IMG/VR virus record: IMGVR_UViG_3300048838_000528 | Span: 1 to 55,586 of that record | Strand: one strand, 5' to 3' | From: a virus | Lineage: Duplodnaviria > Caudoviricetes | Length of the DNA stretch: 55,586 nucleotides | In this document: piece after piece, positions 1-55,586 of the stretch | How the letters are laid out: each line of letters opens with the position of its first letter | Numbering within the stretch: position 1 is the stretch's first letter | Notes under the pieces: model-generated | What the model saw: only the letters and a program-made list of their open reading frames with translations | Databases searched by the model: none | What the model was told of the DNA's origin: nothing | Position numbers and translations under genes: made by a program

Positions 1-188
1 ATAAAGAAGTAAAACATATGTAAAACTGAATGACCTATAACACCGTAAAATGTATTAAGGGCTATTACATGACATTGTAAGGCGTTTTACTATAAAGCAT
101 GATAAAATACCCATGTAGACAATAAAAAGGCTTTAAAACGGATATTTCAATGTGAAACCGTTTTCATATACAAAAAACATAAAAAGCC

Positions 189-217
189 TTTACATATAAA
201 AAGCATTTTGATAAAAT
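189..217 (+). promoter_or_regulatory. sigma-A-type early promoter
   Basis: TTTACA-17 bp-TAAAAT with TG extended -10. Confidence 0.6.
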
Positions 218-406
218 GAGGGTGTCTTAAAAAAATATGAGAGCGGGTCAAGTGGTCTTTGAAAACTAAATAGCGATATCTTACAAAGTAACGGCTTATC
301 AATGAATGGTTAAGCGTCACCATTAACATGACAATGGGGTCATGGTGGTTGATTGTTCATAATACCTATTGAAAGCAAGTACAAAGTAAGCATGACACTA
401 TTGCAT

Positions 407-654
407 GATGTAATGACTTAATAAGGGCGTAAACGTTCTTAAAAAGGAGAAAACAAAAAAATGAAAGAATTTTTTAATGTTTATTTTTTCAATGGTGAAG
501 AGTGGCTTTTTACATTTTGTTATCCAATCAATGATGACAAAACGCATTACAGCCTCGCTCGTGAATTGGAAAAAATACAAAACAACGGCTTTAAATTTAA
601 AATTGAATATGTCACAAAGTAAAGGCTTTTAAGCCTTTATTAAGTCATTACATC
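407..654. repeat. 22-bp inverted repeat enclosing gene 461-622
   Basis: gatgtaatgacttaataagggc (407-428) vs gcctttattaagtcattacatc (633-654), one mismatch that is G-U compatible. Confidence 0.85.
461..622 (+). CDS. small early protein, 53 aa (MKEFFNVYFF...)
   Basis: AAGGAG RBS, ATG 461, TAA 620-622; below the ORF-track cutoff. Confidence 0.75.
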   Translation: MKEFFNVYFFNGEEWLFTFCYPINDDKTHYSLARELEKIQNNGFKFKIEYVTK

Positions 655-682
655 TTAAGAGTGCATAACATTGTAAAATGTT

Positions 683-978
683 GCACTTATGAAAGCATGA
701 GCAAAAAAACGGAGGCTTTAAAAATGAAAGTAACGGTTAAAAATTACTATTATAACGTACAAAATAATGTGAAAACGGTCGATGTGATTATAGATGTTAA
801 AAATGACGACTTGACGCAAATCGATGGTTATTTTTTCCTTAATGATAAAGACTATAAAAATAATATTTATATCGCTAAAGATATTTTAAGAAGTAAAAAC
901 ATGACGTATAAAAACTTTTTCACTTATACGATAGAAAAAACGGAAGTATAAAAAAAACGCTCATGCTTTGATAAGTGC
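683..978. repeat. 20-bp inverted repeat enclosing gene 724-951
   Basis: gcacttatgaaagcatgagc (683-702) vs gctcatgctttgataagtgc (959-978), one mismatch. Confidence 0.85.
724..951 (+). CDS. hypothetical early protein
   Basis: GGAGG RBS before ATG 724, an internal start of track ORF 661..951. Confidence 0.75.
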   Translation: MKVTVKNYYYNVQNNVKTVDVIIDVKNDDLTQIDGYFFLNDKDYKNNIYIAKDILRSKNMTYKNFFTYTIEKTEV

Positions 979-1008
979 TAAAAAGCACGGAAAGAGAGAG
1001 ACAAAAAA

Positions 1009-1107
1009 ATGAAAGACTTAAAAACAATGAAACACGAAAAAATGATTATATTGATTTACAAGTTTTTTATATTGGTTTTAGTTTTTATGGTGTTATTTAT
1101 CGGTTAA
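1009..1107 (+). CDS. 32-aa single-TM peptide (MKDLKTMKHEKMIILIYKFFILVLVFMVLFIG)
   Basis: purine-rich RBS, hydrophobic C-terminal half. Confidence 0.5.
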   Translation: MKDLKTMKHEKMIILIYKFFILVLVFMVLFIG

Positions 1108-1219
1108 GCATTGATAAAGCGGTTACAAAGGCTCTATATACAACGAGGGTATATAAAAAAACCTTAACCGCTTCAATGAGTGCTTAACACTCAAAAAAAT
1201 AAAAAAAGGAGATTTTGAA

Positions 1220-1639
1220 ATGAAAAAAATGTCACGTTTTGAAGTTTTAGAAACCGTTATAAACGGAATGAGTAGAAAAGTAAACAAAAAAGCATTAAAA
1301 AGGGCTTTAGATTTTCACAATGATAGAAAAAATTTAAACTATGCATTAAAACATTATTATGAGGATATTCATAGCATAAATAACGGTTTTAGATATTATG
1401 AATTTGTGAGTGTAAATGATTTTAATAACATTGATGAGTTTAAAACATTTTTAAAAGGTTATAATGTGAAATGGTATAAAACACCTTACAATTATAATAT
1501 GAATAATTTACAAGCAATCAAACAAAAAAACACGGGTTTTGTTATGGTTTATAGTAACGGCTACTATTCACACGGTAGTTATTTATTTGATGTAAACACG
1601 TTTATTGATGAAAACGACATCGAAGTTATGGAGGCGTAA
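1220..1639 (+). CDS. hypothetical early protein
   Basis: AAGGAG RBS, 139 aa. Confidence 0.8.
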   Translation: MKKMSRFEVLETVINGMSRKVNKKALKRALDFHNDRKNLNYALKHYYEDIHSINNGFRYYEFVSVNDFNNIDEFKTFLKGYNVKWYKTPYNYNMNNLQAIKQKNTGFVMVYSNGYYSHGSYLFDVNTFIDENDIEVMEA

Positions 1640-1653
1640 AGCCTCTTTTTTTT
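1631..1653 (+). terminator. intrinsic terminator
   Basis: gaggc-gtaaa-gcctc followed by a T run. Confidence 0.7.
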
Positions 1654-1901
1654 GGTCTTTTTTTAGAGCCCTTGAAGTTTTTTCATCAAGTTTTCAAGCC
1701 TTACTTATTTATAATTTTTATAATTATAGTGCTTATAGTTTTCTTTATAGTTTTTATAAGATAGTTTTATATAGTAGTTTTTAAGGTAGTTTATATTTAT
1801 AGTTTATTTATAATTTTTCTAAATAGTTACGTATCATAAAGTTTTCAATTTGTCAAGTAGTTTATAGTTTTTAAGACAATTTCACATAGTTCATTTTTAA
1901 T

Positions 1902-1930
1902 TTGACACGCTGAAAGTTTTTTGATAGAAT
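1902..1930 (+). promoter_or_regulatory. sigma-A-type promoter
   Basis: TTGACA-17-TAGAAT with TG extension. Confidence 0.8.
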
Positions 1931-1964
1931 TATGGCAGATGGTTTTTAATAGTGAGGTGTTAAG

Positions 1965-2339
1965 ATGTTTTCTATAAGTTTATTATATAATGATATAGTT
2001 AAGTTATATGTCAATAAAAATGATGCTATACATTTAAAAGAGCGGTCATCACGTATCAAGTTATATGACGATTACAAGTTATTAAGTGATAACTTCATAT
2101 CGTGCTTTAAAGTTGATAAAGACCACGTGAACGGTTTAGAATTACACGCTATCAATGAAAACGGTTTACTATATATTTACAATTTTAAAAGCCGTAAACT
2201 TATTACAATTTTACATGCACGCTCTGAACAATTAAAACGCTATTATAACGCTTTAGGTCTTCCAATACCTCAAAAGGTTTACAATATTATAAAAGAGGTA
2301 GAAAAGCGAAACAAGTTATATAGTTTGAATAATGTGTGA
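1965..2339 (+). CDS. conserved phage hypothetical protein
   Basis: GAGGTG RBS; VDKDH.NG.ELH...KLIT.L.AR..QL.RYY motif resembles a family of Firmicutes-phage proteins. Confidence 0.75.
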   Translation: MFSISLLYNDIVKLYVNKNDAIHLKERSSRIKLYDDYKLLSDNFISCFKVDKDHVNGLELHAINENGLLYIYNFKSRKLITILHARSEQLKRYYNALGLPIPQKVYNIIKEVEKRNKLYSLNNV

Positions 2340-2364
2340 GAAAAAACATAATTACATTTTATGA

Positions 2365-2393
2365 TTGACAACCATTTTTAAAAGTGGTAAAAT
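2365..2393 (+). promoter_or_regulatory. sigma-A-type promoter
   Basis: TTGACA-17-TAAAAT with TG extension. Confidence 0.85.
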
Positions 2394-2428
2394 TAAAGTA
2401 GATAAAAAGAAAAAGGAGTATAAAAAAA

Positions 2429-2602
2429 ATGAAAAAAATGAAAGTGTATCACGCAAAAAGTTTTTATAATTTTACGATTGATGAAAAAGATGAAAAAATG
2501 TTCTTATATGCTTTTAATGTATCGTGTTACCCAGAACATTTAATACGCAACCTAAATTATTACAATATCAATTATATTTTAGAAGTGGAGGGCAAAAAAT
2601 GA
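2429..2602 (+). CDS. 57-aa hypothetical protein
   Basis: AAGGAG RBS, ATGA overlap with the next gene. Confidence 0.7.
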   Translation: MKKMKVYHAKSFYNFTIDEKDEKMFLYAFNVSCYPEHLIRNLNYYNINYILEVEGKK

Positions 2603-2877
2603 GCAAGGACGACCATTTTATTTTAGCGTTTTATGATGAGAAAAATAGACTTTTAGATTTTGAACGGTTAAAGTTGAAAACTGCCGAAAATAGTTATAAA
2701 AGTTTATTAAAGTTTATAAAAAAATATGGTATAAAAAATTATGAAAGAGGGTTCAATAGTGGTTTAGGAAAAGCAAAAAAATTGGTTGTAAGTTTTCAAG
2801 AATATGAGCCAGAAAAAGAGAAAATTATTTTTGAAAAAAGTTACCATGATTTTTTAGAAGATTTAAACAATATGTAA
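2599..2877 (+). CDS. hypothetical protein
   Basis: GGAGG RBS, ATG 2599 within track ORF 2524..2877. Confidence 0.75.
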   Translation: MSKDDHFILAFYDEKNRLLDFERLKLKTAENSYKSLLKFIKKYGIKNYERGFNSGLGKAKKLVVSFQEYEPEKEKIIFEKSYHDFLEDLNNM

Positions 2878-2902
2878 TTTTTCACACAATTCAAAAAAAT
2901 GC

Positions 2903-2931
2903 TTGACTTACAGATTTTACAATGCTATAAT
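2903..2931 (+). promoter_or_regulatory. sigma-A-type promoter
   Basis: TTGACT-17-TATAAT with TG extension. Confidence 0.85.
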
Positions 2932-2978
2932 TAAGGTAGTTAGAAAAGAGATGTTAAACTTTAAACATAGAAAAGGAA

Positions 2979-3236
2979 ATGAAAAAAATGAAAATACAAG
3001 AAAATAGTTTTTATTTAGGTAAGAAAATTATAGCGTGTGAAAACATCATCAATTTTTCAACAAACAAAATTGTAAGGGTCAGAACACGATATTGCGGTGT
3101 GATTGAAAAAATTGAAAATGACATAGTTTATATTTATGATAAAAGCAATCCTATAAACTATCAAAATTATTCTTTAAAATATAGTGATTTTTGCAAATGG
3201 GTTTTACAAGGTTTATACAAAATTAGAACAGTATAA
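2979..3236 (+). CDS. hypothetical protein
   Basis: ORF with AAGGA RBS downstream of a promoter. Confidence 0.7.
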   Translation: MKKMKIQENSFYLGKKIIACENIINFSTNKIVRVRTRYCGVIEKIENDIVYIYDKSNPINYQNYSLKYSDFCKWVLQGLYKIRTV

Positions 3237-3262
3237 AAAATAAAAAAAGGGAGATTGAAAAA

Positions 3263-3613
3263 ATGCTTACAGTTAAGAAAGAATTAGATTTAAACGATTT
3301 TATGAGCGAGTATGAAAACATACTTCCTGAAGATTATGAAGCGTGTGAAATTATTTTTGAGGCTTTATGTGATATGATGTATGATGGTGCTGAAGATATG
3401 ACAATTAGAGATTACATTCGCTTTCAAATGCAAATTAGTACACAAAGTGAACTATTAAGCGATTACGACATTATTGATGAAGAAGAATTGAAAGACCTCG
3501 ACGAAGATGAAATAAATGAAAAAGTCGAAGACTATTTAAGTGAAAATACTTCATTGCTTGGAAGTTATGAAGATGACAACGGCGACACGGTTTATATTTA
3601 CGATGAGTTTTAA
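3263..3613 (+). CDS. very acidic early protein (DNA-mimic candidate)
   Basis: about one third Asp/Glu, only about 6 Lys/Arg. Confidence 0.75.
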   Translation: MLTVKKELDLNDFMSEYENILPEDYEACEIIFEALCDMMYDGAEDMTIRDYIRFQMQISTQSELLSDYDIIDEEELKDLDEDEINEKVEDYLSENTSLLGSYEDDNGDTVYIYDEF

Positions 3614-3712
3614 AAACAAGTTTTAAACCTTTAACAAGTGAGCCATAGTTTATATGGCTTACAATTAAGGGCTTAATGCTCTAAAAAATAAAAAGAAAAG
3701 GAAGTATTAAAA

Positions 3713-3949
3713 ATGATGATAGCACTATACAGCAAAAACAAGTTTGGAAAGTTTTATATTTGTGATTACAAAAGTAACATAGAGTTTACACATACAAACG
3801 CTTTACACCTTGCAACTGTTTTTGACACGATAACACAACGTGATGAGATTTACTACTTAAAAAATACCTTTGGTTTTAATTATAAAAGCGAAAAAGTCAC
3901 AAGTGAAAAAATTGAACAATCAAAAAACTTGAATAGAGTATATTTATAA
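3713..3949 (+). CDS. hypothetical protein
   Basis: ORF with AAGGA RBS. Confidence 0.7.
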   Translation: MMIALYSKNKFGKFYICDYKSNIEFTHTNALHLATVFDTITQRDEIYYLKNTFGFNYKSEKVTSEKIEQSKNLNRVYL

Positions 3950-3964
3950 TAGGAGGAAACAAAA

Positions 3965-4195
3965 ATGACAGACTTCACACTTTTTAATCAGACAGTTGCA
4001 AAGGTTTCACACGCTTTCAGATTTACGAAAAAACGTGATACCACATATTTACAGTTATTAGAAGCCTATGAAGTTTTAAGCGATTACGATTTTATACAGG
4101 CTTACAATTTACAAAAACGGCTCGAAAAAGGCTTACGTTTTAGAAGCGTATCACATTTACTCGATACAGTCAGAAACATACCAAAGTATTTATAG
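3965..4195 (+). CDS. hypothetical protein
   Basis: AGGAGG RBS. Confidence 0.75.
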   Translation: MTDFTLFNQTVAKVSHAFRFTKKRDTTYLQLLEAYEVLSDYDFIQAYNLQKRLEKGLRFRSVSHLLDTVRNIPKYL

Positions 4196-4207
4196 GAGGA
4201 AAAAAAG

Positions 4208-4531
4208 ATGAAAGTTTTTATGATTGAATTAGGTTTTTTCGATTTAAACGATGAAGAGAATTACACAAACGTAGTTGTTTACTTAAAAAAAGAAAAGGCA
4301 AAAAAAGATTTCTCTATCGCAAGGGAAAAACTTAACGAAAGAATGTATATCAAACTTTTTGAAAGAAAAGTTAATATTGAATTAAATGAAGCAGAAAAAA
4401 ACACCATTGAAAAATTCGGTTACAGTGAATTATTAGATGGAAACGGTTACGGAAGTTTTTATAACAAAAACGATAAAAAAGATAAACTTATAACTATGAC
4501 AATTATGCCCTATACAAGAATAAAGGTATAA
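4208..4531 (+). CDS. hypothetical protein
   Basis: AGGAGG RBS. Confidence 0.75.
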   Translation: MKVFMIELGFFDLNDEENYTNVVVYLKKEKAKKDFSIAREKLNERMYIKLFERKVNIELNEAEKNTIEKFGYSELLDGNGYGSFYNKNDKKDKLITMTIMPYTRIKV

Positions 4532-4548
4532 GAAAAGAGGGAAAAGAG

Positions 4549-4719
4549 ATGAAAACAATTTTGGTTGATTGGTCTTTAAAAGTTGAAGGCTGGGAAAGTT
4601 TAAATGCTGGTGAACGTTGTGATATTTTAGAAGCAATTATTCAGCAATTGAATGACACAAATGTTATGGGAAGCAATTTTGATGGCTCAATTGGTTATGA
4701 TGTAGAGGAGTTATCATGA
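4549..4719 (+). CDS. 56-aa acidic protein, paralogue of 5188-5352
   Basis: MKTILVDWSLKVEGWESLNAGERCDILEAIIQQLN...FDGSIGYDVEELS. Confidence 0.8.
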   Translation: MKTILVDWSLKVEGWESLNAGERCDILEAIIQQLNDTNVMGSNFDGSIGYDVEELS

Positions 4720-4856
4720 CTTATAATTTATACTTAATTGAAAACGGTGTTAAAACGCTTATAACGAGCCTTAAAAACAAGCGTAAGGCTTTGGAGTTGG
4801 TTTCGATATTAGATTTTGATGAGGTGATTTTAAAATGCGAAAAAATATCAAGATAA
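4716..4856 (+). CDS. 46-aa hypothetical protein
   Basis: GAGGAG RBS, ATGA overlap. Confidence 0.6.
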   Translation: MTYNLYLIENGVKTLITSLKNKRKALELVSILDFDEVILKCEKISR

Positions 4857-4978
4857 ACGGCAAGGAAATAACACTAAAAATTCGTGAGCCTTTTGCACCG
4901 TTGCAAAAAGTGAAACCGAGTAAAAAAGTTTATAACAGAAAGAAAAATAAAAATAATGTTGAGCCTCAAAATGAATAG
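4835..4978 (+). CDS. 47-aa basic peptide with an ArfA/BrfA-like motif
   Basis: GAGGTG RBS; IREPFAPLQKVKPSKKVYNRKKNK. Confidence 0.6.
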   Translation: MRKNIKINGKEITLKIREPFAPLQKVKPSKKVYNRKKNKNNVEPQNE

Positions 4979-5121
4979 TTTATACTGTATGTCATACACT
5001 ATTGTGTCACATACAATACTATAAAATAAAAGTATATAGTTTTATTATATATTATATATAGGACATTTTGAAATAAAAATGTAGTAGTTTTTAATAGTAG
5101 TTTTAAAAACAAAAAAAAGTA

Positions 5122-5150
5122 TTGACAATAGTTTTATACCATGATAAAAT
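5122..5150 (+). promoter_or_regulatory. sigma-A-type promoter
   Basis: TTGACA-17-TAAAAT with TG extension. Confidence 0.85.
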
Positions 5151-5187
5151 AAAAAAGAATAGGAAGAAAATAAGGAGGAATTAAAAA

Positions 5188-5352
5188 ATGAAAACAGTTG
5201 GAATTGATTGGGAATTAAAAATTACGGGTTGGGAAGATTTGAACGCTGGGCAACGTTGTGATGTTCTTGAAGCAATTATTAGAAAATTAAACTTTACAGA
5301 TGTTTTAAATGGCGATTTTGATGGTTCTATTGGTTATGATGTGGAGGATTAA
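5188..5352 (+). CDS. 54-aa acidic protein, paralogue of 4549-4719
   Basis: AAGGAGG RBS; MKTVGIDWELKITGWEDLNAGQRCDVLEAII...FDGSIGYDVED. Confidence 0.8.
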   Translation: MKTVGIDWELKITGWEDLNAGQRCDVLEAIIRKLNFTDVLNGDFDGSIGYDVED

Positions 5353-5355
5353 AAA

Positions 5356-5844
5356 ATGACTAAAGATAAAAAACCTTTAGCAAGTTTGCATTGGCGTGTT
5401 TATGGCTATTTAAAAGATAATTGCATTGGCAAAGATAATTCAGTAAGCATGGTAGATTTAGCCTCATGGTATGGCATTAGCACACGCAAGGTTCGTGAAG
5501 TTATCAAAGACCTAACCGAAAGTGATACAATTTATACAGTGATTGCTACCACTTCAAAGGGCTATTATTTGCCCTCTAACGAACTTGAAATGGGCGAGGC
5601 TAACAAGATGTTGAAAAGCCGTATCAAAGGTGCTTTAACACGATATTTTGCTAACACGCCTAACGATAGAGATTGGCTATACAATTTAATTGCTGAACTT
5701 AAAAACGAGTACGACACACCACCACAAGCACAAATGGTTATCAAGTTTACAGGTCATGAACGTGATACCATAAACTACTTCGGCGAACGCAAAGACCAAA
5801 AGGCTTATGATAGTTTATTTGATTTTGTTGCACAAAAGAATTGA
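5356..5844 (+). CDS. winged-HTH DNA-binding protein
   Basis: GKDNSVSMVDLASWYGISTRKVREVIKDL...KGYYL pattern. Confidence 0.7.
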   Translation: MTKDKKPLASLHWRVYGYLKDNCIGKDNSVSMVDLASWYGISTRKVREVIKDLTESDTIYTVIATTSKGYYLPSNELEMGEANKMLKSRIKGALTRYFANTPNDRDWLYNLIAELKNEYDTPPQAQMVIKFTGHERDTINYFGERKDQKAYDSLFDFVAQKN

Positions 5845-5869
5845 CAAGTATAATTTTATATGATATAAT
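5841..5869 (+). promoter_or_regulatory. sigma-A-type promoter
   Basis: perfect TTGACA-17-TATAAT with TG extension. Confidence 0.9.
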
Positions 5870-5913
5870 AGTTTTAGGTAAGATAAAAAACCAAAAATAA
5901 AAGGAGAAAAGCA

Positions 5914-6354
5914 ATGGAAAAGAAAGATTTAAGAAATGGAATGGTTGTAGAATATCGTCTTGGCGATTTAAGAATGATTTTAAGCAATTCACTTTTGGGC
6001 GTTGAAGGTTTTGAAAGGAATAAATTGTGCTTTTACAATGATGATTTAAAAGACAAAGACAACGAAACACTATTAGACATCGTGAAAGTTTACGATTTGA
6101 CAAGTGATGTTTTGAGTTTTAGTGATGCATTTGACAGGGAAAATTTAAAAATCATTTGGGAACGTAAAGAAACAAAGAAAGTTTTTAGAGCGTGGAAGTT
6201 TTTAGAACACGAATTAAAAGGGGTATCTAACGAAACTATTGTATCAAGTGTGAAAAGTTGGGTTAAAAAATGTGAAGGTCTTACTGAAAATGAAATGAAA
6301 AAATTACATTATATTTGTGATGAAAATTGGATGGTTGAGGAGGCATTGGTATGA
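5914..6354 (+). CDS. conserved phage hypothetical protein
   Basis: KKDLRNGMVVEYR...DIVKVY...IWERKE motif typical of Firmicutes phages. Confidence 0.75.
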   Translation: MEKKDLRNGMVVEYRLGDLRMILSNSLLGVEGFERNKLCFYNDDLKDKDNETLLDIVKVYDLTSDVLSFSDAFDRENLKIIWERKETKKVFRAWKFLEHELKGVSNETIVSSVKSWVKKCEGLTENEMKKLHYICDENWMVEEALV

Positions 6355-6617
6355 ACGGACAAGCATTTAAAATGAACCTCGACCAATTCAAAAATAAGTT
6401 AATTAGCAAGGGGTATAAGGAGTATCAAAGCGATGGTACTTATACAAGATTAAAAAATCGAAACAAGATGGTTACCATTCAAGATTTATATAACACACAT
6501 ATTTATTATGATATTGAACGCAAAACATATCGTATTGAACACGTGCAATTCAATGTAACCGACTTCGCCAAAGCATTAAAAAATATCGAGAAGTTTGAAA
6601 GGAAGATAGGAAGATGA
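6351..6617 (+). CDS. hypothetical protein
   Basis: GGAGG RBS, coupled overlap. Confidence 0.7.
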   Translation: MNGQAFKMNLDQFKNKLISKGYKEYQSDGTYTRLKNRNKMVTIQDLYNTHIYYDIERKTYRIEHVQFNVTDFAKALKNIEKFERKIGR

Positions 6618-6907
6618 AATGTAACAAATGCGGTCAAGAAATAACAAACGTTATTGTTCATAGATTTACTTATGATGGTGCAGACACATATTCAAAAGAA
6701 CCTATTTTAGGTGGAGAAGAAGAAACTTGCTATTTTATTGATATTGATACACAGGCAACCATGTTTGACTTTGAAGATAGTTATGAAGAATTTATTGAAA
6801 CTATAAGTTGTCCTATATGTGATAAATATCCGTTTCAAGGGAGTATAACAATCTATAAGAGAGCGCATGTTGTATTTGGAATTAGTAATGTGGAGGAAAT
6901 AGAATGA
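6614..6907 (+). CDS. zinc-ribbon protein
   Basis: CNKC and CPIC pairs. Confidence 0.7.
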   Translation: MKCNKCGQEITNVIVHRFTYDGADTYSKEPILGGEEETCYFIDIDTQATMFDFEDSYEEFIETISCPICDKYPFQGSITIYKRAHVVFGISNVEEIE

Positions 6908-7011
6908 AAACATTTCCAAGTAAGACATCAATTTGGCTTTGTGTTTTGTTTTTCTTAATTGCATTAGGCATTGCATTTTATGTATCATTTTTTGTGGGGG
7001 TAAATTGGTGA
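6904..7011 (+). CDS. 35-aa single-TM peptide
   Basis: GGAGG RBS; MKTFPSKTSIWLCVLFFLIALGIAFYVSFFVGVNW. Confidence 0.6.
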   Translation: MKTFPSKTSIWLCVLFFLIALGIAFYVSFFVGVNW

Positions 7012-7184
7012 TGAAACAATACTTTATCAATGATTTTGAAGTGAGTGAGAATACATATAAACAGTATTTAGACAAGGAATTTAAGCGTGTTGAAACCAAT
7101 TGCAAACGGCTTGACAGGGCGATTTACACGTGTCATAGCAAGATTATTTTGAATAATATTAAGTTTGAAGAAAGAGGGGTTTAA
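7011..7184 (+). CDS. hypothetical protein
   Basis: ATG overlapping the preceding TGA, within track ORF 6933..7184. Confidence 0.55.
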   Translation: MKQYFINDFEVSENTYKQYLDKEFKRVETNCKRLDRAIYTCHSKIILNNIKFEERGV

Positions 7185-7191
7185 TGGCTTT

Positions 7192-7422
7192 ATGAAGGAA
7201 ACAAAACACTTTGTAGGATTTGAATATGATGACACTATTTTTGAAGATGAAACAGCACTTGACGAATATATTTGTGATAAAATCGGTGGCAATTATAATA
7301 ATATTGACCCTATGGATACCAATGAATTTGAATACGAATGGACTTACAATGTAAAAGAGGTTTGGGAACTTGATGACGTTGCAACACGTATCGTAAAAGA
7401 TTACATTGAAAAACATAAATAA
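7192..7422 (+). CDS. acidic hypothetical protein
   Basis: track ORF 7165..7422, start uncertain. Confidence 0.6.
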   Translation: MKETKHFVGFEYDDTIFEDETALDEYICDKIGGNYNNIDPMDTNEFEYEWTYNVKEVWELDDVATRIVKDYIEKHK

Positions 7423-7434
7423 GGAGATAGAAAA

Positions 7435-7644
7435 ATGAAGTATGAAGAATTATTACTCATGATTGAGGGATTACCTCATACTATGAAAGTGCCGTTAAGA
7501 CGAGCGATTAAATACGCCCAGAAGCAAGAGGAGTTCGTGGTATTACAAAGACGATGGATTGATACGGCTTATAGCCCAAATGAAAGGGCGATGATATGGA
7601 CTAAAATTGAAAAGAAAGAAAAAGAATTGGAGGAAATGAAATGA
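7435..7644 (+). CDS. hypothetical protein, EKELEEMK family
   Basis: AAGGAG RBS; C-terminus shared with 20902-21198. Confidence 0.75.
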   Translation: MKYEELLLMIEGLPHTMKVPLRRAIKYAQKQEEFVVLQRRWIDTAYSPNERAMIWTKIEKKEKELEEMK

Positions 7645-7964
7645 CACCTAAAGAAGCGTTTAAAGATTTATTTTTAGATGTATGGAAGCGTGATGAAGAA
7701 ACAAACAAAAAGCAAAGTATAGTGTTAAATGCCCTCACCGAACTTGAAGAACTTAAGCGTTATCCAACGAGTGAGGAAGTGTGCGAGGCGTTGAGTGAGT
7801 ATTATCATTATGAAGTTGAATATTCAAAGCGAGATATGACATTTGAAAGTGAATTGTCTTGGTATGCGTGTTTTAAAGATGGTGTAATAGACTTTGGCGG
7901 AGATAAGTTACCCCCTCACCTCATCACACTCATCGGACGATTTTACGAGGGGGTAGGGAAATGA
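7641..7964 (+). CDS. hypothetical protein, MTPKEAFK family
   Basis: N-terminus shared with 21446-21760. Confidence 0.75.
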   Translation: MTPKEAFKDLFLDVWKRDEETNKKQSIVLNALTELEELKRYPTSEEVCEALSEYYHYEVEYSKRDMTFESELSWYACFKDGVIDFGGDKLPPHLITLIGRFYEGVGK

Positions 7965-8347
7965 ACACATGTAAATACTGTGGTAAGCCTTTAACACTAA
8001 CTCCAGAATATGACACGTGCATGGAATGTCAAGGACGTATTATGCGTGAAGCAACAATGCCTCGAGGTGTGTTTGCGACTAACTCGACACATCCACAAAT
8101 GATTACCCAAGACCTTGTTATTATGGGTTTAGAGGTTATCAAAAAGAACTCCACGAACAAAGTAGACATTGCTATCATCGATGACGCCATCGAACTTATC
8201 AAGCGTGGTGGTGAGGTTGAAAGGGATGTGAAGAGGTATTTTGAAACACGAAATAAATTGAAAACAATACTACCATCCGTCAAAGACATTACAGAGTTTT
8301 GGGAATTAGAGGAACGATTAGAGAAAGTAGGGAACGAAGATGTATAA
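7961..8347 (+). CDS. hypothetical protein with N-terminal zinc finger
   Basis: CKYC...CMEC. Confidence 0.7.
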   Translation: MNTCKYCGKPLTLTPEYDTCMECQGRIMREATMPRGVFATNSTHPQMITQDLVIMGLEVIKKNSTNKVDIAIIDDAIELIKRGGEVERDVKRYFETRNKLKTILPSVKDITEFWELEERLEKVGNEDV

Positions 8348-8504
8348 AATTGAAGTTAAATATTATGAAGAAGCAAGCGACTTAATACTAATACTGCTTA
8401 ATAACGGTTATAAAAATGTTTTCATAAACATCAAGGAAAATTACCCAAATAAAGATACGTATATTATTACCTATGATGAATATGAGGTAAACAAAGATGT
8501 ATAA
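8340..8504 (+). CDS. 54-aa hypothetical protein
   Basis: fills the gap with coupled overlaps; starts MYKI like the next two genes. Confidence 0.55.
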   Translation: MYKIEVKYYEEASDLILILLNNGYKNVFINIKENYPNKDTYIITYDEYEVNKDV

Positions 8505-8706
8505 GATAGGCGATAAGGTAAAGTATGTCGGTGTTAGACGATTTAATTTAGTTGGTTGTATTGGCACAGTAATGGCGACTAAAGAAGACAATGAATATGA
8601 TGATGATTATAAATTGAGAAGTGATGAAGTATTGGTAGACTTTGGATATGAAGATGACAACGAGTATGTGATTAGATTGAAGCAATTAAAAAAGGTGGTT
8701 GATTAG
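8497..8706 (+). CDS. SH3/KOW-like small protein
   Basis: MYKIGDKVKY start. Confidence 0.7.
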   Translation: MYKIGDKVKYVGVRRFNLVGCIGTVMATKEDNEYDDDYKLRSDEVLVDFGYEDDNEYVIRLKQLKKVVD

Positions 8707-8707
8707 T

Positions 8708-9103
8708 ATGTATAAGATAGGCGATAAGGTGGAATATTGTGGTGAAGTTGTTGAAATCACACAAATATTTGATAGTGATGGTTGCATGGTATCAAATGGG
8801 ACTTTAGAAGCATACGCACATTTAAGTGATTTAGACAAACACAAATCAGCCCACGAGAAGTTAATCGAGATGGGGTGGGAAGAAAAGATACATGATACTG
8901 CTGTTAAGAGTGAAGTTGAGAGTGGCAGATACAAACAGTATGTAAAAGGTAGTGAAGTAATACTTATTGATGTTGAAGATAGAGAGTTCACCACATACAC
9001 GTTATATAACGGTGATAAAGGCGTTTCTGATGTGTCATGGGTTAGTCATGAACTCTCCCGTATCCTCACCGAGTACTTGGAGGAGTTAGAAGGGAAGGAG
9101 TAG
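8708..9103 (+). CDS. protein with SH3/KOW-like N-terminus
   Basis: MYKIGDKVEY start, same first 23 nt as gene 8497. Confidence 0.7.
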   Translation: MYKIGDKVEYCGEVVEITQIFDSDGCMVSNGTLEAYAHLSDLDKHKSAHEKLIEMGWEEKIHDTAVKSEVESGRYKQYVKGSEVILIDVEDREFTTYTLYNGDKGVSDVSWVSHELSRILTEYLEELEGKE

Positions 9104-9108
9104 GAAAG

Positions 9109-9216
9109 ATGAAAAAAATATTAAGAATTATTTTAATTACATTATTTGCACCATTTATTTTTATCGCATATGTTTGGGTGAAAATTGATAATAAATTGGA
9201 TGGTAAACGACAATGA
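9109..9216 (+). CDS. 35-aa single-TM peptide
   Basis: MKKILRIILITLFAPFIFIAYVWVKIDNKLDGKRQ, ATGA overlap. Confidence 0.55.
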   Translation: MKKILRIILITLFAPFIFIAYVWVKIDNKLDGKRQ

Positions 9217-9827
9217 CTAAATCACTTTTAATATCAATTCAACCACAATGGCTTCAAAAAATACTCAATGGTGATAAGACGTATGAGGTGCGTAAGGTAG
9301 TGCCTAAATGGGTGTTAGAGGCATTAGAACGTGGCGAAACTGTCGAGGCGTATTTATATTGCACGAAGGGGAAGCCGTATTTATATTACGGAGATTTAAC
9401 ACAACAATATGAAATTGACGACTATAAAAATAAGTGGGGTGATGAACTCAACGGCACAATCCCCGTCAAAGTGGTGATAGATGGGTATGAAATAATAGAC
9501 AACGAGCCATCATATAAAGATTGTTATGAAAGATATGCAAAACAATCGTGCATGACATTTGAAGAGTGGTATCAATATTTCACATGGTCTAAAACAGGCG
9601 GTGGTTACGCCCTCCACATCTCGAAGGTTGAGATATTTGATGAGGTGATGAAGTTGGGGGAGTTTTATAAGACTATTCACTATCCTAAAACAAGTGAATA
9701 TATGACACCTCATATTTGTGAATATAAAAATGTTATAAAAGCATATTGTGGAAATCAAGATGATTGCTTAAAATCATTTGAACTCAAACGCCCACCCCAA
9801 AACATGATGACCGTATGGGTGAAGTAA
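9213..9827 (+). CDS. ASCH/PUA-domain protein
   Basis: LLISIQPQWLQKILNGDKTYEVRK and C-terminal RPPQ motifs. Confidence 0.8.
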   Translation: MTKSLLISIQPQWLQKILNGDKTYEVRKVVPKWVLEALERGETVEAYLYCTKGKPYLYYGDLTQQYEIDDYKNKWGDELNGTIPVKVVIDGYEIIDNEPSYKDCYERYAKQSCMTFEEWYQYFTWSKTGGGYALHISKVEIFDEVMKLGEFYKTIHYPKTSEYMTPHICEYKNVIKAYCGNQDDCLKSFELKRPPQNMMTVWVK

Positions 9828-10574
9828 ATGGAACTCAATAAGATATATCATGGTGATTCATATAAACTTATCAAAGAAATATCTGATAAAAGCGTGGATT
9901 GCATTTACACGGACGTTCCTTATCTTATGCAAAGTGGTGGCAAAGGCGGTGGTGCTTTTGGAGATAGAGTCCACAACTTAATTAGACGAGATATGGCAAA
10001 TATTATTGAGGGATTTGATTATTCTATTTTAGATGACTTCATAAGAGTGATGAAAAAAGTAAATATATTCATTTGGTGCAATAAAGGCCAATTAAAAGAA
10101 ATTATCAATTACTTCAAAGAATATTCAATGGAAATCATTGTATGGGCAAAAGATAATCCGACACCATTTACAAACAATGTATGGTTAAGTGATTTAGAAT
10201 ATTGTTTATATTTCAGAGAACAAGGCGTGAAGTTAAACGATGGGTATGAGTTGAAATCAAAGTGGTATCAAAGCCCTATTAACAAAAAAGACAAGGACTT
10301 ATACGACCATCCAACTATTAAGCCTTTAGAACTTGTAAAACGCCACATATTACATGCAACACAAGAAAACGATATTGTTTTAGATACATTTTTAGGCAGT
10401 GGCACAACCGCAGTAGCGTGTAAAGAAACATGGCGTAATTATATTGGTTTTGAAATGGATGATGAATATTTTAAAATTGCACAAGATAGAATTAACGGAA
10501 TAAGCCAAGTAGAACGTAGAGAAAAAGATAACGGAATACAAACTATATTCGATTTCATGGCAGGTGAGGAATGA
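9828..10574 (+). CDS. DNA methyltransferase, N6-adenine/N4-cytosine beta class
   Basis: TDVPY (DPPY-like), HPTIKP, VLDTFLGSGTT. Confidence 0.92.
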   Translation: MELNKIYHGDSYKLIKEISDKSVDCIYTDVPYLMQSGGKGGGAFGDRVHNLIRRDMANIIEGFDYSILDDFIRVMKKVNIFIWCNKGQLKEIINYFKEYSMEIIVWAKDNPTPFTNNVWLSDLEYCLYFREQGVKLNDGYELKSKWYQSPINKKDKDLYDHPTIKPLELVKRHILHATQENDIVLDTFLGSGTTAVACKETWRNYIGFEMDDEYFKIAQDRINGISQVERREKDNGIQTIFDFMAGEE

Positions 10575-10672
10575 CACGCCTCATCATCGTAGGCATTATC
10601 CTTATCGTATTAAGCCCACTTCTGATGTGGGGTATTGTGAAGTTAGTGATGAAAGAGAGGGAAAGGGAATGA
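10571..10672 (+). CDS. 33-aa single-TM peptide
   Basis: MTRLIIVGIILIVLSPLLMWGIVKLVMKERERE, ATGA overlaps at both ends. Confidence 0.6.
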   Translation: MTRLIIVGIILIVLSPLLMWGIVKLVMKERERE

Positions 10673-11142
10673 ATAGAGAAATAAAGTTCAGGGGTAAACC
10701 GTTAGAAGATGTTTATTTCGATAATATCGGCGTTCACATTTCAAAGGACGATTTCGTTTATGGCAATTTAATTGTTGATGGCGAACAAGCGTGGATAGTT
10801 AAAGGCGTAATCGAAAGCACAAACGATTACATCACACTTGAACAGTGGATACCTATTGACCCCAACACTATCGGTCAATTCACAGGACAATACGATAGAG
10901 TAGAAAAACCAATATTAGAAATATATAGTGGAGATATAGTTAAAAATATATTTACCAATGAAATATTTGTTATTTTATGGACCATAGAGGGTTATTACAG
11001 TTGCATACCTATTAATATTTACAATAGTGAAAAAAATATATCAAATTATATAGCGGAAATGAAACCGCACTTTACAAATGTATACGATTATTATAATACA
11101 ATGGAAATCATCGGCAACATCCACGATAAGGAGGACGTATGA
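10669..11142 (+). CDS. YopX family protein
   Basis: MNREIKFRG...TIGQFTG...EIYSGDIV...EIIGNIHD. Confidence 0.9.
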   Translation: MNREIKFRGKPLEDVYFDNIGVHISKDDFVYGNLIVDGEQAWIVKGVIESTNDYITLEQWIPIDPNTIGQFTGQYDRVEKPILEIYSGDIVKNIFTNEIFVILWTIEGYYSCIPINIYNSEKNISNYIAEMKPHFTNVYDYYNTMEIIGNIHDKEDV

Positions 11143-11684
11143 AAAAACTATTAGCATTACTCATGGCGGTTATCTTAACGCTTGCGTTGGTTGGGTGTGG
11201 GGATATACTATCTTATGAAAAAAATGATTACTACACCCAAGAAGAAGTAGATGAACTTATTCAAAACGCTATTGATGAACTTCAACAACAAAACACGGAT
11301 GTATTGAAAGCACTTAATGACCGTTACGTTCAAATGGAAATTGGTGATGATAACTTATACTTCCATTGCTATTTAGATGGTATGGTTAAGGCTTGTGAAA
11401 GTGTGAACTATCAAGACCAAATCGATGTGTTATATTCTACCATCGCTGTATTAGAAGATATCATCTTTGAGAACGAAAGACGATTGGATAGTATACCTTT
11501 AGATATTGAAATCATGTATGGCGAGTTCAATGGCGTGGACGATGACAATTATGTATTGGTAATGGTGGGTTCTGTGGAATACAAAACATTTCATATATCC
11601 GATGAAACTATTTATTGGGGCTCTGACATGGTTGTGATTAGAATAGGCGATGTTTACCTATCTTATGTCAATCGAGTTAGATAA
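11139..11684 (+). CDS. lipoprotein
   Basis: MKKLLALLMAVILTLALVG-C signal peptide and lipobox. Confidence 0.8.
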   Translation: MKKLLALLMAVILTLALVGCGDILSYEKNDYYTQEEVDELIQNAIDELQQQNTDVLKALNDRYVQMEIGDDNLYFHCYLDGMVKACESVNYQDQIDVLYSTIAVLEDIIFENERRLDSIPLDIEIMYGEFNGVDDDNYVLVMVGSVEYKTFHISDETIYWGSDMVVIRIGDVYLSYVNRVR

Positions 11685-11687
11685 ACT

Positions 11688-11834
11688 ATGAAAATAACAG
11701 TCGGCATAGATAAACATGGTCGTGATATCGTGATAGACAAACGCAAGCATAAATCCATCTTGCGGAGAATGAAGAAAGGTAATGCTATGGTTGAGTTTCA
11801 TAAATTGTACAGGAGGGATTGTATTGGCAAATAG
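11688..11834 (+). CDS. 48-aa basic hypothetical protein
   Basis: MKITVGIDKHGRDIVIDKRKHK..., fills the gap. Confidence 0.45.
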   Translation: MKITVGIDKHGRDIVIDKRKHKSILRRMKKGNAMVEFHKLYRRDCIGK

Positions 11835-12651
11835 AAATATAGATACTGAAATGTGGAGTGACCCAAAATTCACAGATGATTTTACACCTGAAGATAAATA
11901 TTTTTGGTTGTTTTTACTCACTACAAGGTATGGAAATATTAGTGGATGTTTTGAGGTTACCTATAAACAAATAGCAAGGGAGATGGGATATAGCGATGAT
12001 AGCATAAAAAACCTTGTGTATCGTTTTTCAATACTTCATGGACTTATTACTCACGATGAAAAAACAAATGAAATACTCATTCACAATTGGTATAAGTACA
12101 ATTGGAATAAATCACCATTGGTTGAAAAAAATATCATGAAATTTATATCTCAAATCAAAAGTTCTTTATTACGAGAAATGGTTACTGAAATGTATGAAAA
12201 ATACAAAAATGGTAATACCGTATCAATAGGGTATCGATACCCTACTAATACTATACCTGATACTAATAACATATTAAATGATAAAGAGAAAGACTTAAAA
12301 GATTTAAAGAAAAGTATAATTGATTATACTAATAGTAAGTTGGGAACTAATTATAGGTATCAAACGAAAAACTTAAATGGGCACTTAAATGAAAGAATTA
12401 AAGAGGGTTACGCTTTCGATGATTTTAAATATGTAATTGATGTCAAATATGCCGAATGGCATGACGACCCAATAATGAGTAAATACCTTCGTTATGATAC
12501 GTTATTTGGAACAAAATTTGAGGTGTATAGAAATCAAACGACCTCAAAATCTCACCATCAAAAACCCAAAAACCTCACTAAAGAACAATTTGAGGAGTTG
12601 GAAGAAATCACAAGAAACAAAACGAGCAAGATGTTTGGAGGGATTAAATGA
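11824..12651 (+). CDS. phage replication initiator (DnaD-like N-terminus, conserved phage C-terminal domain)
   Basis: AGGAGG + TTG start; WSDPKF...TPEDKYFWLFLLT; IIDY.N...FKYVIDVK...YLR..TLFGTKFE.Y. Confidence 0.88.
   Translation: MANRNIDTEMWSDPKFTDDFTPEDKYFWLFLLTTRYGNISGCFEVTYKQIAREMGYSDDSIKNLVYRFSILHGLITHDEKTNEILIHNWYKYNWNKSPLVEKNIMKFISQIKSSLLREMVTEMYEKYKNGNTVSIGYRYPTNTIPDTNNILNDKEKDLKDLKKSIIDYTNSKLGTNYRYQTKNLNGHLNERIKEGYAFDDFKYVIDVKYAEWHDDPIMSKYLRYDTLFGTKFEVYRNQTTSKSHHQKPKNLTKEQFEELEEITRNKTSKMFGGIK
12214..12270. promoter_or_regulatory. probable replication origin (iterons) inside the initiator gene
   Basis: perfect 18-bp palindrome tagggtatcgatacccta at 12227-12244 with related atac/gtat units, followed by A-rich sequence. 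Confidence 0.6.
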
Positions 12652-13175
12652 CCTCAATAGATGGTTTTATAGATATTTTAATGTGGGTGAACGCATTTTA
12701 CACGAACTTTAATTTTAAGTTAAAGAATGAGAAAGGCGAGCCATCAACACAATTTCACGTGTGGTATGAAATATTATCACCGTTTGATGAAGATATTTTG
12801 ATGAGTGCTATCAAATCGTTTTGTAAGGAAAGCGTCTACCCACCAAGTAGCCCTGCACAAATCTTGGAATATATCAAAACGAAATTGGTATCCGTGAATG
12901 AAAATGGTGAATTGGTATTTGAGCGTGTAATTGCCAACGTAAGAAAGTTTAGATACGATTTGGAACTTGCTACCAAGAATGAAAACAAAGTGGTACAGGA
13001 CACCGTTAAAGAACTCACAAGCGATTTTAAAGCATGGTATAGTGATAGCGACCAACTTCCGTTCTTAAAACGTAATTTTATTAAGCAATACGAAAAGAAC
13101 TTGACGAACTCGGTATCACACCAAGTGTCGCAAGGCAGATTAGAAACACAAAACATTAAATTATTAGGAGAATAA
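12648..13175 (+). CDS. replicative helicase loader/inhibitor (G39P-like)
   Basis: follows the initiator; VWYEILS.F....AIK.....SVYPP.SPAQI pattern. Confidence 0.65.
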   Translation: MTSIDGFIDILMWVNAFYTNFNFKLKNEKGEPSTQFHVWYEILSPFDEDILMSAIKSFCKESVYPPSSPAQILEYIKTKLVSVNENGELVFERVIANVRKFRYDLELATKNENKVVQDTVKELTSDFKAWYSDSDQLPFLKRNFIKQYEKNLTNSVSHQVSQGRLETQNIKLLGE

Positions 13176-13176
13176 T

Positions 13177-13407
13177 ATGGAACAATTAAAAATTGAATTA
13201 ACTTTTTGCTATAATGATGGCAAGCCATCGAAAAATTTAGAAATTAGTTTATGGCACGGTCATAAACCGTTTGCTTTTAGTGATGATAAAACATTACAAA
13301 AAATTATGGTTCATGGGAAGTCTTTTTATACACAAGAAGAATATGACGCATTTTATAAAGGGATTACGGTTGTTAGAGATAAGATTGTTTCATTTGTAAA
13401 CTTGTAA
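13177..13407 (+). CDS. hypothetical protein
   Basis: AGGAG RBS. Confidence 0.7.
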   Translation: MEQLKIELTFCYNDGKPSKNLEISLWHGHKPFAFSDDKTLQKIMVHGKSFYTQEEYDAFYKGITVVRDKIVSFVNL

Positions 13408-13417
13408 GGAGAATAAG

Positions 13418-13738
13418 ATGAAATTACAACTAAATGAATACGATTTGACGACATTAGAAGAATTATATGATAAAATAAAAATAGGGTTAGGAAACAAGAT
13501 TGCCGAATGTAGAGAAATTGCAGGTTTTCCAAAACGAAGTTACTACGATAGTGCGAAGTCAGCAAACATTTTATTTAATACCGAGAGTGGCAAGAACTTT
13601 CCAAATTTGGATACACTGAATTATTATATGGAACTTTATCAAGTGAATGAACGAACTAAATCGCAACTGTTAGATTTGCATTCACAGGGGAAACAAGTTA
13701 AAAGAGAAATTATAAGAAAGAAGAGAGGGTGGAAGTAA
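13418..13738 (+). CDS. XRE/Cro-like HTH protein
   Basis: LGNKIAECRE.AG...ESGKNFPNLDTL pattern. Confidence 0.55.
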   Translation: MKLQLNEYDLTTLEELYDKIKIGLGNKIAECREIAGFPKRSYYDSAKSANILFNTESGKNFPNLDTLNYYMELYQVNERTKSQLLDLHSQGKQVKREIIRKKRGWK

Positions 13739-13739
13739 A

Positions 13740-14051
13740 ATGAAAGAATTAGAAGTAATACAAAAAAACAAGTTTTATCCTTTAGAATTAGAAAAGTTGG
13801 ATGAAGTTATTAACACAATGAAAAAACAAGATTGCATTATTCAAGTTGGAAGTGGAAATGAACAGGATGGTGGAACCGATAAGTTCACACTACACATTTA
13901 TTGGTGTGAATATGGTTACAGGTTATTGTTTTACACACCAAATGAAAAAGATAGACAAAAAACATTAAAAACAAAAAAAGGTGCGTTAAATAGAATTAAA
14001 AAGTACATTGAAAACGGTGACATTTCACCTACATATTTTTATTTTGGATAA
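13740..14051 (+). CDS. hypothetical protein
   Basis: in-operon ORF. Confidence 0.7.
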   Translation: MKELEVIQKNKFYPLELEKLDEVINTMKKQDCIIQVGSGNEQDGGTDKFTLHIYWCEYGYRLLFYTPNEKDRQKTLKTKKGALNRIKKYIENGDISPTYFYFG

Positions 14052-14068
14052 GAAAAGGAGATTATAAA

Positions 14069-14482
14069 ATGAACCGTATTTTTATGATTGGAAGATTAGT
14101 GCGTGATATTGAAATCAAATCATTGCAAGGCGACAAAAAGGTTGGAAACTTTACGTTAGCCGTAAATCGTGATAGCAACCGTGAACGTGTGGATTTTATT
14201 TCGTGTACGGCTTGGAATAAAACAGCCGAAGTAATTGCAAAATATACAAGTAAAGGTAGTCAAGTATTGGTTGAGGGTGAATTAAACATTGACAAAGTAA
14301 ACGACCAATGGTATACCAAAGTTACTGTTAATAGAGTGGAATTACTTGGCAAGAGTAGCGAACAAAGTAGCGAAGCACAAACTTCAAAACCCTACGAAAC
14401 GCCCGTTCAAGAAGAAGCAAAATTTGAAGATTTTGAAACCGAAACGGAAGATTTTAAGGTAGAAGAAGATACTCCGTTTTAA
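14069..14482 (+). CDS. ssb: single-stranded DNA-binding protein
   Basis: MNRIFMIGRLVRD...FTLAVNR...KGSQVLVEGEL, acidic tail ending PF. Confidence 0.95.
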   Translation: MNRIFMIGRLVRDIEIKSLQGDKKVGNFTLAVNRDSNRERVDFISCTAWNKTAEVIAKYTSKGSQVLVEGELNIDKVNDQWYTKVTVNRVELLGKSSEQSSEAQTSKPYETPVQEEAKFEDFETETEDFKVEEDTPF

Positions 14483-14498
14483 GAAAAGAGGTAATTAA

Positions 14499-15635
14499 AT
14501 GACAAATTTAATAGTAAAAGCGTCTTTATTAGAGGAAGGTTTGATTGACGATGTTAAAAAAATGATTGACGAAAACAAAACATTATTTAGCGATGAAACC
14601 GTTGTTTTAATGGCTGACGCACACAAAGGAAAAGATGTCCCAGTTGGTTTCACAATGACTTTAAGCAAAAATATTGTTCCACCAACATTTGTTTCTTCTG
14701 ATATTGGTTGTGGTATGACTTCTTATTTATTAAACGATATAGTCATATCAAATAAAGATTTAAAAACATTTTCAATGATAGCAAAAGATATCATTCGTGT
14801 TAATAAAAGACTTGACGCAGGAAGCCTTACCGATTATGGGACATTAGGAAACGGGAATCACTTTGTTGAAATTGGAACTAACGGCAAAGACACTCTTATA
14901 ACTGTTCATAGTGGTAGCCGTTCAATCGGTGGAATGGTGTTTAAAAAACATTATGAGGAAGCAAAACAACAATTTCAACAAAAATATCATTCAGTATCAA
15001 AGGAAGAATTAGAATTGATAGAACCAAAGAAAAGACAAGAATATATTAAAAACAAGAAAAAAGAACTTATCATTGAGCCTATACCATATCTTGACTTAAA
15101 TATTTATGGTCTTGAATTATATAAAAAAGAATTAAATGAAACCATAGAAGCAGCAAGAATAAACAGAGAAAAAATATTAAGAGATGTTTATACTACGCTA
15201 TGTTCAATAAATAAAGATTATGTAACAGTAAGGACATTGATTAACACAATACATAATTATGTGGAGTTCTTAGAAGATGGAACAATGATTTTAAGAAAAG
15301 GTTCGATAAATGCTAAAGAGGGTTTAGAAGTTGTTATACCAATTAACATGAAAGATGGTATCATACTCGGAATTTCGTCAAATACTGAAAATGTAAACTT
15401 TTCATTACCTCATGGTGCTGGACGTGTGCTAAGTAGAACAAGAGCATTTGCAGAACTTGATTTAGAAACATTCAAAAAAGATATGGAAGGTATTATATCG
15501 CCGACCGTTAATCAAAATACATTAGATGAAGCACCAAGAGCATATAAAAGAATTGAAACAATACTTAATGATATAACACCATTCTTATCAAAATATGATG
15601 TATTTAAACCCATTTTTAATTTTAAAGGTGAATAG
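14499..15635 (+). CDS. rtcB: RtcB-family RNA ligase
   Basis: DAH, DIGCG, GTLGNGNHFVE, HSGSR, HNY, RKG, HGAGR, DEAP.AYK motifs. Confidence 0.93.
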   Translation: MTNLIVKASLLEEGLIDDVKKMIDENKTLFSDETVVLMADAHKGKDVPVGFTMTLSKNIVPPTFVSSDIGCGMTSYLLNDIVISNKDLKTFSMIAKDIIRVNKRLDAGSLTDYGTLGNGNHFVEIGTNGKDTLITVHSGSRSIGGMVFKKHYEEAKQQFQQKYHSVSKEELELIEPKKRQEYIKNKKKELIIEPIPYLDLNIYGLELYKKELNETIEAARINREKILRDVYTTLCSINKDYVTVRTLINTIHNYVEFLEDGTMILRKGSINAKEGLEVVIPINMKDGIILGISSNTENVNFSLPHGAGRVLSRTRAFAELDLETFKKDMEGIISPTVNQNTLDEAPRAYKRIETILNDITPFLSKYDVFKPIFNFKGE

Positions 15636-15643
15636 GAGGAAAC

Positions 15644-17686
15644 ATGAACTTATTTGAAGTAAGCGTTCAAGAAAGCAATAAAGTTTTGCTTAAAGAGTTT
15701 ACAATTGAAAATTATCGGTGTATCAAAAGTGATACAATCAAGGTTGATAGCGAACGTGGAATTGTGTTTACAGGTGATAGCGGTGTTGGTAAAACCACAC
15801 GTATTGAAGCGTTGCTTTGGCTTTTGACAGGAAAATTATTTGACAATAGCACAAACGGTTTGGCTACTTATATCATGCCTAAAGACGCAACGGAAGAAAC
15901 TATTTTGTTGGTTAGTTCAACATTTAGTGTTGGGATGGAAACCTTTATTCTTGAAAAGAAAATGAAGGATGGCGAAACATTTTATTATGTAAATGGTGTA
16001 AAGAAAACCGTGATAAAAGATTACAACCGTGCCATTCAAATCATTTTTGGATTAGAAGAAGCAACAAGACGCATTGAAAATGAAACTAAATTGCTTCAAA
16101 AAGTAGATTTGCTTATGTTAATTTCCGTTTTAGATTTTTTCCCAACATTGGATAATAAAACTTTACGTGAATTGGTTTTACTTGTTGGTGGAAATGTTGA
16201 TGTTAAAACACTTGAAATGAGTGCCGATTTGCGTGCCGTTTTAACAAAATATGGTTTTGATTTAGATGTTGCAAAAAAAGAAATCAAACTTAAACTTAAA
16301 GGTGATAGAACGGTTACGGGATTGGAAAAGCAAATTGAAAATATCCAAAACGAATTGAAAACACACCGAGAAACTTTAGGAAGAATTGGCTCGTTAGAAA
16401 ATATTGAAAGTGCTAAAAACGAAATCCAAACAATTCGTAAACGTCTTGCTGAAATTGAAATCGAGTTTACTAAAGGTGAACAAGAATTGTCAAAGGAATT
16501 TGATGATAAAATTGCTGATAAAGAACGTGAACTTCGTGAATATGCCAATGAAAAACGTAGTGAAATTACGGACGAATTAAAGGGCATTGAAAATGAAATT
16601 TCAAAACTCCGTGAAGAATATGCAAACCTTTCAAATGAAGTCAAAACACGTGAACTTAAAATTGAAACTTTACACCAAACAGTAGCGTTTAAAGAAAGCA
16701 CGATAAATGGCATGAAAGAACGTGGTAAAACTTTGGTAGAGCAAAAGAAACTTATCAAAGCACAAAATGAAATCACGTGTCCTAAATGTAATCATGTGTT
16801 TACGGTAGAACACGACCATTCAGACATCACCGAAATTGATACTAAATTACGTGAATTGAAAAACGATATCCAAGTGTTAGAAAAAGATATTAAAGACCTA
16901 ACACAAGAAGAAATTGATGTTAAAAAAGAGATGGAAGATTGGACTTTTAAACGTGATGAAATCAAACAGCAAGGTGTTACGCTGAATGAAACTTACGAAC
17001 AACGCCGTACAAGCGTGATAGAAGCCCGTAGCAACGTTTTTGAGGATGAACATGAACTACGTATCATCCAAGAACTAAACACGCTTAAAAACGCTAAAAA
17101 CAATGTGTCTTTGGAATTGTCTGTTAAGAATGTAAAACTTAAAACCGAACGTGAAAATTTGCAAACGAGAGAAGTTGAACTTTTAGGGTTAGTTGGTAGT
17201 GAAAAAATGTATCAAAGCACGCTTGAAAAAATTGAAGAATTAGAAGCAAAACAAATTGCGACACAAAAACTTAAAAACGCTTTCGACCAACTTGCAATCG
17301 AAATAAAGATTTTAGAAGAAGAATATTTGAAACAGTTAGACCGAAAAATCCTTAATGCGTTTGGCGAAAACATCCGTTTCAAAATGTTTGAAACCAATGC
17401 TTCTAATGATAACTTAACACCCGTTTGTGAAATGTATGTTAAAGATAGTTTTGGTAGATGGGTAAACGCAATAAATGGTATCAATACAGGTCATAGCGTT
17501 CCGAGATTGGTTGAATTCATCGTTTGTGTAAAACGTGCATTAAATATCCGAGATGGAGTGCTATTGATTGACTTTTTTGAAAGTATCGGTAGTGAACCTT
17601 TAGAAGAATTACTGACTTACGGTCAGCAAATCATTGCAACACAAGTGGTTAGAAATCAAAACGAATTAGGAAAAGAGGACTTATGA
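15644..17686 (+). CDS. Rad50/SbcC/SMC-like ATPase
   Basis: Walker A GDSGVGKT, long coiled coil, CPKC zinc hook, Walker-B-like LLIDFFES. Confidence 0.88.
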   Translation: MNLFEVSVQESNKVLLKEFTIENYRCIKSDTIKVDSERGIVFTGDSGVGKTTRIEALLWLLTGKLFDNSTNGLATYIMPKDATEETILLVSSTFSVGMETFILEKKMKDGETFYYVNGVKKTVIKDYNRAIQIIFGLEEATRRIENETKLLQKVDLLMLISVLDFFPTLDNKTLRELVLLVGGNVDVKTLEMSADLRAVLTKYGFDLDVAKKEIKLKLKGDRTVTGLEKQIENIQNELKTHRETLGRIGSLENIESAKNEIQTIRKRLAEIEIEFTKGEQELSKEFDDKIADKERELREYANEKRSEITDELKGIENEISKLREEYANLSNEVKTRELKIETLHQTVAFKESTINGMKERGKTLVEQKKLIKAQNEITCPKCNHVFTVEHDHSDITEIDTKLRELKNDIQVLEKDIKDLTQEEIDVKKEMEDWTFKRDEIKQQGVTLNETYEQRRTSVIEARSNVFEDEHELRIIQELNTLKNAKNNVSLELSVKNVKLKTERENLQTREVELLGLVGSEKMYQSTLEKIEELEAKQIATQKLKNAFDQLAIEIKILEEEYLKQLDRKILNAFGENIRFKMFETNASNDNLTPVCEMYVKDSFGRWVNAINGINTGHSVPRLVEFIVCVKRALNIRDGVLLIDFFESIGSEPLEELLTYGQQIIATQVVRNQNELGKEDL

Positions 17687-18090
17687 AACTAAACACAAAC
17701 TATTTCTACTTTTTCAATGAAAACGATAGGGAAAAAGCAAGAATGGAAAACATTTTGGCAAAACTAAACATTCACTATATGCCAATTAAGGTTGTTCCAA
17801 GCAAAGTGGATGAGAAATTTGTAGAACTTATGCTTGAATTTTGCGAAAACGGGTTTGACGACCTAATTAAAAATCCAAAAAAGGTGGATTTTGGCGTGGG
17901 AGATATTTATGATTTAAAATATAGTGAACTTGTTACCTTAATAACTGAAAACCCTGAAAAATATTTAAAACCTGCATGGTTTTTGGGAAACAGTGGTGGC
18001 AACGGAGTTTTAACAAGCAAGGGGATTGAGGACGAATTTACGGTTTATCTAAAATACAGTGAGAGGGAAATGAGTGAAATATATGGTTAA
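17683..18090 (+). CDS. Spx/ArsC-like protein lacking CxxC
   Basis: ENGFDDLI, SELVTLITENPE.YLKP and EDEFTVYL...R segments parallel Spx. Confidence 0.6.
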   Translation: MKLNTNYFYFFNENDREKARMENILAKLNIHYMPIKVVPSKVDEKFVELMLEFCENGFDDLIKNPKKVDFGVGDIYDLKYSELVTLITENPEKYLKPAWFLGNSGGNGVLTSKGIEDEFTVYLKYSEREMSEIYG

Positions 18091-18913
18091 TGAAATGAAG
18101 TTTAAACACGTAGAGGGTATTAAGATTATTCAACACGTATTACCGCACACATTAGAACAAATTGAGATTATCCCGATTGGCGACGTTCACATTGGTGATA
18201 GTGAGGCTGATATTAAGGCGTTACAAAACGTAGTAAATTATGTTTTAGATAAACCAAATCGTTATGTAATCCTAAATGGTGATTTAATGAACACGGCACT
18301 TAAAACATCCGTTAGTGATGTTTATGGTGAATTATTAAGCCCTATGGAACAAGTCCAATTTGTTAAGAATATCTTAATGCCCATTAAAGATAGGGTTCTT
18401 GCACTCGGACAGGGAAACCATGAAATGCGGACTTACCTATCGGCAGGCATTGACATTACTTATATGCTCGCTTTGGAAATGGGTATTCAAGATAGATATT
18501 GTCAAAACTCATTTGTGGTTTATCTAAAAGTGGGGGAAAGCCAAACGTCAAGACCTTCAAAAATCAAACAACAAGTCTATACAATTTTTGTTCAACATGG
18601 TCGTGGTGGCGGTCGCAAAATGGGGGCTAAAGTCAATCGCTTGGTGGATATGGACGATATTATTTGCAACGCTGACCTATATATCATGGGACACGTACAC
18701 ACACCTGTCAATCTTCCACAATCAACTTTCGTAAGCGATGAACAAAACATGACGATTTCAAGACATACGGGTTATTACATGATACACAATGCCTTCTTGG
18801 ACTTTGGCGGTTACGGTTTGACCTATGGTTTTAGACCAACATCAAAATCTTTTAGCAAGGCTATTTTATACACTAAAGGTAGAAAAGAAATCGAATTAAG
18901 TGTGAGGGGTTAA
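18074..18913 (+). CDS. calcineurin-like metallophosphoesterase
   Basis: GDVH, NGD, GNHE, HG, GHVH motifs. Confidence 0.9.
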   Translation: MKYMVNEMKFKHVEGIKIIQHVLPHTLEQIEIIPIGDVHIGDSEADIKALQNVVNYVLDKPNRYVILNGDLMNTALKTSVSDVYGELLSPMEQVQFVKNILMPIKDRVLALGQGNHEMRTYLSAGIDITYMLALEMGIQDRYCQNSFVVYLKVGESQTSRPSKIKQQVYTIFVQHGRGGGRKMGAKVNRLVDMDDIICNADLYIMGHVHTPVNLPQSTFVSDEQNMTISRHTGYYMIHNAFLDFGGYGLTYGFRPTSKSFSKAILYTKGRKEIELSVRG

Positions 18914-18916
18914 AAT

Positions 18917-19327
18917 ATGGGAATGTATACACAATTATTTTTAGACATTTCTTTAAAAAAAGATATACAAAAAAATGTTATTGATACACTTAAATATATG
19001 GTTTATGGAAATGATGAAATTGATGATAATTTTTGGAAAGAACCTTACAGCAGGTTAAATTGGTGTTTTAATTCATCGTCTTATTATTTTAATAACTCGT
19101 CCTTTTCTGAATTTCGTTTTGACAGTATAGGAGGAAATTATAGATTAGTTGTTTTGTGTGATTTTAAAAATTACAACAATGAAATAGATACATTTTTAGA
19201 ATGGGTGTTTCCTTATATAGATGACGATGGAAATATGCTTGGTTATTGGAGATATGAGGAAGAAAAAGAACCTGTTATTATTTATGGGGATTATTTTAAA
19301 AAAGTGAAGGAGAAAACAAATGGGTAA
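18917..19327 (+). CDS. conserved phage hypothetical protein
   Basis: MGMYT...KNYNNEID.FLEW...GY.RYEE..EP family pattern. Confidence 0.75.
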   Translation: MGMYTQLFLDISLKKDIQKNVIDTLKYMVYGNDEIDDNFWKEPYSRLNWCFNSSSYYFNNSSFSEFRFDSIGGNYRLVVLCDFKNYNNEIDTFLEWVFPYIDDDGNMLGYWRYEEEKEPVIIYGDYFKKVKEKTNG

Positions 19328-20300
19328 AATAGACATTATCATTCCGACTTATAAGGCAAGAGAAACGATTTTTCAAGCCTTATCAAGTATTGCAATCCAA
19401 TCGGTAGCCAAAAACATTCACGTCCACCTTGTGGTGGATTGTGATGGCTATAAATATAATGATTTATACCACCGTTTTGTGGGAGAATTTGGTGATTTCA
19501 CGATTTATTATTTAGATAAAAATGGTGGTCCCGCCGTAGCAAGACAATATGGAACTGACAAATCGACTTCGCCTTACATCATGTTTTTAGACGCCGACGA
19601 TACATTTAGTGGTGCGTTTGCGATTGAAAGTTTGCTGTCAATTATGGAACACGAACCCAAATTTGTCTTGGTTTCAAGCGTGTTTTATGAGAAAAGACAA
19701 AACCTATCGTTTGTAGAACATCAAAATGACATGACGTGGGTTCACGGTAAAATGTATCGCAGGGATTTTCTTAATAAGTACGGCATTCGTTTTAACACAA
19801 CACGTGCAAATGAAGATGTAGGATTTAACACCCAAATTAAATTATTAGAAAATGAAAATGAAAGAATACATTTCGCTAAAACTTTGACTTACTATTGGCA
19901 TTGGAACGAAACGGGTATCACCCGTGTAAATAATTTTGAATACACTTACGACCAGTCCTATACAGGTTGGGTAGATAATCAAATTGACGCCATCCAACAC
20001 GCATTAAAATGGTTACCAAAAGACAATGAATTTTTGGTAGGTCACTCCATAGAAACACTTACAAACATTTATATTTATCTTTTAAGAATTAGATATAATA
20101 GACCTGAACTTGAACCAAGAGCGTGGGATTACGCAAGAAAATATTATGAAGAAGTGATTGGAAATATCGACACAAGTAACCTATTACCAAAAGATTTTGA
20201 TGAAATTGTAAGCGTAACAATTGAAAGTCAAATCATGTTACTTCGTGGGCATATTATTGATATGACGTTTGACAAGTTTATGGAAATATTGGTAGCATAA
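19320..20300 (+). CDS. glycosyltransferase family 2
   Basis: IIIPTY, NGGPAVARQYG, FLDADD, NEDVGF. Confidence 0.9.
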   Translation: MGKIDIIIPTYKARETIFQALSSIAIQSVAKNIHVHLVVDCDGYKYNDLYHRFVGEFGDFTIYYLDKNGGPAVARQYGTDKSTSPYIMFLDADDTFSGAFAIESLLSIMEHEPKFVLVSSVFYEKRQNLSFVEHQNDMTWVHGKMYRRDFLNKYGIRFNTTRANEDVGFNTQIKLLENENERIHFAKTLTYYWHWNETGITRVNNFEYTYDQSYTGWVDNQIDAIQHALKWLPKDNEFLVGHSIETLTNIYIYLLRIRYNRPELEPRAWDYARKYYEEVIGNIDTSNLLPKDFDEIVSVTIESQIMLLRGHIIDMTFDKFMEILVA

Positions 20301-20303
20301 AAC

Positions 20304-20332
20304 TTGACATTACTACAAAAATATGGTATAAT
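20304..20332 (+). promoter_or_regulatory. sigma-A-type promoter for the sigma-factor operon
   Basis: TTGACA-17-TATAAT with TG extension. Confidence 0.9.
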
Positions 20333-20359
20333 TAAAAATAGTAAGGTGGTGATTGCATT

Positions 20360-20905
20360 GTGATGACAGAAAAAGAAATTGAAATGAAATTAGAGGAATA
20401 CAAAGGACTTTTAATTTCAACTGCGAAAAGATACTACCTAAACGAAATGACTTTTGATGATATTTACCAAGAACTTTGCATGGAGTTTGTGAAAGCATTG
20501 AAAAAACACGATGAAAATGGAAATGCGAACCTTAAAACGCTTTTCATAACTTATGCTAAAAATTGGTTCAAAGTGAAAATCAAATCACAAAATTACCAAA
20601 AACGTGGCGTACCATTGCGAATTGATGATGAAAATATTGAGAACACCGATTTGTATTCGTTTACCATGTCAAAAGACTATACACCCGATGAAATCGAATA
20701 TCAAGAGAGATTGGTGGAAGATATACGGTTTTTTCTTGACGAGCACAAATGGGGCAATATATTTTTGGAAGTTGAAGAAAATGGCAAGACCTTGCGAGAA
20801 ATCGCAATAGAAAAGGGCATTTCATTCCAAGCAATAGGAAGACAGTATTTAAAAGTCAAAGAAGAATTATTAAATTATTTACGGGAAAGAGGTTACGATT
20901 TATGA
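20360..20905 (+). CDS. sigma70-family RNA polymerase sigma factor
   Basis: region 2 DDIYQE...KALKKHD and region 4 GKTLREIAIEKGISFQAI. Confidence 0.82.
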   Translation: MMTEKEIEMKLEEYKGLLISTAKRYYLNEMTFDDIYQELCMEFVKALKKHDENGNANLKTLFITYAKNWFKVKIKSQNYQKRGVPLRIDDENIENTDLYSFTMSKDYTPDEIEYQERLVEDIRFFLDEHKWGNIFLEVEENGKTLREIAIEKGISFQAIGRQYLKVKEELLNYLRERGYDL

Positions 20906-21198
20906 ATTATGAAGAAATAATTAAAAACGTAAAACAATTAAGCAATTTAGCAGAATGGTACGAAAGCGATGTCATTAGCGATGGATACGAAGAGGCTAAA
21001 AAGCATAGAGAAGACATGACACGGCGTGTTATTAAGTTTATTGAGAAAGAGCATGAGTTGTTGGGGTTGTATCAAAAAGCATCACATTATCAAATAGGTC
21101 ATAATTTAGGCTGTTTATCTGTCGATGATAAAAAAAAATGGATTGAAATTGAAAAACAAGTTGATGATTTAGAAAAAGAATTGGAGGAAATGAAATGA
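20902..21198 (+). CDS. hypothetical protein, EKELEEMK family
   Basis: shared C-terminus with 7435-7644. Confidence 0.75.
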   Translation: MNYEEIIKNVKQLSNLAEWYESDVISDGYEEAKKHREDMTRRVIKFIEKEHELLGLYQKASHYQIGHNLGCLSVDDKKKWIEIEKQVDDLEKELEEMK

Positions 21199-21449
21199 TT
21201 ACACATGAAGAAGTAAAACAAGAATTAAAAGAACAAACCGATTATACATTTATAAAATTGCCAAAAACTTATCAATACTTAAATCAACAAGAAAAGAAAG
21301 ACAAGTTGCTTGAGTTGTATCGTAAAGCAAAACAGCAAGTTTTAGATTATGTAGATACTCCAAACAAAACTCCCAAAGTATTACATTTATTGTTAGATAT
21401 TCATGAAACATTAGACGAGATTGAAGCACTTGAGGAGGAACTGAAATGA
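21195..21449 (+). CDS. hypothetical protein, related to 20902
   Basis: KLLELYRK...EIEALEEELK. Confidence 0.75.
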   Translation: MITHEEVKQELKEQTDYTFIKLPKTYQYLNQQEKKDKLLELYRKAKQQVLDYVDTPNKTPKVLHLLLDIHETLDEIEALEEELK

Positions 21450-21760
21450 CACCTAAAGAAGCCTTTAAAAAATTATATGAAAAAGTTGGTAACCAATATA
21501 TACCTTTGGGTTTTGTAGGAAAACCAAAAGGAACACGAGACGAACTATGTTTGAAAGTCGATAACGCCTTCACCGAACTTGAAGTACTTAAACTACAGAA
21601 AGAAAAACTTATCAAAACTATTAAAAGTTTGATAAGCAAGACCGAAGCGTGGGAAGAAAAAGAAAATAAAACTGATTTTGAAAAGGGTATAGCAAGGGGT
21701 TATTCAACCATGTTGGACCAATTGTTGGTTGGTATTTGTTTTAATGAGGAGGAAAAATAA
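21446..21760 (+). CDS. hypothetical protein, MTPKEAFK family
   Basis: MTPKEAFK...NAFTELE.LK shared with 7641. Confidence 0.75.
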   Translation: MTPKEAFKKLYEKVGNQYIPLGFVGKPKGTRDELCLKVDNAFTELEVLKLQKEKLIKTIKSLISKTEAWEEKENKTDFEKGIARGYSTMLDQLLVGICFNEEEK

Positions 21761-22045
21761 ATGATTATTAAATTACCAAACGAGAACTTTTATGTGGATT
21801 TTGACAAGGATGGAAATTACACGCTATATGAAACTAAAACTACGCAAAGTGGGAAAAACGCAGGGACAAAATACGATACGCCTATTGGCTATTACAACAC
21901 GCTATCTTCTGCCGTAAAGCGTTACATTTCAAGACAACTTGGCGAAAGTGAAGATACCATTACGATTGAACAATTTTTAAAAATATATGAAAGATTAGTG
22001 AACGAAGTAACACAATATCTTATGCCGAAAGAGGTGAATGTGTAA
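21761..22045 (+). CDS. conserved phage hypothetical protein
   Basis: GKNAG...IGYY.TL..A pattern. Confidence 0.7.
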   Translation: MIIKLPNENFYVDFDKDGNYTLYETKTTQSGKNAGTKYDTPIGYYNTLSSAVKRYISRQLGESEDTITIEQFLKIYERLVNEVTQYLMPKEVNV

Positions 22046-23199
22046 TGTCAAATGATTTGCAAATGACAAAACAAAAAACAAGGTTAGAGGTTGCAAACGG
22101 AATTATTGCCGTTATTGAAAAGTTTAGTGAAGCACGGGCTTTAGAACTCGACAACTACCAAAAGACTTGTGGTGTAAACGCATTAAACTTTGTTGCAAAC
22201 ACTTTGGTAGATGATATTTCAGTGGATTTAAGCCGTGAGAACGTAATTAGTGTGGTTCAAAACCTTATGTTTTTAAGATTAAATGTAGCAAACGGCGAAG
22301 TTGCCCTAATTACACGTAATAGCAAAAAGGGTAAAATTCTTGAAATGCAAGTCATGGGAACAGGTTATGACGCACTTTTAAGAAACTTTGGGTTAAATAT
22401 CAATAAAGTTCACAATGCATGGCTAATTCGTGAAAATGACACGTATGTCCCAAGCGAATACGTTGGATTAAAACGCACTGAACCAATTTGGAAACTTGGT
22501 GGCAAGGACAAAAAAGAACGTGGTAGACTAATCAAGGTTGTTTACCCGATTGAACTCGAAGATGGAACTGTTGAATATTTAGAGGGCGAACGTGAAGATG
22601 TTAAGATTTCTCTAATTGCACAGGCTAAACAAAATATGATGAGAGCCAAAGATAAAAAAGAAGCCGAAAACATTTTAAGACAAATGGAAGAACTCGATTT
22701 AGATGAATTGCTTGGCAATCCCGAATGGCGTGATAAAGAAGTTGTAACAAAAGTTTATGATAATGGAAAATTTGTTGATGGGGCTACAAAGATTTTTAAT
22801 GACACTTATACGGGTTTCTCACGTGAAAATATGATTGAACGCAAAATGCGTAACCATGCGATTAGAAAGTATCCAAAAAATCTTGATAATGTTTATGTTC
22901 GTGAAGCATACGAAAGCACTTATGAAGAAGAAAGATACAACAAACCCATGAACGATAATATTTTAGAACATACACAAGGTGCTTTGGAAACCGAAACACA
23001 AGAAAAAGCAAATAGTATCGTGGTAGAAGAATTAGAAAAAGAAGTAGTTGAACCTGTTATTATTCAAGAAACAAAATCAACCGAAAATGATAGAAAAGTT
23101 GAAAATCAACCAAAAACGGTTGAACCAATCACGGTGGAAGCAGAACCTGTTTCGACCATAGACGAAATTGACAAAGATTTAGATGACTATTTCGAGTAA
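22045..23199 (+). CDS. recT: RecT-like single-strand annealing recombinase
   Basis: LRLN...E, G.GYDALLRNFG, WLIREND, VVYPI, M..RKMRN.A motifs; adjacent MBL hydrolase. Confidence 0.8.
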   Translation: MSNDLQMTKQKTRLEVANGIIAVIEKFSEARALELDNYQKTCGVNALNFVANTLVDDISVDLSRENVISVVQNLMFLRLNVANGEVALITRNSKKGKILEMQVMGTGYDALLRNFGLNINKVHNAWLIRENDTYVPSEYVGLKRTEPIWKLGGKDKKERGRLIKVVYPIELEDGTVEYLEGEREDVKISLIAQAKQNMMRAKDKKEAENILRQMEELDLDELLGNPEWRDKEVVTKVYDNGKFVDGATKIFNDTYTGFSRENMIERKMRNHAIRKYPKNLDNVYVREAYESTYEEERYNKPMNDNILEHTQGALETETQEKANSIVVEELEKEVVEPVIIQETKSTENDRKVENQPKTVEPITVEAEPVSTIDEIDKDLDDYFE

Positions 23200-24046
23200 A
23201 ATCGGTAGGCTTGTTAATTTGGGCAGTAGTTCAAAAGGCAATTCGTTTTATATTGAATTGCTGTCTAATGCAACTAACAAGCCATTACGCATACTGTTGG
23301 AGGTTGGTTTTGATTTCAATGAACTTTTAAAACGCATGGTAAAAAACGGTATCAAAATAAACGATATTGATTTGGTATTGGTATCCCATAAACACACCGA
23401 CCACAGTGCTTCTATGGTGGAGTTTGTAAAACGGGGAGTACCTGTTTACGCACCAAAACAAGCGTTTGAACATCACGGCATTTTTTACCAAGATGAATAC
23501 CTTTTAGAAGAATATAAGTGGAAGAAAATTGGTTTTGGTACACATATTATGGCTTTACCTTTAGAGCATTTTGATAAAGGTGAAAAAGTAGAAACATTTG
23601 GTTTTATATTAAATGTTGATAATGAAATGAATATGCTTTTCGCAACCGATACAAAATACATCCCACAAGATTTATCAAAGTTTAATTTTGATGTGATTTT
23701 TATTGAGGCAAACTATTTGGAAGATACCGTAAAATACGCATTGTTAGACGCTGAAAAAAGCAAGGACGCAAACAATATTTCACGATACGCACGCCTTGTG
23801 GATAGCCATATGAGTTTAGAAAACATGGTGCGAACTTTAGATGGAAGTATTAGAGAGGGTGCAAAGCCTTTTAATTTAAGTAAAACACAACTCATATTTT
23901 TAATTCATTTATCAAGTAATAGAAAAACAAATGAAACTTATTACAAAGAGTTTACACGAAATTATTTAGAGCGAACTAAAAGCAAGACAAGAAAAAACGA
24001 CAACTTAAAAATAGTTGTATGTAAAAGAGAGGGTTGTTTTTTATAA
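23183..24046 (+). CDS. MBL-fold metallo-hydrolase (YycJ-like nuclease)
   Basis: LGSSSKGN, SHKHTDH, ATDT, IEANY, SHMS, IHLS. Confidence 0.88.
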   Translation: MTISSKIGRLVNLGSSSKGNSFYIELLSNATNKPLRILLEVGFDFNELLKRMVKNGIKINDIDLVLVSHKHTDHSASMVEFVKRGVPVYAPKQAFEHHGIFYQDEYLLEEYKWKKIGFGTHIMALPLEHFDKGEKVETFGFILNVDNEMNMLFATDTKYIPQDLSKFNFDVIFIEANYLEDTVKYALLDAEKSKDANNISRYARLVDSHMSLENMVRTLDGSIREGAKPFNLSKTQLIFLIHLSSNRKTNETYYKEFTRNYLERTKSKTRKNDNLKIVVCKREGCFL

Positions 24047-24288
24047 TGAAAAACAATGCTATATTGCCTATTGAAAAAGAAAAAACTGTTACGGTTGAAA
24101 TTATATTTTCGTTCCCAAACGAAATGGAACATGAAGAAGTTGAAGGAATTGTAAAAGAAGGAGTAAAAACAATTTCTATGAATACTGATTTTTTTAAAAA
24201 CTTCAAAGAATACCACATAAATTACGATTATATGCTACCTGATTTTGATGGGTGCGTTTCATTTGAAGATAATTATTTTGAAGATTGA
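24046..24288 (+). CDS. hypothetical protein
   Basis: coupled ORF. Confidence 0.6.
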   Translation: MKNNAILPIEKEKTVTVEIIFSFPNEMEHEEVEGIVKEGVKTISMNTDFFKNFKEYHINYDYMLPDFDGCVSFEDNYFED

Positions 24289-24521
24289 TGGACTTAACAA
24301 AAAACGCATACGAAGAATGGTTTTATCTTAATGGAAATGTGGTTAGCGAAAAGAAATTTATGAATAGTTTTGATAGGAATACTTTGAACTATAAAACTTC
24401 CACACAATTCAAACTTGCAAAACGTATTTTGAGTGGTGAAAATGTTAAGATAAAACAAAATGTTTACCATTACGAAGAAAGGAATGTGGTGACAGGTGAA
24501 ATTAAAGAGCAGAAATATTAA
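24288..24521 (+). CDS. hypothetical protein
   Basis: coupled ORF. Confidence 0.6.
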   Translation: MDLTKNAYEEWFYLNGNVVSEKKFMNSFDRNTLNYKTSTQFKLAKRILSGENVKIKQNVYHYEERNVVTGEIKEQKY

Positions 24522-25338
24522 ACGTATACACATTATTGGGCAAAACGGAAATGAACCATCCAAAGTGATGTTTGAAATATTTGAACCACTTAAAAAGAAA
24601 AAGATAACTTCAACTTGGTTTCCTAATCTTTACGGTGCTTCTGATTTCAATAAAAAGGGTGACGAAGTATTAAAATTTTACAACTTTTTAGAAGGTGACG
24701 CCTTTAATAATTTTTATTCACTTCGTGGTTTTATTGCAGAACGTATCATTCAGGATAGCATAAAGAAAAAAGGCTATCCATATAGAATATTCAAAGATAC
24801 TTTTGACATCTTTTTATACACGAAAGAGGGAGATAACAAACTTTATAAGTACTTTGGTGGGCTTCCTGACTTGATTTACGAAAAAGATGGCTCTGAAAGA
24901 TTATTAGAAGTCAAGTCAAAAGAACTTGTTAAGAAAAATTATGTTGAAAGCAACCCACCTCAAACGGAAATTATGCAGGGGAAAATGTTAGCGTTGCTTC
25001 GTGGCTTGGATAGGGTTTCCATGACTTACGTTTTGTTTGGTGAAAAGGCTGAACGAAGCATGTATTTAGCAATGAACTCGCCGTTTGATTTGCAAGTAAG
25101 TGTCAAAAAGTTTGATGAAATCATGCCGGTTCTAAAATACAAAGAAGATTACGAAATTGTTGTGAAAGACTACACTGTAAACAAAAACGAACTTTTAGAA
25201 CAAATGAAAACGGCTTACAAATACGCCGATGGGTTTAGACAAACGCTTACGCTTAATTTAGACGATTTAAGCGAAGAAGTAAGAAAGCAAATCTTTGAAT
25301 TAGAAATGGAATTAGAGGAGGACTTCAAGAAAAAATGA
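24496..25338 (+). CDS. PD-(D/E)xK exonuclease (YqaJ/Cas4-like)
   Basis: RG..AE, GGLPD...LLEVKS, Q-containing downstream helix. Confidence 0.72.
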   Translation: MKLKSRNIKRIHIIGQNGNEPSKVMFEIFEPLKKKKITSTWFPNLYGASDFNKKGDEVLKFYNFLEGDAFNNFYSLRGFIAERIIQDSIKKKGYPYRIFKDTFDIFLYTKEGDNKLYKYFGGLPDLIYEKDGSERLLEVKSKELVKKNYVESNPPQTEIMQGKMLALLRGLDRVSMTYVLFGEKAERSMYLAMNSPFDLQVSVKKFDEIMPVLKYKEDYEIVVKDYTVNKNELLEQMKTAYKYADGFRQTLTLNLDDLSEEVRKQIFELEMELEEDFKKK

Positions 25339-25541
25339 CACTAAAAACATTCTTAAAAACAAAGGATAAAAAAGTTAAGGTACAGGTTCATTTGCAATTA
25401 TCAAGCGACCCAACTATCGAGGAATACTCGGTAAGTGACGTAAAAGATAGTATAATTGGCAGGGCACACTTATTTGATGTTGTAAATTGGACCGTTCAAT
25501 TTGACAATTATGAACCTTTAGTGGTGGTGACTGTAAAATGA
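25335..25541 (+). CDS. hypothetical protein
   Basis: ATGA-coupled ORF. Confidence 0.65.
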   Translation: MTLKTFLKTKDKKVKVQVHLQLSSDPTIEEYSVSDVKDSIIGRAHLFDVVNWTVQFDNYEPLVVVTVK

Positions 25542-25936
25542 CGTTAAAAAAGAAGTTAGAAGAATATCAAAAGGTTAAAAGACAAATCGAAGAACTCTAT
25601 CGTAAAAAGATGGCAATTGAAAAAACCATTATAGACGAAATGGAACAAATTGACCCACAAACTTATCAACGTAAAAATGAAATTGATTTAGATGACGCAT
25701 ATTCCTTGCTATTGATTTACGAAAACAATATTGACCCCAATTTAGTGCGTGAACATTATCCAACAATTTTCAATTATGGGCAACGGTTATATTTTGATTA
25801 CAAACAAGCCATGAGTTCTTTAGAAAGTGCAAAAGACTTTTGGTCGCTTATGAAAATTTGCAGGGTAAAAACGCCAAAACTGAAAGTGGTGAAAAAGAAT
25901 GGAAAAGGAACTTCAAGAAGAAATACGCAAGTATAA
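25538..25936 (+). CDS. hypothetical coiled-coil protein
   Basis: ATGA-coupled ORF. Confidence 0.7.
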   Translation: MTLKKKLEEYQKVKRQIEELYRKKMAIEKTIIDEMEQIDPQTYQRKNEIDLDDAYSLLLIYENNIDPNLVREHYPTIFNYGQRLYFDYKQAMSSLESAKDFWSLMKICRVKTPKLKVVKKNGKGTSRRNTQV

Positions 25937-26282
25937 AATGTTACAAGAAGATAGGTTCAAGAAACTAAACATTTATGACAATTATATTCAACTTTCTAAA
26001 CATAAAATACTTGATTTAATGAAGGTTCTAAAACTCGAAGAATATCAAGGCGTTAAAAGAATATTGAAACCTGAAACAAAAAATCTTACAATAGAAGAAA
26101 TCATGTTGCAATTTACCGATGTGGAAATTGTTAAATTATTAGTGTGCAACTTGGACTTGAAAAAAACGGTTGATAATGTTATGATTAGAAAAGGTTATTC
26201 ACGGGCGATGGCAGAAGCAATTGTTCGCAATATCAAACAAATGTATGAATATCAAATAGAAGAATTGGAGATAAAAAAATAA
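25899..26282 (+). CDS. hypothetical protein
   Basis: in-operon ORF. Confidence 0.7.
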   Translation: MEKELQEEIRKYKMLQEDRFKKLNIYDNYIQLSKHKILDLMKVLKLEEYQGVKRILKPETKNLTIEEIMLQFTDVEIVKLLVCNLDLKKTVDNVMIRKGYSRAMAEAIVRNIKQMYEYQIEELEIKK

Positions 26283-26494
26283 TGGCAAAATTAGTTATCA
26301 AGTTTAATGTAACAATGGAATACGATGGCAATAAAATACAAGATAGTGAAAACGCTTTTAAAGAGGCAACAACATTACTTGAAGATAAAAAAGAATTAGA
26401 AAACATTAAAAATGAAATTATTGACGATTTGATGGATGATGAAGATTATACAACTATTAAAATTAAAAACTTCAAATGGGAAGTGATTGAATGA
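26282..26494 (+). CDS. hypothetical protein
   Basis: GGAG RBS, TAATG coupling. Confidence 0.7.
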   Translation: MAKLVIKFNVTMEYDGNKIQDSENAFKEATTLLEDKKELENIKNEIIDDLMDDEDYTTIKIKNFKWEVIE

Positions 26495-26748
26495 ACGCAT
26501 ATGAAATGCCATTTGAAACCTATATGCACACAAAAAGTCTAATGTATTTCAAAGTGGTGGTTTTCAACTGTCATGGGGAATACGTAGACGAGTTTGACAA
26601 TTACGAAGAAAAGAATTACAAAGTCGAATTGGTTAGAAAGTATGCAAATTATATGGTAACGGAAGAACAAGTGACATTCAAAAAAGTTAAAGGATATGCC
26701 ATTTCAACAACCATTATTCACATACAGGAGTTGGGGTATGAAAATTGA
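26491..26748 (+). CDS. hypothetical protein
   Basis: ATGA-coupled ORF. Confidence 0.65.
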   Translation: MNAYEMPFETYMHTKSLMYFKVVVFNCHGEYVDEFDNYEEKNYKVELVRKYANYMVTEEQVTFKKVKGYAISTTIIHIQELGYEN

Positions 26749-26956
26749 TTTTGATTTTGTTGATGTGAAAATTGGAAAAGATTATTTAGACTTTACATGG
26801 GCTTGTGAATTTGGTTTTGGGCATTTGATAACCGATTGGGATTTTAATATTTTAGACAATGAATGTATGGACGATGATTTTTGCAACCAAGTAATAGAAG
26901 AAGGAAGAAAAAATATGTTAAATTATTTTGGAGGTGATTTGCCATTAGATATTTAG
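26738..26956 (+). CDS. acidic hypothetical protein
   Basis: AGGAG RBS, ATG 26738 within track ORF 26696..26956. Confidence 0.6.
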   Translation: MKIDFDFVDVKIGKDYLDFTWACEFGFGHLITDWDFNILDNECMDDDFCNQVIEEGRKNMLNYFGGDLPLDI

Positions 26957-27405
26957 CGATTAGCAAAGCACCAAATTACTTTGCATATGCCGTTTTCAAT
27001 GAACAAAAATTAGAAGAATACGGTTTGGAAACGCTAAAGGAATTTGATGATGTTTTAAGATTGAAAGAAGTGTTTAATCTTATGAATGAAATTATCATTT
27101 CCACACAAACGAGTGTTGTGGTAACTCATTCACTTGAAATTGAAAAAATATTAAAGAAAGATTTGGAACGGATTACCGAGTTCAAGGCAATGATAAAATT
27201 GGCTACCATCCAAACCCACCGTTTATATTTGGAAGCAAAAACAACAGGTTGGGAAAAGAAGATTTTGGGGCGTGTTACAAAAGCACAAAAACTAAAACTT
27301 ATTCGTGATGGATACGAAATTGAATTAGATGGTGTATTTGCAGGCGATTTGGCTGACGCTATCATTCTTGGGGAAGCCGTTGCACACAAGAGGATTTATG
27401 TATGA
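26944..27405 (+). CDS. RuvC-like protein, probable ATT start, degenerate active site
   Basis: GGAGGTG RBS 7 nt before ATT; IRYLAIS..., W.K...G...K, DLADAIILG. Confidence 0.6.
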   Translation: MRYLAISKAPNYFAYAVFNEQKLEEYGLETLKEFDDVLRLKEVFNLMNEIIISTQTSVVVTHSLEIEKILKKDLERITEFKAMIKLATIQTHRLYLEAKTTGWEKKILGRVTKAQKLKLIRDGYEIELDGVFAGDLADAIILGEAVAHKRIYV

Positions 27406-27797
27406 AACGTTACCGAACATTTATTTTTGATAATGACGAATTGCTTTACGTTCTTATTACAAAACAATACGATGGTGAAATTGTAAAGGATTTTGATTTG
27501 TATTATATGGGAAATCAAAAAGAGTGCATTTTAGACGTTTTAAGACGTTTTGGTTCAAAGTCGATTAACTATTCAAGTTTAATAGAAAACTTCGTTACAA
27601 CCGATTGTCATGCGTCTAATAACGTGTTACGATATTCACGCAACCTTTTAGATACCAAAAGTCTTAACATTACAAGATTTAGAGATAAAACACTACATTT
27701 CTTGGTATCTCAATTTGAAAGTGATTGGGGGGTAGTAAATTGGAATGGCTTTAGAAGAAAAGAAAACAAAAACGCCAAGAAAAAACCGAGCGATTAA
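27402..27797 (+). CDS. hypothetical protein
   Basis: GAGG RBS, ATGA overlap. Confidence 0.7.
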   Translation: MKRYRTFIFDNDELLYVLITKQYDGEIVKDFDLYYMGNQKECILDVLRRFGSKSINYSSLIENFVTTDCHASNNVLRYSRNLLDTKSLNITRFRDKTLHFLVSQFESDWGVVNWNGFRRKENKNAKKKPSD

Positions 27798-28158
27798 AAT
27801 TGTGGATGGCGTTTGGGGTGAAGAAATTTCAATTTATATTCAAGATTATGAAAACCCAGAAATTAAAATTACGTATTTAAGAAAAGAAAATGATATTTAT
27901 GAAAATGTTGTGAAAACTTTCATAAGAAAAGATGTAGAAGATTTAAAAATCAAGGGTTTTGTGGATTGGTTTTGGGTTGAGATGGCTATGCAAAGTGTAA
28001 GCAAAGTAAATGAAATATACCAAGTCGTACAGGGTTTGCTACACCCAAGTTTAGACCATATATTTTATGTCAAAAATTACACCAAACGTGAACTTCGACT
28101 AAACCCACTTTTTCAAGTCAAATTACCACACCCAAATTATAAGGAGTATAAAAAATGA
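27745..28158 (+). CDS. hypothetical protein
   Basis: in-operon ORF. Confidence 0.7.
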   Translation: MALEEKKTKTPRKNRAIKIVDGVWGEEISIYIQDYENPEIKITYLRKENDIYENVVKTFIRKDVEDLKIKGFVDWFWVEMAMQSVSKVNEIYQVVQGLLHPSLDHIFYVKNYTKRELRLNPLFQVKLPHPNYKEYKK

Positions 28159-28997
28159 AGTTTATCATAGGAGAAAAAGTTGATTTTTATTTTGAAGATG
28201 AAGTTTTATGTGATGGTGAAATAATTAGCCTCGAATATAAAATGTCAGGAACATATTATCACATATCGCATAAAAATTATTGCTATTTTATAAGTGAAAA
28301 TGCTATTTTCAAAAGGGAAACAAAAAGGGAATATGATTTTAGAGGTTTAAATTCGAGTGACGTTTACCAACGCATACACGGAATTTCAATGTATGGGAAC
28401 AACAAAGTTATTTTAGAACAAAACCAAATAACCACAGAAATAATAACATTGGCAAATGCAAGGGGAGTTGGAATTGAAGTTAAAAAACCAATAGAAATAC
28501 AAACGGTGACAAATGGTGACTTTATTAGTGACGTTTGGGATTGGAGTTTTCCGGAACTTTGGATTGACGCAAAAAAACAAAAACCTTACGTTACTTACGG
28601 GGCAAACGGTGACTTTAGTAGTGACATTTGGACTTGGTCTTTTGCGGAAGAGATAGACAAAATTATTAAAGATTTAAAGGAGGCAAAAAAAACGGATATG
28701 CTATTATTTCCCAATTATGAGTTTGCGTTAAAAGATGATGTTAAAAACAAATTAAAAGAAATTAAATCGCCATATTATTCCAATTTACCCGACACCGTTT
28801 ATTTTAATGACAAAAAGAAAGCAACAACTTTAATGTATAATCAAAAGGCAACCGTAGTAAAGTGTGGTAAGGGTGATAAATATTCAAGACGCATTGGTTT
28901 CTTGGAGGCTTATTTCCAATCAACGTGTGGGCTATCCAAAACTCAAGCCAAAAAGTATTTAGAAAACATTGTGAAAGATAAAGAGGAAAAGAAATAA
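28155..28997 (+). CDS. multi-module hypothetical protein
   Basis: internal repeat NGDF.SD.W.WSF twice; C-terminal VYFND...TVVKC..GD.Y...G domain common in phages. Confidence 0.75.
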   Translation: MKFIIGEKVDFYFEDEVLCDGEIISLEYKMSGTYYHISHKNYCYFISENAIFKRETKREYDFRGLNSSDVYQRIHGISMYGNNKVILEQNQITTEIITLANARGVGIEVKKPIEIQTVTNGDFISDVWDWSFPELWIDAKKQKPYVTYGANGDFSSDIWTWSFAEEIDKIIKDLKEAKKTDMLLFPNYEFALKDDVKNKLKEIKSPYYSNLPDTVYFNDKKKATTLMYNQKATVVKCGKGDKYSRRIGFLEAYFQSTCGLSKTQAKKYLENIVKDKEEKK

Positions 28998-29230
28998 TGG
29001 CTAAACCTATTTTTGTTATTAAAGTAGATAGAGAAGTTTTGTTAATTTCATCTAAAATGGAAGAATTTAGAAAAGTTTTTGATAGCATATGCAAATCCAT
29101 TGGTGACGAATATCATATACTTGCTATGACTAAAGAATATGATGTTTCCGTATTAAATGGTGAATTATTTGAAGTTCGTGAGGAACAATGGGAACATATT
29201 TTAAAAATAATAAAAGGAGAAAGTGAGTAA
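28997..29230 (+). CDS. hypothetical protein
   Basis: coupled ORF. Confidence 0.65.
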   Translation: MAKPIFVIKVDREVLLISSKMEEFRKVFDSICKSIGDEYHILAMTKEYDVSVLNGELFEVREEQWEHILKIIKGESE

Positions 29231-29499
29231 TGCAAATATTTTTATTTATTGTTTTGCTGTTTGCTGTTGGTTTAATGCGTTCTTTGCCTAAAGTTATTAC
29301 AAAATGGGGTAAAGAAGATAACGATGTTAGCACTATAATTTTAGCACTTATTTTATCAATTGGTTTCCAATTCGTATTACCATTTGTCTTAAATTGGTAT
29401 TTAAACTTTTTATTTAATTTTGTTTTAAATTATTGGGTTGCGTTTGGTTTATTGTTTGTTGTTTCAGTATTTGTGGAACATATTGACGTTAATGAATAG
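29230..29499 (+). CDS. small membrane protein (about 3 TM)
   Basis: three hydrophobic stretches. Confidence 0.7.
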   Translation: MQIFLFIVLLFAVGLMRSLPKVITKWGKEDNDVSTIILALILSIGFQFVLPFVLNWYLNFLFNFVLNYWVAFGLLFVVSVFVEHIDVNE

Positions 29500-29509
29500 G
29501 AGAAATTAA

Positions 29510-30040
29510 ATGAACTTTGAAGAAAAATTAGGATTATTAGAACGTGGATTAAAACGCAGGGTAGAAAACTATCCAAAATATGTTGAGAGTGGTAAGGTAC
29601 AGCAAGAAAAAGTACAAAAGTTTGTGGACGAATTTAATAGAATTATTGAAGTTTACAAAAATGATTACAAAGTTAGAAAGCAACTTCAAAATGATAAGTC
29701 CTTAATTGCGATGGCGGGTAGCAAATCAAAACTTAAAAAGTTGTTGGAAAATGAAGTTGAGTTTGTAAAAATGGTAGAAACAGGGCGTGATGAATATCTT
29801 AAAAACTACGGTCAAGAAATCTTTAGAATACAAATGATGTTAGACGAAGCAAAAGAGGGATTACCTGACGCTGAATATTTATTAAAACTTATTGCTCACA
29901 ATAATTACGATGAAAAAATGTTAGATAGTTTTATGAACTTATTCTTGCTACCCGTTCTAACCGATTGGAAACAGTATGAAGAAGATTTAAAAAAACAAGA
30001 ACAAGAAAACATACAAGATAACATACAAGATAGCGAGTGA
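29510..30040 (+). CDS. hypothetical helical protein
   Basis: AGGAG RBS. Confidence 0.75.
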   Translation: MNFEEKLGLLERGLKRRVENYPKYVESGKVQQEKVQKFVDEFNRIIEVYKNDYKVRKQLQNDKSLIAMAGSKSKLKKLLENEVEFVKMVETGRDEYLKNYGQEIFRIQMMLDEAKEGLPDAEYLLKLIAHNNYDEKMLDSFMNLFLLPVLTDWKQYEEDLKKQEQENIQDNIQDSE

Positions 30041-30390
30041 TAAAAATGAGAAAGAAAATATTTATAGTACTTTTATTCTTACTTTTATTTGCAATGTTTG
30101 GTTGCACTGAAAAACAAGAAGAAGATAAACACGAAAACGAATACGTTCGTGTGGATAGATTGGAATATATTGACAACGAAAAAATACCCGTTGTGGATTT
30201 GGAACACATTTACGAATTTTTAGACCCAATTGTGATGGTTAAAAATGAAAATAGTTATTACTTTTATTTTGAAGTTGAAACCTATCCATTCTATCGTTTA
30301 GTAAATAATGAAAAAATATATCCCTATTACGTGAATGAAATCTCTTATATTAAGGTGTCTGACATTACAAATATCAAAGTTGGTGATTAG
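30037..30390 (+). CDS. lipoprotein
   Basis: RKKIFIVLLFLLLFAMFG-C lipobox. Confidence 0.72.
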   Translation: MIKMRKKIFIVLLFLLLFAMFGCTEKQEEDKHENEYVRVDRLEYIDNEKIPVVDLEHIYEFLDPIVMVKNENSYYFYFEVETYPFYRLVNNEKIYPYYVNEISYIKVSDITNIKVGD

Positions 30391-31410
30391 ATGAACGAAA
30401 ATGAAAAATACATTGATGAGGTATTTGGCAAGGTAGAGAAAAAGGATATGCAAATACCCGAAAAAGATGGTAAAGAAGCAAGTGGTCTTTTATGGGAAAT
30501 CATTTTAACTGTTTTGTTTGCCTTAATGACTTTGTTTATTCTTGGTATTTACGAACTGTTTTCAAGCGGTTGGGATTGGTCCATCTATCAAAGTTCTGAC
30601 TTTTGGATTAGATACGGATTACTTCAAGGTGCTTCTTGGTTTGCAAGAATATGGATTTATGTTATCCGTGTAAAACATCACGAAAGAACCGATAAGGCTT
30701 ACTTATCACTTGAAGAAGATTTGCAAGAATTTGTAAATGCTGATTTTGAAACACCTTTTATTGAAACGGACGCAAACGCTGACGATTTTGAACGGAAAAA
30801 ACGCTCGTGGATTAACAAGCAAAAGTTAAAACTCATTAAGTTTGCTAACAAATATCAAATAACTAATATCTTGCCATCCGTAAAAAAGGTAAACGAATTG
30901 GAATTTGATATGCACGGTTTTCAATTAAAGAGCGATAAAAAAATGTCACAACGCACCGAAAAGCGTGTGAATAGAAAAATCACAAACATTTTAAAAACAA
31001 TACGAAATGATTGGTGTGAACAAAACCTTGAAGCCGTAAAAGTAAGATACAACAAGGTTTCAAGAACTATCTTAACAAGTGGTTACGTTTCAAATAGAAG
31101 TGGTGATGGTTCACCCGATTACAAAAAGAATAGTGCAAAAACATTTATAAATAGCACCGTGCCTGCTTTCTTATTTGTAAGTGCTTTCATGTTTCTTATC
31201 GTACCACTAACGGGCGATATGGATAATTCGGCTGACGCTTGGTTTAAGTTCCTAACAAACTTCATGCTTGTTTTGGGCAGTGGTGCTATGATGTGGTACA
31301 ACTCACCCGAACTGTTTAGACAAACTTCTCGTAAGGCAATGTCAGAGCGTGTTGGTACATTAAATAACTACGCAAAGAAACGTGGTATAAAAATTAAAAA
31401 GGACAAATAA
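30391..31410 (+). CDS. membrane protein (2 TM + soluble domain + 2 TM)
   Basis: hydrophobic pairs near both termini. Confidence 0.78.
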   Translation: MNENEKYIDEVFGKVEKKDMQIPEKDGKEASGLLWEIILTVLFALMTLFILGIYELFSSGWDWSIYQSSDFWIRYGLLQGASWFARIWIYVIRVKHHERTDKAYLSLEEDLQEFVNADFETPFIETDANADDFERKKRSWINKQKLKLIKFANKYQITNILPSVKKVNELEFDMHGFQLKSDKKMSQRTEKRVNRKITNILKTIRNDWCEQNLEAVKVRYNKVSRTILTSGYVSNRSGDGSPDYKKNSAKTFINSTVPAFLFVSAFMFLIVPLTGDMDNSADAWFKFLTNFMLVLGSGAMMWYNSPELFRQTSRKAMSERVGTLNNYAKKRGIKIKKDK

Positions 31411-31424
31411 ATGTCCTTTTTTTT
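31396..31424. terminator. bidirectional terminator between the convergent arms
   Basis: aaaaa-ggaca-aataaa-tgtcc-tttttttt. Confidence 0.75.
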
Positions 31425-31950
31425 ATGTGTTTAATTTTGCTTCAACTTTAGCCAAGTCATTTTGAATGTTACGCTTTTTAAGTTCTTCTTGCATGGCTTT
31501 CTTCAAAGCAAGAACTTCATCGTAAGGTTTATAGAATGGCAAAGATACAAGCGTAGAACCTGCAATAATCATAAAAAGTAAAACAAATGCTTCAACAAAA
31601 AAGTTTGTTAGAACAACTACAATAGATAAAATAGCCATCGTGATTGCCAACTTTGAACGTTGATAGGTGATACCGAAACTTGCGTCGGCTTCTTTCATGG
31701 CGTCTTTTATCTTATCCCTAAAAATAAGAAACGCACCGAATAGACCAACCACACCCCAACCCGTTAAAGCGTATCCTGCGTCACGAAATGTAAACAAATC
31801 GTATCGAACCGAAAGGTATGCAAAAGGTAATCCTGCTTGGACTAAAACCCCCGTTAGCCCTAACATTTTCGGTGTACCCGTAATTTTAACTTTTGTTTTC
31901 TTTTTGTTTAATTTGATATAATCGGCAGGCTCTCTTTTGAGTTTAGCCAT
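31423..31950 (-). CDS. 4-TM membrane protein (holin/lysis candidate)
   Basis: four hydrophobic segments; last gene of the late arm. Confidence 0.7.
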   Translation of the reverse strand: MAKLKREPADYIKLNKKKTKVKITGTPKMLGLTGVLVQAGLPFAYLSVRYDLFTFRDAGYALTGWGVVGLFGAFLIFRDKIKDAMKEADASFGITYQRSKLAITMAILSIVVVLTNFFVEAFVLLFMIIAGSTLVSLPFYKPYDEVLALKKAMQEELKKRNIQNDLAKVEAKLNT

Positions 31951-31954
31951 ACGA

Positions 31955-32449
31955 CTACACCTCCTGTATTTTGTCTTTTAATGCGTCTTGTGATTGTGTA
32001 GAAATTTGTTGTTTTGCAACGTCATTTTGAATAGATAATCCTAAAATGGAAATTGCCTCTTGTGAAACAGTCGTAGCCTTTTTAGCAAAATCAAACATGG
32101 CTTGCTTTTGGTTTAACGGAACGTTAGCAACAGCAAGTGCTGAAATTGCCATGTCTTGCCAAAATTGTTTTTCTTTTATTTCACCTTGTAACTGTGTTTG
32201 CAACGGCTTGATAACATTTGCAACCATTTCGTTTTTGAAAGAAGTAAACTCAACACCAATTTCCTTTTTAACATCCGTAAATGTCTTGTGTGCTACCGTA
32301 GTGAAGTTCAAAAGTCTATCAACACGTTTAGCACCCAATCTTGAACCAACAAAAGTGTTCCATGCAACCACACCAAGTGTACCTAAACTAACACCAAATT
32401 GTGCAATTAAAGCGTAGCCTTCTTGCAATTCTTGTATTAACCAATCCAT
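31955..32449 (-). CDS. N-terminal TM plus coiled-coil protein
   Basis: hydrophobic N-terminus, helical body, lysis-module position. Confidence 0.7.
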   Translation of the reverse strand: MDWLIQELQEGYALIAQFGVSLGTLGVVAWNTFVGSRLGAKRVDRLLNFTTVAHKTFTDVKKEIGVEFTSFKNEMVANVIKPLQTQLQGEIKEKQFWQDMAISALAVANVPLNQKQAMFDFAKKATTVSQEAISILGLSIQNDVAKQQISTQSQDALKDKIQEV

Positions 32450-32718
32450 AATTTCACCTTTCCTTCTAATTCATTTATTTTTTCAAGCATTTCAGCATTA
32501 ACTAATTTTAACTTTTCAATGCGTTCATCTTGTTTTAAAACCTTGTCTACCAAATCGCCAATAGTCATATCAATTTTTTTAATGTAAACCCTTTCAATAG
32601 GATGAAATTCCTTTACACCTTTTACAACTGAATATATTTGCCCATCAGGTAATTTCTTTTTTTCTTGAACGGTTTTAGCGTCCTTTAACATATCTTTGTC
32701 TACCACGATATCACTCAC
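32437..32718 (-). CDS. hypothetical protein with coiled-coil C-terminus
   Basis: in-operon ORF. Confidence 0.7.
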   Translation of the reverse strand: MSDIVVDKDMLKDAKTVQEKKKLPDGQIYSVVKGVKEFHPIERVYIKKIDMTIGDLVDKVLKQDERIEKLKLVNAEMLEKINELEGKVKLWIG

Positions 32719-32815
32719 CTTTCTCTTTTTTGTTTTTATTATCTAATTCACCGTACGCCTTGAATGTTACTGCAAGACTAATGAAAACGATAAAAGCAAG
32801 GAGGGAAGTTGCCAT
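32711..32815 (-). CDS. 34-aa single-TM peptide
   Basis: MATSLLAFIVFISLAVTFKAYGELDNKNKKEKGE. Confidence 0.5.
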   Translation of the reverse strand: MATSLLAFIVFISLAVTFKAYGELDNKNKKEKGE

Positions 32816-32816
32816 A

Positions 32817-32933
32817 TTAGGCAACCCCCAACGCTTGTTTAACTTTGTCTTGAAACTCAACGGGTACTTCTTCTAATGCCATTTTACCTTTTTTTATTAA
32901 AAGTACATATGTTTTGATTGTTAAGTTTTCCAT
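32817..32933 (-). CDS. 38-aa CD1375/XkdX-like post-fibre protein
   Basis: KTYVLLIKKGKMALEEVPVEFQDKVKQALG, directly after the fibre gene. Confidence 0.65.
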   Translation of the reverse strand: MENLTIKTYVLLIKKGKMALEEVPVEFQDKVKQALGVA

Positions 32934-32934
32934 C

Positions 32935-35900
32935 TTACACCGCCACCTTATCTACGGTAATCACACCGCTTGCTATCGTAAATATAATTTTATACACCGT
33001 ACCCGTCACACTGTCCGTGATAATTCTATCATCGTCATAATATGTGATGGTCGTTGTACCCTTGATGTACGTGCCTTGATAGATGTAGTTGAAATACACC
33101 CTATCGCCTGCCGTAAGTCCCGTATGCGTAAACGATAAGCCATCGCCTGCCACCGTGCTATCAGCCACATCTAACTGTGTCTGCGTGCCATCGTCAGCAA
33201 TTTTAACGATTTCTACGAGTTCACTGATGGGGTTAGTCACCGTGATGTTAGTCGTGTAAATGTCAGCGTCCTCCACCATGTCATCGATGTATAAAGTCAT
33301 GTTGGGTGAGCCCATGAGGAAGTTATCCACGTCTATTTCAGTTTCAATGGGGGTTGCGAGTTGATAAAGTATTTTAGTGCCTGCGAGTGCGGCTTGTGCT
33401 TCGGCTAAATCAGCGTATGTGCTTTTTGAAACAATCAAATACATATTAGTTGTGTCAGTAGCAAAATTATTTACATTTGTTAATGAACCAGTGAAAGATG
33501 GATTTATTTCTAAATTAAAATTATCTACAACATATTGTAAGTCTATACCTGCAGTTGACGCTTTTGCACCATTGTAATTGCTTAATGGAATAATTACTAA
33601 ATCTGTGTCAGCACCAGCAGTAAATAAACTACTCATATCCCCACTCACCAACGTATATTCTTGCACCCTTTTCACATGATAGAACTTGCCGTTTCGATAT
33701 TCGATGGTGTCTTTCACACCGTTAGGTACTCTATTCAAATTAGCGTTTGCTTGTAAGTATAACTCGCTATCTACATATGCCTCGTATGTGGTTGCGGTTG
33801 CGTTGGCTTCAACCATAAAATTCCATCCATCAACATCACTTAATGATATGACGTCATCATCACTTCTCTTTAATACTGCAACGGCATATAAATCTTTCGT
33901 GGGTGTAAATGAAGCAACGTTCCACCCTGTTGTTGTGTAAAATGTTGTATCATCAATATTTTCAACATAAGCAAATGAAAAATCTATGGTGGTATTGCTA
34001 CGGCTGTATGTATAAGTTACACCTTGCTTAACAGGTATCCGTTGGTTGGTTGATAATCTAACACTTAGAACACTACCATCCCAATCGCCTAAACGCCATT
34101 CTTCTCTTGATAAGTTCTTCCCAACCGCTCTCAATCTCTTATTGCCACTCACTGACTGTATATTGTCGTTTGGTAGTTCGCCACTCGTAACCCATGCGTC
34201 CATTTGCGTTTTAATGTTAGCGTCACTCATGAGGTCAAATGTGGTATTGAATAGGGGGGAGTATTGCTTGTTGGCGATTAGGGTTGAGATGTTGAAAGTG
34301 TAAATATAATCAACATCAATTTGTGTCCAATCACTCGATCGATTATCTTGAACGGTCGCATATTTGGTTGCTCCTTGTGTTAAAACACCTGTTATATGTT
34401 CATATTCTCCTGAGCCACTATGATACCCAACAGCTGAAGTTCCATCACCAACTACAATCTCATTTGTTCCACTTGTTACTTTAACTTTAAAATCCCAATA
34501 ATATTTATCTCCTTCTATGAGCGCACTACTATCTTCAATAAGGCGACCACTTGTAGCATTAGCAGTAAATGAATAAATGCCACCACTTACACTGCCTGTT
34601 GCGGTAATTAAACTCCACCCCGTCGTACCATCTTCAAAATCCCCATTCGTGACTAACTGTGGTGCGTCCAATATCATGCCTTCAACCTCAACACTTAACG
34701 GTGCGTTTGCCACGTCGCTATCGAAATGTATGATTGATGTGCCGTCCTCTTCGGCTGTGTCGCCTGACGTCTTGCGTAGGCTTTCCTCGATACGCTTGAT
34801 GGATAGGTCTTGACGGACGTCGCTTTCTTCGAGGGTGTCGATACGTGTTTCGTGGTCTGATAGCGTGTCGGCGTTTGCTTTAACCTGCGTATCCAACAAC
34901 TCGATATCTTGCTTGACATCATCGCTTGCGTCTAAATAATTTGTACCACTGTGTGATACGGGTACATCTTCGGCGTTCATCACGACATTATCATCCAACG
35001 TGTAACCGTTGACCGTAATCGTCTTATCCACCTTACCCGCCAACACCGTGACTAAATCTACGCCCTCTGGGTAGTTCTCAAATATCGCCAAGATTTCAGC
35101 AATCGTATTGACAACATCATCAGCGTCGCTGTCAAATAGTGCAACGAGCGTGTCTAAATCAACTTTATCTTGTGCTGACATCAAGCCTGCTAATGACTGT
35201 GTTGCGTTGCCGATAAACGACTTCATCTCCACTAACGTTAAGATATTTGATGTGGTATTGTCATAGAATGTAAGCGTGATAAGATTTGTTCCTGTACGAG
35301 CAATGCTCTTAATCATGTTAGCGTTCTCTAATGCTGTCGTTCTACCTCTATGCGTATCAGCGTTAACAATCGTTTCATAGGTTGCTGGAACTGTTGTGTC
35401 TTTGAATGTTTCAAGACCTGAAATGCTTAACTCAATAGGGTCAAGTCTATCATCAACTAACTTGGTTGTAGGGTATTTAACGTTATCAGGTGTACCCCAT
35501 GCTGTTACTTTATTTGACTTGTCCTCTTTATTGGTTTGTAAATCTAAGATGTCTTGTTCAATATCGTCAATCATACCAACAATTTCATCAACTGCTGTTT
35601 TTAAGGTTGTTGCAACCAAACCACTAATTGTTGGGTCGTAAGTGATGTCTTGTGAACCGTCAATAATGGATTGAATATCACATTCGGTTGTCCCAACTCT
35701 TTGCAATAAAGTTCCTTGACTATCGGCAAATTCAATATATTCGTTTCCATCCCAAATGTATTCTAAACCAATGTAAGCACTATCATCCACCGTTGTGCCA
35801 TCTTGAATAATATAAAATGTGCCACAAACGGGGGTAAATGCCAAACCACCATCGGTTAAGGATAACCAATCACTTGCTAACGGTGTTCCATCAATTATAT

Positions 35901-36657
35901 AGGCGTTTTCAACTTGCTTTTCACCTATAAGTGCTTGATTTGTTAAAGCAATATCGTTCACATCAGCAATGTATGCTAAAATATAACGGATATACTCTTC
36001 TGTGATTGAAACTGTGTGGGTTGGTCTTGGCAAGTTGCCTTTTTGTATTTGCATACCAACAATATTATATTGTTTGGTATCAACCATATTCACTTGAACC
36101 GTTGGTTCGTCAATCAAAGTCCATGTGTACGTTTCAAGTTCGCCATCGTAGATGATTGAATAAAAACCAAAACCGTTTAAACCTTCCGTTGTGTAAACAT
36201 ACGCTACCGAGTTCAAATCATAAAGTGTTTCGGTTGCAGGATGGTCGGTTTTTAAATTGGTGTACGTTGCAAATGCACCTAACAATCCATCGCCTGCGGT
36301 TTGAACAACCGTTGCTTGAACGCCTAATACCGAAGTACCGTTAGCGTTCCATTGCAAAACTTGTGGTGGAACTAAAAGTGAATATTTAGCAAACGTTCTT
36401 GCCAAAGCCTCACCTGTAATAACTTTTTGAACCGTACCACCGTAAAGCGTTGGAAAAAATACCGACGTTGGGTAACCTTTCCCATCGGCTTTAAAATTAA
36501 CCATGACAACGTTTGTTGAAACGCCATCTTCTAAATAAACATCTAATCGGTTTACGTTAGACGCAGGGTGAAAATTAGCCAAACCGTATGGGTCGTATTG
36601 CGTCCCATTTGTAGTGAAAAATACTTCACCGTAAGTCTGTCTTAAAGGGTCTGCCAT
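32935..36657 (-). CDS. tail fibre / receptor-binding protein
   Basis: 1240 aa; coiled-coil stalk, AGLMSAQDK fibre motif, LVTNGDFE..W carbohydrate-binding-like module, LYQLATP C-terminal motif. Confidence 0.82.
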   Translation of the reverse strand: MADPLRQTYGEVFFTTNGTQYDPYGLANFHPASNVNRLDVYLEDGVSTNVVMVNFKADGKGYPTSVFFPTLYGGTVQKVITGEALARTFAKYSLLVPPQVLQWNANGTSVLGVQATVVQTAGDGLLGAFATYTNLKTDHPATETLYDLNSVAYVYTTEGLNGFGFYSIIYDGELETYTWTLIDEPTVQVNMVDTKQYNIVGMQIQKGNLPRPTHTVSITEEYIRYILAYIADVNDIALTNQALIGEKQVENAYIIDGTPLASDWLSLTDGGLAFTPVCGTFYIIQDGTTVDDSAYIGLEYIWDGNEYIEFADSQGTLLQRVGTTECDIQSIIDGSQDITYDPTISGLVATTLKTAVDEIVGMIDDIEQDILDLQTNKEDKSNKVTAWGTPDNVKYPTTKLVDDRLDPIELSISGLETFKDTTVPATYETIVNADTHRGRTTALENANMIKSIARTGTNLITLTFYDNTTSNILTLVEMKSFIGNATQSLAGLMSAQDKVDLDTLVALFDSDADDVVNTIAEILAIFENYPEGVDLVTVLAGKVDKTITVNGYTLDDNVVMNAEDVPVSHSGTNYLDASDDVKQDIELLDTQVKANADTLSDHETRIDTLEESDVRQDLSIKRIEESLRKTSGDTAEEDGTSIIHFDSDVANAPLSVEVEGMILDAPQLVTNGDFEDGTTGWSLITATGSVSGGIYSFTANATSGRLIEDSSALIEGDKYYWDFKVKVTSGTNEIVVGDGTSAVGYHSGSGEYEHITGVLTQGATKYATVQDNRSSDWTQIDVDYIYTFNISTLIANKQYSPLFNTTFDLMSDANIKTQMDAWVTSGELPNDNIQSVSGNKRLRAVGKNLSREEWRLGDWDGSVLSVRLSTNQRIPVKQGVTYTYSRSNTTIDFSFAYVENIDDTTFYTTTGWNVASFTPTKDLYAVAVLKRSDDDVISLSDVDGWNFMVEANATATTYEAYVDSELYLQANANLNRVPNGVKDTIEYRNGKFYHVKRVQEYTLVSGDMSSLFTAGADTDLVIIPLSNYNGAKASTAGIDLQYVVDNFNLEINPSFTGSLTNVNNFATDTTNMYLIVSKSTYADLAEAQAALAGTKILYQLATPIETEIDVDNFLMGSPNMTLYIDDMVEDADIYTTNITVTNPISELVEIVKIADDGTQTQLDVADSTVAGDGLSFTHTGLTAGDRVYFNYIYQGTYIKGTTTITYYDDDRIITDSVTGTVYKIIFTIASGVITVDKVAV

Positions 36658-36769
36658 TTTACATCACTTTCCTTTCTATTCTTTTAAATAAAAAATCGGC
36701 TACATTAAAATAACCGATTTAATTGTAACATTTTGTCCTTTTTAATTGTGATATAATAAAACTACTTGG

Positions 36770-36797
36770 TAGGGTGAGGCTTTGCAACCTCACCCTA
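36770..36797 (-). terminator. GC-rich hairpin (terminator or mRNA stabiliser)
   Basis: tagggtgagg...cctcacccta. Confidence 0.5.
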
Positions 36798-36827
36798 TTA
36801 GTATTATAAAACTTTTTAAAACGTTTA

Positions 36828-37001
36828 TCAATTAGAAACTTCTTGACTTAATTTCAATTCGATTTCTTCGTCAGTCAAACCTCTTGCCTTTAATACCTTG
36901 CGTTTGTTTGCGTCATTCATGGCTTTTTTAAGTTTTCTAATTTCATCCATTTCCATGTTTAACTCAACCTTAACGCCTTCAATTTTCGTGTTTTCTTTCA
37001 T
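36828..37001 (-). CDS. 57-aa hypothetical protein
   Basis: GGAGG RBS; MKENTKIEGVKVELNMEM... Confidence 0.65.
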   Translation of the reverse strand: MKENTKIEGVKVELNMEMDEIRKLKKAMNDANKRKVLKARGLTDEEIELKLSQEVSN

Positions 37002-37010
37002 ATTATCCTC

Positions 37011-37391
37011 CTACGCAAAATTAAATGTTTCACTCGAAATGTAATAACTACCATCCGAAGTAGTATAACTGCCACTCACTGTAAAATATGCAATAACATT
37101 ACCCGTTGCCGAGTTTTCATAAGCAATACAAGAAAGTGTCGTGCCACTTGGAATGGCAAACATAATTGGTGTGCTTGAAGCACTGTTAGCCGATGTCAAT
37201 ATGCCACCTGAAGCCGTAGCCCATGACATTGTAACATATCTCGCCCCACTTGAAGTATACCCTGCATAATTTGCAGAGTAACCTGAAATTGCTGTGTCTA
37301 TAGTTGGCGTTGTTTTAAGTAAATATACTCTATCCAAATCGCCACCTAATAGGTTTAACATTCTATTCTTTGCTGAACTTGATAGTGCCAT
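37011..37391 (-). CDS. small virion/tail-associated protein
   Basis: MALS...NRML, FAIPSG; paralogous to 37395. Confidence 0.65.
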   Translation of the reverse strand: MALSSSAKNRMLNLLGGDLDRVYLLKTTPTIDTAISGYSANYAGYTSSGARYVTMSWATASGGILTSANSASSTPIMFAIPSGTTLSCIAYENSATGNVIAYFTVSGSYTTSDGSYYISSETFNFA

Positions 37392-37394
37392 AAT

Positions 37395-37715
37395 TTATCC
37401 CTCCAATGTCTTTCTAAATAGGTTGATGGTATACGTCCCATTTGATGTAAAGGTTTCATTTGTAACCTCTGCTGTTTCAAAAACATCAGATAATGTACCA
37501 TTATAAAGTGTGATATAGTCTACTGTTTTTCCTGATGGTACAGCAAACACCACGTTTTCAACTTCTGTTGAACCACCTGAAGCCTGACTAAAATAAACGG
37601 TTTCACTGTCTATCAATGTGTCTGCACTATCATATAGCCTCATGACAGTAGCCCCACCACTTCGATAAAATTCTAAATCTAACATTTTGTTAAATTCAAC
37701 ATTACTAATCGCCAT
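37395..37715 (-). CDS. small virion/tail-associated protein
   Basis: MAIS...NKML, FAVPSG, F.S.GTY.I; paralogous to 37011. Confidence 0.65.
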   Translation of the reverse strand: MAISNVEFNKMLDLEFYRSGGATVMRLYDSADTLIDSETVYFSQASGGSTEVENVVFAVPSGKTVDYITLYNGTLSDVFETAEVTNETFTSNGTYTINLFRKTLEG

Positions 37716-37737
37716 AATTTTATTCTCCTTTTTGCAT

Positions 37738-40700
37738 TTATTCTACTTTATAGTAGTAATATACTGGGCTACATATATAGCCACTATTTCTCGTCACTCT
37801 AACAATCGTACCCAATCCGTAGTCATTTGCTGAATAGTTTGCTTTAAGCCATGATAGGATGGTTGTAAATGTTGCGCATGTCGTACCACTCGATGTATAA
37901 ACTAAATCGTATGAGTAACCTGTTTCTAATGTGTACTTCCATTCAAGCGTGTCATATGTTGTTGTTTCGTCGATGTATCTCACGTTTGTATTGTTGTTGA
38001 TGTTGCCAATGTTGGTTGTATGGGCTACGGTTTCTAAATCAATAATGCTTTCCCAATAATCATCCCCATACTCAAACGTTTCGGTTTCCGTAATTACTCT
38101 CGAGCCTGATATTCTATTTATATTGCCTATCGTGGTTAAGTGATTGATGGTTTCCGTGTCTATCACATCTTGCCAGTAGTCATCACCGTATTCAAAGTAT
38201 TCACTTTCTGTTATAACTCTTTCTTGTGGTGCTAAAACATTAATATTACCAACTTGCGTTGTATGTTCAATTGTTTGTGGGTCTATAATGCTTTCCCAGA
38301 AGTCATCGCCATACAAGAAATCTTGTGTTTCTATAATATGTCTAATTTGTGGTGATAGGGTATTCATGTTTCCAACTTGCGTTGTATGTTCCAAAGTATC
38401 CGTTTCTATGAAAATTCTAACTTGGTCGTAAATAATACTTCGATTACCGATTGTTGTTTGGTTTGGATAGAAGTGCAATCTCGTTGCATTAAACCCATTA
38501 TAATCTTGATTACAAGCCATGTAAAGGTTTCCTAAACTGTCACCAATAGCCCAAGATGTAAGAAATGATGTATTTATGGTTGAACTAAATCTAAATTGCC
38601 CATTTAAATATGAAGCATTTACACCATTTTCAATTTTAATAGGCGTCCCATATCCTGTTTTTACTTTATAAATACTGAACTTATCATATTGCGTACCGTT
38701 TGTATAGGGATAAAACCACATTTCCGTTCCAACGACTTCATCAAATTCCGTTTCGGGATTATTAACCAAAAAGTTATTAGTGAAAAATGATATGCCTAAA
38801 ACATATTCTTTATAATCAAATGGCATGACACTTGTTTGAATAGCAACTTTTATACTTTGCGATTTATCTTTCTTGCCAAACATAAGTGGATTGTAACTTG
38901 TATGCGTTGTAACTACGCTACCACTTCTATGTGTTACAAAATTACCAATTTCAAACTCATTTTGGTCGTGTATTCTTGTTAGTGGATAATTTTGTAGCCT
39001 TTCTGTTTCACTATAATTATCATCGTGTAATAAATCATCAATAAGAAATCTTGTTGCAAAAGCAAACCATAACTTCGTAAACTCACCATTTAAATCCGTG
39101 TATCTAACTGCTTTATTATAATAAAGTGTTGATGAACCAGTTTCTGCTTGAACAGCGTCACCTGCTACTTGGTTTCCACTAAAACCAAATACAAATGAAA
39201 ATCCATGTTTCCCACCAAACGAACGAACGGGATTTAAAATAAAATATTTGTAGTCGTAATCGTCAAGATAAACTTTTTCAAAACCATCCGTTTTAATGTA
39301 AGCCGTTGTAACCTTTGTTTTACCACCTGTAACCGTATCATTCCAATCATTCATCAAAGTACCAAAAATCAATTTCAATGCGTTATCTGTAATCATCGTT
39401 GTTTCTTCTACAAATGAAATGTTTGGTTTTGTAATAAAAATATTTTCGTTAAATATTTCTTGTCTTTCAAAAACTTGATTTGATGATGGAATTTCTTGCC
39501 AACGGTATTCTTGGTCTACTTTAGTCCATAAACTCAAACGGTTATGGTCTTTAGTTGCTACATAACTCGCCTTAACAAACTCGTTATGAAACTCAAACTT
39601 TTCTTCTACAATTATGTAATCGTTTTCATCTTTCATCCCCCACCTTAATAAATTGGAATAATCCTCATATATTTTTTGGAATTGAATAGATGGAACGCCT
39701 GCACGTTGTGTATCGCCATGTGCTCTCAAACTTGCAAATGATATATTCATCGCCTTATCGTTTTGGTTTAGGCGTCCTTCACTGTAATATAAACTATTTG
39801 ATATGTTTTCACGGTATGTCTGAAATGGAAAACTCTCAAATGTAATATATTTTAATTGAAATTGCAAATCTCTAAACTCGGCTTGCGTTGGCATATCATA
39901 AGATATATTATAACCCGAATAAACAACGGTATCTTCGCCTAAAATTGTATATCTTGGCGTTATGCCATGCCGTGTAATATATTCATTCAATGCTTCATAA
40001 ATTGTACCATACACAAGATTTGTTTGTGTAACTTCACCTTGCACTGCACTCAAATCTATGAACTTTGTGCCTTGTTGCCAATAAAGATTTGAAACGGCAT
40101 TTTCACGTAGCCCAACATTTTCATCAAACATTCTTGCGTACTCAATTGTTGGGAAATTAACCGTTTTTAATTTTAATAACCATTCTTCACGGTTTATAAA
40201 TCTTGGTGTTAAATCTAATACAAAATCATTTATTTCTTCGGGGTCTGTATCGCCAAGTGGTATTGCACGTTCTATTACTATGCTATCTATAAAAGCGTAA
40301 AATGATGTTGGCATATACATTTCTGCTTCAAGTTGTAATCCAAAATCAGTATCCAAAATCTGAACTTTAGCAGAACGAACTGTTTTGTAAAGATTTTCGG
40401 CAGGTGATGTAACCGTTTCTTCTTCAAAAGAAGTTGGTAATACACGTTCACCCCAAACAATACCTTGATTGAATAGGTTTACTGCTTCTTGGCTTGAACC
40501 ATAAGCAATTAAATCTTCTAAATCAAAACTTCCTGTTATCTTATTATATTCATCCATAGAAAGCATATCAATATCTTCACTGTTGTAATAAAATCTGCTG
40601 ATAGCATTTACGTATGAAAATATCGTATTTAAAATTTGTCTCATGGTTGCCTTTTGCAAAAACATTTGAGGCATTTCCACACTTGCTAAATAATCTTCTA

Positions 40701-41547
40701 TTTCGGTGTCAATATTAAATAATCTCGTATCATCATGGTATATTTTGCTTTCAAAAGGTTTGCTATCACGAATAATATTGATTGCGTCTAAAACGCTTAA
40801 ACCACTTCTTGCAATCGCCGTTACATAAAATCTTTTATCTATTGTATCACCCAAAGTGACGTGATTAAAATAAATGTCGATTGTATGTTCTCCAATATCA
40901 TCAAAATCAAACGTGTAATCGCCTGACGTTAAATTGTGTGCCGTTTCACTATCAACTTGAATGTAAACATCTCGTTCTGAAAAATAAGATAGATTAGTGC
41001 CTGCACTTGATGTGACTTGTATGCACTTTCCAACTTGACTAATCGTAATTGTTTCGCCTGTGTAATATTGTGTTCTTATATCCACATAAGGCATAAAGTA
41101 TTCCAAGTCGATTGAATAATCTGTGGATGGTGCAGTATGTGTACTTACAAGATTGTAATTATTCATAACCCTAAATGGTGCAGGATTATTATTCTTTAAT
41201 GGTTTAGTATAAGTAAACGTGTGGTAAAGGTAACTATCGTACTTGCCCGAATATTCCATGACACGTAAATTGTGTTTCCATTCGCCATACTTTGAACCTT
41301 CTTCAACTTCATCACTTAAAATAATATAGGTTGCTTCCACTTGATTTCCTGCGTAATCTTCACTTAATATTTCAAGTAAACCACGCATTGGATACTCATA
41401 ATTTCTTATCGTAAATGGGAGGTGTAAGCCTGCTTCGTCTAAAGGTTCTTCAAACTTACCGATAGCACTCGCACCGATTGAAACGTTTTCGAGTTCTACG
41501 CCATTCAACATAAACTTATTCTTAAAATATTTTCTATATGTTGGCAT
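37738..41547 (-). CDS. large tail-tip/hub protein with C-terminal 40-aa repeats
   Basis: 1269 aa in tail position; repeats YGDD(F/Y)W...HTT..GN. Confidence 0.65.
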   Translation of the reverse strand: MPTYRKYFKNKFMLNGVELENVSIGASAIGKFEEPLDEAGLHLPFTIRNYEYPMRGLLEILSEDYAGNQVEATYIILSDEVEEGSKYGEWKHNLRVMEYSGKYDSYLYHTFTYTKPLKNNNPAPFRVMNNYNLVSTHTAPSTDYSIDLEYFMPYVDIRTQYYTGETITISQVGKCIQVTSSAGTNLSYFSERDVYIQVDSETAHNLTSGDYTFDFDDIGEHTIDIYFNHVTLGDTIDKRFYVTAIARSGLSVLDAINIIRDSKPFESKIYHDDTRLFNIDTEIEDYLASVEMPQMFLQKATMRQILNTIFSYVNAISRFYYNSEDIDMLSMDEYNKITGSFDLEDLIAYGSSQEAVNLFNQGIVWGERVLPTSFEEETVTSPAENLYKTVRSAKVQILDTDFGLQLEAEMYMPTSFYAFIDSIVIERAIPLGDTDPEEINDFVLDLTPRFINREEWLLKLKTVNFPTIEYARMFDENVGLRENAVSNLYWQQGTKFIDLSAVQGEVTQTNLVYGTIYEALNEYITRHGITPRYTILGEDTVVYSGYNISYDMPTQAEFRDLQFQLKYITFESFPFQTYRENISNSLYYSEGRLNQNDKAMNISFASLRAHGDTQRAGVPSIQFQKIYEDYSNLLRWGMKDENDYIIVEEKFEFHNEFVKASYVATKDHNRLSLWTKVDQEYRWQEIPSSNQVFERQEIFNENIFITKPNISFVEETTMITDNALKLIFGTLMNDWNDTVTGGKTKVTTAYIKTDGFEKVYLDDYDYKYFILNPVRSFGGKHGFSFVFGFSGNQVAGDAVQAETGSSTLYYNKAVRYTDLNGEFTKLWFAFATRFLIDDLLHDDNYSETERLQNYPLTRIHDQNEFEIGNFVTHRSGSVVTTHTSYNPLMFGKKDKSQSIKVAIQTSVMPFDYKEYVLGISFFTNNFLVNNPETEFDEVVGTEMWFYPYTNGTQYDKFSIYKVKTGYGTPIKIENGVNASYLNGQFRFSSTINTSFLTSWAIGDSLGNLYMACNQDYNGFNATRLHFYPNQTTIGNRSIIYDQVRIFIETDTLEHTTQVGNMNTLSPQIRHIIETQDFLYGDDFWESIIDPQTIEHTTQVGNINVLAPQERVITESEYFEYGDDYWQDVIDTETINHLTTIGNINRISGSRVITETETFEYGDDYWESIIDLETVAHTTNIGNINNNTNVRYIDETTTYDTLEWKYTLETGYSYDLVYTSSGTTCATFTTILSWLKANYSANDYGLGTIVRVTRNSGYICSPVYYYYKVE

Positions 41548-41572
41548 TGTGCTATCTCCTTTTCTTCAATTT

Positions 41573-42052
41573 CTAACGCTTTACCCCATATTGATTTCCA
41601 ACAATAGCCTTGCCTGTCAATTCACGGTAATATTGGTTTTGTTCATTTTGTCTATTGGTAATCTTTTGTTGAAGAAAACCATAGGCGTAAACATCATCCA
41701 CAAAGTATCTTACAGGGTTTAAAATATAATTTTTTGTTCTTTTAATATTACCTGTTGTTAAAATATCACCCGTAGAGGCTTGCCGTATATCAAGGTACAT
41801 ATCCAAAGCCTTGTTTGCAAGTGTTACGCCTGCAAATGCAACAGCACCTGCAAAACCCATACGTTTAAGACTTCCTGAACCGTATGAATTAGCATTAAAA
41901 GCCTGTGGAACTTTTGAAACCACTTTAGATAACTTAAACTTTGAGGTATTGTTTTGTCTTATTTGCTGTACGCTTCTTTTAGCAGATGTTTTTAAATTGC
42001 TTTGCCCACCACTACCATTTAGGTTAATATTAATATTATGATTGGTTGCCAT
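41573..42052 (-). CDS. basic 159-aa protein in tape-measure position
   Basis: basic N-terminus, GFAGAVAFAGVTLA hydrophobic stretch. Confidence 0.5.
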   Translation of the reverse strand: MATNHNININLNGSGGQSNLKTSAKRSVQQIRQNNTSKFKLSKVVSKVPQAFNANSYGSGSLKRMGFAGAVAFAGVTLANKALDMYLDIRQASTGDILTTGNIKRTKNYILNPVRYFVDDVYAYGFLQQKITNRQNEQNQYYRELTGKAIVGNQYGVKR

Positions 42053-42061
42053 CTATTCCAC

Positions 42062-43123
42062 CTACTTTGCAGACACGCTAAAGCCAACCGAGAATACAAT
42101 AGGTTCACCATATACTATCTCACTTGGTGACGCTTCGCCTATTACAAGGCGAATATTCGATTTTTGCATATCTGAAACGTATTGGTAATCACCGTTTGCG
42201 TCCAACTCTTTAAACTTCATATTTAGTACGTAAATATGTGGTTTATCTAAAACTTCAAAAGTTTCTTTGAATAATTTTCTAATAATAGGTTTTGTGCTGT
42301 CAAACAAAAAAGTGAATACAACTGCAAAACCCCTTGACTTTACATAATTATGAACTTGCTTATACTTTTCGTTTGTTGTTGAAAATGAACGTAACGTTTG
42401 AAAACTTTCCAAATCTTGTGTCGTACCAAAATCTGCAATTAGTGGAATAACGTCTTCAAAATCTTCACTTGTTAAAGTTATTTCTGCGTCGCTTTCATCA
42501 TATTCAACCCGTGCAAATTCCCATTCAAATTGATTGCCAAGTTCTACGTTTTTTGAAACAGTAAGTGTTGTGGTTAGAGAATACTCCATGTATCTTCTAC
42601 CCATGATTTCATTTATATCACCAAATACAATACTGTCAGCCGTAGTGGCTATTCTTAAATGGTCTGTAATTCTTGAACCACTTTCATTTGTTAAATCTAT
42701 TTCACTGATTTCTAAAGTATCTAAATTACCAATTAAATTATCACGGACTTCTTCTATTGCAAGCCGAATGATTTCACTTATTGGGTTGTCTACAAATACC
42801 AAGAAAGATAAAGTAATATCATAAGAAACCAATTGAACATTTGGAAGTGGCGTGTATTCACCACTTGAAATGCCACCACTCATTACAACAAAGTTCTTTT
42901 TGTCATTTTGATAGGTTTCTTCATTGAAAACATAACTCTCATCAAAATGTCCGTTTTCGTTTGCATTTTGTGGTGCGTAAATATATAAGTGCACTTGGTC
43001 TGCGTCATCAGCATACGGTTCGTAAGCACCCATCTTAAATGGTATTCCAAAACTGTTATCATTAAACTTATCTGCTAAATACTTCAATAAGTCCGTTTGT
43101 TTAATATTTGTCAAAGTGCTCAC
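42062..43123 (-). CDS. tail protein (possible terminator/tube fusion)
   Basis: 353 aa, beta-rich, follows the neck genes. Confidence 0.5.
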   Translation of the reverse strand: MSTLTNIKQTDLLKYLADKFNDNSFGIPFKMGAYEPYADDADQVHLYIYAPQNANENGHFDESYVFNEETYQNDKKNFVVMSGGISSGEYTPLPNVQLVSYDITLSFLVFVDNPISEIIRLAIEEVRDNLIGNLDTLEISEIDLTNESGSRITDHLRIATTADSIVFGDINEIMGRRYMEYSLTTTLTVSKNVELGNQFEWEFARVEYDESDAEITLTSEDFEDVIPLIADFGTTQDLESFQTLRSFSTTNEKYKQVHNYVKSRGFAVVFTFLFDSTKPIIRKLFKETFEVLDKPHIYVLNMKFKELDANGDYQYVSDMQKSNIRLVIGEASPSEIVYGEPIVFSVGFSVSAK

Positions 43124-43735
43124 CTACTTTCTTAATGCTAATGCCATCAAACTATTTCTTTCTTCGTAATTTGGGGTATCCATATACCACATATTTGACT
43201 TTTGATTTAACTTCTTGTTATATAAATATCTTGAACCTTGTTGTTTACCTTGCATTTTGGCTTGATTACTTCCAACAACACCACGATAGCGTATTTGAGA
43301 TAATTTTCTTCTGTCATCAGCCGTGATTTGTTTGTCACTCCAACCTAATGATTGCATGATTTTACGTTCATAAAACATAGGTCCTTGTTTGCTGATTGAT
43401 AAAGTTGCAGAAGGAGGATTTGTAAGAAAACCTGTTTTACCTGTTTTGAAATAGGTAATCAATTCTTGTATCATATTACCAACAGTCAAATTTGAAATAA
43501 AACCTTTATGTTTTTTAACAGGTCCCATACCTTCTTCAAGATAATGCAAATAAATTGCATTTAATGCGTTGTAAATAAATTGTTTTCTCGTTGGACTATT
43601 TTTGCTCATTGTAATTGCACGTCTCAAATTACCCGTATCATACGGTGCGTATGCAATCGCAATGTGCCATAGCCAATTTCCAAGTTCGGGTGTCATGGAC
43701 GTTACCTTGCCATTTGTATTGATGTTAAAATCCAT
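43124..43735 (-). CDS. neck/tail-completion protein (HK97 gp10-like)
   Basis: APYDTGNLRRAI and Y..YLEEG motifs. Confidence 0.75.
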   Translation of the reverse strand: MDFNINTNGKVTSMTPELGNWLWHIAIAYAPYDTGNLRRAITMSKNSPTRKQFIYNALNAIYLHYLEEGMGPVKKHKGFISNLTVGNMIQELITYFKTGKTGFLTNPPSATLSISKQGPMFYERKIMQSLGWSDKQITADDRRKLSQIRYRGVVGSNQAKMQGKQQGSRYLYNKKLNQKSNMWYMDTPNYEERNSLMALALRK

Positions 43736-43751
43736 ACCATCACAACCCCTC

Positions 43752-44273
43752 TTAAATAACGGCTAATAATTTAGGTGCAAATCTTTCAAAACCTTTTGGT
43801 GTATTCATTGCCAAAAACTTGTTAGGCGTAGTACCCGATGTAATAATTGTAAGAACTTTCAAAATAATATATTCACGGTCGCCAACCATAATTTTGCCAC
43901 CTGCTTTAAAATCAACATGCGTAGCACTTGTTTCAATACGCCATTTTTGTGATTGACCTAACTGTCTATCCAAATACTCAAATACTTGGAAGTCTAAACC
44001 ACCTTTAGTGTAAACATCAGACTTACCATCACGAAAGTAAAACACCGTTCCCGTGTCTTCATACATTGTCAAACGGTTTCCATCACTATCTTGAAAATTG
44101 TCTACAAAATCGGTTTGAACTTTTGCTTTTAACTGTGCAAGGTTCATTTCTTGATATTTTGGAAACTTTGCTTTTAAATCTAATTCTTGTTTAGGTGCAA
44201 AATATCTACCCTTAAATCCTTGAAGCATAATGGATTGTCCTTGATTAACCCATGTAATGTTAGGCATTACCAC
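43752..44273 (-). CDS. head-closure-like protein
   Basis: position; DFKAGGKIMVGDREYII pattern. Confidence 0.5.
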   Translation of the reverse strand: MVMPNITWVNQGQSIMLQGFKGRYFAPKQELDLKAKFPKYQEMNLAQLKAKVQTDFVDNFQDSDGNRLTMYEDTGTVFYFRDGKSDVYTKGGLDFQVFEYLDRQLGQSQKWRIETSATHVDFKAGGKIMVGDREYIILKVLTIITSGTTPNKFLAMNTPKGFERFAPKLLAVI

Positions 44274-44770
44274 TCACTCCCTGCCGTACTTGCAACCACA
44301 TCAAAATCGTATTTGAAGTAACGTGTTTGCAAACCATTATTTTTCATAATTTCATTTGCAATGGGTGATAAAAACTGTTCGGGTTCTATGCGTAAGGTTT
44401 TCATTTCATGCAAGTTAATACCCGTTTGGTATGCTGTCATGAAACCACCACCACTATGGTTATAGTGAACCGTATCCATAATAAGTGATTTTAGGGCTTT
44501 ACGGGCTTTTGCCGAGTGTGATAAGTAATAAGCCATACGTTCTCTATATTTTTCGTCCTTAAAGGAATAAATACGTGTGTAGATAACGTTAGAAATCAAC
44601 TTTAAATAAAACTCTGCATTCTCTGGTGTCTGCCAAAGTTCAATCAAATCAATACCTGTCAATCCAAGTGAAGCGTCTAACTTCATGTAGTATTGGCGTG
44701 TTTCGTAATCGTATGCTAAAACTTCATCATCATAAGGTGCTGATAAAAAGTCTGTTGTTGGGATAGCCAT
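44267..44770 (-). CDS. head-tail adaptor candidate
   Basis: position; likely start MAIPTTD within track ORF 44267..44821. Confidence 0.55.
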   Translation of the reverse strand: MAIPTTDFLSAPYDDEVLAYDYETRQYYMKLDASLGLTGIDLIELWQTPENAEFYLKLISNVIYTRIYSFKDEKYRERMAYYLSHSAKARKALKSLIMDTVHYNHSGGGFMTAYQTGINLHEMKTLRIEPEQFLSPIANEIMKNNGLQTRYFKYDFDVVASTAGSEW

Positions 44771-45330
44771 TATAAACACCCCCATATATTCATTTGCCCA
44801 TAGGGTTTCCATAAGAACCAAAATATTTTTCCATATTTGGTTGTTTTAAAATCTTCAAAAACTTGACCGCCAACTTCCATTTCAAACTTATGGTCTTTAT
44901 CTTTTTCATAAGCGTTCATGGATACACGGTTTGCTTCATCTTTTAATAAGTCAATATTCAATTCTAAATAATGTGCAATATAAAGTGAAATCATTTGTTT
45001 CCAAATATCTTCCTGCCCAACCAAAGTCCATCTAACACGCAACTTGGCTAAAATGGTAAGTGCATAGAAAAGTGGGTACAACGAACTATCCGTACCCTCA
45101 TTCAAATATTCTGCAAATGCTTTCCCCCATACCAAGAAATCGTCTAAATCGTAATCTGGTTCATCTTCCAAATCATCTTCATAGGTTGGAAATAAAGGTG
45201 ATACGATTTCCACAGCGAGTGTGTTCATGTAGCCAAATGGGTTGAATAGGTCTAAATACAATTCGTTTGTCGATTGGCTATACGATACGTATGGGTTGTC
45301 TTGTAAAGGTATAAACGACATAATATGCAC
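44770..45330 (-). CDS. DUF4054-like head-tail connector
   Basis: LYIAHYL and TKYGKIFW motifs. Confidence 0.75.
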   Translation of the reverse strand: MHIMSFIPLQDNPYVSYSQSTNELYLDLFNPFGYMNTLAVEIVSPLFPTYEDDLEDEPDYDLDDFLVWGKAFAEYLNEGTDSSLYPLFYALTILAKLRVRWTLVGQEDIWKQMISLYIAHYLELNIDLLKDEANRVSMNAYEKDKDHKFEMEVGGQVFEDFKTTKYGKIFWFLWKPYGQMNIWGCL

Positions 45331-45387
45331 CTCTTTCTAAAAGTAACTCCTGTTATAAATATAATATATACATATTGATACTTATAT

Positions 45388-45418
45388 CAAGAGGAGTGGC
45401 AAAAGCCACTCGTTCTTG
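45388..45418 (-). terminator. strong hairpin after the capsid/Ig gene
   Basis: caaga..gagtggc-aaaa-gccactc...tcttg; no clear U tract, so possibly an mRNA stabiliser. Confidence 0.5.
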
Positions 45419-45748
45419 TTATTCTGCGGTTTCAACCGTAATTGCAAATGTATCGTTACTTGCAGGGCTAAATGATGTTAATGCACCACCGTTTGGTAGG
45501 TAGTACTTGATTTCAGCCGTTACAACTAATGAACCTGCACCGACACCCGTTACAGTAGCACCCGTGTTAGAGGTTGCTGATAACGTTCCTAAATCCTCGT
45601 CGTTTACACTCCATACAACAACAGCGTCATTGTAATCGAAGTCATAAGCAGTTGGGTCAAGGGTAAGTGTCAAATCAAGTGTCGCCCCAACATCAACAGT
45701 GATAGCGTCCCCATCACTGCTGATTGTAAGTGACGTTGGGGCTACTAC
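45419..45748 (-). CDS. Ig-like (Big_2) domain, appended to the capsid by -1 frameshift
   Basis: open frame VVAPTSLTISS...VGATLDLTLTLDP...VVWSV...VTGVGAG begins at the capsid stop and has no RBS of its own. Confidence 0.8.
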   Translation of the reverse strand, partial: VVAPTSLTISSDGDAITVDVGATLDLTLTLDPTAYDFDYNDAVVVWSVNDEDLGTLSATSNTGATVTGVGAGSLVVTAEIKYYLPNGGALTSFSPASNDTFAITVETAE

Positions 45749-46959
45749 CCCGCTTTGTTATCCAGATAGTAAATACTTTCTGGATAGATGATTGCAAGAG
45801 GACCTGCAAACGCAACATAAACCTTACGGTAACCATCTTCGGTTGGTGAATAAGCCATAGCACCACCTGTTAAAGCCATCGTAATAGGCATTTTAATAAC
45901 TTTTTCATCTCTGCGATAGAATACAATACGACCTGTTGAATTCGCACCACTTGCTTCAATTGGGAAGCCATAAGTTGCTTCGGCATTTGCTTGTAAATAT
46001 GGTAATTCAACAAATTCGATTTCAACTTGTAAACGTGATTTGATTTCTCTTTGGATATATTGCATAATTGAAGTCGCAATACCCGCACCACTTGCGTCAC
46101 CAACAGCACCAATAACTGCAGGTTTAGCAAGTAAAGTCCATACATCTGGTCCTAAAAGAGCCATATTTGGATAGAAGTCACGGTTATAACGTACATTACG
46201 TTTCATCGCTTCAATAATTGTTAGAATGGTTGTGGTCCATTCAGACACATCGTGTGCAGACCATTGTTCAGCCGATAACGCTGAATAACCAATGCCTGAA
46301 CCTGTGGTTGGAATATTTAATAATCCGGGAAAGAAATTAGTTGTTGAAGTTGTAATATCGGCAATACCAACGTTACCTTCAAAAGCCATATATTCGATTT
46401 CTCTCCAATATGAAGTACGGAGTGCGTCTTCGTGTCTTTCAAGAATATCAAAGTTAATGGTTTGAGCCTTCATTAAATCTACGTTACCAAGTAAGATACC
46501 TAACTTGATTGCGTAAATAGGAACAACTTTCTTTTCAGAAGCAACGCTAACTAATGGAACTTCGTTAGTATTACCACCCGCAAGACGTCCTTCACCAAGA
46601 CCAATGTTAGAACGGAAGAAAGCAAAACTTTCTACTGCACCACCACCGTAACGGATAGGAACTAATTCTTGTGCCCAATACTTGTTTAATGGTAGGTTTA
46701 CCGTTAAATCAAGAATTTGGAAAGCGTCAATTGGAAATTGACTTGCTTCACTGTCAGCAAAGAACTTGCTGTCATGGAAGAACTGTGTATTCTTTTGGTA
46801 ATCTTTAATTAAAGTTGATTGATTGCGAGCCATTTTTTCTTTGGCTTCTTCCATTTCAATAAACGCTTGGCGTAAGGATTTGTTTTGACCTTTTGCAATA
46901 GCGTCTACATCTCTAAAATCTACATATTTATTATCAATAAATCTTTGTCTCATCTTCAT
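45745..46959 (-). CDS. major capsid protein (DUF2184/HK97-fold type)
   Basis: 404 aa after the protease and decoration genes; FEGN...PGLLN motif. Confidence 0.85.
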   Translation of the reverse strand: MKMRQRFIDNKYVDFRDVDAIAKGQNKSLRQAFIEMEEAKEKMARNQSTLIKDYQKNTQFFHDSKFFADSEASQFPIDAFQILDLTVNLPLNKYWAQELVPIRYGGGAVESFAFFRSNIGLGEGRLAGGNTNEVPLVSVASEKKVVPIYAIKLGILLGNVDLMKAQTINFDILERHEDALRTSYWREIEYMAFEGNVGIADITTSTTNFFPGLLNIPTTGSGIGYSALSAEQWSAHDVSEWTTTILTIIEAMKRNVRYNRDFYPNMALLGPDVWTLLAKPAVIGAVGDASGAGIATSIMQYIQREIKSRLQVEIEFVELPYLQANAEATYGFPIEASGANSTGRIVFYRRDEKVIKMPITMALTGGAMAYSPTEDGYRKVYVAFAGPLAIIYPESIYYLDNKAG

Positions 46960-46968
46960 CTACCTCTC

Positions 46969-47541
46969 TTAACCTGCGTACTGAACTTCAACAGCATATA
47001 CAACATTAGTAGTTGTAGTATCTTGAAGTGGTGCAAATTTTGTTCCTGCAAAGGACCAACTTGTAGCAGTAATACATTCGGAATTGACGTTAGTTGTATA
47101 AGCCAAACCTGCAACTGTATTATCGGAAGCACCTGTACCAACATAAACTGCACCACCAACGGCTGGAGAAGTTGCACCATTACCAAGAATAGCAACAATC
47201 TTACCCTTTTGTCCGGGAGTACCAACAAATAATGATAATGCAACGTGTTCTTTTGGACCAACTACCATGCCATCAGAAGTCCCTGCACCAACTACATCAC
47301 GAACAACTACTGCTAATTCAGACGCTGTCGTGCTTGCACTTACAGGAAGTACTTCGTATGCGTAAGTATCGCCTGCATTTACTTCTACAAATTCACCGAA
47401 TTCTGCGGTGTCAGTTCTTGCACTGTCCCAAAAGCCTGCTCTAATATATCTTGGACCAAAAGCCTTTGACATATGACCGGGCAAGTAACCCTTTTGTTTT
47501 AACACACGTGGAAGTCCACTTGAATAATTAAATTTTGACAT
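46969..47541 (-). CDS. capsid decoration/cement protein
   Basis: G.PG N-terminus, FG..V, GGAVYV; lies between protease and capsid genes. Confidence 0.7.
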   Translation of the reverse strand: MSKFNYSSGLPRVLKQKGYLPGHMSKAFGPRYIRAGFWDSARTDTAEFGEFVEVNAGDTYAYEVLPVSASTTASELAVVVRDVVGAGTSDGMVVGPKEHVALSLFVGTPGQKGKIVAILGNGATSPAVGGAVYVGTGASDNTVAGLAYTTNVNSECITATSWSFAGTKFAPLQDTTTTNVVYAVEVQYAG

Positions 47542-47544
47542 ATG

Positions 47545-48687
47545 TTATTTACCTTTCCCTTCAAACATTTCGTATACGTCCATGTAAGTCATGCTTGCAT
47601 ATTTCTTTGCAGTTTCACGATTATCCATTGAACGATATAATTTTTTAAAATATGTTTCTTCATCTCGTGAATAAGTCTTTAAAGTCTTTGGCTTTTGTTC
47701 TCCGCCTTCGTCATTAAATTCTTTATTGCCTGCTGTGCCAACTGATTTTTCAATAGCACTATCTTTAATTTCTACAACATCTAATGCAGGAAGTTCTACT
47801 TGAAGTGCTTCTTTGCATTCTACGTTGAGTGCTTCGTAAGCCTTGTCACGAAATTCTGACTTTGGCATTACATTGATTTCTTTCCAATCTTTCATAAAAT
47901 CAATAAATGTTTTCATTTCTTTCTCAACCTCTTTCTTATCCTTCACTGACTTTTCGTCAGAAATAGCCTGCTCACTATTACCATCCGAAACCCATTTATA
48001 CCAACGCTTCGTTACAACCGTTTCAATCGTAATTCTTTCGTGATTGTCATTGTCATATTCTTCGTTCATTGTTGTAAATGTTTCCGTTCTATAAAAGTCT
48101 TTGCTATCATTTAATTCTTTAGGTTCATCACCAACCGTCTTTTCATCTACGATACGTGCATTTTTAGCACGACCTTCTCCAACGATTGCTAAATGGTTAA
48201 TAACGATTTCGGTTTGTTTTAACTTGCCGTCTTCATCCTTTACCAATCTCGCTGTATAGCCCAAAGATAAATCTTTTAATTCTCCCGCTTCTACTGCTTG
48301 GATTGCTTTTTCATCTTGGATTACGATAACGCCTACAATATTATCGCCATCTTGCCAAACTTCATCTATAAAACCAACAACGTAATCTTTGAAGTTTTTT
48401 GAATTAACCAACTCATCAGGGTGGTTTAGCGTTACGGGTTTTCCCTTAATACTATTCATACTATCTTCATCAAATACATCTTTTGCTTCACGTTTGACAT
48501 AGACGACTTTTTGGTCGGTAATACCTACTTCCCAACCGTTGTAAGCCTGTTCACCAACGTGCCCTAAAATTGCGTTCTTGCAATATAAGTAACCCGTATC
48601 GGGTTCTTTTTCTATATTATCGGACAACTTCACTCGTTGATAAAACGTACCCTTACCATCAATAAATACTTTCAATAATTCGTCCAT
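47545..48687 (-). CDS. DUF2213 prohead protease/scaffold
   Basis: GYL, G.Q.Y, KPVTLNHP, LSLGY, NHLAIVGEGRA motifs. Confidence 0.9.
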   Translation of the reverse strand: MDELLKVFIDGKGTFYQRVKLSDNIEKEPDTGYLYCKNAILGHVGEQAYNGWEVGITDQKVVYVKREAKDVFDEDSMNSIKGKPVTLNHPDELVNSKNFKDYVVGFIDEVWQDGDNIVGVIVIQDEKAIQAVEAGELKDLSLGYTARLVKDEDGKLKQTEIVINHLAIVGEGRAKNARIVDEKTVGDEPKELNDSKDFYRTETFTTMNEEYDNDNHERITIETVVTKRWYKWVSDGNSEQAISDEKSVKDKKEVEKEMKTFIDFMKDWKEINVMPKSEFRDKAYEALNVECKEALQVELPALDVVEIKDSAIEKSVGTAGNKEFNDEGGEQKPKTLKTYSRDEETYFKKLYRSMDNRETAKKYASMTYMDVYEMFEGKGK

Positions 48688-48704
48688 TCACTCACCTCAT
48701 ATCT

Positions 48705-50540
48705 TTAAACCTTGCCCATCGGTACTTTGACAGTCGGTTTCTTCGTTTTGTCGGTGTCTCCGCCTTCCTTACTTCCTTTGTGTGCACTTTCGACTTTATG
48801 CGATAGGTTAGTTCCACCTTCGCCCTGACCCTGTAAGTGGTTTAATGCCGTTGCTAACTCAATATCTACTGCCATCTTGTTAAGTGGGTCTCCACCTTGT
48901 GCTTTAGACTTCACATATTCACGATATTTTTCAGTGATTTCATTAAACATATCACTTACATTATCCTGTGAAGCAACAAGCATGTGTTGGATACTTTCAA
49001 CATCAGCCACATTGTTTTGATACAATACATCTAACATCTCAACAACCATCTTTAACATTTCGGCTTTTTCTTTATCGGTTGTCATTTCCAAAGATTTGAA
49101 TTTAAAACCAAAGTCTTTGATATTCTTATTAAACCGATTTTTGTAGATAAGTGGTATCAACTTGTTATACCATCCACGAATTTTACCTTCCTGTATTTCC
49201 TTAATCTTTGGTAAGTGTCTATTAGCGTCGTCTTCACTCTCCACATTAAAGAGTTCGCTCGTAGGTGCTTCCAAAGTTCCTGCAAGATTTCTTTGGTAAT
49301 GCGATAAGATTTCAGGTATTTGTTGGAAGTCGGCTGTCTTGTAATCAAAGACTTCGCTTTCTTTATCACCAAGAACTATCATATTTCCTGATGACGCACC
49401 AAAATTGATACCCTTAATCCTTGCTGTCACAAACTCTGCAAAACGTTCGCCTTGCAAACTTATTTGTGGCAAGTTCTTAATATTTAAAACGGGTATATTA
49501 GAACGCTGTGCTAACTTATTAACCTGTGCAAGCATACTTTCATATCTTGCAAAGTCACTATATGCACGTTCTAACAAAGTAGGTCCAAAAAACATTTCAA
49601 TACGTTTTTCTACCCACGTTAATTCGATTGAACTGTAAAGCAACAATCTTGAACGGTGAACTTTGAAGTATTTGTTTTTCGCTTCCATATCACCGCTTAA
49701 ATTTACCAAGAAGTATAGGGGTTGCCCAATTTCATCAGCACTGTAAATGCCATATTCTTCTCCAACTTTTGTAACCAAATTACTTGACAAATCGGGTTGA
49801 ATTTGGTATAATCGAGATAGCGGCTTCACACCTTTAAAACTGCCCTTTGACATTTTACTAACAATTAAGGGTTTCTTATAATCTTCTTCGGTTTCTGTAT
49901 CGTCACAAACAATTAAGCCTGCCGAACCACCGTAATAATCACCCCATTTAATAATGGAATGTAACGGTGCAAACAGCGAATTCAAATCCCTTTTAACTAC
50001 TGAAAGTTCTTCGGTTTTTTTATCTATCGAATTTAGGTCTACACCATTTAAGAGTGCACGTGTTGCTTTCCAACTTGACGCTTTGTCAAAATATGGAACA
50101 TCACGCATTATGCTATCTAACTTGTTAATTTGCCAAGATAAGCCTCTATTTTGGCTTAAACCCAAACCGTTAAAAGATAGGTCATAAGTTCCTGCGCCTG
50201 TCGCTTGGTATGGATTGTTTACTGCGTCAAAAAATGATTTCGATTTGATAGCCTTTTCTCTATTTTCATCTACCTGTGCACGTTCTTCATCTGATAAAAA
50301 CGCATAGGCTAACGCTTGGCTAACAAGTTCGGCTCTATCATAATTTCCACTTGAATGTAAGAACGGAGTTGTCTGTTTCAATCCATCGGCTTCTGTCTTC
50401 TGAAAATCCAAAAACAGCGTCTCCTCCGATTTGATTGAGTTCTTGTTGTGCTTTTGCGAGTGTTCTATCCAAGTTCCATTCGCTTTTTTTCTCTGTACCA
50501 TTTCCAAGTATGCTTTGGAGGGCATTGATTTCTTCCCCAT
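48705..50540 (-). CDS. portal protein (DUF1073-like)
   Basis: follows TerL; W..YYGGS, VHRSRLL, F.FKSL...DKEKAE; alternative TTG start at 50411. Confidence 0.85.
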   Translation of the reverse strand: MGKKSMPSKAYLEMVQRKKANGTWIEHSQKHNKNSIKSEETLFLDFQKTEADGLKQTTPFLHSSGNYDRAELVSQALAYAFLSDEERAQVDENREKAIKSKSFFDAVNNPYQATGAGTYDLSFNGLGLSQNRGLSWQINKLDSIMRDVPYFDKASSWKATRALLNGVDLNSIDKKTEELSVVKRDLNSLFAPLHSIIKWGDYYGGSAGLIVCDDTETEEDYKKPLIVSKMSKGSFKGVKPLSRLYQIQPDLSSNLVTKVGEEYGIYSADEIGQPLYFLVNLSGDMEAKNKYFKVHRSRLLLYSSIELTWVEKRIEMFFGPTLLERAYSDFARYESMLAQVNKLAQRSNIPVLNIKNLPQISLQGERFAEFVTARIKGINFGASSGNMIVLGDKESEVFDYKTADFQQIPEILSHYQRNLAGTLEAPTSELFNVESEDDANRHLPKIKEIQEGKIRGWYNKLIPLIYKNRFNKNIKDFGFKFKSLEMTTDKEKAEMLKMVVEMLDVLYQNNVADVESIQHMLVASQDNVSDMFNEITEKYREYVKSKAQGGDPLNKMAVDIELATALNHLQGQGEGGTNLSHKVESAHKGSKEGGDTDKTKKPTVKVPMGKV

Positions 50541-52398
50541 CTATTTCACCGCCTTCATTTAACCAATATTCTGTACCACCTAATGCCGTATTTACAATGT
50601 AACGTAACACATCTAAAACGTCATCATTTATCTTTTTAATCTTAATTTTACCCGTGTCTTCATTATATTCAAATTCGTTACTTTCAATCTGATTGATTAA
50701 GTTCATACATTCGGGGTGAATTAAAATCTTGCCAATATCAAAACCATATTTAAGCAAATCAACCCCCATAATATCTTTTTGTTGATTGAGATTTGCCGTT
50801 GTCTTTTCTTTACTTCTAACCTGTAAACTTGAATTGTTGGCAGGCGTAACATAAATACCTTTCATTGTGAAATGATTGATTGTAGCCACGTGTGATGGGT
50901 CAATAATTACCATATCGTATTTACGGTTCTTACGACTTCTAACCATCGTCCAAAACTCACGTTCAATATCCTCAATTGTTGCGTCTTGGTTTTTATAGTC
51001 AATTAGGCGTTCTTGTAAAACAAACACTGTACCCGTTCTAAAATCGATTTCACAATCTAAAAGTCCTGTTTCGTGATTAAACCCAACGTCTATCCCAAGC
51101 ACACGCATGGTTTGTGTTGAATTATCAAAACTTGAAATATCAATATCTTCTAATACGTTTTTATAACTAAATTCTTTATAAACAGCCTTTTCTGCAGTCT
51201 TGCGAATGCCCATTGTTTTTTGCAAATACAAAGCCGAACCCTTTTTAAATTCTTTTTTGTATTCGTTTCTTTGCATTTCAGTTAGACCTAAATTGTCATC
51301 TACTGTAAAATGATAGTAATTATAATCATATGCATTCAAAACGTTATTTGGGTTTTTTCCACCCCTGTCAAAATGAACTATCTTACGCATACTGCGTCCG
51401 TATAACACGTGTTCCTTATTTAATTTAGGGTAAAACTTTTCAATCGGAATATTTGCAATCATTTTATCGTAATGAAAACTGATGTCACGCAAACCCAAGT
51501 AAAGTGAACTTCTATCTTCTTGCTTTAAATACTTTGGACTTGGCACCGATTTCATCTCGCAAAAACGTGCCGTAAAGTCTTTCATATCCTTATCGGCTTC
51601 TATAAGTATTTCTTTTTCAATTTTTTCAAAATCCAATTTGTAACGGTCACGTATGTATTCCATCAACTGCAAATCTTCTTCATCCATTAACTTATCTTTT
51701 TCAAAGTTAGTATAAAATGGATGTGCCTGTCCTTTAGGATTGGCTGTCATAATCAAAACGTGATTATGTGATGAAACCATACGCTGTCTTGCTTGGTTAA
51801 TACCATCTATATGTTGCGTCAAGGCTTCGTTTACATAAGTTGAACCAATGGTAAAACCTTGATACTTTTCGCCATCATTCTTTTTATCGTTACCATAAAA
51901 CAATATCTCTTTTTCAACACCGTACATGTCTTTAAACTTATAAATACCACGCTGTGCACCACTATCACTGTTTCTGACAAACACACCATTTGGTATGGTG
52001 TAATACAAACCAAAACCGCCACTATGCAAAATAGTAAGTAGGGCATGTTCTAATGACTTTCCAAGTGCTAAATGTGTCTTGTGAGGCGTGTGCATTAAAT
52101 ATAAGGTCCACGCAAGCAAGGCAAATACGTCCTTACCACCACGTGCACCACCTTCTAAAAAGTAAATGTAACCCTCACCCTTTAACATCTTTTCGGTAAG
52201 TTCACGTGCTTTAGGCTGAATGGGAAACATCATTTCGTCTACCGAACCATCGCTATAACTTGGTCTTGGTCTAATACTTTCATTTAATTCTTCGCCCTCT
52301 TTAAGTGAAAGCAATCTATCCACTATACTACGGTGGTTGTCATCCACACTGTCTTTATAAATCTTTTGTAATTCTTTGTCAAGGTTTAAATTACTCAT
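50338..52398 (-). CDS. terL: terminase large subunit
   Basis: Walker A EGGARGGK, Walker B YVNEA, TANP, RNase H-like GIDVG, DPS, DDVLDVLRY. Confidence 0.92.
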   Translation of the reverse strand: MSNLNLDKELQKIYKDSVDDNHRSIVDRLLSLKEGEELNESIRPRPSYSDGSVDEMMFPIQPKARELTEKMLKGEGYIYFLEGGARGGKDVFALLAWTLYLMHTPHKTHLALGKSLEHALLTILHSGGFGLYYTIPNGVFVRNSDSGAQRGIYKFKDMYGVEKEILFYGNDKKNDGEKYQGFTIGSTYVNEALTQHIDGINQARQRMVSSHNHVLIMTANPKGQAHPFYTNFEKDKLMDEEDLQLMEYIRDRYKLDFEKIEKEILIEADKDMKDFTARFCEMKSVPSPKYLKQEDRSSLYLGLRDISFHYDKMIANIPIEKFYPKLNKEHVLYGRSMRKIVHFDRGGKNPNNVLNAYDYNYYHFTVDDNLGLTEMQRNEYKKEFKKGSALYLQKTMGIRKTAEKAVYKEFSYKNVLEDIDISSFDNSTQTMRVLGIDVGFNHETGLLDCEIDFRTGTVFVLQERLIDYKNQDATIEDIEREFWTMVRSRKNRKYDMVIIDPSHVATINHFTMKGIYVTPANNSSLQVRSKEKTTANLNQQKDIMGVDLLKYGFDIGKILIHPECMNLINQIESNEFEYNEDTGKIKIKKINDDVLDVLRYIVNTALGGTEYWLNEGGEIDGEEINALQSILGNGTEKKSEWNLDRTLAKAQQELNQIGGDAVFGFSEDRSRWIETDNSVLTFKWKL

Positions 52399-53113
52399 TT
52401 TCATCTTCCTCAACATATTTTGCAAAATCTGCGCCTGCAATGCCTAAACTTTTAGCCATGTGTTGCCCAAATTCCTTGCCACCACCCTTTAACCAAACAT
52501 CCATGCCTTGCATAACAACGTTTTTATCCATGCCCATAACCTTAATGGCTTGTGCTCTTGATTTTAAACGGTAATTATCATCTGGATGAAACAAAGCGTC
52601 ATCTACAATAGCGTCTTTTAACATATCTTCTTTCTTTCGACCACCAAGCATAAGTTGCTTATAAATATCAACAACTTGATTTAATTGATATTCATTCCAA
52701 TAACTAATCGCTTTAGATTTCAAAAGTGTATATTCTTTTTTCTTGTCATGTGAAACCATTGTACGATAACCGCTTTCGTTGCCATCTTTATCATAAACGG
52801 GAAATTTTGAAAATATATCTTCAACCCATGAAGCGTCATCCAAACTTGCAATATAACTTTCCACAATGTTATTAAATGTTTTATTACCCGTTTCCTTATT
52901 GATAAAGTCTTTATCATTGTAAAAAGATAACACCGTTTGTGCTTGAATAGGCAATTCCATGATTTCTTTTGGTATCATGAGTGAATTACCTGCAAGTGCT
53001 ATCTCGTTTTCATATTCTTCCAATTTATTTTCCTTCAACGCCTCAAAGTACGTTGTTTCACTAAATTCATTCAAGGGTTCTACGTCACGTGTTTTATCAA
53101 CTTTCATAGTCAC
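52391..53113 (-). CDS. probable terminase small subunit
   Basis: immediately upstream of terL, helical C-terminus. Confidence 0.55.
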   Translation of the reverse strand: MTMKVDKTRDVEPLNEFSETTYFEALKENKLEEYENEIALAGNSLMIPKEIMELPIQAQTVLSFYNDKDFINKETGNKTFNNIVESYIASLDDASWVEDIFSKFPVYDKDGNESGYRTMVSHDKKKEYTLLKSKAISYWNEYQLNQVVDIYKQLMLGGRKKEDMLKDAIVDDALFHPDDNYRLKSRAQAIKVMGMDKNVVMQGMDVWLKGGGKEFGQHMAKSLGIAGADFAKYVEEDENE

Positions 53114-53134
53114 TCCCCCTTAATCTTTATTTTA

Positions 53135-53163
53135 ATTGTACCATAATAATATTCGTTTGTCAA
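53135..53163 (-). promoter_or_regulatory. sigma-A-type promoter for the packaging/structural operon
   Basis: minus-strand TTGACA-17-TACAAT with TG extension. Confidence 0.8.
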
Positions 53164-53275
53164 GTATTATGTTGCAAACGCTTGCAAAATTTTCAGAAAA
53201 GTAATGAAAAACATCAAAAAACGTGTTCATTTGCATTATAAAGCAAAGTTTAGCATTTGTAAACTTGTAAAGTAT

Positions 53276-53297
53276 AAAAAAAGCACCTTATGGGTGC
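53276..53297 (-). terminator. intrinsic terminator of the sRNA
   Basis: minus-strand gcacc-cataa-ggtgc followed by T7. Confidence 0.75.
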
Positions 53298-53503
53298 AGA
53301 GTATCGATTATTCAATTATAATCGGGAGAGATTGTATGTAAAATGCGACTTTAGGAGGTATTAGTCGCAAATTACTGAAATTTATCGGTGGTTTTTTTGA
53401 GTTGTTTACCACCAAAAACAACATAATCCCACTTAACGTCCATTATCTCGGATTGGTTTATGGGGTCACAACCTAAACGGTTGGGATAAGTATTTTATAC
53501 TAC
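53276..53503 (-). ncRNA. putative structured small RNA of about 230 nt
   Basis: own promoter and terminator, no ORF, several hairpins plus an H-type pseudoknot. Confidence 0.7.
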
Positions 53504-53509
53504 ACCTAT

Positions 53510-53538
53510 ATCATAGCATATTAAAATAAAGTTGTCAA
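53510..53538 (-). promoter_or_regulatory. sigma-A-type promoter of the sRNA
   Basis: minus-strand TTGACA-17-TATGAT with TG extension. Confidence 0.8.
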
Positions 53539-53585
53539 GTAATATGTATTTGCACCATATAATTGCCTATTACAACATTAAGTGT

Positions 53586-53618
53586 AAAAAAAATGGGGTG
53601 GTCGCAACCAAGCCCCAT
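53586..53618 (-). terminator. intrinsic terminator
   Basis: minus-strand atgggg...ccccat followed by a T run. Confidence 0.75.
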
Positions 53619-53652
53619 CGTCCCCAAACCTCAAAAGTAATTGAGGAACATT

Positions 53653-53910
53653 TTAAAGTATAACCCACCAATGTGGATTGACCTTACGATAATGAGAGCC
53701 ATCGGATAAAATACCATCAAAATGTCTTAAACGTTTATTGTTGTGTTTTTTCATGAACGTTAGCATACCGTTTGGCTTTCCTTGAACCCTAACATACCTG
53801 CCATCTTTAAAATAGACCCCACTTGGATAATAATAAGAACCCAACTCACGGTTTAATCTTCTTAATCTCTTTTGCTCAATTTGTTTCTTGTTATATCTCA
53901 TATCATCCAC
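53653..53910 (-). CDS. basic 85-aa conserved phage protein
   Basis: KK..NKRLR...G..YRK...WW pattern; own promoter and terminator. Confidence 0.75.
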   Translation of the reverse strand: MDDMRYNKKQIEQKRLRRLNRELGSYYYPSGVYFKDGRYVRVQGKPNGMLTFMKKHNNKRLRHFDGILSDGSHYRKVNPHWWVIL

Positions 53911-54000
53911 CTCATGTCTTTTGTTTAAGGTTTAATACTAAAACATTTTTTAAAAAGAAAAAAAAGGAAAAAAAGAAAACTAACAAAGAACGGTATCTAT

Positions 54001-54029
54001 ATAGTAGCACATCCAAAACACCTTGTCAA
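54001..54029 (-). promoter_or_regulatory. sigma-A-type promoter
   Basis: minus-strand TTGACA-17-TACTAT with TG extension. Confidence 0.75.
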
Positions 54030-54086
54030 GTATTATGTTGTAAAAAGTTGAATGATAATACAAAAAAACTTGTTATAGCATTCAAA

Positions 54087-54416
54087 CTAAAGTAAAAGTT
54101 TACTTTTATTTGAAACGTATCGTACCGGTATCGGTTCATTTTGAAACGATTGCTTACCACTCATCGGGTGGTCTATCATAGCGTCCTTATCCATAAATAT
54201 TAAATTGCCACACGTCAGACACGTATGCCCGTAAAATGGGAACTCCCCAATCTTAACCTCTTGCTCATATCTAAAATGTGTCGAACCACACTCACTACAT
54301 CTAACACCATCATATAAAACATTGACACGTTTTGAAACACTATTGTTTCTTTTTGCAACGTAAACATCATTCTTGCTGTTCCGTAAACTTTTTTGTAAAC
54401 CAAACATTTTAATCAC
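54087..54416 (-). CDS. zinc-ribbon protein
   Basis: CSEC and CLTC pairs, GAGGTG RBS. Confidence 0.7.
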   Translation of the reverse strand: MIKMFGLQKSLRNSKNDVYVAKRNNSVSKRVNVLYDGVRCSECGSTHFRYEQEVKIGEFPFYGHTCLTCGNLIFMDKDAMIDHPMSGKQSFQNEPIPVRYVSNKSKLLL

Positions 54417-54469
54417 CTCTTAATTAAATTTAGCCCATCTTGCGACAGGCTATGGTAGTGGAATTATTT

Positions 54470-54745
54470 TTAGTAGTTCAATCTAATCGTATAGCAACGA
54501 TTGTCTTTAAGCGTAATATTAGGTGCTGTAAAAATAAACACAATTTCAATTGCATGGTCTATAAGGTCGATACATAATTGTTTAACATCAACCGTTCTAA
54601 TATCCTCAATCTTTTTTGACATAAAATCAACCATATTCTCAACCTCATTCTCAAGTTGCTTTTCGTCAACCTTATCAAACGTCACATCTAAATCAAAGTT
54701 TTCTAACTTTTCTAATGCTTTTGCTAAAATATCATACATTTCCAT
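54470..54745 (-). CDS. hypothetical protein
   Basis: AAAGGA RBS before MEMYDIL; the upstream part of the track ORF is the promoter. Confidence 0.7.
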   Translation of the reverse strand: MEMYDILAKALEKLENFDLDVTFDKVDEKQLENEVENMVDFMSKKIEDIRTVDVKQLCIDLIDHAIEIVFIFTAPNITLKDNRCYTIRLNY

Positions 54746-54782
54746 TTTTCCTTTTTTTCTCCATTCCCCCACTACCAACTTT

Positions 54783-54811
54783 ATTATACCACACATAACA
54801 CAACTTGTCAA
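54783..54811 (-). promoter_or_regulatory. sigma-A-type promoter, first of the minus arm
   Basis: minus-strand TTGACA-17-TATAAT with TG extension. Confidence 0.88.
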
Positions 54812-54955
54812 GCCATACGGTTTAGCACCACATCATGTTATCAAAGGCAATTAAATGGTGCAAAATCAAACTCATTATATTTATGGCAAATGCGAATAAA
54901 ATAAAAAATATGCAATTGCCGTCATCACATACAAACCATATCGTGCCATTTTAGC

Positions 54956-55520
54956 CCGTTTAAGACCGTTTTATTTTCAATGCGAATATTTTATCACGAA
55001 ATACATCAAAACATGTTACAAGACCTATTACGTGCCTTAAAACGCATATCAACATTCCACAACAAAACAAACCTTGTGTGTGCGTGTGTGTATGTGCGGT
55101 TTGTTTTTCCCTGCCCACTCCCTATGCAGAAAACAACATCAACCCTACGGGGGGGATGCTTTAGTATAGTAAAGCGTTACACTATTAAACCATTACAACG
55201 TTATCATATCAACGTATTATCTGAATACATTCTACTATCGGTAGAATTACACTATTTATAATATATATAAAGTCTACTATTGGTAGATACGATATAATAG
55301 CACTCTACCTGAACGACTGCCAAGCACTCACGATGTAAGACTGCTAAAATGAAAGTCTTTCATGTAACTATCATGATGTTTCATGTAAAATATAATATAT
55401 ATAAATAAACACTACCATTGTATACTATGTAATATATAGCATGCGTAAAACATGCTTAAAATCGGTTTTAAAGCGTTTTTAATCTTCCATGATAATTATT
55501 ATGCACTATGTAATAAAAAT
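54956..55520. repeat. two copies of a degenerate 60-90 bp element; third copy inverted at 54-142
   Basis: shared pattern c(c/g)gttt..a...c.tttt...tat(t/c)a...aaaa. Confidence 0.55.
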
Positions 55521-55586
55521 AGCATACACGAGAAATCAATATATATACTAAACATATGTAATAATAATTATGTAAATACTTACTAT

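What the first reader, a model, noticed from the sequence alone, without database searches (positions are those of the whole stretch)
407..978. First early genes are each enclosed by their own long inverted repeat
Gene 461-622 is bracketed by a 22-bp inverted repeat (407-428/633-654) and gene 724-951 by a different 20-bp inverted repeat (683-702/959-978), each with one mismatch. In RNA each whole ORF would be the loop of a long stem, as in pre-rRNA. Each arm also overlaps a competing short hairpin (422-441, 620-639, 661-686, 975-988) that could refold after cleavage. Inference: RNase III-type excision into stabilised monocistronic or pseudo-circular mRNAs. Local RNase III hairpins are known in the T7 and SPO1/SP82 early regions, but gene-enclosing stems are unusual. 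A DNA-level cassette or inversion role is the alternative.
Basis: partly seen in the sequence, partly recalled or inferred. Interest (0 to 1): 0.75.

Follow-up and report, generated by a model that had tools for sequence, protein, structure and literature searches.

The report
Phage early genes enclosed by RNA stems
The first two small genes of an uncultured low-GC phage each sit between two complementary flanks that would close the gene into a loop in the messenger RNA, most likely so the message can be cut out or shielded by its paired ends, but no RNA data or related sequences could be obtained to prove it.

Summary
Both inverted repeats are real. IR1 is 407-433/628-654 (27 nt, 93%) and IR2 is 683-702/959-978 (20 nt, 95%). 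With one right-end repeat, they are the three strongest inverted repeats of the 55.6-kb genome. They score 21, 18 and 17; 40 shuffled genomes scored at most 17.

Each bracket encloses one ORF with its ribosome-binding site. Among 98 crudely called genes, only genes 1 and 2 show this enclosure. In the predicted transcript the stems have pair probabilities of 0.92 or more. Their size and span fall within mapped long-range RNase III targets of B. subtilis (PMC11780869).

The adjoining leader hairpin (273-404) keeps its pairing in the only relative, through 9 compensatory changes.

The best reading is RNA-level processing or stability clamps (0.45 for RNase III cutting). The DNA-level rivals got little support: no recombinase, no other arm copies, no target duplications.

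This scan has noted the same layout in other phages. Those are AI notes, used as leads only.

The parts
189..217 (+). Candidate sigma-70-type promoter of the first rightward operon (TTTACA-17-TAAAAT with a TG before the second hexamer)
   Evidence: One search gives 10 of 12 matches. The scan as a whole found no more sites than shuffles (19 against 18.9), so this is a candidate only. A TTCACA-17-TAAAAT lies at a similar place before the homologous leader in L004, read by eye.
273..404 (+). Long irregular leader hairpin (about 38 bp) ending 2 nt before the IR1 left arm
   Evidence: RNAalifold with the one relative (L004) predicts 45 pairs, all paired in both sequences, 9 with changes on both sides. 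Controls: slid versions give 0-2 such pairs and 33-45% paired cells; 2 of 500 shuffles reach the observed values. Independent single-sequence folds give the same architecture.
407..433 (+). IR1 left arm (5' flank of gene 1)
   Evidence: Pair probability is 0.92-1.00 for the 22-bp core in transcript 225-1660. The region is partly conserved in L004.
422..441 (+). Local hairpin just before the gene 1 ribosome-binding site; it competes with the inner part of IR1
   Evidence: A hairpin at the same place in L004 has a different 3' half.
461..622 (+). Gene 1, a 53-aa protein of unknown function, in the loop of IR1
   Evidence: Homologues are P0005 (55-56% identity) and P0007-P0010 (34-38%). No Pfam or PHROG family.
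618..641 (+). Local 10-bp hairpin that holds the gene 1 stop codon; it competes with the inner part of the IR1 right arm
   Evidence: -10.2 kcal/mol. It is not followed by a T run and was not called as a terminator.
628..654 (+). IR1 right arm (3' flank of gene 1), starting 5 nt after the stop codon
661..682 (+). Spacer with a small hairpin (667-682) between the two long stems
   Evidence: Pair probability 0.77-0.96.
683..702 (+). IR2 left arm (5' flank of gene 2)
   Evidence: Pair probability is 0.98 or more for 19 of 20 positions.
724..951 (+). Gene 2, a 75-aa ORF with a GGAGG ribosome-binding site, in the loop of IR2; no homologue found
   Evidence: Only itself was found among 5.8 billion proteins. 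No family. No atlas hit.
959..978 (+). IR2 right arm (3' flank of gene 2), starting 7 nt after the stop codon
975..988 (+). Small hairpin overlapping the last 4 nt of the IR2 right arm
   Evidence: -4.7 kcal/mol.
1009..1107 (+). Gene 3, a 32-aa peptide with a hydrophobic C-terminal half; not enclosed by a clean stem
   Evidence: translation. Not among the 12 strongest enclosures.
1103..1190 (+). Long local hairpin between genes 3 and 4
   Evidence: -31.9 kcal/mol, z -5.7, 0 of 200 shuffles as stable.
1220..1639 (+). Gene 4, 139 aa, the last gene of the predicted operon
   Evidence: Homologues are P0003 (55%) and P0004 (35%).
1630..1653 (+). Only terminator-like site on the + strand in the first 3 kb: a hairpin followed by a T run

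Best explanation
The two repeats act in the RNA, not the DNA.

Proposed layout. One early transcript starts at the promoter near 189-217 and runs to the terminator at 1630-1653. It folds into a chain of abutting helices:
- a long leader hairpin (273-404);
- a 22-27 bp long-range helix that loops out gene 1 (407-433 with 628-654);
- a small spacer hairpin;
- a 20-bp long-range helix that loops out gene 2 (683-702 with 959-978).

Proposed action. These helices have the size of substrates of the host double-strand RNase (RNase III). Cutting them would release each gene as its own short message. The two ends of that message would stay paired, or would refold into the local end hairpins (422-441, 618-641). 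This would shield both ends from exonucleases, as with ribosomal RNA precursors and T7 early messages.

Status of each step:
- Shown: the repeats, their non-random strength, their placement, the predicted fold, and covariation in the adjoining leader.
- Inferred: co-transcription of both arms, cleavage by RNase III, and stabilisation.
For: 1. The repeats are far beyond chance. They score 21 and 17, against at most 17 in 40 shuffled genomes, with 0.05 repeats of 17 or more expected per genome.

2. The placement is exact. Each left arm ends 12 nt (IR1) or 8 nt (IR2) before the ribosome-binding site. Each right arm starts 5 or 7 nt after the stop codon. Initiating and terminating ribosomes would therefore leave most of the helix intact. 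With the ORFs forced single-stranded, 20 of 27 IR1 pairs and 14 of 20 IR2 pairs remain in the best fold.

3. Enclosure is specific. Among 98 crudely called genes, upstream/downstream duplex energies of genes 1 and 2 (-45.1 and -36.9 kcal/mol) rank first and second. Only 0.011% and 0.12% of mismatched gene pairs are as low. The third gene (-32.3) is within noise.

4. Both helices are in the minimum-energy fold of 220-1220. Their pair probabilities are 0.92-1.00 in transcript 225-1660. Regions 395-665 and 655-1000 fold with z-scores of -5.7 and -4.5.

5. No strong promoter and no terminator-like site lies between the arms.

6. The one IR1 'mismatch' inside the 22-nt core is G-T. This is a G-U pair only on the sense strand.

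7. The leader hairpin 2 nt upstream is kept in the only relative through 9 compensatory pairs out of 45. Slid controls give 0-2. RNA structure is therefore under selection in this transcript.

8. The size fits known substrates. An idealised RNase III substrate is 22 bp (PMC3867540, passages). B. subtilis RNase III cuts long-range intramolecular duplexes of 10-36 bp with up to 505 nt between the cuts (PMC11780869 section 24).

9. After a hypothetical mid-stem cut, the 3' hairpin 618-641 forms in the best fold (10 of 10 pairs), or a 15-bp clamp stays, depending on the cut position.
Against: - No RNA data of any kind.
- No covariation test of the two stems. The only relative's contig ends 25-45 nt into its first gene. 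The contigs encoding the gene 1 and gene 4 homologues could not be fetched.
- The host is unknown, so presence of RNase III is assumed. The phage encodes none.
- The promoter and the operon limits rest on a consensus scan that found no more sites than shuffles.
- The third strong repeat of this genome (53549-53584/54829-54864) lies outside the predicted transcription unit, and its second arm is missing in the relative. Long inverted repeats can therefore arise here without an obvious RNA role.
- A form with only a 13-bp outer helix plus the two local hairpins is about as stable as the full IR1 stem (-33.8 against -29.3 kcal/mol when nothing else is folded). The full 22-27 bp helix may therefore not be the dominant form.
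- IR2's single mismatch is G/G and says nothing about strand.
Confidence: 0.45

Rival explanations
1. The helices form in the RNA but are not cut by RNase III. They act as 5'/3'-UTR clamps. These would hide the message ends or nearby cleavage sites from RNase J1, RNase Y and 3' exonucleases, or bring the stop codon next to the start for ribosome recycling. The B. subtilis hbs mRNA works in a similar way.
For: The structural evidence is the same as for the best explanation. A 14-bp 5'/3'-UTR interaction modulates RNase Y cleavage in hbs (PMC5737220, abstract). The form with a 13-bp outer helix and two local hairpins is as stable as the full stem. That helix is short for an idealised 22-bp substrate of the E. 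coli enzyme (PMC3867540).
Against: A perfect 22-bp helix is longer than a mere clamp needs, and matches the idealised RNase III substrate length. In a polycistronic transcript the ends are not at the arms unless something cuts there.
Confidence: 0.2
2. The repeats are DNA-level by-products of how small gene cassettes were acquired or shuffled: inverted duplications or recombination scars at module borders. They have no function in the RNA.
For: Genes 1 and 2 are poorly conserved cargo. Gene 2 has no homologue. The relative L004 starts its operon with a different N-terminus behind a homologous leader. The right-end repeat brackets a whole promoter-to-terminator module, and its second arm is absent from L004. 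This looks like a recent inverted copy of a promoter-upstream segment.
Against: No target-site duplication flanks either pair. No other copy of either arm was found in the window, in viral contigs, or, for IR1, in 185,579 species genomes. This reading does not explain why both pairs sit exactly outside the ribosome-binding site and the stop codon, or why they abut each other and the conserved leader hairpin.
Confidence: 0.15
3. Each pair of arms is the crossover site of an invertible DNA segment, or a pair of protein-binding sites that loop the DNA. Either would switch gene 1 and gene 2 on or off.
For: Arms of 20-27 bp in inverted orientation are the layout of invertase sites. The phage has a RecT-like protein (weak Pfam match, E 3.9e-5) that could recombine short homologies.
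Against: The window has no serine or tyrosine recombinase; the controls ring in 12 and 14 of 14 genomes. The two pairs are unrelated in sequence, so two different proteins would be needed. Inversion would only detach each gene from its promoter. No promoter lies inside either segment. Reads to look for both orientations were not available.
Confidence: 0.05
4. The repeats are chance matches in AT-rich intergenic DNA.
For: IR2's score (17) was reached in 2 of 40 shuffled genomes.
Against: IR1's score (21) was never approached, and 0.05 repeats of 17 or more are expected per genome against 3 seen. Two neighbouring genes are bracketed in the same exact way. Pattern searches for the arms expect 0.00-0.01 matches by chance.
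Confidence: 0.02

Closest known systems
RNase III processing stems that flank 16S and 23S rRNA in bacterial rrn precursors (PMC6582327, abstract)
   Same: Two complementary flanks hundreds of nucleotides apart close a whole functional unit into a loop. The stems stand back to back on one polycistronic precursor. The helix is about two turns long.
   Different: Here the loop holds a small protein-coding ORF with its ribosome-binding site, on a phage early mRNA. Cleavage is not shown.
Long-range intramolecular RNase III duplexes in B. subtilis mRNAs (PMC11780869, section 24 read)
   Same: These are mRNA duplexes of 10-36 bp with up to 505 nt between the two cuts. IR1 (22-27 bp, 194-nt loop) and IR2 (20 bp, 256-nt loop) fall inside this range. 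The setting is low-GC Gram-positive-like, judged here from the promoters and ribosome-binding sites.
   Different: In the section I read, the mapped host duplexes are not described as bracketing one ORF exactly. Here both arms are intergenic and enclose exactly one gene each.
RNase III sites in T7 and SP82 early polycistronic mRNA (PMC3867540 passages; PMC4838370 introduction passage citing Panganiban and Whiteley 1983)
   Same: Phage early polycistronic messages are cut by the host RNase III between genes. The leftover hairpins can stabilise 3' ends.
   Different: To my recollection those sites are local intercistronic hairpins, not stems whose arms lie on either side of a gene. SPO1 was not checked.
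5'/3'-UTR pairing in hbs (PMC5737220, abstract) and icaR (PMC3868564, title and start of abstract)
   Same: The two untranslated ends of one ORF pair across the whole coding region, and this affects ribonuclease action.
   Different: The hbs pairing is 14 bp and modulates RNase Y. The icaR pairing covers the ribosome-binding site, as I recall (the listing did not show it). Here the ribosome-binding sites are left free, the helices are longer, and there are two in tandem.
5'-3' long-distance interaction of type I toxin mRNAs (hok, aapA; PMC6733600 passages)
   Same: The whole ORF is enclosed by end-to-end pairing. Local metastable hairpins form first and compete with the long-range helix, as hairpins 422-441 and 618-641 do here.
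   Different: There the long-range helix sequesters the ribosome-binding site and keeps a toxic hydrophobic peptide silent. Here the ribosome-binding sites are outside the arms, and genes 1 and 2 are hydrophilic.

Membership tests
RNase III processing stems (rRNA-type flanking helices; phage early mRNA sites) | Regular double-stranded RNA of about two helical turns (about 20-22 bp) | tested here: met
   IR1 has 22 contiguous pairs including one G-U, then a mismatch and 4 more pairs. IR2 has 8 + 11 pairs around one G/G mismatch. The reference length of 22 bp comes from PMC3867540. The 10-36 bp range in B. subtilis comes.
RNase III processing stems (rRNA-type flanking helices; phage early mRNA sites) | Both arms lie on one transcript | tested here: inconclusive
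   A candidate promoter lies at 189-217. The only + strand terminator-like site is at 1630-1646, and no strong promoter lies between. This is a consensus scan only, and its overall count equals the shuffle expectation.
RNase III processing stems (rRNA-type flanking helices; phage early mRNA sites) | RNase III-dependent cuts on both strands of the helix with a 2-nt 3' overhang | not testable with these tools
   No sequencing run was listed.
RNase III processing stems (rRNA-type flanking helices; phage early mRNA sites) | Pairing kept in relatives by compensatory changes | not testable with these tools
Only the adjoining leader hairpin could be tested, and it covaries.
RNase III processing stems (rRNA-type flanking helices; phage early mRNA sites) | An RNase III enzyme is available in the infected cell | not testable with these tools
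   The host is unknown. There is no PF14622 match in the phage.
Type I toxin mRNA with a 5'-3' long-distance interaction (hok, aapA) | The long-range helix sequesters the ribosome-binding site | tested here: not met
   GGAG 446-449 and GGAGG 711-715 lie outside arms 407-433 and 683-702.
Type I toxin mRNA with a 5'-3' long-distance interaction (hok, aapA) | A small hydrophobic toxic peptide | tested here: not met
   The translations of genes 1 and 2 are hydrophilic. Only gene 3, which is not enclosed, is hydrophobic.
Type I toxin mRNA with a 5'-3' long-distance interaction (hok, aapA) | A cis-encoded antisense RNA antitoxin | tested here: inconclusive
   Only weak (9 of 12) minus-strand promoter-like sites lie in 700-1000, at chance level.
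MITE or IS-like mobile cassette with terminal inverted repeats | Terminal inverted repeats | tested here: met
MITE or IS-like mobile cassette with terminal inverted repeats | Target-site duplication directly outside the repeats | tested here: not met
   The flanks differ: TGCAT / TTAAG at IR1 and ATGTT / TAAAA at IR2.
MITE or IS-like mobile cassette with terminal inverted repeats | Several dispersed copies | tested here: not met
   No further copy was found in the window with up to 3 mismatches. Exact-match scans found none in viral contigs or, for the IR1 arm, in genome contigs. Diverged copies elsewhere would be missed by the exact scans.
Invertible DNA segment | A site-specific recombinase gene nearby | tested here: not met
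   No PF00239 or PF00589 match in the whole record.
Invertible DNA segment | Both orientations present in the population | not testable with these tools
   No run was listed.

The most novel reading that the evidence does not exclude
Stem-clamped single-gene messages may be a general, so far undescribed way in which phages issue their very first genes. Each ORF would be released from the early transcript with its two ends paired, a pseudo-circular mRNA that host exonucleases or RNA-targeting defences cannot enter. This low-GC phage would extend the layout beyond the soil and sediment phages (two of them called actinobacterial-type) where this scan noted it. In the boldest form, an endonuclease that leaves cyclic-phosphate ends cuts the stems, and the phage's own RtcB ligase (14499-15635) closes the loops into true circular mRNAs, as archaea do with pre-rRNA (recalled, not checked here).
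Probability: 0.07. Interest if true: 0.85.

Novelty: new variant of a known kind. Interest (0 to 1): 0.55.

Why it matters
If the stems work as read, this phage applies the logic of ribosomal RNA processing to protein-coding messages. One early transcript would be split into single-gene units whose ends protect each other. That would be a compact, sequence-encoded way to set the stability and yield of the first proteins made after infection. Such proteins are usually the host-takeover and anti-defence factors.

It would also give a simple, portable design for insulating genes in synthetic operons.

My three searches of open-access papers found no description of ORF-enclosing stems in phage early mRNAs. 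The parts are known separately: long-range RNase III duplexes, 5'/3'-UTR pairing, and T7-type intercistronic sites.

Here there are only two such stems and no RNA evidence. The case is suggestive rather than shown.

Tried and rejected
Relatives by DNA:
- Megablast and blastn of 1-3000 against GenBank phages found nothing.

Relatives by protein:
- Gene 2 and gene 4 in viral contigs: none.
- Gene 4 alignment in metagenome contigs: none.
- Gene 1 alignment in viral and genome contigs: none.
- tblastn of gene 1 and P0010 against phages: none.
- The capsid and terminase searches gave one useful relative, L004 (78-82% identity, an 11.3-kb contig), and a 6.2-kb fragment, L005.
- L004 bridges the window's two ends but stops 25-45 nt into its first gene.
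- Scans for conserved leader blocks found only that same contig again.

Reads: no sequencing run was listed for 200-1700, and no RNA holder was listed.

Known RNA families: none in 1-4000 at E up to 1.

Gene function: no Pfam or PHROG family for genes 1-4. The atlas gave no usable lead. The weak match of gene 1 to repeats of a 3684-aa surface protein, P0006, was not pursued.

Ideas considered and dropped:
- Genome-wide design. Rejected: only genes 1 and 2 stand out among 98 genes.
- An outer stem around the whole operon. The pairing of the gene 1 upstream region with the gene 4 downstream region (-36.3 kcal/mol) is a scattered duplex that includes an A-run/U-run stretch, not a helix.
- Enclosure of gene 3. 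Only AU-rich pairing between its leader and its own coding 3' end appears in the fold, so it was not counted.
- A shared operator motif. The arms of the three repeats are unrelated, and each is unique to its pair.
- A promoter inside or next to the arms. None reaches the scan threshold. Weaker look-alikes read by eye were not counted.
- An alternative genetic code. TGA ends 31 of 98 called genes, so table 11 was kept.
Full report
What the window is.
- It is a whole IMG/VR virus record of 55,586 bp, classed 'linear' and estimated 100% complete.
- GC is 27% at the left end.
- Genes run rightward on the + strand to about 31.4 kb and leftward on the - strand from there. This follows from the ORF list and the skew.
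- It encodes a portal, a major capsid protein, an RtcB ligase and a weak RecT-like match.
- It has no serine or tyrosine recombinase, no tRNA and no RNase III.
- TGA is a stop codon.
- It has no DNA relative among GenBank phages. Its portal finds only 21-26% identical proteins there.

- The repeat finder reports IR1 at 407-433/628-654 (27 nt, 93%) and IR2 at 683-702/959-978 (20 nt, 95%).
- Read base by base, IR1 has 22 contiguous pairs if the G425-T636 position is read as a G-U pair in + strand RNA. A G/A mismatch and four more A-T pairs follow.
- IR2 is 8 + 11 pairs around a G/G mismatch.
- In my own ungapped scan of the whole window (loops of 30-1500 nt), IR1 scores 21 and IR2 scores 17. A third repeat at the right end scores 18. 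These are the three best in the genome.
- Forty block-wise dinucleotide shuffles gave best scores of 13-17. A score of 17 was reached in 2 of 40 and 18 in none. On average 0.05 repeats of 17 or more are expected per genome.
- Each arm occurs only as its own pair.

Placement.
- Gene 1 (461-622) has GGAG 11 nt before its ATG. Gene 2 (724-951) has GGAGG 8 nt before its ATG.
- The left arms end 12 and 8 nt before these ribosome-binding sites. The right arms begin 5 and 7 nt after the stop codons.
- The IR1 right arm ends at 654. A small hairpin (667-682) follows, and the IR2 left arm begins at 683.
- I made a crude call of 98 genes. For each gene I computed the duplex energy between 70 nt upstream and 70 nt downstream. 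Genes 1 and 2 rank first and second (-45.1 and -36.9 kcal/mol). Only 0.011% and 0.12% of mismatched upstream/downstream combinations are as low. The next gene (-32.3, 0.4%) is what 98 trials give by chance.
- Enclosure is therefore a property of the first two genes only. It is not a genome-wide habit.

Fold.
- The minimum-energy fold of 220-1220 contains both long helices.
- Regions 395-665 and 655-1000 fold much better than shuffles (z -5.7 and -4.5).
- In the presumed transcript 225-1660, pair probabilities are 0.92-1.00 for the 22-bp core of IR1 and 0.98-1.00 for 19 of 20 IR2 positions.
- The isolated duplexes are worth -33.1 and -30.2 kcal/mol.
- One caution: a form with a 13-bp outer helix plus the two local hairpins is about as stable as the bare full IR1 stem (-33.8 against -29.3 kcal/mol). 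The outer 13-15 pairs are the safest part.

Transcription context (inferred).
- The best promoter-like site upstream is 189-217 (10 of 12 matches, with TG).
- The only + strand terminator-like site in the first 3 kb is 1630-1646.
- The next strong promoters are at 1902, 2365 and 2903.
- The scan found as many promoter-like sites as in shuffles. This is therefore a plausible map, not proof.
- 'Early' is inferred from position and promoter type.

The genes.
- Gene 1 is a real small protein family. P0005 (55-56% identity) and a cluster P0007-P0010 (34-38%) share 11 invariant positions with it.
- Gene 2 has no homologue among 5.8 billion proteins.
- Gene 4 has two homologues.
- None has a Pfam or PHROG family.

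The one relative.
- The terminase and capsid searches found L004, an 11.3-kb contig (82% and 78% identity).
- It bridges the two ends of the window. Its reverse strand 251-25 aligns with window 255-466. Its 1380-1580 aligns with window 54960-54760 on the minus strand.
- The leader is therefore homologous, but the contig stops 25-45 nt into a first gene whose N-terminus differs from gene 1. The partner of the left arm cannot be seen.
- What can be tested is the long hairpin just upstream (window 273-404). RNAalifold predicts 45 pairs, all formed in both sequences, 9 of them through changes on both sides.
- With every 3' partner slid by 1-3 columns, only 33-45% of cells pair and 0-2 pairs show double changes. 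Only 2 of 500 shuffles reach the observed values.
- Single-sequence folds give the same architecture.
- With two sequences, and a structure derived from them, this is moderate evidence. It does show that RNA (or single-strand) structure is kept in this leader.
- The small hairpin before the ribosome-binding site is also kept in L004, with a different 3' half.

A caution from the right end.
- The third strong repeat (53549-53584/54829-54864, 36 nt, 83%) encloses three small minus-strand genes.
- Its upstream arm lies 18 nt before the -35 of the promoter at 54811. Its downstream arm lies 11 nt before the -35 of the promoter at 53538.
- The downstream arm also sits right after a G+C-rich hairpin with a T8 run. 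I read that hairpin by eye; the scan did not call it.
- The arms therefore bracket a promoter-to-terminator module and would mostly not be transcribed together.
- In L004 the upstream arm region is homologous, but no complementary partner exists.
- This repeat looks like a DNA-level event or a pair of promoter-upstream sites. It shows that a long inverted repeat in this genome need not mean an RNA stem.

Comparison with what is known.
- RNase III cuts two large stems flanking 16S and 23S rRNA (PMC6582327, abstract).
- An idealised substrate is 22 bp. T7's roughly 7000-nt early precursor has five processing signals. Single-strand cuts can leave stabilising 3' hairpins (PMC3867540, passages).
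- SP82 early RNA holds B. subtilis RNase III targets (PMC4838370, introduction passage).
- In B. subtilis, 34 of 38 structured co-occurring cleavage sites lie 2 bp apart on opposite sides of duplexes of 10-36 bp, with up to 505 nt between them. [quoted passage not shown] IR1 and IR2 fit these numbers.
- Pairing of the two UTRs across an ORF is known for hbs (14 bp, RNase Y; PMC5737220, abstract), for icaR (PMC3868564, title and start of abstract), and for type I toxin mRNAs, where local metastable hairpins give way to a 5'-3' helix that hides the ribosome-binding site (PMC6733600, passages).
- The present case differs from the toxin and icaR cases because the ribosome-binding sites stay free. 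It differs from T7 and SP82 because the arms lie on either side of a gene.
- Three searches of open-access full texts for such a layout in phage early mRNAs found nothing relevant. Subscription journals and supplements were not searched.

Earlier notes of this scan.
- A word search returned eight follow-up reports on other phage genomes. They describe the same layout: small early genes, each in a loop closed by its own long helix. Several report compensatory changes among relatives.
- These are unchecked AI notes, and I did not test them. They agree with the reading I had stated beforehand, and they pointed me to PMC6582327, whose abstract I read.
- A note on this genome (1103-1192 and 3626-3682) describes long local stems. 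I confirmed the folds.

Verdict.
- The most likely reading is that the two repeats are RNA helices that loop out genes 1 and 2 on the first early transcript and serve processing or stability. I put RNase III cutting at 0.45 and an uncut clamp at 0.20.
- DNA-level origins without an RNA role (0.15), inversion or protein-binding sites (0.05) and chance (0.02) are less likely.
- The decisive data are missing: transcript ends, and covariation of the arms in the contigs that encode gene 1 homologues.

Noticed in passing
window 273-404 (and L004 100-245, minus strand): A long irregular hairpin in the leader before gene 1 is kept in the only relative: 45 pairs, 9 with compensatory changes. It has no Rfam match. 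It may be a leader processing site or a 5' stabiliser in its own right.
   Followed up: partly
window 53549-53584 and 54829-54864: A 36-nt, 83% inverted repeat is the second strongest in the genome. It brackets a promoter-to-terminator module of three small minus-strand genes. Each arm sits just upstream of the -35 of a strong promoter. The second arm is absent from the relative L004.
   Followed up: partly
window 55586/1 junction; L004 1-1600: The relative's contig runs without a break from the homologue of the right-end genes into the homologue of the left-end leader. The two ends of this 'linear' record are therefore neighbours in a relative. About 0.9-1.1 kb of non-coding, repeat-rich DNA lies between two divergent early regions. 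It includes a GT/CA-rich run near 55070-55100 that L004 also has near 1225-1250 (by eye).
   Followed up: partly
window 95-102, 388-395, 693-700, 961-968: Four of the six copies of AAGCATGA in the window lie in the first 1 kb. Two of them are the IR2 arms. The other two lie in the non-coding leader region. The meaning is unknown.
   Followed up: no
window 1103-1190 and 3628-3671: There are long local hairpins between early genes (z -5.7 and -4.25). They may be local counterparts of the gene-enclosing stems.
   Followed up: partly
window 1009-1107: Gene 3 is a 32-aa peptide with a charged N-terminus and a hydrophobic C-terminal half. It could be a small membrane peptide. It is not enclosed by a stem.
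   Followed up: no
window 14499-15635: The phage encodes an RtcB RNA ligase (Pfam E 6.3e-44). This is of interest for any RNA cutting and rejoining during infection.
   Followed up: no
window 68-104 and 664-700: There is a diverged direct repeat (24 nt at 75%, extendable with small gaps by eye) between a promoter-like stretch at the far left and the hairpin plus the IR2 left arm. It may be chance.
   Followed up: no

Follow-up and report, generated by a model that had tools for sequence, protein, structure and literature searches.

A candidate holin-only exit cassette in a complete tailed-phage genome with a predicted wall-less host

We propose, with moderate confidence, that a tailed phage of a wall-less host closes its late operon with a holin-only exit (lysis) cassette. 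The window analyzed here is the whole of IMG/VR record IMGVR_UViG_3300048838_000528 (55.6 kb), a genome rated 100% complete by CheckV and belonging to a phage with a probably virulent lifestyle. The genome comprises two convergent arms, on the plus strand from position 1 to 31410 and on the minus strand from 31423 to the end, and the genes under study lie where these arms meet (Table 1). The lysis role of the membrane proteins encoded there is one that we infer from position and architecture alone.

Table 1 Features around the junction of the two convergent arms.
Feature	Position	Strand	Details
Three-helix membrane protein, 89 aa	29230..29499	+	three hydrophobic segments
Tandem 12-nt units (ACATACAAGAWA), 31 nt, just upstream of the lipoprotein gene	30001..30031	+	matches a motif on chromosomes of the putative host order
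Lipoprotein, probable start ATG 30046 (114 aa)	30037..30390	+	signal peptide and FGC lipobox
Membrane protein, 339 aa, 2+2 helices around a basic central domain of ~160 aa	30391..31410	+	hydrophobic segments 27-61, 76-92, 250-278, 283-303
Two-way intrinsic terminator between the arms	31396..31421	.	10-pair stem, T-runs on both strands
Four-helix membrane protein, 175 aa, last late-arm gene	31423..31950	-	hydrophobic stretches 28-48, 58-81, 96-142
Protein of 164 aa, N-terminal weakly hydrophobic anchor and long helical body	31955..32449	-	hydrophobic segment 11-36
Soluble protein, 93 aa, heptad-rich C-terminus	32437..32718	-	7 of 8 a/d positions hydrophobic, residues ~44-73
Single-helix membrane peptide, 34 aa	32711..32815	-	ATG at 32815 after GGGGG Shine-Dalgarno
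XkdX-like peptide (CD1375 family), 38 aa	32817..32933	-	NCBIfam NF040910, 39.6 bits (cut-off 22.5); phrog_1382, E 1.6e-7
Tail fibre, 1240 aa, final large structural gene ahead of the cassette	32935..36657	-	ORF call

Genes at the junction and the search for wall hydrolases

The tail fibre gave no Pfam match above the cut-off, and a match to phrog_1193 'hemolysin' (E 2.5e-4) sits within it, outside the cassette. The XkdX-like peptide that follows had no Pfam match either. XkdX-like/CD1375-type peptides precede holin genes, and we take the 38-aa peptide as a marker of the fibre-to-lysis junction of Firmicute phages. At this position the initial annotation had placed a 34-aa transmembrane peptide, a coiled-coil protein, a protein with an N-terminal transmembrane segment and a four-helix protein, and every one of these ORFs was confirmed. 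The genes for the 34-, 164- and 175-aa membrane proteins come after those for the tail fibre and XkdX-like peptide, are coupled, and end at the terminator. The 93-aa gene overlaps both of its neighbors, suggesting translational coupling; the sole match of its product was sub-threshold (NCBIfam, E 0.0013).

Holins are membrane proteins of ~60-185 aa with between one and four transmembrane helices and a C-terminal tail that is hydrophilic and highly charged. The 175-aa protein has this architecture, with four predicted helices and a K/E-rich tail, as does the 34-aa peptide, with one hydrophobic helix (residues 1-25) and the Lys-rich tail KNKKEKGE, and the late operon ends, after the tail genes, in small membrane proteins. 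We regard the 175-aa protein as the candidate main holin and the 34-aa peptide, which matched no family in Pfam, PHROGs, NCBIfam or PADLOC, as a candidate small holin, antiholin or timer. In the 175-aa protein, whose gene is preceded by the Shine-Dalgarno sequence AGGAGGTG, the stretch 96-142 is of double length, a pattern consistent with four helices. Both termini are charged (the K/E-rich part covers the C-terminal 35 residues), and none of its 13 homologues carries a name. The AF2 model of this protein (helices 26-49, 65-89, 95-114 and 119-174) and the all-helical AF2 model of the 164-aa protein are both poor (pLDDT 57 each) and so give no evidence on fold.

The 164-aa gene has a strong Shine-Dalgarno sequence (GGAAAGGTGA), and the N-terminal segment of its product (GYALIAQFGVSLGTLGVVA) has a mean hydropathy of 1.5. 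The equivalent region scores 1.39-2.08 in 16 of 17 aligned sequences, the exception being an N-terminally shorter one. This family has 20 representatives at 50% clustering among 1.84 billion proteins. Across the 17-member alignment, F49 and P111 are the only invariant columns, no acidic, His or Cys residue is conserved, and no member has a Pfam match; going by this conservation pattern, the 164-aa protein is predicted not to be an enzyme. A signal-anchor-release (SAR) endolysin was considered for this protein, and the lysozyme-type catalytic domain with conserved acidic residues that such an enzyme would have was not found (no Pfam match, two invariant residues, and an all-helical model of low confidence).

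From the other arm, the initial annotation had a four-helix protein and a lipoprotein converging on these genes; they proved to be the 339-aa 2+2-helix protein and the FGC-lipobox lipoprotein. The 339-aa protein has 14 homologues, none with a name, and its gene is conserved jointly with the 175-aa gene. The lipoprotein matched phrog_8801 weakly (E 4.6e-4). The 89-aa three-helix protein, overlooked in the initial annotation, is an alternative holin-like candidate and had no family match in Pfam, PHROGs, NCBIfam or PADLOC. For the cassette proteins as a whole, no holin or other named family was matched in these four collections, a sequence-profile comparison with the PDB gave no match, and all ESM Atlas matches scored <0.9.

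The genome was also said to encode no amidase, glycosidase or peptidase, and for wall hydrolases this held. Neither a peptidoglycan hydrolase nor a wall-binding domain was detected in the 94 coding-strand ORFs (Pfam E ≤ 0.01; PHROGs E ≤ 0.001; NCBIfam, run as 76 + 18) or in 106 further stop-to-stop reading frames drawn from all six frames and at least 60 aa long (Pfam E ≤ 0.001), making 200 frames overall, profile searches at E ≤ 0.01 being of a kind that overlooks very distant relatives. Thus the HMM search that had been suggested for lysin domains returned none, and the endolysin gene of a holin-endolysin cassette is found neither nearby nor elsewhere in the genome. As a statement about peptidases the claim did not stand, since a head-maturation protease (DUF2213/phrog_530) is encoded. 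Neither this protease nor a GT2 glycosyltransferase, also encoded, is a wall hydrolase.

Related cassettes and the proposed exit route

A metagenomic relative (L004) has, in order, the tail of the 164-aa protein, a 177-aa protein (68% identical), the convergent 339-aa protein (53.7%) and a 171-aa protein (65%), with neither the lipoprotein nor the 89-aa gene. The 164/175/339 set is thus a conserved core in a relative, and the lipoprotein, ranked in this way because L004 does without it, is a variable add-on outside that core.

A cassette of the same architecture was found on an unrelated phage contig (G043:C37) from a metagenome-assembled genome (MAG) of the Izemoplasma order. The end of its tail fibre matches the C-terminal ~300 aa of the 1240-aa fibre (42.6% identity, E 8.6e-62), and there follow an XkdX-like peptide (40 aa), a membrane protein (103 aa), an N-anchored helical protein (151 aa), a four-helix protein whose tail is charged (161 aa), and a 2+2-helix protein (275 aa). 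The last of these, an architectural twin of the 339-aa protein, is co-directional with the late cassette and is followed by early genes, and no Pfam lysin was detected in the 22 ORFs scanned. The two cassettes have architecture alone in common, with no homology detected by hhalign or BLASTP.

According to the proposed mechanism, translation of the genes at the end of the late operon, behind those for the tail fibre and XkdX-like peptide, would be coupled in one block, and the 175-aa protein, probably with the 164-aa and the convergent 339-aa proteins, would accumulate in the cell membrane. There the 175-aa protein would, at a set time, open large lesions in the manner of canonical holins, and these lesions would by themselves free the virions where the cell has no wall. 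The timing would be set or adjusted by the 34-aa peptide and the 93-aa protein. The lipoprotein and the 89-aa protein are variable additions that possibly exclude other phages. A host without peptidoglycan would, we propose, explain a phage with neither an endolysin nor a virion-borne wall hydrolase.

The membrane proteins might instead serve superinfection exclusion, receptor masking, membrane-anchored replication or assembly, or counter-defence, with exit achieved by other means such as the 89-aa protein or a host factor. Phages of Gram-positive bacteria are known to use lipoproteins for exclusion, as is the case for Ltp of phage TP-J34; here, the lipoprotein, 339-aa and 89-aa genes lie on the other (early/middle) arm, the first and last of them are dispensable in L004, and no holin family was matched in Pfam or PHROGs. 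Against such roles, the late structural operon ends in the four minus-strand genes, which are coupled to it, the 2+2-helix protein is encoded in the late direction in G043:C37, and no PADLOC match was obtained. We judge a role outside exit to be unlikely.

Equally doubtful, in our estimate, is a bolder scheme in which the place of the holin-endolysin pair would be taken by a membrane machine dedicated to exit and made of three parts, namely an N-anchored helical protein, a four-helix protein, and a 2+2-helix protein whose central domain is basic. The machine would recur with the same layout in phages that have no detectable mutual sequence similarity. Virions might then leave through controlled rupture or vesiculation of the membrane, not through classical holin holes. 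The scheme further includes the operator near-copies of two host loci described below (an abiE-like toxin-antitoxin operon and a Fic gene) as possible decoys or listening posts on host defence regulators.

The cassette might also mediate a non-lytic or slow budding-like release, in which the membrane is remodelled or pinched off around finished virions. Such an exit route is reported for short-tailed phages of other wall-less bacteria and is given for Acholeplasma phage L3 and Spiroplasma phages SpV3 and ai in the accessible text of a 2024 review of Mollicutes phages (PMC13375369). The cassette is also over-rich for a plain holin, with two long helical/coiled-coil proteins and a large 2+2-helix protein whose central domain is basic, and the same three-part architecture occurs again in a second phage. 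We nevertheless find this distinctly improbable: no similarity to a membrane-remodelling family was found in Pfam, PHROGs, NCBIfam, ESM Atlas or PDB profiles, and the genes occupy the exact position of a lytic cassette. The table in the accessible part of the review gives no accession for L3 or SpV3, so no genes of these phages could be compared (PMC13375369).

Evidence bearing on the host

The initial annotation had suggested an Acholeplasma/Izemoplasma-like wall-less host, and this was supported by a portal relative, related phage contigs, two near-matches in promoter regions, the absence of PBP and SEDS genes, and the use of TGA as a stop codon; the host signals indicate this group and not a walled Firmicute. 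These sequence comparisons make a wall-less member of the Izemoplasma order, or a closely related bacterium that also lacks a wall, the probable host, through phage-host links that depend on MAG binning and short motifs. A profile of the portal protein (the query and 14 of 77 matches), scanned against genome contigs with one genome per species, gave 33 pattern matches, a single one of which was a true relative, in a Candidatus Izemoplasma MAG. Within the order, 2 of 158 genomes have portal relatives, on phage contigs syntenic with or related to the window. Contig G043:C8 has three early genes in common with the phage, and for one of these the DNA identity is 85% across 135 nt. Phage contigs in MAGs may be binning artefacts, and G043 alone holds at least three of them.

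Two short motifs link the phage to chromosomal sequence. The tandem repeat upstream of the lipoprotein gene is matched at 97-100% over 31-33 nt in several genomes, 17 of the 158 genomes of the order having a match at this place, and its chromosomal copies lie at the -35 region of a Fic-family gene; outside the order, 5 genomes of a class sample of 401 have the repeat as well. A second phage stretch, 55 nt long, matches an abiE-like promoter/operator at 87-93% in 5 of the 158 genomes, where the contigs concerned carry housekeeping-looking genes too. Among 399 scored genomes of a phylum sample it was matched in one, itself a member of the Izemoplasma order.

Within this order, PF00905 (PBP transpeptidase) and PF01098 (FtsW/RodA, SEDS) were each detected in 2 of 158 genomes, as compared to 10 of 14 controls each. 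According to the accessible text of a published study, peptidoglycan had been lost completely by the Izemoplasmatales ancestor (PMC10868615). The claim that TGA is read as stop was borne out as well: it terminates 27 of the 94 ORFs, those for the methylase, the sigma factor and TerL among them, and Trp is encoded by TGG throughout.

Host prediction by CRISPR spacers, which had been suggested as a check, yielded no spacer for the phage in the 158 genomes (three DNA searches), the best non-repeat match lying outside any array. No integrated prophage was found, the 164-aa family occurs in none of the 158 genomes, and none of the three cassette proteins was found in G001 or G043. The phage also carries YopX and DnaD-like genes which, like the CD1375/XkdX-like gene, are also typical of phages of walled Firmicutes.

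A walled host would require a wall hydrolase whose fold or family is still missing from the profile libraries, hidden among the ~60 ORFs without an assigned function or within the 1269-aa or 1240-aa tail proteins. For it speak the majority of ORFs without a family, the Firmicute-phage markers common to phages of walled hosts, the reliance of the MAG links on binning, and the Gly/Ala/Ser-rich weak N-terminal anchor of the 164-aa protein, which resembles a signal-anchor-release domain; we consider it very unlikely in view of the 200 frames free of lysin and wall-binding domains, the lack of conserved catalytic-type residues in the 164-aa family, the independent signals on chromosomal contigs from an order without PBP and SEDS genes, and the second phage contig from the same MAG set, in whose 22 scanned ORFs likewise no lysin was found.

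Known exit systems and significance

Several features of the proposed holin-only cassette recall known systems. Among the holin-endolysin cassettes of Firmicute tailed phages, those of PBSX type have the order xkdX - xhlA - xhlB - xlyA, and Clostridioides difficile prophages carry CD1375-like peptides. As in these systems, the genes described here directly succeed those for the tail fibre and a peptide of the XkdX-like/CD1375 family, and coupled small membrane proteins with charged tails close the late operon. Unlike PBSX-type cassettes, no amidase, muramidase or peptidase gene comes next, and none that acts on the wall was found genome-wide; no XhlA-, XhlB- or XlyA-type family was matched by any ORF (Pfam, PHROGs and NCBIfam; six-frame Pfam), nor was a holin family, and the conserved set includes a large 2+2-helix protein. 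The holes made by the lambda S105 holin measure hundreds of nanometres. The 175-aa protein resembles holins of this type in being a small multi-helix membrane protein with a charged C-terminus whose late expression is implied by its place in the operon, but it has four helices and no sequence or fold link, and hole formation by it is putative.

Among phages of wall-less hosts, L3, SpV3 and ai are comparable as tailed phages that leave such hosts without a wall enzyme, according to the accessible part of the review (PMC13375369); their hosts belong to other orders. In the literature searched, the sole phage reported from a cultured wall-less deep-sea bacterium was Hujiaoplasma phage zrk29-1 (OP650936), described as chronic in the accessible text of a paper that also discusses Izemoplasma (PMC10470597). 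It is unrelated to the present phage, with a tblastn match by the DNA methylase alone (33% over 57 aa) and a G+C content of 63%, where this phage has ~33% and three chromosomal-looking contigs from the order (L037-L039) have 29-34%. The OP650936 record is flagged UNVERIFIED_ORG and carries no annotation. The words lysin, endolysin and holin are all absent from the accessible text of the Mollicutes-phage review (PMC13375369), and no description of a lysin-less cassette was found in the literature searched.

The exit of tailed phages from wall-less cells is essentially undescribed at the level of genes, and this record supplies a complete genome together with a defined set of candidate genes for it. 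The prediction is that a holin-type protein alone would be enough for virion release. Among tailed phages with a link to the free-living Izemoplasma order, this may be the first to have a complete genome, and it suggests a rule for host prediction, by which a complete tailed phage without any wall hydrolase would flag a wall-less host.

Gene content and the membrane-protein cassette

All 55,586 bases of the window make up one whole IMG/VR virus record (completeness 100%), with a G+C content ranging from 27 to 41%. The + strand is coding as far as 31410 and the - strand from 31423 onwards, and 94 coding-strand ORFs were scanned. TGA is the terminator of 27 of these ORFs and tryptophan is always encoded by TGG, so the standard bacterial code is used and TGA is a stop codon, as initially annotated. 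One arm carries recognisable genes for a DNA methylase, YopX, a DnaD-like replication protein, SSB, RtcB, an SbcCD-like pair, a GT2 glycosyltransferase, an ECF-type sigma factor, RecT, and a metallo-beta-lactamase-fold hydrolase, and the opposite arm encodes the terminase, a DUF1073-type portal, a DUF2213 head protease, and a DUF2184-type major capsid protein. No integrase was detected among the 94 ORFs with Pfam and PHROGs, and no tRNA in the window with a tRNA scan.

The portal ORF has 611 aa, compared with mostly 530-575 aa in its homologues, and overlaps the terminase ORF by ~200 nt; therefore, one or both starts were probably called too early. A tape-measure protein was not recognisable in the tail module, whose 1269-aa protein matches neither Pfam nor PHROGs, appears by eye unlike a helix-rich tape-measure sequence, ends in about four ~45-aa repeats (...TQVGNxN...YGDDYWExxID...), and has counterparts in two bacterial genome bins (1342 aa with 30% identity in G001:C39, and 1216 aa in G043:C22). 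The C-terminal part of a 280-aa ORF corresponds to a separate, shorter 163-aa gene in the metagenome relative L004.

Every ORF listed for the cassette in the initial annotation is present. Its genes are joined by overlapping stops and starts and possess good Shine-Dalgarno sites. The layout is that of the late cassettes of the PBSX and C. difficile types, but the enzyme is missing, as is every known holin family. Comparison with PDB sequence profiles gave nothing below an E value of 0.8, the ESM Atlas provided neither a score of at least 0.9 nor a family for the 175- and 339-aa proteins, and PADLOC returned no match among 13 proteins. The AF2 models of the 164- and 175-aa families (pLDDT 57.0 and 57.4, respectively) were too poor for a fold search.

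Features of the window and of the second cassette, G043:C37
Feature	Position	Strand	Placement	Properties
280-aa ORF	28155..28997			internal duplicated motif NGDFxSDxWxWSFxE
89-aa three-helix protein	29230..29499	+		missing from the list of the initial annotation
Tandem repeat	30001-30031		just upstream of the lipoprotein gene	two and a half 12-nt units (ACATACAAGAWA)
Lipoprotein		+	other arm	converges with the end of the late arm
339-aa protein		+	other arm	2+2 helices
Two-way terminator	31396..31421			closes the late operon
175-aa protein		-	after the 164-aa protein	hydrophobic stretches compatible with four helices
164-aa protein		-	after the 93-aa protein	weak N-terminal anchor
93-aa protein		-	after the 34-aa peptide	heptad-rich end
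34-aa peptide		-	after the 38-aa peptide	one helix, Lys-rich tail
38-aa peptide, CD1375 family			directly behind the 1240-aa tail fibre	39.6 bits (cut-off 22.5); phrog_1382 too
Tail module with the 1269-aa protein	37738..43123	-
Terminase/portal overlap	50338..50540			long terminase ORF (700 aa, TTG start)
Inverted repeat	54043-54097		between - strand genes 53653..53910 and 54087..54416	55 nt, promoter/operator-like
Second cassette	G043:C37:1-3577		after the fibre end	40-aa XkdX-like peptide; 103-aa membrane protein; 151-aa N-anchored helical protein; 161-aa four-helix protein with charged tail; 275-aa 2+2-helix protein with basic middle

Absence of a wall enzyme and relatives of the cassette

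The initial annotation described this region as lysin-less and recognised no amidase, glycosidase, or peptidase in the genome. A search of the 94 ORFs (Pfam at E ≤ 0.01, PHROGs at E ≤ 0.001, and NCBIfam) found no peptidoglycan hydrolase or wall-binding module, and neither did a six-frame Pfam search of another 106 stop-to-stop frames, each 60 aa or longer. The lysin-less claim stands, and the broader statement needs one correction, as a head-maturation protease is present and is the sole peptidase in the window. The 164-aa protein bears a slight likeness to a signal-anchor-release endolysin in its Gly/Ala/Ser-rich anchor. Its family comprises 20 representatives in 1.84 billion proteins; in an alignment of the query with 16 of them (four fragments were left out), the only invariant residues are one Phe and one Pro, and none of the 17 sequences matches Pfam, which argues against an endolysin.

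The 175-aa and 339-aa proteins also belong to tiny families without names, with 13 and 14 homologues, respectively. Homologues seen as proteins alone, from these searches and that of the portal, are encoded on contigs of 24.8 kb (P0013), 23.3 kb (P0119), 47.9 kb (P0060), and 53-60 kb (P0097 and P0098). In L004, the end of a 164-aa-type gene is followed by a 177-aa protein (68% identical), a convergent 339-aa protein (54%), and a 171-aa protein (65%), with neither the lipoprotein gene nor the 89-aa gene. This retained junction identifies the 164/175/339 set as the conserved core of the cassette, the lipoprotein and 89-aa genes being add-ons. The IMG/VR collection yielded nothing for the 164-aa and 175-aa proteins searched singly, for profile A3, or for distant members of the 164-aa family, and a portal profile retrieved only fragments of 6-14 kb, none of which reaches the cassette. 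Similarly, a megablast of 20 kb of the window against cultured phages gave no match, and the portal matches obtained there by tblastn (21-26% identity among the matches listed, 25 of 61 records) are spread over many host phyla and are therefore uninformative on the host. One wastewater sequencing run contains 0.07 of the sampled window words, which is no evidence of habitat.

A second cassette was found on G043:C37, an 18-kb phage contig (G+C 41%) from a bacterial genome bin, with a replication module different from that of the window. At its start, the contig encodes a tail-fibre end sharing 43% identity with that of the window (E 8.6e-62), early genes directly follow the cassette, and no Pfam lysin occurs in its 22 scanned ORFs. 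Its 151-, 161-, and 275-aa proteins match the order and build of the window's 164-, 175-, and 339-aa proteins, and all three are encoded on one strand. Homology between the two cassettes was not detected (hhalign probabilities of 1.1, 0.3, and 0.07; BLASTP E > 1); the likeness is one of architecture only. This likeness supports the decision, made initially, to include the convergent 339-aa gene in the region.

The putative host order

The initial annotation proposed a wall-less Acholeplasma/Izemoplasma-like host. The portal has 77 strong homologues in a large protein collection, and a profile built from the query and 14 of them was used to scan one genome per species for 185,579 species. The scan gave 33 pattern matches and one true relative (53% identity); the latter lies in a MAG with the title Candidatus Izemoplasma sp., on a contig of 4.2 kb. 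Portal relatives occur in 2 of the 158 genomes of the order to which this MAG belongs: G001 also contains a structural contig of 13 kb, with a capsid protein that shares 64% identity with that of the window, and G043 contains a 25-kb all-phage contig, syntenic with the structural arm, and a 58-kb phage contig with three early genes common to the window; for one of these genes, DNA identity is 85% over 135 nt. As these are free phage contigs inside bins, the host link they provide is suggestive only. A scan of genome contigs for the major capsid protein gave no match. At least three separate phage-only contigs in G043 (C8, C22, and C37; 58, 25, and 18 kb, respectively) each share genes with the window; either that population harbours several phages or the bin attracts AT-rich phage contigs.

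Two short stretches of the window resemble chromosomal-looking DNA of the same order. The tandem repeat encodes the C-terminal ...ENIQDNIQD of a 176-aa protein, the counterpart of which in L004 carries a single ENIQD unit at its C-terminus. In the order, arrays of three units occupy the -35 region of Fic-family genes; 17 of the 158 genomes match the window repeat there, and in several the match reaches 97-100% over 31-33 nt. Of 401 genomes sampled from the class, 7 were positive, 5 of them outside the order; the motif is enriched in the order, not exclusive to it. The inverted repeat, adjoined on the - strand by a strong TTGACA-17-TACTAT promoter, has a counterpart in 5 of the 158 genomes, an inverted-repeat promoter region with 87-93% identity over 55 nt. 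The genes behind this counterpart encode a 254-aa protein and an AbiEii toxin (PF08843, E 9.5e-24), once with a TIR protein next, and the locus lies near tRNA-Cys among housekeeping-looking genes. In a phylum sample, 1 of 399 scored genomes carried the motif and was a member of the order. The phage copy may be a decoy or a sensor for the regulator of a host operon for abortive infection.

Host prediction from CRISPR spacers, also suggested initially, was carried out on the genomes of the order: DNA searches and cassette-protein searches found neither a spacer nor an integrated copy. Short DNA matches were mostly Lys/Glu-rich coding stretches or the terminator, and the one clean match (31/33, in G071:C37) had no repeats around it and was rejected as a spacer.

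PBP transpeptidase domains were detected in 2 of the 158 genomes, as were FtsW/RodA/SpoVE proteins, compared with 10 of 14 well-known control genomes for each, and both G001 and G043 lack them. According to one study, the Izemoplasmatales ancestor had already lost peptidoglycan completely (PMC10868615). PBP and/or SEDS genes occur in three of the 158 genomes (both in G149; also in G026 and G013), which may be walled exceptions, mis-classified, or contaminated bins.

Proposed release from a wall-less cell

From the position, coupling, and topology of the genes and from the parallel cassette, we infer a holin-only exit cassette, a reading to which we give about an even chance. Late in infection, the 175-aa protein would collect in the membrane, probably together with the 164- and 339-aa proteins, and open it, and this opening alone would free virions from a wall-less cell. 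The small peptide and the coiled-coil protein would adjust when this occurs.

We consider it unlikely that the membrane proteins serve a purpose other than exit, e.g. exclusion. Budding-like release by the cassette proteins appears quite improbable here; in its favour, such release is reported for phages L3 and SpV3 (PMC13375369). A walled host combined with an unrecognised lysin is very unlikely, and for a lysin hidden behind a frameshift the six-frame Pfam scan with its 106 extra frames speaks against it.

The searches turned up a single phage ascribed to a wall-less deep-sea bacterium in culture, Hujiaoplasma phage zrk29-1 (OP650936), which is unrelated to the window, with only a methylase match. 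Its G+C content is 63%, compared with ~29-34% for the chromosomal-looking contigs examined from the Izemoplasma-type order, and the record carries the flag UNVERIFIED_ORG and no annotation, so the host assignment of this published 'chronic phage' looks doubtful.

Searches of full-text literature, largely outside subscription journals, found no account of phages of wall-less bacteria with a lysin-less cassette. The main interest of the cassette is that its defined gene set makes it possible to test how tailed phages leave cells that lack a wall.

What the first reader, a model, noticed from the sequence alone, without database searches (positions are those of the whole stretch)
37011..44273. 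Miniaturised tail: long-tail-type neck but no tube, sheath, chaperone or real tape measure
The head and neck genes (DUF1073, DUF2213, DUF2184, DUF4054, gp10-like) normally accompany long tails. After them come only a 353-aa beta-rich protein, a 159-aa basic protein with one hydrophobic stretch, and a 1269-aa hub-like protein. Inference: the 353-aa protein is a terminator-tube fusion forming about one ring, and the 159-aa protein is a vestigial tape measure. That would give a stubby tail derived from a siphovirus-like ancestor, suited to a host with no wall to cross.
Basis: inference. Interest (0 to 1): 0.75.

Follow-up and report, generated by a model that had tools for sequence, protein, structure and literature searches.

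The report
Stubby phage tail from long-tail parts
An uncultured 55.6-kb phage seems to build a very short tail from long-tail parts, because its tail-capping protein and tube protein are fused into one and it has no ordinary length ruler; this suggests one way short-tailed phages can arise from long-tailed ones.

Summary
The window is a whole virus record (CheckV 100%). After a portal/DUF2213/capsid/DUF4054 head module, the late operon holds a weak HK97-gp10-like protein (203 aa), a 353-aa protein, a 159-aa basic protein and a 1269-aa protein. No tube, sheath, chaperone or long tape-measure gene was found.

In the AlphaFold2 model of the 353-aa protein, residues 5-192 best match tail terminators (T5 p142 Z 10.5, lambda gpU 8.3-8.5). 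Residues 193-353 best match tail-tube proteins (Sf11 Z 10.1, lambda gpV 8.0-8.2). Residues 1-670 of the 1269-aa protein match gp27-type hub/Tal proteins (Z 10.6-7.6).

The gene order recurs in every informative relative. One relative is a closed 49.9-kb genome with terminal repeats.

The 159-aa protein is a tape-measure equivalent by position only. It has no sequence link to tape measures and only weak predicted binding to the gp10-like protein (0.43 against 0.01 for the best control).

The "wall-less host" idea is not supported. The only host lead carries penicillin-binding-protein genes.

Verdict: a new variant of the siphovirus-type tail, inferred in silico. Interest 0.6.

The parts
44770..45330 (-). 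186-aa head-tail adaptor candidate (DUF4054-like)
   Evidence: PF13262 E 0.0037, below the cut-off; PHROG 302 virion structural protein E 3.4e-5. The same weak DUF4054 hit appears in the L002 and L006 orthologues.
44267..44821 (-). 184-aa neck protein of unknown family. The true start is probably later than the listed TTG, which overlaps the upstream gene.
   Evidence: No Pfam or PHROG hit. An ORF of 179-241 aa sits at the same position in relatives.
43752..44273 (-). 173-aa neck protein of unknown family. Candidate stopper by position only.
   Evidence: No Pfam, PHROG or Atlas hit. An ORF of 172-176 aa sits at the same position in relatives.
43124..43735 (-). 203-aa tail completion protein candidate (HK97 gp10 / lambda gpZ / SPP1 gp16.1 type)
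   Evidence: PHROG 5 E 6.4e-5. 24 of 50 family members match PF04883 weakly, best E 0.0015. 50 homologues found.
42548..43123 (-). 353-aa protein, N-domain (residues 1-192): tail-terminator-like fold
   Evidence: AF2 model, mean pLDDT 72.6. VIA: T5 p142 Z 10.5 (rmsd 3.0, 144 aligned), SaPI1/80alpha neck chain D Z 10.2, Mu terminator 9.5-9.7, lambda gpU 8.3-8.5, T4 gp15 7.9.
42062..42547 (-). 353-aa protein, C-domain (residues 193-353, plus the stop codon): tail-tube-like fold
   Evidence: VIA: Sf11 tail chain B Z 10.1 (rmsd 3.2, 136 aligned), 80alpha 6v8i Z 8.8, lambda gpV 8.0-8.2, monocin tube 8.1, SPP1 tube 7.8. Foldseek probability 1.00 for many tube proteins.
41573..42052 (-). 159-aa basic protein, proposed to sit in the tail lumen. 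It takes the place of chaperone, tape measure and Dit by position.
   Evidence: Family of 65 short proteins (30-198 aa) with no tape-measure relatives. Conserved N-terminal strand-like motif and conserved C-terminal half. pI 10.2. Weak predicted binding to the 203-aa protein.
39538..41547 (-). 1269-aa protein, residues 1-670: gp27-type baseplate hub / Tal fold, with an Ig/PKD-like insertion at about residues 148-247
   Evidence: AF2 model of residues 1-1040, mean pLDDT 71.8. VIA: HFTV1 tail 9h4p_BD Z 10.6, A-1(L) baseplate 10.3, NF5 tail-associated lysin 10.1, pyocin R2 hub 9.6, Mu gp44 7.9, 80alpha 6v8i_AE 7.6, T5 tip 7zhj_b 6.9. Foldseek: 9h4p_BD E 4.1e-4.
37738..39537 (-). 1269-aa protein, residues 671-1269: beta-rich domains conserved to about residue 1034, then three to four repeats of about 44 aa and a Cys-containing end domain. 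Function unknown.
   Evidence: Conservation from alignment A2. Repeats read directly from the translation. This part was barely tested by the fold searches (note).
37395..37715 (-). 106-aa small tail-tip protein, paralogue of the next gene
   Evidence: BLASTP against the 126-aa protein: 27% identity, E 1e-6. No family hit.
37011..37391 (-). 126-aa small tail-tip protein, paralogue of the previous gene
   Evidence: Also present in L006 as 108-aa and 126-aa ORFs.
32935..36657 (-). 1240-aa fibre / receptor-binding protein candidate with coiled-coil stretches
   Evidence: Weak hits only: PF16532 needle-knob coiled coil E 0.0077 and PHROG 1193 E 2.5e-4. Placed by position after the hub.

Best explanation
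This phage builds a tail from the siphovirus/myovirus parts kit, cut down to about one layer.

Proposed structure. A hexamer of the 353-aa protein supplies two stacked rings from one gene. The tube-fold ring (C-domain) docks on the pseudo-sixfold top of a trimer of the 1269-aa hub/Tal protein, much as Hcp sits on VgrG. The terminator-fold ring (N-domain) offers the head-joining surface to the neck, which is the DUF4054-like adaptor plus the 184-aa and 173-aa proteins.

Why the tail stays short. Each tube domain carries its own cap, so the first ring that binds the hub also ends the tube. That removes the need for a free tube protein, a G/GT chaperone or a long ruler.

Lumen proteins. The 159-aa basic protein probably fills the short lumen as a trimer. 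Its N-terminal strand would be held by one copy of the 203-aa gp10/gpZ-type tail completion protein, as in phage 80alpha. It would leave with the DNA, and its Gly/Ala-rich hydrophobic stretch may help the DNA cross the membrane.

Receptor binding. The 1240-aa fibre and the 106/126-aa proteins would bind the host.

What is shown: the folds, the gene content and the conserved gene order. What is inferred: stoichiometry, stacked geometry, ring number, the role of the 159-aa protein, and tail assembly separate from the head.
For: Folds of the 353-aa protein. In the second-look search, 34 of 50 rows align to residues 1-194 and are led by named terminators: T5 p142 Z 10.5, 80alpha/SaPI1 neck 10.2, T1 stopper-terminator 9.2, lambda gpU 8.3-8.5, T4 gp15 7.9. 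The other 16 of 50 rows align to residues 144-353 and are led by tube proteins: Sf11 10.1, 80alpha 8.8, lambda gpV 8.0-8.2, SPP1 7.8. No row spans both domains. The wide search gave the same split.

Hub. Residues 1-670 of the 1269-aa protein match hub/Tal chains from 20 or more phages, pyocins, contractile injection systems and the type VI secretion system at Z 10.6-6.8.

No other tail genes.

Completeness. The window scores CheckV 100%. Relative G002 (49857 bp, direct terminal repeats, 100%) has the same module. Its other arm holds MBL, SbcC-like and methylase genes and no tail family.

Synteny. I examined 14 distinct loci. All 10 with DNA downstream of the fusion gene have a 155-164-aa ORF right after it. 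All 6 that reach far enough then have a 1027-1416-aa ORF. The other 4 loci end too early to tell.

Long-tail ancestry. The nearest cultured capsid relatives (25% identity) are Vibrio phages annotated with a sheath and baseplate. The neck also holds a gp10/gpZ-type protein.

The 159-aa protein. In 80alpha, one tail completion protein binds the N-terminal beta-strands of three tape-measure copies (PMC11661146, passages read). The 159-aa family has a conserved strand-like N-terminus.

Complex prediction. ESMFold2 with 1 x 203-aa and 3 x 159-aa gave weak support: median ipSAE 0.43, best of 3 controls 0.01. The runs agreed in at least 36% of contacts, and the partner's pLDDT was about 31. In the tool's calibration the mark was reached by 58 of 80 solved complexes and 2 of 110 mismatched pairs. 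Scores of 0.60 or under were reached by only 7 of those 80 and by both mismatches that passed.
Against: No virion image, proteome or oligomer model exists. Ring number and stacked geometry are therefore inference.

Terminator and tube proteins share one fold. The two domain labels rest on rank order at Z 8-10.5, whereas models with no true match typically reach Z 7-8 (tool note). Mean pLDDT is only 72-73, and residues 33-75 of the 353-aa protein are unmodelled.

The 159-aa family has no sequence link to tape measures. Of 66 hits, 65 are short and the single long hit is an RTX-repeat artefact. Its models are low-confidence (Atlas pLDDT 0.57; pLDDT 31). Its conserved C-terminal half contains Pro and Gly, so it does not look like a plain helical ruler.

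One homologue, P0036 (195 aa), holds the N-domain only. If that is a natural split, a free tube domain may exist in some relatives.

Foldseek's best solved whole-length hits are tandem-tube proteins that do polymerise: P74-26 at E 4.3e-5 and DT57C at E 5e-4. Their fit is poor, however (TM 0.24-0.29, rmsd about 21 A).
Confidence: 0.55

Rival explanations
1. A short but multi-layer tube. Hexamers of the 353-aa protein stack two or three deep, the terminator-like ring of one accepting the tube ring of the next because both have the same fold. The 159-aa protein then acts as a true, very short ruler. At the usual 1.5 A per residue (recalled), 159 residues give at most about 24 nm.
For: The length of the small protein is tightly conserved: 155-164 aa in 10 of 10 loci and 135-198 aa for most of the family. 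Meanwhile the fusion protein varies from 310 to 510 aa, as expected if the small protein measures something. The two domains share a fold.
Against: The N-domain ranks nearer to terminators than to tube proteins in both searches. The 159-aa protein is not predicted to be a confident long helix.
Confidence: 0.17
2. A tandem tube protein of the T5 pb6 / P74-26 kind. The two domains lie side by side, three subunits make one pseudo-hexameric ring, and the rings polymerise into a real long tail without a recognisable ruler.
For: Foldseek's top solved hits over the full length are the P74-26 tail tube (E 4.3e-5) and the DT57C tube (E 5e-4). The BFVD whole-length hits carry automatic 'Siphoviridae sp.' labels.
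Against: Those full-length fits are poor (TM 0.24-0.29, rmsd 21-22 A). Neither protein is among the 50 best rows by Z on the second look. There would then be no terminator, ruler or chaperone anywhere in two complete genomes. The N-domain prefers terminators.
Confidence: 0.07
3. Tail genes are missing or borrowed. Either the record lacks a segment, or the phage completes its tail with parts from a helper phage.
For: The window record is 'linear' with no end repeats. Chimeric virions of a small podophage carrying a helper's myovirus tail are reported for Acinetobacter phage Phanie, cited in review PMC11476376 (passages read).
Against: CheckV gives 100% for the window. The relative G002 is closed by direct terminal repeats and has the same gene set. 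The late operon runs without a gap from terminase to the lysis region. The phage also has its own hub and fibre.
Confidence: 0.04
4. The architecture is as in the best explanation, but the 159-aa protein is not a tape-measure equivalent. It would be a tail assembly chaperone that is not in the virion, or an unrelated ejection or plug protein.
For: No homology to tape measures. Its gene also sits where chaperone genes sit. Its models are low-confidence.
Against: Chaperones are typically acidic and have a frameshifted long form (recalled). This protein has pI 10.2, and with only 25 nt before the hub gene there is no room for an extension. The complex prediction with the tail completion protein gave weak support: 0.43 against a best control of 0.01.
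Confidence: 0.2

Closest known systems
Siphovirus tails of the 80alpha / SPP1 / lambda type (terminator, major tail protein, G/GT chaperone, tape measure, Dit, Tal, gpZ/gp16.1-type completion protein)
   Same: Same folds for the terminator, tube and Tal/hub. A gp10/gpZ-like completion protein lies just upstream. The genes follow the same relative order.
   Different: The terminator and tube are one polypeptide. There is no free tube protein, no chaperone with a frameshift, no Dit and no long tape measure. A single 159-aa protein stands where three to four genes normally lie.
Tandem tube-fold tail proteins: T5/DT57C pb6 and Thermus phage P74-26 tail tube protein
   Same: Two tube-fold domains in one chain. 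They are the best Foldseek hits over the full length.
   Different: In those proteins both domains are tube-type, lie side by side in a trimeric ring and polymerise into long tails with separate terminators (recalled). Here the N-domain resembles terminators. The full-length fit is poor (TM 0.24-0.29).
Tail knob proteins of phi29-like and Streptococcus C1 podophages
   Same: A short-tailed phage that uses a hexameric ring with the tube fold of long-tailed phages (review PMC11476376, passages read).
   Different: Those phages have a phi29-type lower collar and knob, with no Tal-type trimeric hub, terminator-like domain or gp10/gpZ protein. No knob or collar chain appeared in my fold lists, which does not exclude a relationship.
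RcGTA tail (short siphovirus-type tail with a short tape measure)
   Same: A shortened siphovirus-type tail. GTA neck and tail chains are among the best matches for both domains (6tba_4A Z 10.1 and 6toa_G Z 7.8).
   Different: RcGTA keeps separate stopper, terminator, tube and tape-measure genes and has several tube rings (recalled).
Type VI secretion Hcp ring on a VgrG trimer
   Same: A hexameric tube-fold ring docked directly on a gp27-like trimer with no Dit between. VgrG-type chains match the hub at Z 8.6-6.8.
   Different: That is a cellular, sheath-driven machine whose Hcp polymerises. Here the ring is capped and joined to a capsid.

Membership tests
Tail terminator proteins (lambda gpU / T5 p142 / 80alpha gp52 type) | Tube-superfamily fold closest to solved terminators | tested here: met
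   Residues 5-192: T5 p142 Z 10.5 (rmsd 3.0, 144 aligned), 9mu3_D Z 10.2, gpU Z 8.3-8.5, gp15 Z 7.9. 34 of 50 rows fall on this domain.
Tail terminator proteins (lambda gpU / T5 p142 / 80alpha gp52 type) | Sequence match to a curated terminator family | tested here: not met
   0 Pfam families at E<=0.01 and 0 PHROGs. The PDB sequence profile search gave nothing relevant.
Tail terminator proteins (lambda gpU / T5 p142 / 80alpha gp52 type) | Hexameric ring that caps the tube and binds the head completion proteins | not testable with these tools
   A 6-copy assembly (2118 residues) exceeds the limit of the complex tool.
Major tail / tube proteins | Tube fold | tested here: met
   Residues 193-353: Sf11 Z 10.1, 80alpha 8.8, gpV 8.0-8.2, SPP1 7.8. 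Foldseek probability 1.00.
Major tail / tube proteins | Free subunit that polymerises into many rings | tested here: not met
   The domain exists only fused to the terminator-like domain in the window and in nearly all of the 39 homologues. P0036 is the N-domain alone. Polymerisation itself could not be tested.
Tape measure proteins | Sequence relation to known tape-measure families | tested here: not met
   Profile search of 1.84 billion representatives gave 66 hits: 65 short, and one RTX-repeat artefact. No Pfam hit. PF10145 is absent in six-frame searches. Atlas features scored under 0.9.
Tape measure proteins | Long helical protein whose length sets the tail length | tested here: inconclusive
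   159 aa; low-confidence models. Length is conserved at 155-164 aa in 10 of 10 loci.
Tape measure proteins | Gene between the tube and hub genes; N-terminus bound by the tail completion protein | tested here: inconclusive
   The position is met. Binding has weak support only: 0.43 against a best control of 0.01.
gp27-type baseplate hub / Tal | Hub fold with two tube-like domains | tested here: met
   Residues 1-670: 9h4p_BD Z 10.6, 8kea_A 10.3, NF5 Tal 10.1, pyocin hub 9.6, Mu gp44 7.9, 80alpha 7.6. Residues 1-100 alone match tube proteins at Z 7.2-5.8.
gp27-type baseplate hub / Tal | Trimer that closes the tail tip | not testable with these tools
   Too large for the complex tool.
Tail completion protein (HK97 gp10 / lambda gpZ / SPP1 gp16.1) | Sequence match to the family | tested here: inconclusive
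   PHROG 5 E 6.4e-5 over residues 30-80. PF04883 matches 24 of 50 family members, best E 0.0015, but not the window's own protein. No PDB sequence hit.
Classical podovirus tails (T7 gp11/gp12, P22 gp4/gp10, phi29 gp11/gp9) | Adaptor, nozzle or knob folds | tested here: inconclusive
   No such chain is listed among the best rows.

The most novel reading that the evidence does not exclude
This is a distinct tail design, not a degenerate one. A siphovirus-type tail would be pre-assembled apart from the head and made self-terminating by fusing the cap to the tube subunit, giving a virion that looks like a podovirus. Two-domain look-alikes in other uncultured phages (BFVD TM 0.45-0.73 at 10-12% identity) would then mean the design is widespread and arose early or more than once. 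That would make it a concrete intermediate for how short tails evolve from long ones.
Probability: 0.4. Interest if true: 0.78.

Novelty: new variant of a known kind. Interest (0 to 1): 0.6.

Why it matters
Tailed phages are sorted into long contractile, long flexible and short tails, and how one type turns into another is still unclear. This genome gives a testable genetic route. Fusing the terminator to the tube subunit should collapse a long tail to a single capped ring while the Tal hub, the completion protein and a small lumen protein are kept.

If electron microscopy confirms it, three things follow:
- Podovirus morphology can arise by truncating a siphovirus or myovirus tail.
- There would be a minimal natural model for tail initiation, termination and DNA gating.
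- Genome-based morphotype calls that rely on finding a tape measure or sheath gene would need a caveat.

Tried and rejected
Searches that found nothing:
- tblastn of the 1269-aa and 353-aa proteins against 50,697 phage records: no match.
- The single-sequence scan of viral contigs found no relative. The alignment-based scan found one.
- PDB sequence-profile searches with the families of the 353-aa, 1269-aa, 159-aa and 203-aa proteins: nothing relevant.
- Atlas look-up of the 159-aa protein gave only sub-threshold feature scores of 0.89 or less. Two tape-measure fragment clusters scored 0.80-0.81, which is noise level by the tool's own figures. The 173-aa protein had no usable hit.
- The long hit P0124 in the 159-aa search is an RTX-repeat protein that matches the Gly-rich middle. 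I rejected it as an artefact.
- P0036, the N-domain-only homologue, could not be placed on a contig, so I cannot tell a split gene from a truncation.

Ideas considered and rejected:
- Ordinary podovirus nozzle, adaptor or knob. No such chains are among the listed fold matches. This is an absence from lists and not an exclusion.
- Wall-less host. TGA is a stop codon, so the host does not use genetic code 4. The MAG that holds 5 related contigs has 3 PBP genes. Those contigs show no host flanks in the parts I read, so even this host link is weak. I did find no lysin family.

Literature. Five full-text searches turned up no paper describing a terminator-tube fusion or a tail of this design. That covers only the held library. 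Supplementary files were not consulted.

Full report
WHAT THE WINDOW IS. The 55586-bp window is an entire IMG/VR virus record, classed 'linear', with a CheckV completeness of 100%. It has no terminal or long internal repeats and no tRNA genes. GC content is about 27-41%. Two gene arms converge near 31.4 kb. Early and replication genes run on the plus strand from about 0.5 to 31.4 kb: methylase, YopX, Phg_2220_C, RtcB, SbcC/SbcD-like, GT2, a sigma factor, RecT-like, MBL and SSB. The late operon runs on the minus strand from 53.1 down to 31.4 kb. Of the 68 ORFs I listed, 38 end in TAA, 19 in TGA and 11 in TAG, so the standard code applies.

THE OBSERVATION. The late operon reads as follows:
- 240-aa protein; by position a small-terminase candidate
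- 700-aa large terminase (weak Terminase_6N hit)
- 611-aa portal (PF06381, E 1.3e-39)
- 380-aa DUF2213 protein (E 1e-36)
- 190-aa protein of unknown family
- 404-aa major capsid protein (PF09950, E 3.4e-16)
- 84-aa ORF
- 186-aa DUF4054-like protein (E 0.0037)
- 184-aa and 173-aa proteins of unknown family
- 203-aa protein (PHROG 5 'tail completion or Neck1', E 6.4e-5)
- 353-aa, 159-aa and 1269-aa proteins
- 106-aa and 126-aa proteins
- 1240-aa protein
- three small proteins

The gaps around the 159-aa gene are 9 and 25 nt. All window ORFs of 150 aa or more were scanned against Pfam, and 30 ORFs against PHROGs. No tube, sheath, chaperone, tape-measure or lysin family appeared. Six-frame searches with PF10145 and PF04984 were also empty.

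THE 353-AA PROTEIN. A word-indexed search found 39 homologues among 1383 candidates. They are 195-510 aa long, 30-94% identical, none is annotated and none has a Pfam domain. An AlphaFold2 model built from the 40-row alignment has mean pLDDT 72.6 and pTM 0.60. It shows two beta-sandwich-plus-helix units, and residues 33-75 are unmodelled.

Foldseek against the PDB gave these top hits:
- P74-26 tail tube: E 4.3e-5
- a phiCD508 neck chain
- DT57C tail tube: E 5e-4
- then dozens of tube, terminator and Hcp chains at probability 1.00

The alignment-based searches split the model cleanly. In the wide search, residues 5-192 best match the NF5 neck chain M (Z 10.3), a P74-26 neck chain (10.2), SaPI1 neck chain D (10.2), T5 p142 (9.7), the Mu terminator (9.7), lambda gpU (8.1) and T4 gp15 (7.8). 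Residues 193-353 best match the Sf11 tail (10.1), 80alpha (8.8), the YSD1 major tail protein (8.7), the monocin tube (8.1) and the SPP1 tube (7.9). On the second look, 34 of 50 rows fall on the N-domain, led by T5 p142 at Z 10.5. The other 16 of 50 fall on the C-domain, led by Sf11 at Z 10.1. No row spans both domains.

One caveat applies. The two classes share a single fold, so the labels rest on rank order.

Longer homologues carry an insertion of about 140-160 residues at the domain junction. One 195-aa homologue holds only the N-domain.

THE 1269-AA PROTEIN. A search with residues 1-700 found 23 homologues among the 8000 candidates scored. Conservation runs to about residue 1034. The model of residues 1-1040 has mean pLDDT 71.8. 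Foldseek's best hit is a 953-aa chain of the HFTV1 tail (E 4.1e-4), followed by lambda gpV.

The wide search aligns residues 1-670 to hub/Tal proteins:
- HFTV1: Z 10.6
- cyanophage A-1(L) baseplate: 10.3
- NF5 tail-associated lysin: 10.1
- pyocin R2 hub: 9.6
- E217 baseplate: 9.4
- diffocin: 8.9
- Neisseria 3d37: 8.8
- VgrS: 8.6
- Mu gp44: 7.9
- 80alpha: 7.6
- Listeria gp18: 7.4
- T5 tip: 6.9

Residues 1-100 alone match tube proteins. An Ig/PKD-like insertion lies at about residues 148-247. Residues 700-1269 were hardly tested. The C-terminal end holds three to four repeats of about 44 aa (read).

THE 159-AA PROTEIN. It is basic (pI 10.2) and has one Gly/Ala-rich, moderately hydrophobic stretch at residues 65-83. 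Orthologues in four related loci are 28-38% identical to it. They share a strand-like N-terminus and a conserved C-terminal half.

A profile search of 1.84 billion representative proteins returned 66 hits. Of these, 65 are 30-198 aa long. The one long hit is an RTX-repeat protein and is spurious. The family therefore has no detectable link to tape measures. PDB and Atlas look-ups added nothing reliable.

Its role was tested through a published precedent. In 80alpha, a single tail completion protein (the gp10/gpZ/gp16.1 equivalent) forms a beta-sheet with the N-terminal strands of three tape-measure copies (PMC11661146, passages read). A complex prediction with one 203-aa chain and three 159-aa chains gave weak support. 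The median score was 0.43 and the best of three controls was 0.01. The runs agreed in at least 36% of contacts, and the partner's pLDDT was about 31. By the tool's calibration, a pass at this level is more often wrong than right unless it was already likely beforehand. I therefore treat the 159-aa protein as a lumen protein that stands in for a tape measure by position. I do not treat it as a demonstrated relic of one.

THE 203-AA PROTEIN. It has 50 homologues among 102 candidates. Of these, 24 of 50 match PF04883 (HK97-gp10_like) weakly, with a best E of 0.0015, though the window's own copy does not.

RELATIVES AND COMPLETENESS. Alignment-based scans gave one viral contig, four contigs of one MAG (five places) and 11 metagenome loci. 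One of those 11 is the same contig as the viral one. I examined 14 distinct loci:
- All 10 with DNA downstream of the fusion gene have an ORF of 155-164 aa right after it.
- All 6 that extend far enough then have an ORF of 1027-1416 aa, and 2 more have open-ended ORFs there.
- All 11 with upstream DNA have an ORF of 184-208 aa just before it.
- 4 loci end too early to judge the downstream genes.

Only four of the small ORFs were checked by alignment. The others were judged by length and position.

The relative G002 (49857 bp, 39% identity in the fusion protein) has direct terminal repeats and 100% completeness. Its late operon has the same order. Its other arm encodes MBL, SbcC-like, methylase and pentapeptide-repeat proteins and no tail family. 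This removes the refuting condition that a segment with tail genes is missing.

The nearest cultured capsid relatives are ten Vibrio phage records, at 25% identity over 67% of the protein. The one I opened is annotated with a tail sheath, baseplate hub, spike and wedge.

HOW IT MOST LIKELY WORKS. This section is inference.
- Six copies of the 353-aa protein would form a double ring.
- The tube-domain ring docks on the pseudo-hexameric top of the Tal trimer with no Dit between, as Hcp does on VgrG.
- The terminator-domain ring binds the neck.
- Because the cap is fused to the tube subunit, the first ring ends the tube. This explains why a free tube protein, a chaperone and a long ruler are all absent.
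- The 159-aa protein, with one completion protein on top, would fill and plug the short lumen and leave ahead of the DNA.

Taking about 4 nm per ring and 1.5 A per helical residue (both recalled), two rings plus the hub cavity come to about 15-20 nm. A 159-residue protein could span that. Such a tail would probably be built apart from the head and then joined to it, unlike classical podovirus tails.

I put this reading at 0.55. The main rivals are a two- to three-layer stack measured by the 159-aa protein (0.17), a side-by-side tandem tube that polymerises (0.07) and missing or borrowed tail parts (0.04). Separately, there is a 0.2 chance that the architecture holds but the 159-aa protein has another role.

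HOST. The 'wall-less host' clause is not supported. TGA is a stop codon. Shine-Dalgarno sites of the GGAGG type precede genes. The only host lead is a MAG labelled Erysipelotrichaceae. It holds five related contigs and has three PBP transpeptidase genes above the cut-off. That link may only reflect binning. I did confirm that no lysin family is detectable in any ORF of 150 aa or more.

COMPARISON WITH WHAT IS KNOWN. The parts are those of siphovirus and myovirus tails. The new feature is the terminator-tube fusion, together with the loss of the free tube protein, chaperone, Dit and long ruler.
- Tandem tube proteins (T5 pb6, P74-26) are the nearest fused forms, but they are tube-tube fusions and they polymerise (recalled).
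- The phi29 and C1 tail knobs show that a tube-fold ring can occur in podophages (PMC11476376, passages read).
- BFVD holds four uncultured-phage proteins that match both domains at once: TM 0.45-0.73, 10-12% identity, E 4e-13 to 9e-10. The design may therefore be wider than this lineage.
- Five literature searches found no description of it.
It is a parallel case that I did not test.

VERDICT. The tape-measure label and the ring number are still inferred. The wall-less-host clause is unsupported. This is a new variant of a known kind, and I score interest at 0.6.

Noticed in passing
window 43121-43126: The TAG stop of the 203-aa gene is followed directly, in the same frame, by the GTG start of the 353-aa gene. 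Read-through would fuse the two proteins. In L002 and L006 the two genes are in different frames, so this is probably coincidence.
   Followed up: partly
window 37011-37715: The 106-aa and 126-aa genes after the hub are paralogues (27% identity, E 1e-6). They have no family hit. The same pair is present in L006.
   Followed up: partly
window 37738-38430 (hub residues about 1040-1269): There are three to four tandem repeats of about 44 aa with a recurring acidic/aromatic motif, then a Cys-containing end domain. This part was not modelled.
   Followed up: no
whole window: No endolysin family was found in any ORF of 150 aa or more, or in the 30 ORFs scanned against PHROGs. The lysis region at 30.4-32.7 kb holds only membrane-type proteins. 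This agrees with sibling note e1-6299772.
   Followed up: partly
P0036 (homologue of 42062-43123): This 195-aa protein is 58% identical to residues 6-185 only, which is the terminator-like domain alone. It ends near the domain boundary. It could be a split gene or a truncation, and its contig could not be fetched.
   Followed up: partly
G001 (MAG) contigs C279, C84, C67, C238, C75: Five different relatives of the fusion gene sit in one 2.5-Mb MAG. This looks like several phage strains binned together. They do not look like prophages.
   Followed up: partly
L024:242-913 (G002): The closed relative encodes a 223-aa pentapeptide-repeat protein (PF00805, E 7.8e-48). I did not see one in the window.
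   Followed up: no
window 7629-7671, 21183-21225, 21434-21476: A repeated 43-nt block covers the ribosome-binding site and the first codons of three small plus-strand genes. This suggests a small paralogous gene family.
   Followed up: no

What the first reader, a model, noticed from the sequence alone, without database searches (positions are those of the whole stretch)
53276..53538. Stand-alone phage sRNA with an H-type pseudoknot and anti-Shine-Dalgarno segments
Seen: a minus-strand promoter (TTGACA-17-TATGAT) and an intrinsic terminator bracket about 230 nt with no ORF, just upstream of the terminase promoter. Read 5'->3' the RNA has five parts. (1) A 5' multi-stem domain closed by AUCCCA/UGGGAU. 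(2) A textbook H-type pseudoknot GUUGUUU-UU-GGUGGU-AAACAAC-UCAAAAAA-ACCACC (53422-53387), with short L1, zero L2 and A-rich L3. (3) A 7-bp hairpin UGCGACU/AGUCGCA whose loop AAUACCUCCUAA is an anti-SD sequence (53369-53344). (4) A single-stranded CUCUCC tract and a further hairpin. (5) The terminator. Inference: a trans-acting RNA that occludes ribosome-binding sites, like the C-rich-loop sRNAs of Firmicutes, or a pseudoknot decoy of the type III antitoxin mimic kind. I do not recognise it as a known family.
Basis: partly seen in the sequence, partly recalled or inferred. Interest (0 to 1): 0.85.

Follow-up and report, generated by a model that had tools for sequence, protein, structure and literature searches.

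The report
Phage small RNA with anti-Shine-Dalgarno loop
An uncultured phage carries, just before its DNA-packaging genes, a self-contained gene for a small non-coding RNA whose conserved hairpin loop can pair with ribosome-binding sites, best of all that of one of the phage's own membrane-protein genes, while the eye-catching pseudoknot is a private addition of this phage with no comparative support.

Summary
The sequence features are real. A consensus extended -10 promoter (53538-53510), about 228 nt without a conserved ORF, and an intrinsic terminator (53297-53276) lie between the terminator of an 85-aa gene and the promoter of the packaging genes. There is no Rfam match. Comparative data split the RNA in two. 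The 3' module (anti-SD hairpin 53369-53344, C-rich linker, terminator) is strongly structured (z -6.7). It recurs in relatives with an unchanged 12-nt loop and compensatory stem changes, and the terminator covaries in four sequences. The 5' domain and the H-type pseudoknot (53422-53387) are absent from every relative recovered. The 5' part is not unusually stable (z -1.4). The pseudoknot is rare in this genome but untestable by covariation. No tandem repeats support a type III antitoxin mimic. Best reading: a stand-alone base-pairing sRNA of the C-rich/anti-SD kind. New lead: the hairpin's 5' arm plus loop pairs over 16 bp with the ribosome-binding site of the phage's own 175-aa multi-membrane-span gene (31950). 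None of 700 randomised arms matched this. No transcript evidence exists. This scan has noted similar anti-SD-loop RNAs beside terminase genes in other phages. It is a new member of a known kind, of moderate interest.

The parts
53586..53618 (-). Intrinsic terminator of the upstream 85-aa gene (stem AUGGGG/CCCCAU around an inner hairpin, then U8). It insulates the RNA gene from upstream transcription.
   Evidence: Read. Not listed by the simple scan because its loop is long. Replaced by 8 other letters in one run contig (joint 53584-53655).
53510..53538 (-). Promoter of the RNA: TTGACA, 17 nt, TG-n-TATGAT (11 of 12). It has the same upstream ACATAaTAC motif as the promoters at 54029 and 53163.
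   Evidence: The promoter is conserved at the same place in L002 and L108.
53425..53507 (-). Promoter-proximal AGGUGUA motif (the transcription start probably lies inside it, about 53503) followed by the lineage-specific 5' domain.
Evidence: The motif is conserved in L002, L108 and the X4/X5 contigs, and also follows the -10 of the L108 packaging-gene promoter. The 5' half (53503-53385, pseudoknot included) is not stable beyond shuffles. The domain is absent in relatives.
53387..53422 (-). Candidate H-type pseudoknot: S1 of 7 bp, L1 of 2 nt, S2 of 6 bp, no L2, A-rich L3 of 8 nt.
   Evidence: one of 3 such places in 111 kb. S2 is paired at 0.99 and its partner loop is free in the nested ensemble. 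No homologue was found for covariation.
53344..53369 (-). Anti-SD hairpin: 7-bp stem UGCGACU/AGUCGCA and 12-nt loop AAUACCUCCUAA. This is the conserved core of the RNA.
   Evidence: The loop is identical in L002 while 4 of 7 stem pairs change on both sides and all stay paired. The loop core is kept with other 3' arms in run contigs X1 and X2. Loop unpaired probability is 0.97. CCTCCTAA is unique in the window.
53325..53343 (-). U-run and single-stranded C-rich linker (UCUCUCCC at 53331-53324).
   Evidence: Unpaired probability 0.87. A C-rich tract also follows the hairpin in L002. No specific phage target beyond chance: 68 of 300 shuffles did as well.
53305..53324 (-). 7-bp AU-rich hairpin.
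   Evidence: No differences listed in the X1 and X2 contigs. Not conserved in L002.
53276..53297 (-). Terminator of the RNA: 5-bp stem, conserved loop CAUAA, U7.
   Evidence: Covariation in 4 sequences (window, L002, L106, L108): 19 of 20 cells paired, score 0.90 against 0.27 in shuffles, 1 of 500 as high.
53135..53263 (-). Two further promoter-like sites (53263-53235, and the consensus one at 53163-53135) that serve the packaging genes. They show the RNA unit is separate from the late messenger.
   Evidence: Conserved in L002 and L105.
31950..31965 (-). Predicted target: Shine-Dalgarno to first base of the start codon of the 175-aa multi-membrane-span gene 31950..31423. It is complementary to the hairpin's 5' arm plus loop (16 bp, 2 G-U, 1 bulge).
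   Evidence: -24.2 kcal/mol against -16.4 for the next of 92 start regions. 0 of 400 random and 0 of 300 permuted arms reach it.

Best explanation
This is a stand-alone gene for a small non-coding RNA of about 228 nt in an uncultured 55.6-kb phage. The phage has Bacillota-style promoters and ribosome-binding sites. The RNA is made from a consensus host-type promoter and ended by its own terminator. Its working part is the 3' module: a hairpin that displays the loop AAUACCUCCUAA, followed by a single-stranded C-rich linker. The loop pairs with Shine-Dalgarno sequences. In this phage, pairing can spread into the 5' arm of the hairpin and cover the ribosome-binding site up to the start codon of gene 31950, a 175-aa protein with about four membrane spans at the end of the late arm, beside the region a first-reader note of this scan takes for the lysis region. 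That would block or delay its translation. Shown: the sequence anatomy, the conservation pattern, the predicted accessibility and the complementarity. Inferred: that the RNA is made, that it acts in trans, and what it targets. The 5' domain and pseudoknot are a lineage-specific addition of unknown role, perhaps stability or a second function.
For: Promoter and terminator are at the stated places. There is no conserved ORF. The upstream gene has its own terminator, and the packaging genes have their own consensus promoter, so the unit is separate. The 3' module folds at z -6.7. In L002 (terS-like protein 81% identical) the 12-nt loop is unchanged, while 4 of 7 stem pairs changed on both sides and all stay paired. 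Contigs of relatives in runs X1 and X2 keep ACCUCCUAA next to yet another 3' arm, and X4/X5 keep a 10-of-12 variant. A more distant relative, L102, has a hairpin with CCCUCCUA in a 15-nt loop plus a U-run. The terminator covaries in 4 sequences. Loop and linker are predicted unpaired at 0.97 and 0.87. Against 92 start regions, the hairpin's 5' arm plus loop gives -24.2 kcal/mol for gene 31950 and -16.4 for the next best; 0 of 400 random and 0 of 300 permuted arms match it. Co-folding favours the duplex by 6.3 kcal/mol after the hairpin opens. The mechanism class is established for C-rich loop sRNAs (PMC2790875, passages read), for streptococcal csRNAs (PMC3091779, passages) and for the phage P1/P7 c4 RNA (review PMC12197685, passages).
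Against: No transcript has been observed. No RNA run on record holds the stretch, and the one 'RNA-Seq' library is only a guess and holds contigs only. Only two full-length sequences carry the loop in register, so covariation of the hairpin rests on one comparison. Relatives L108 and L103 have a cassette or hairpin at the same place without an anti-SD loop, and the L108 RNA is not structured beyond its terminator. The target prediction is post hoc and uses crude gene calls. It needs the hairpin stem to open. It could not be tested for co-variation because no relative's contig holds both genes. GGAGG-type sites are not enriched in either arm, 16 of 68 against 4 of 25, so a general early-gene shut-off has no support. 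The linker has no target beyond chance.
Confidence: 0.45

Rival explanations
1. The region is a cis-acting leader of the late operon. A constitutive promoter makes a short terminated RNA, and a phage factor that binds the conserved hairpin loop (like N at boxB) or the promoter (like Q at pR'-tR') lets polymerase read through into the packaging and structural genes. The short RNA is then a by-product, as with lambda 6S or StxS.
For: The position is directly ahead of the packaging genes. Two terminator-like hairpins lie in tandem: the anti-SD hairpin is followed by a U-run in the window, L002 and L102, and the covarying terminator comes after it. An invariant loop on a variable stem is also the signature of a protein-binding hairpin. 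A very basic 85-aa protein of unknown function is encoded just upstream and is conserved in L002. The abstract of PMC7547250 (search listing) shows that such by-products can be regulatory RNAs.
Against: A consensus TTGACA-17-TACAAT promoter with TG sits between the terminator and the packaging genes, and another promoter-like site lies before it. Both are conserved in relatives, so read-through is not needed. Few terminator-like sites lie within the late arm: 14 found against 11.3 expected on both strands. No antiterminator family was detected in the neighbouring proteins.
Confidence: 0.2
2. The RNA is a decoy or sponge rather than a messenger-pairing regulator. Either the pseudoknot mimics a host type III antitoxin, or the loop mimics the 3' tail of 16S rRNA to soak up a host factor.
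For: The 36-nt pseudoknot is rare in this genome and thermodynamically possible. By my recollection, the loop shares its CCUCC core and neighbouring bases with the 16S anti-SD tail.
Against: No tandem repeats lie in or near the RNA. The pseudoknot is absent from all relatives recovered and from IMG/VR by pattern: 2 hits, both in coding DNA of unrelated phages. The host and any toxin are unknown.
Confidence: 0.08
3. There is no RNA function. The stretch is mosaic intergenic DNA made of a spare promoter and terminators (a moron-like junction), and the conserved pieces are kept for transcription insulation or by recent common descent.
For: The interior is highly variable among close relatives: about 228 nt here, about 105 nt in L002, about 80 nt in L108. 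Exchange points lie exactly at the promoter-proximal motif and near the U-run. L108 and L103 lack the anti-SD loop.
Against: An invariant 12-nt loop beside a fully rebuilt but still pairing stem is not expected from drift. The same loop core recurs with at least three different 3' arms. In the X1 contig the differences pile up downstream of the terminator, while none is listed at 53303-53329.
Confidence: 0.15
4. The region encodes a small peptide: the 38-codon ORF 53424-53308, or a plus-strand ORF behind the perfect SD formed by the loop's complement.
For: The ORF exists. The plus strand reads TTAGGAGG at 53351.
Against: L002 has no corresponding ORF of 40 codons or more between its two flanking genes. 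The loop is read in different frames in the two phages, as seen. No ATG, GTG or TTG follows the plus-strand SD at a usable distance (read).
Confidence: 0.03

Closest known systems
C-rich / anti-SD loop sRNAs of Bacillota: S. aureus RsaE and RNAIII hairpins (PMC2790875, passages read), B. subtilis RoxS (PMC8216469, search listing only), streptococcal csRNAs (PMC3091779, passages read)
   Same: It is an independent promoter-terminator unit. An unpaired pyrimidine motif complementary to the Shine-Dalgarno sequence is displayed in a loop or linker, and that motif is the most conserved part. The expected action is to block translation initiation.
   Different: It is encoded by a phage and has no sequence or model similarity to those families (no Rfam hit). 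The loop carries a full 7-nt anti-SD core rather than UCCC. The best predicted target is a gene of the phage itself.
c4 antisense RNA of phages P1 and P7 (review PMC12197685, passages read; Citron and Schuster 1990 seen only in that reference list)
   Same: It is a phage-encoded, trans-acting RNA whose loop sequences pair around the ribosome-binding site of a gene of the same phage. Related phages differ in the pairing letters.
   Different: c4 belongs to temperate enterobacterial phages, is cut out of an operon transcript (recalled) and controls an antirepressor. Here the RNA has its own promoter, the Rfam models did not match, and the predicted target is a late membrane protein.
Short pR'-tR' transcripts of lambdoid phages (lambda 6S RNA, recalled; StxS, PMC7547250, abstract in search listing)
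   Same: A strong promoter, about 200 nt without a gene, and a terminator sit directly ahead of the late genes.
   Different: Here the late genes keep their own consensus promoter downstream of the terminator. No Q-like protein was detected.
Type III antitoxin RNAs (ToxI-like) and their phage mimics (recalled)
   Same: A pseudoknot-forming unit of 36 nt.
   Different: It is a single copy with no tandem array. It is not conserved in relatives, and no cognate toxin is known.

Membership tests
Base-pairing sRNAs with exposed anti-SD / C-rich motif (RsaE, RNAIII, RoxS, csRNA kind) | Own promoter and intrinsic terminator, no conserved ORF | tested here: met
   This is sequence-level only; no transcript was seen.
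Base-pairing sRNAs with exposed anti-SD / C-rich motif (RsaE, RNAIII, RoxS, csRNA kind) | Pyrimidine motif unpaired in the predicted structure and the most conserved element among homologues | tested here: met
   Unpaired probability 0.97. The loop is identical in L002 with a rebuilt stem, and its core is kept in the X1 and X2 contigs. It is absent in L108 and L103.
Base-pairing sRNAs with exposed anti-SD / C-rich motif (RsaE, RNAIII, RoxS, csRNA kind) | Homology to a described family (Rfam model) | tested here: not met
   0 hits at gathering score in the whole window. Only chance-level hits at E up to 10, none on the RNA strand inside 53276-53505.
Base-pairing sRNAs with exposed anti-SD / C-rich motif (RsaE, RNAIII, RoxS, csRNA kind) | Demonstrated pairing with a messenger's ribosome-binding site and block of initiation | not testable with these tools
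   Only predicted: 16 bp with the start region of gene 31950.
Type III antitoxin RNA or phage mimic | Tandem direct repeats of the pseudoknot unit | tested here: not met
   No tandem repeat between 52800 and 53951; the arrays found lie elsewhere.
Type III antitoxin RNA or phage mimic | Similarity to the antitoxin of a host toxin (ToxN-like) system | not testable with these tools
   The host is unknown. Of the neighbours, the upstream 85-aa protein and the terS-like protein gave no family at the thresholds used, and the other three gave only sub-threshold or terminase/portal hits, none a ToxN-like toxin family.
Conserved H-type pseudoknot element | Both stems supported by covariation in homologues | tested here: inconclusive
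   No homologue of 53358-53493 at 80% or more in 4 runs. None in 113 loci by blastn. None in IMG/VR by pattern.
Lambdoid pR'-tR' late leader | The late genes depend on read-through of the terminator (no promoter of their own) and on a Q-type antiterminator | tested here: not met
   A consensus promoter lies at 53163-53135 between terminator and genes. No antiterminator family was found in the neighbours.
c4-type phage antisense RNA | Loop letters complementary to the ribosome-binding region of a gene of the same phage | tested here: met
   This is a prediction only.
c4-type phage antisense RNA | Match to the Rfam C4 model | tested here: not met

The most novel reading that the evidence does not exclude
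The RNA is a self-targeting timer. It is made from the first moments of late-arm transcription. It holds back translation of the last gene of that arm, a four-span membrane protein that may be the holin, by pairing from the Shine-Dalgarno sequence to the start codon. The hairpin arm that differs between sister phages sets the specificity, as c4 does for P1 and P7. This phage has in addition captured a 130-nt module with a true H-type pseudoknot that stabilises the RNA or gives it a second, decoy function.
Probability: 0.15. Interest if true: 0.7.

Novelty: new member of a known kind. Interest (0 to 1): 0.45.

Why it matters
Very few regulatory RNAs of lytic or uncultured phages are known. The 2025 review that I searched by terms has no occurrence of holin, terminase or Gram-positive in its text (PMC12197685). 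One full-text search for phage-encoded small RNAs with anti-Shine-Dalgarno elements returned a single, unrelated paper. If this RNA is made and pairs as predicted, it would be an sRNA that controls a phage's own late membrane protein, possibly its lysis clock. This scan has noted similar anti-SD-loop RNAs beside terminase genes in several unrelated phages. Together these would point to a recurrent and so far undescribed layer of phage translation control.

Tried and rejected
Rfam at gathering score on the whole window gave 0 hits. Permissive mode on 53100-53700 gave only chance-level hits. ARAGORN found no tRNA or tmRNA.

blastn of 601 nt against 50,697 phage records gave no match.

Homologue hunting gave the following.
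- The terS-like protein in IMG/VR gave 1 locus.
- A 25-sequence alignment gave 4 viral and 7 metagenome loci, two of each set being the same contigs.
- Prokaryote genomes gave none, and the first metagenome scan gave none.
- The 85-aa protein gave only L002's contig.
- The 175-aa protein gave none.
- The loop-plus-U-run pattern gave 98 stretches, of which only L002's contig is a homologue. The others are ribosome-binding sites read on the other strand.
- The pattern AGGTGTA..CTCCTAA..TTTTTAC gave L002's contig plus 1 chance hit.
None passed a stem and terminator screen, and L002's contig was not among them.
- The pseudoknot pattern gave 2 chance hits in coding DNA.

A covariance model of the 3' module (2 sequences) found only L108 (29.5 bits, mostly the terminator) and a marginal L110 site (E 0.046) in 91,421 bases.

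The Logan/ENA contigs of the 47 terS-like homologues could therefore not be fetched. This is the main gap.

Sequencing runs: no RNA holder is listed, and only small shares of words were held. Laid contigs leave 53358-53493 uncovered.

Ideas rejected:
- General shut-off of early genes: GGAGG sites are in 16 of 68 plus-arm and 4 of 25 minus-arm genes.
- The C-rich linker pairing specifically with the packaging gene's ribosome-binding site or any other: 68 of 300 shuffles do as well.
- A phi29-type packaging RNA: no Rfam match, the length varies threefold among close relatives, and the terminase is an ordinary large subunit.
- The AGGUGUA motif as an RNA helix arm. It pairs with the U-run region in L002's fold. 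But the start site probably lies inside it, and it also follows the -10 of another promoter in L108.
- Peptide coding.

The protein atlas and PHROGs gave no function for the 85-aa, 175-aa and neighbouring proteins. Supplementary files of papers were not consulted.

Full report
Setting. The window is a complete-looking IMG/VR virus record of 55,586 bp. Plus-strand genes run to about 31.4 kb, and a minus-strand arm runs from 54.8 kb down to 31.4 kb. That arm begins with three small genes. It continues with a 238-aa gene in the small-terminase position that has no Pfam or PHROG hit, then a large terminase and a portal, both with PHROG hits. The finding lies between the 85-aa gene (53910-53653) and the 238-aa gene (53107-52391).

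What is in the sequence. On the minus strand I read the following parts.
- A terminator for the 85-aa gene at 53618-53586.
- TTGACA-17-TATGAT with an extended -10 TG at 53538-53510.
- About 228 nt with no conserved ORF.
- The terminator GCACC-CAUAA-GGUGC-U7 at 53297-53276.
- Two further promoter-like sites, the second a consensus one at 53163-53135, just before the 238-aa gene.

The three promoters at 54029, 53538 and 53163 share the upstream letters ACATAaTAC. Two points need correcting. A 38-codon ORF does exist, though it has no counterpart in the relative. The proposed closing helix of the 5' domain is 3.5 kcal/mol worse than the minimum-energy fold.

Is it more than chance? The whole RNA folds at z -5.2, but the signal is uneven. 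The 3' 105 nt give z -6.7 (0 of 200 shuffles as good). The 5' 119 nt give z -1.4 (21 of 200 as good). A search of both strands of the window for perfect H-type pseudoknots (S1 at least 6 bp, S2 at least 5 bp, sum at least 13 bp, usual loop lengths) found three places, one of them this one. About 0.006 would be expected in 230 nt, although the test is post hoc. In nested folding, S2 is formed (0.99) and the S1 partner inside its loop is free. The stems are modest, with duplex energies of -4.6 and -8.5 kcal/mol. The pseudoknot is therefore possible but not clearly favoured.

Known families. Rfam 15 gives nothing at gathering score in the whole window. Permissive mode gives only chance-level hits, none on the RNA strand within the RNA. 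There is no tRNA or tmRNA, no tandem repeat in the region and no match in 50,697 phage records.

Relatives. The 238-aa protein has 47 homologues in the large protein collection. Four observations follow.

- L002 (81% identical protein) has the same layout: the 85-aa gene homologue, a promoter, the AGGUGUAG motif, a hairpin, a C-rich tract, a terminator with the CAUAA loop, two promoters and the gene. Its RNA is only about 105 nt. After AGGUGUAG the hairpin follows almost at once. The 12-nt loop is identical. Of the 7 stem pairs, 4 are changed on both sides, and all 14 cells pair. With the terminator included, 6 of 12 pairs carry double changes, and 8 of 500 shuffles reach this.
- The terminator could be compared in four sequences (window, L002, L106, L108). 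In these, 19 of 20 cells pair, the covariation score is 0.90 against 0.27, and 1 of 500 shuffles is as high.
- Contigs of relatives in four public runs add partial views. In X1 and X2 the sequence is close to the window from the packaging gene up to 53329/53333. It then reads, in RNA sense, the same loop core ACCUCCUAA next to a third kind of 3' arm (ACUCCC) and a U-run. In X4 and X5 the promoter region 53501-53645 is about 97% identical to the window. Directly after AGGUGUA, however, the sequence turns into a short stretch with a 10-of-12 variant of the loop. No contig covers 53358-53493. The 5' domain and pseudoknot are thus an insertion private to this phage lineage.
- More distant relatives vary. 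L102 has a strong hairpin (z -5.6) with CCCUCCUA in a 15-nt loop and a U7 tail. L103 has a hairpin without that motif. L108 has the promoter, AGGUGU and the covarying terminator, but no anti-SD loop and no stable fold (z -0.4). L101, L110 and L109 have other upstream regions.

The anti-SD loop is therefore conserved in the window's closer circle. It is not universal at this genome position.

The AGGUGUA motif. In L002's fold it pairs with the U-run region behind the hairpin. But it lies 3 to 9 nt after the -10 element, so the start site probably falls inside it. The same letters also follow the -10 of L108's packaging-gene promoter. I treat it as a promoter-proximal motif, not as an RNA helix.

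How it may work. Loop and linker are predicted single-stranded, at 0.97 and 0.87. The exact complement of the loop occurs nowhere else in the window, and no site has one mismatch. Strong GGAGG sites are spread evenly over both arms, 16 of 68 and 4 of 25 crude gene calls. A general early-gene shut-off is therefore not supported.

When the hairpin's 5' arm is included, one start region stands out among 92. It belongs to gene 31950..31423, and the duplex has 16 bp with two G-U pairs and one bulge. It runs from the Shine-Dalgarno sequence to the first base of the start codon (31965-31950). Its energy is -24.2 kcal/mol, against -16.4 for the next best. None of 400 random arms and none of 300 permuted arms reached this value. 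Co-folding with the whole 3' module still favours the duplex by 6.3 kcal/mol, although the -7.9 kcal/mol hairpin must open. The C-rich linker has no comparable target; 68 of 300 shuffles do as well.

The target gene is the last of the late arm and encodes a 175-aa protein. By my reading of its sequence it has about four hydrophobic spans. It has no family assignment. It lies next to the region that another first-reader note of this scan took for the lysis region. The prediction is post hoc, and it could not be tested for co-variation because no relative's contig holds both genes.

Rivals. A lambda-like late leader with antitermination fits the position, the two hairpins followed by U-runs, and the pattern of an invariant loop on a variable stem. 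It is weakened by the conserved consensus promoter between terminator and genes, and by the lack of any recognisable antiterminator. A decoy reading rests only on the unconserved pseudoknot, and its one testable criterion, tandem repeats, fails. A 'no function' reading does not explain an invariant loop on a rebuilt stem that recurs with at least three arm versions.

Comparison with what is known. In mechanism it is closest to the C-rich or anti-SD loop sRNAs of Bacillota and to the streptococcal csRNAs (PMC2790875 and PMC3091779, passages read). Among phage RNAs it is closest to c4 of P1 and P7, which pairs around the ribosome-binding site of a gene of the same phage (review PMC12197685, passages). 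It is a member of none of these families by sequence or model. One full-text search for phage-encoded small RNAs with anti-Shine-Dalgarno elements found a single, unrelated paper. Earlier notes of this scan describe similar RNAs beside terminase genes in other, unrelated phages. These are unchecked leads, not support.

Verdict. This is a real and probably functional small RNA gene of a known mechanistic kind in a new, small family. The conserved anti-SD hairpin is its core, and it has a testable predicted target in the phage itself.

Noticed in passing
window 53945-53995 (minus strand); L002 about 1890-1935; L108 about 245-300: The leader behind the promoter at 54029 is a long pyrimidine-only (U/C) tract ahead of the 85-aa gene. 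A like tract follows the corresponding promoter in L002 and L108. Its role is unknown; it may be a translation or stability element.
   Followed up: no
window 54029-54001, 53538-53510, 53163-53135: Three tandem transcription units on the minus strand use near-identical consensus promoters with the shared upstream letters ACATAaTAC. L002 and L108 have their own shared versions. This suggests co-regulation or an UP-like element.
   Followed up: partly
window 53170-53235; L002 2460-2540; L103 and L108 upstream of the packaging gene: Short direct repeats lie between the RNA's terminator and the packaging-gene promoter: ACACGTTTT-like in the window and L002, ATGTTTCAC-like in L103 and L108. They may be protein-binding or packaging-recognition sites.
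   Followed up: no
L101 about 320-490 (also L110): In a more distant relative, the region upstream of the terS-like gene holds three tandem copies of a unit of roughly 50 nt. Each copy can form a CCCCA...TGGGG hairpin. It looks like a repeated structured element and was not examined.
   Followed up: no
L110 about 1990-2030; L101 about 140-175: A small hairpin with CCUCC in its loop, followed by a U-rich run, lies upstream of the terS-like gene in L110. It is weaker in L101. I read this by eye.
   Followed up: no
window 31950-31975: In my crude survey of 93 genes, gene 31950 has the strongest Shine-Dalgarno match of the whole phage.
   Followed up: partly
window 54087-54416 (minus strand); L002 1573-1872: A roughly 100-aa protein with two CxxC pairs (zinc-ribbon-like) is conserved two genes upstream of the RNA. 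It has no family hit.
   Followed up: no
L102 about 2600-2990: A gene that looks like a small heat-shock protein (my reading, no search run) sits between the anti-SD-loop hairpin and the terS-like gene of this relative. It is also at the start of L109.
   Followed up: no
window 54850-55586 and 1-460: A long AT-rich non-coding stretch spans the record's ends. It holds a (TG)n run at 55075-55096 and short repeats. It may be the origin of replication or the genome-end region.
   Followed up: no
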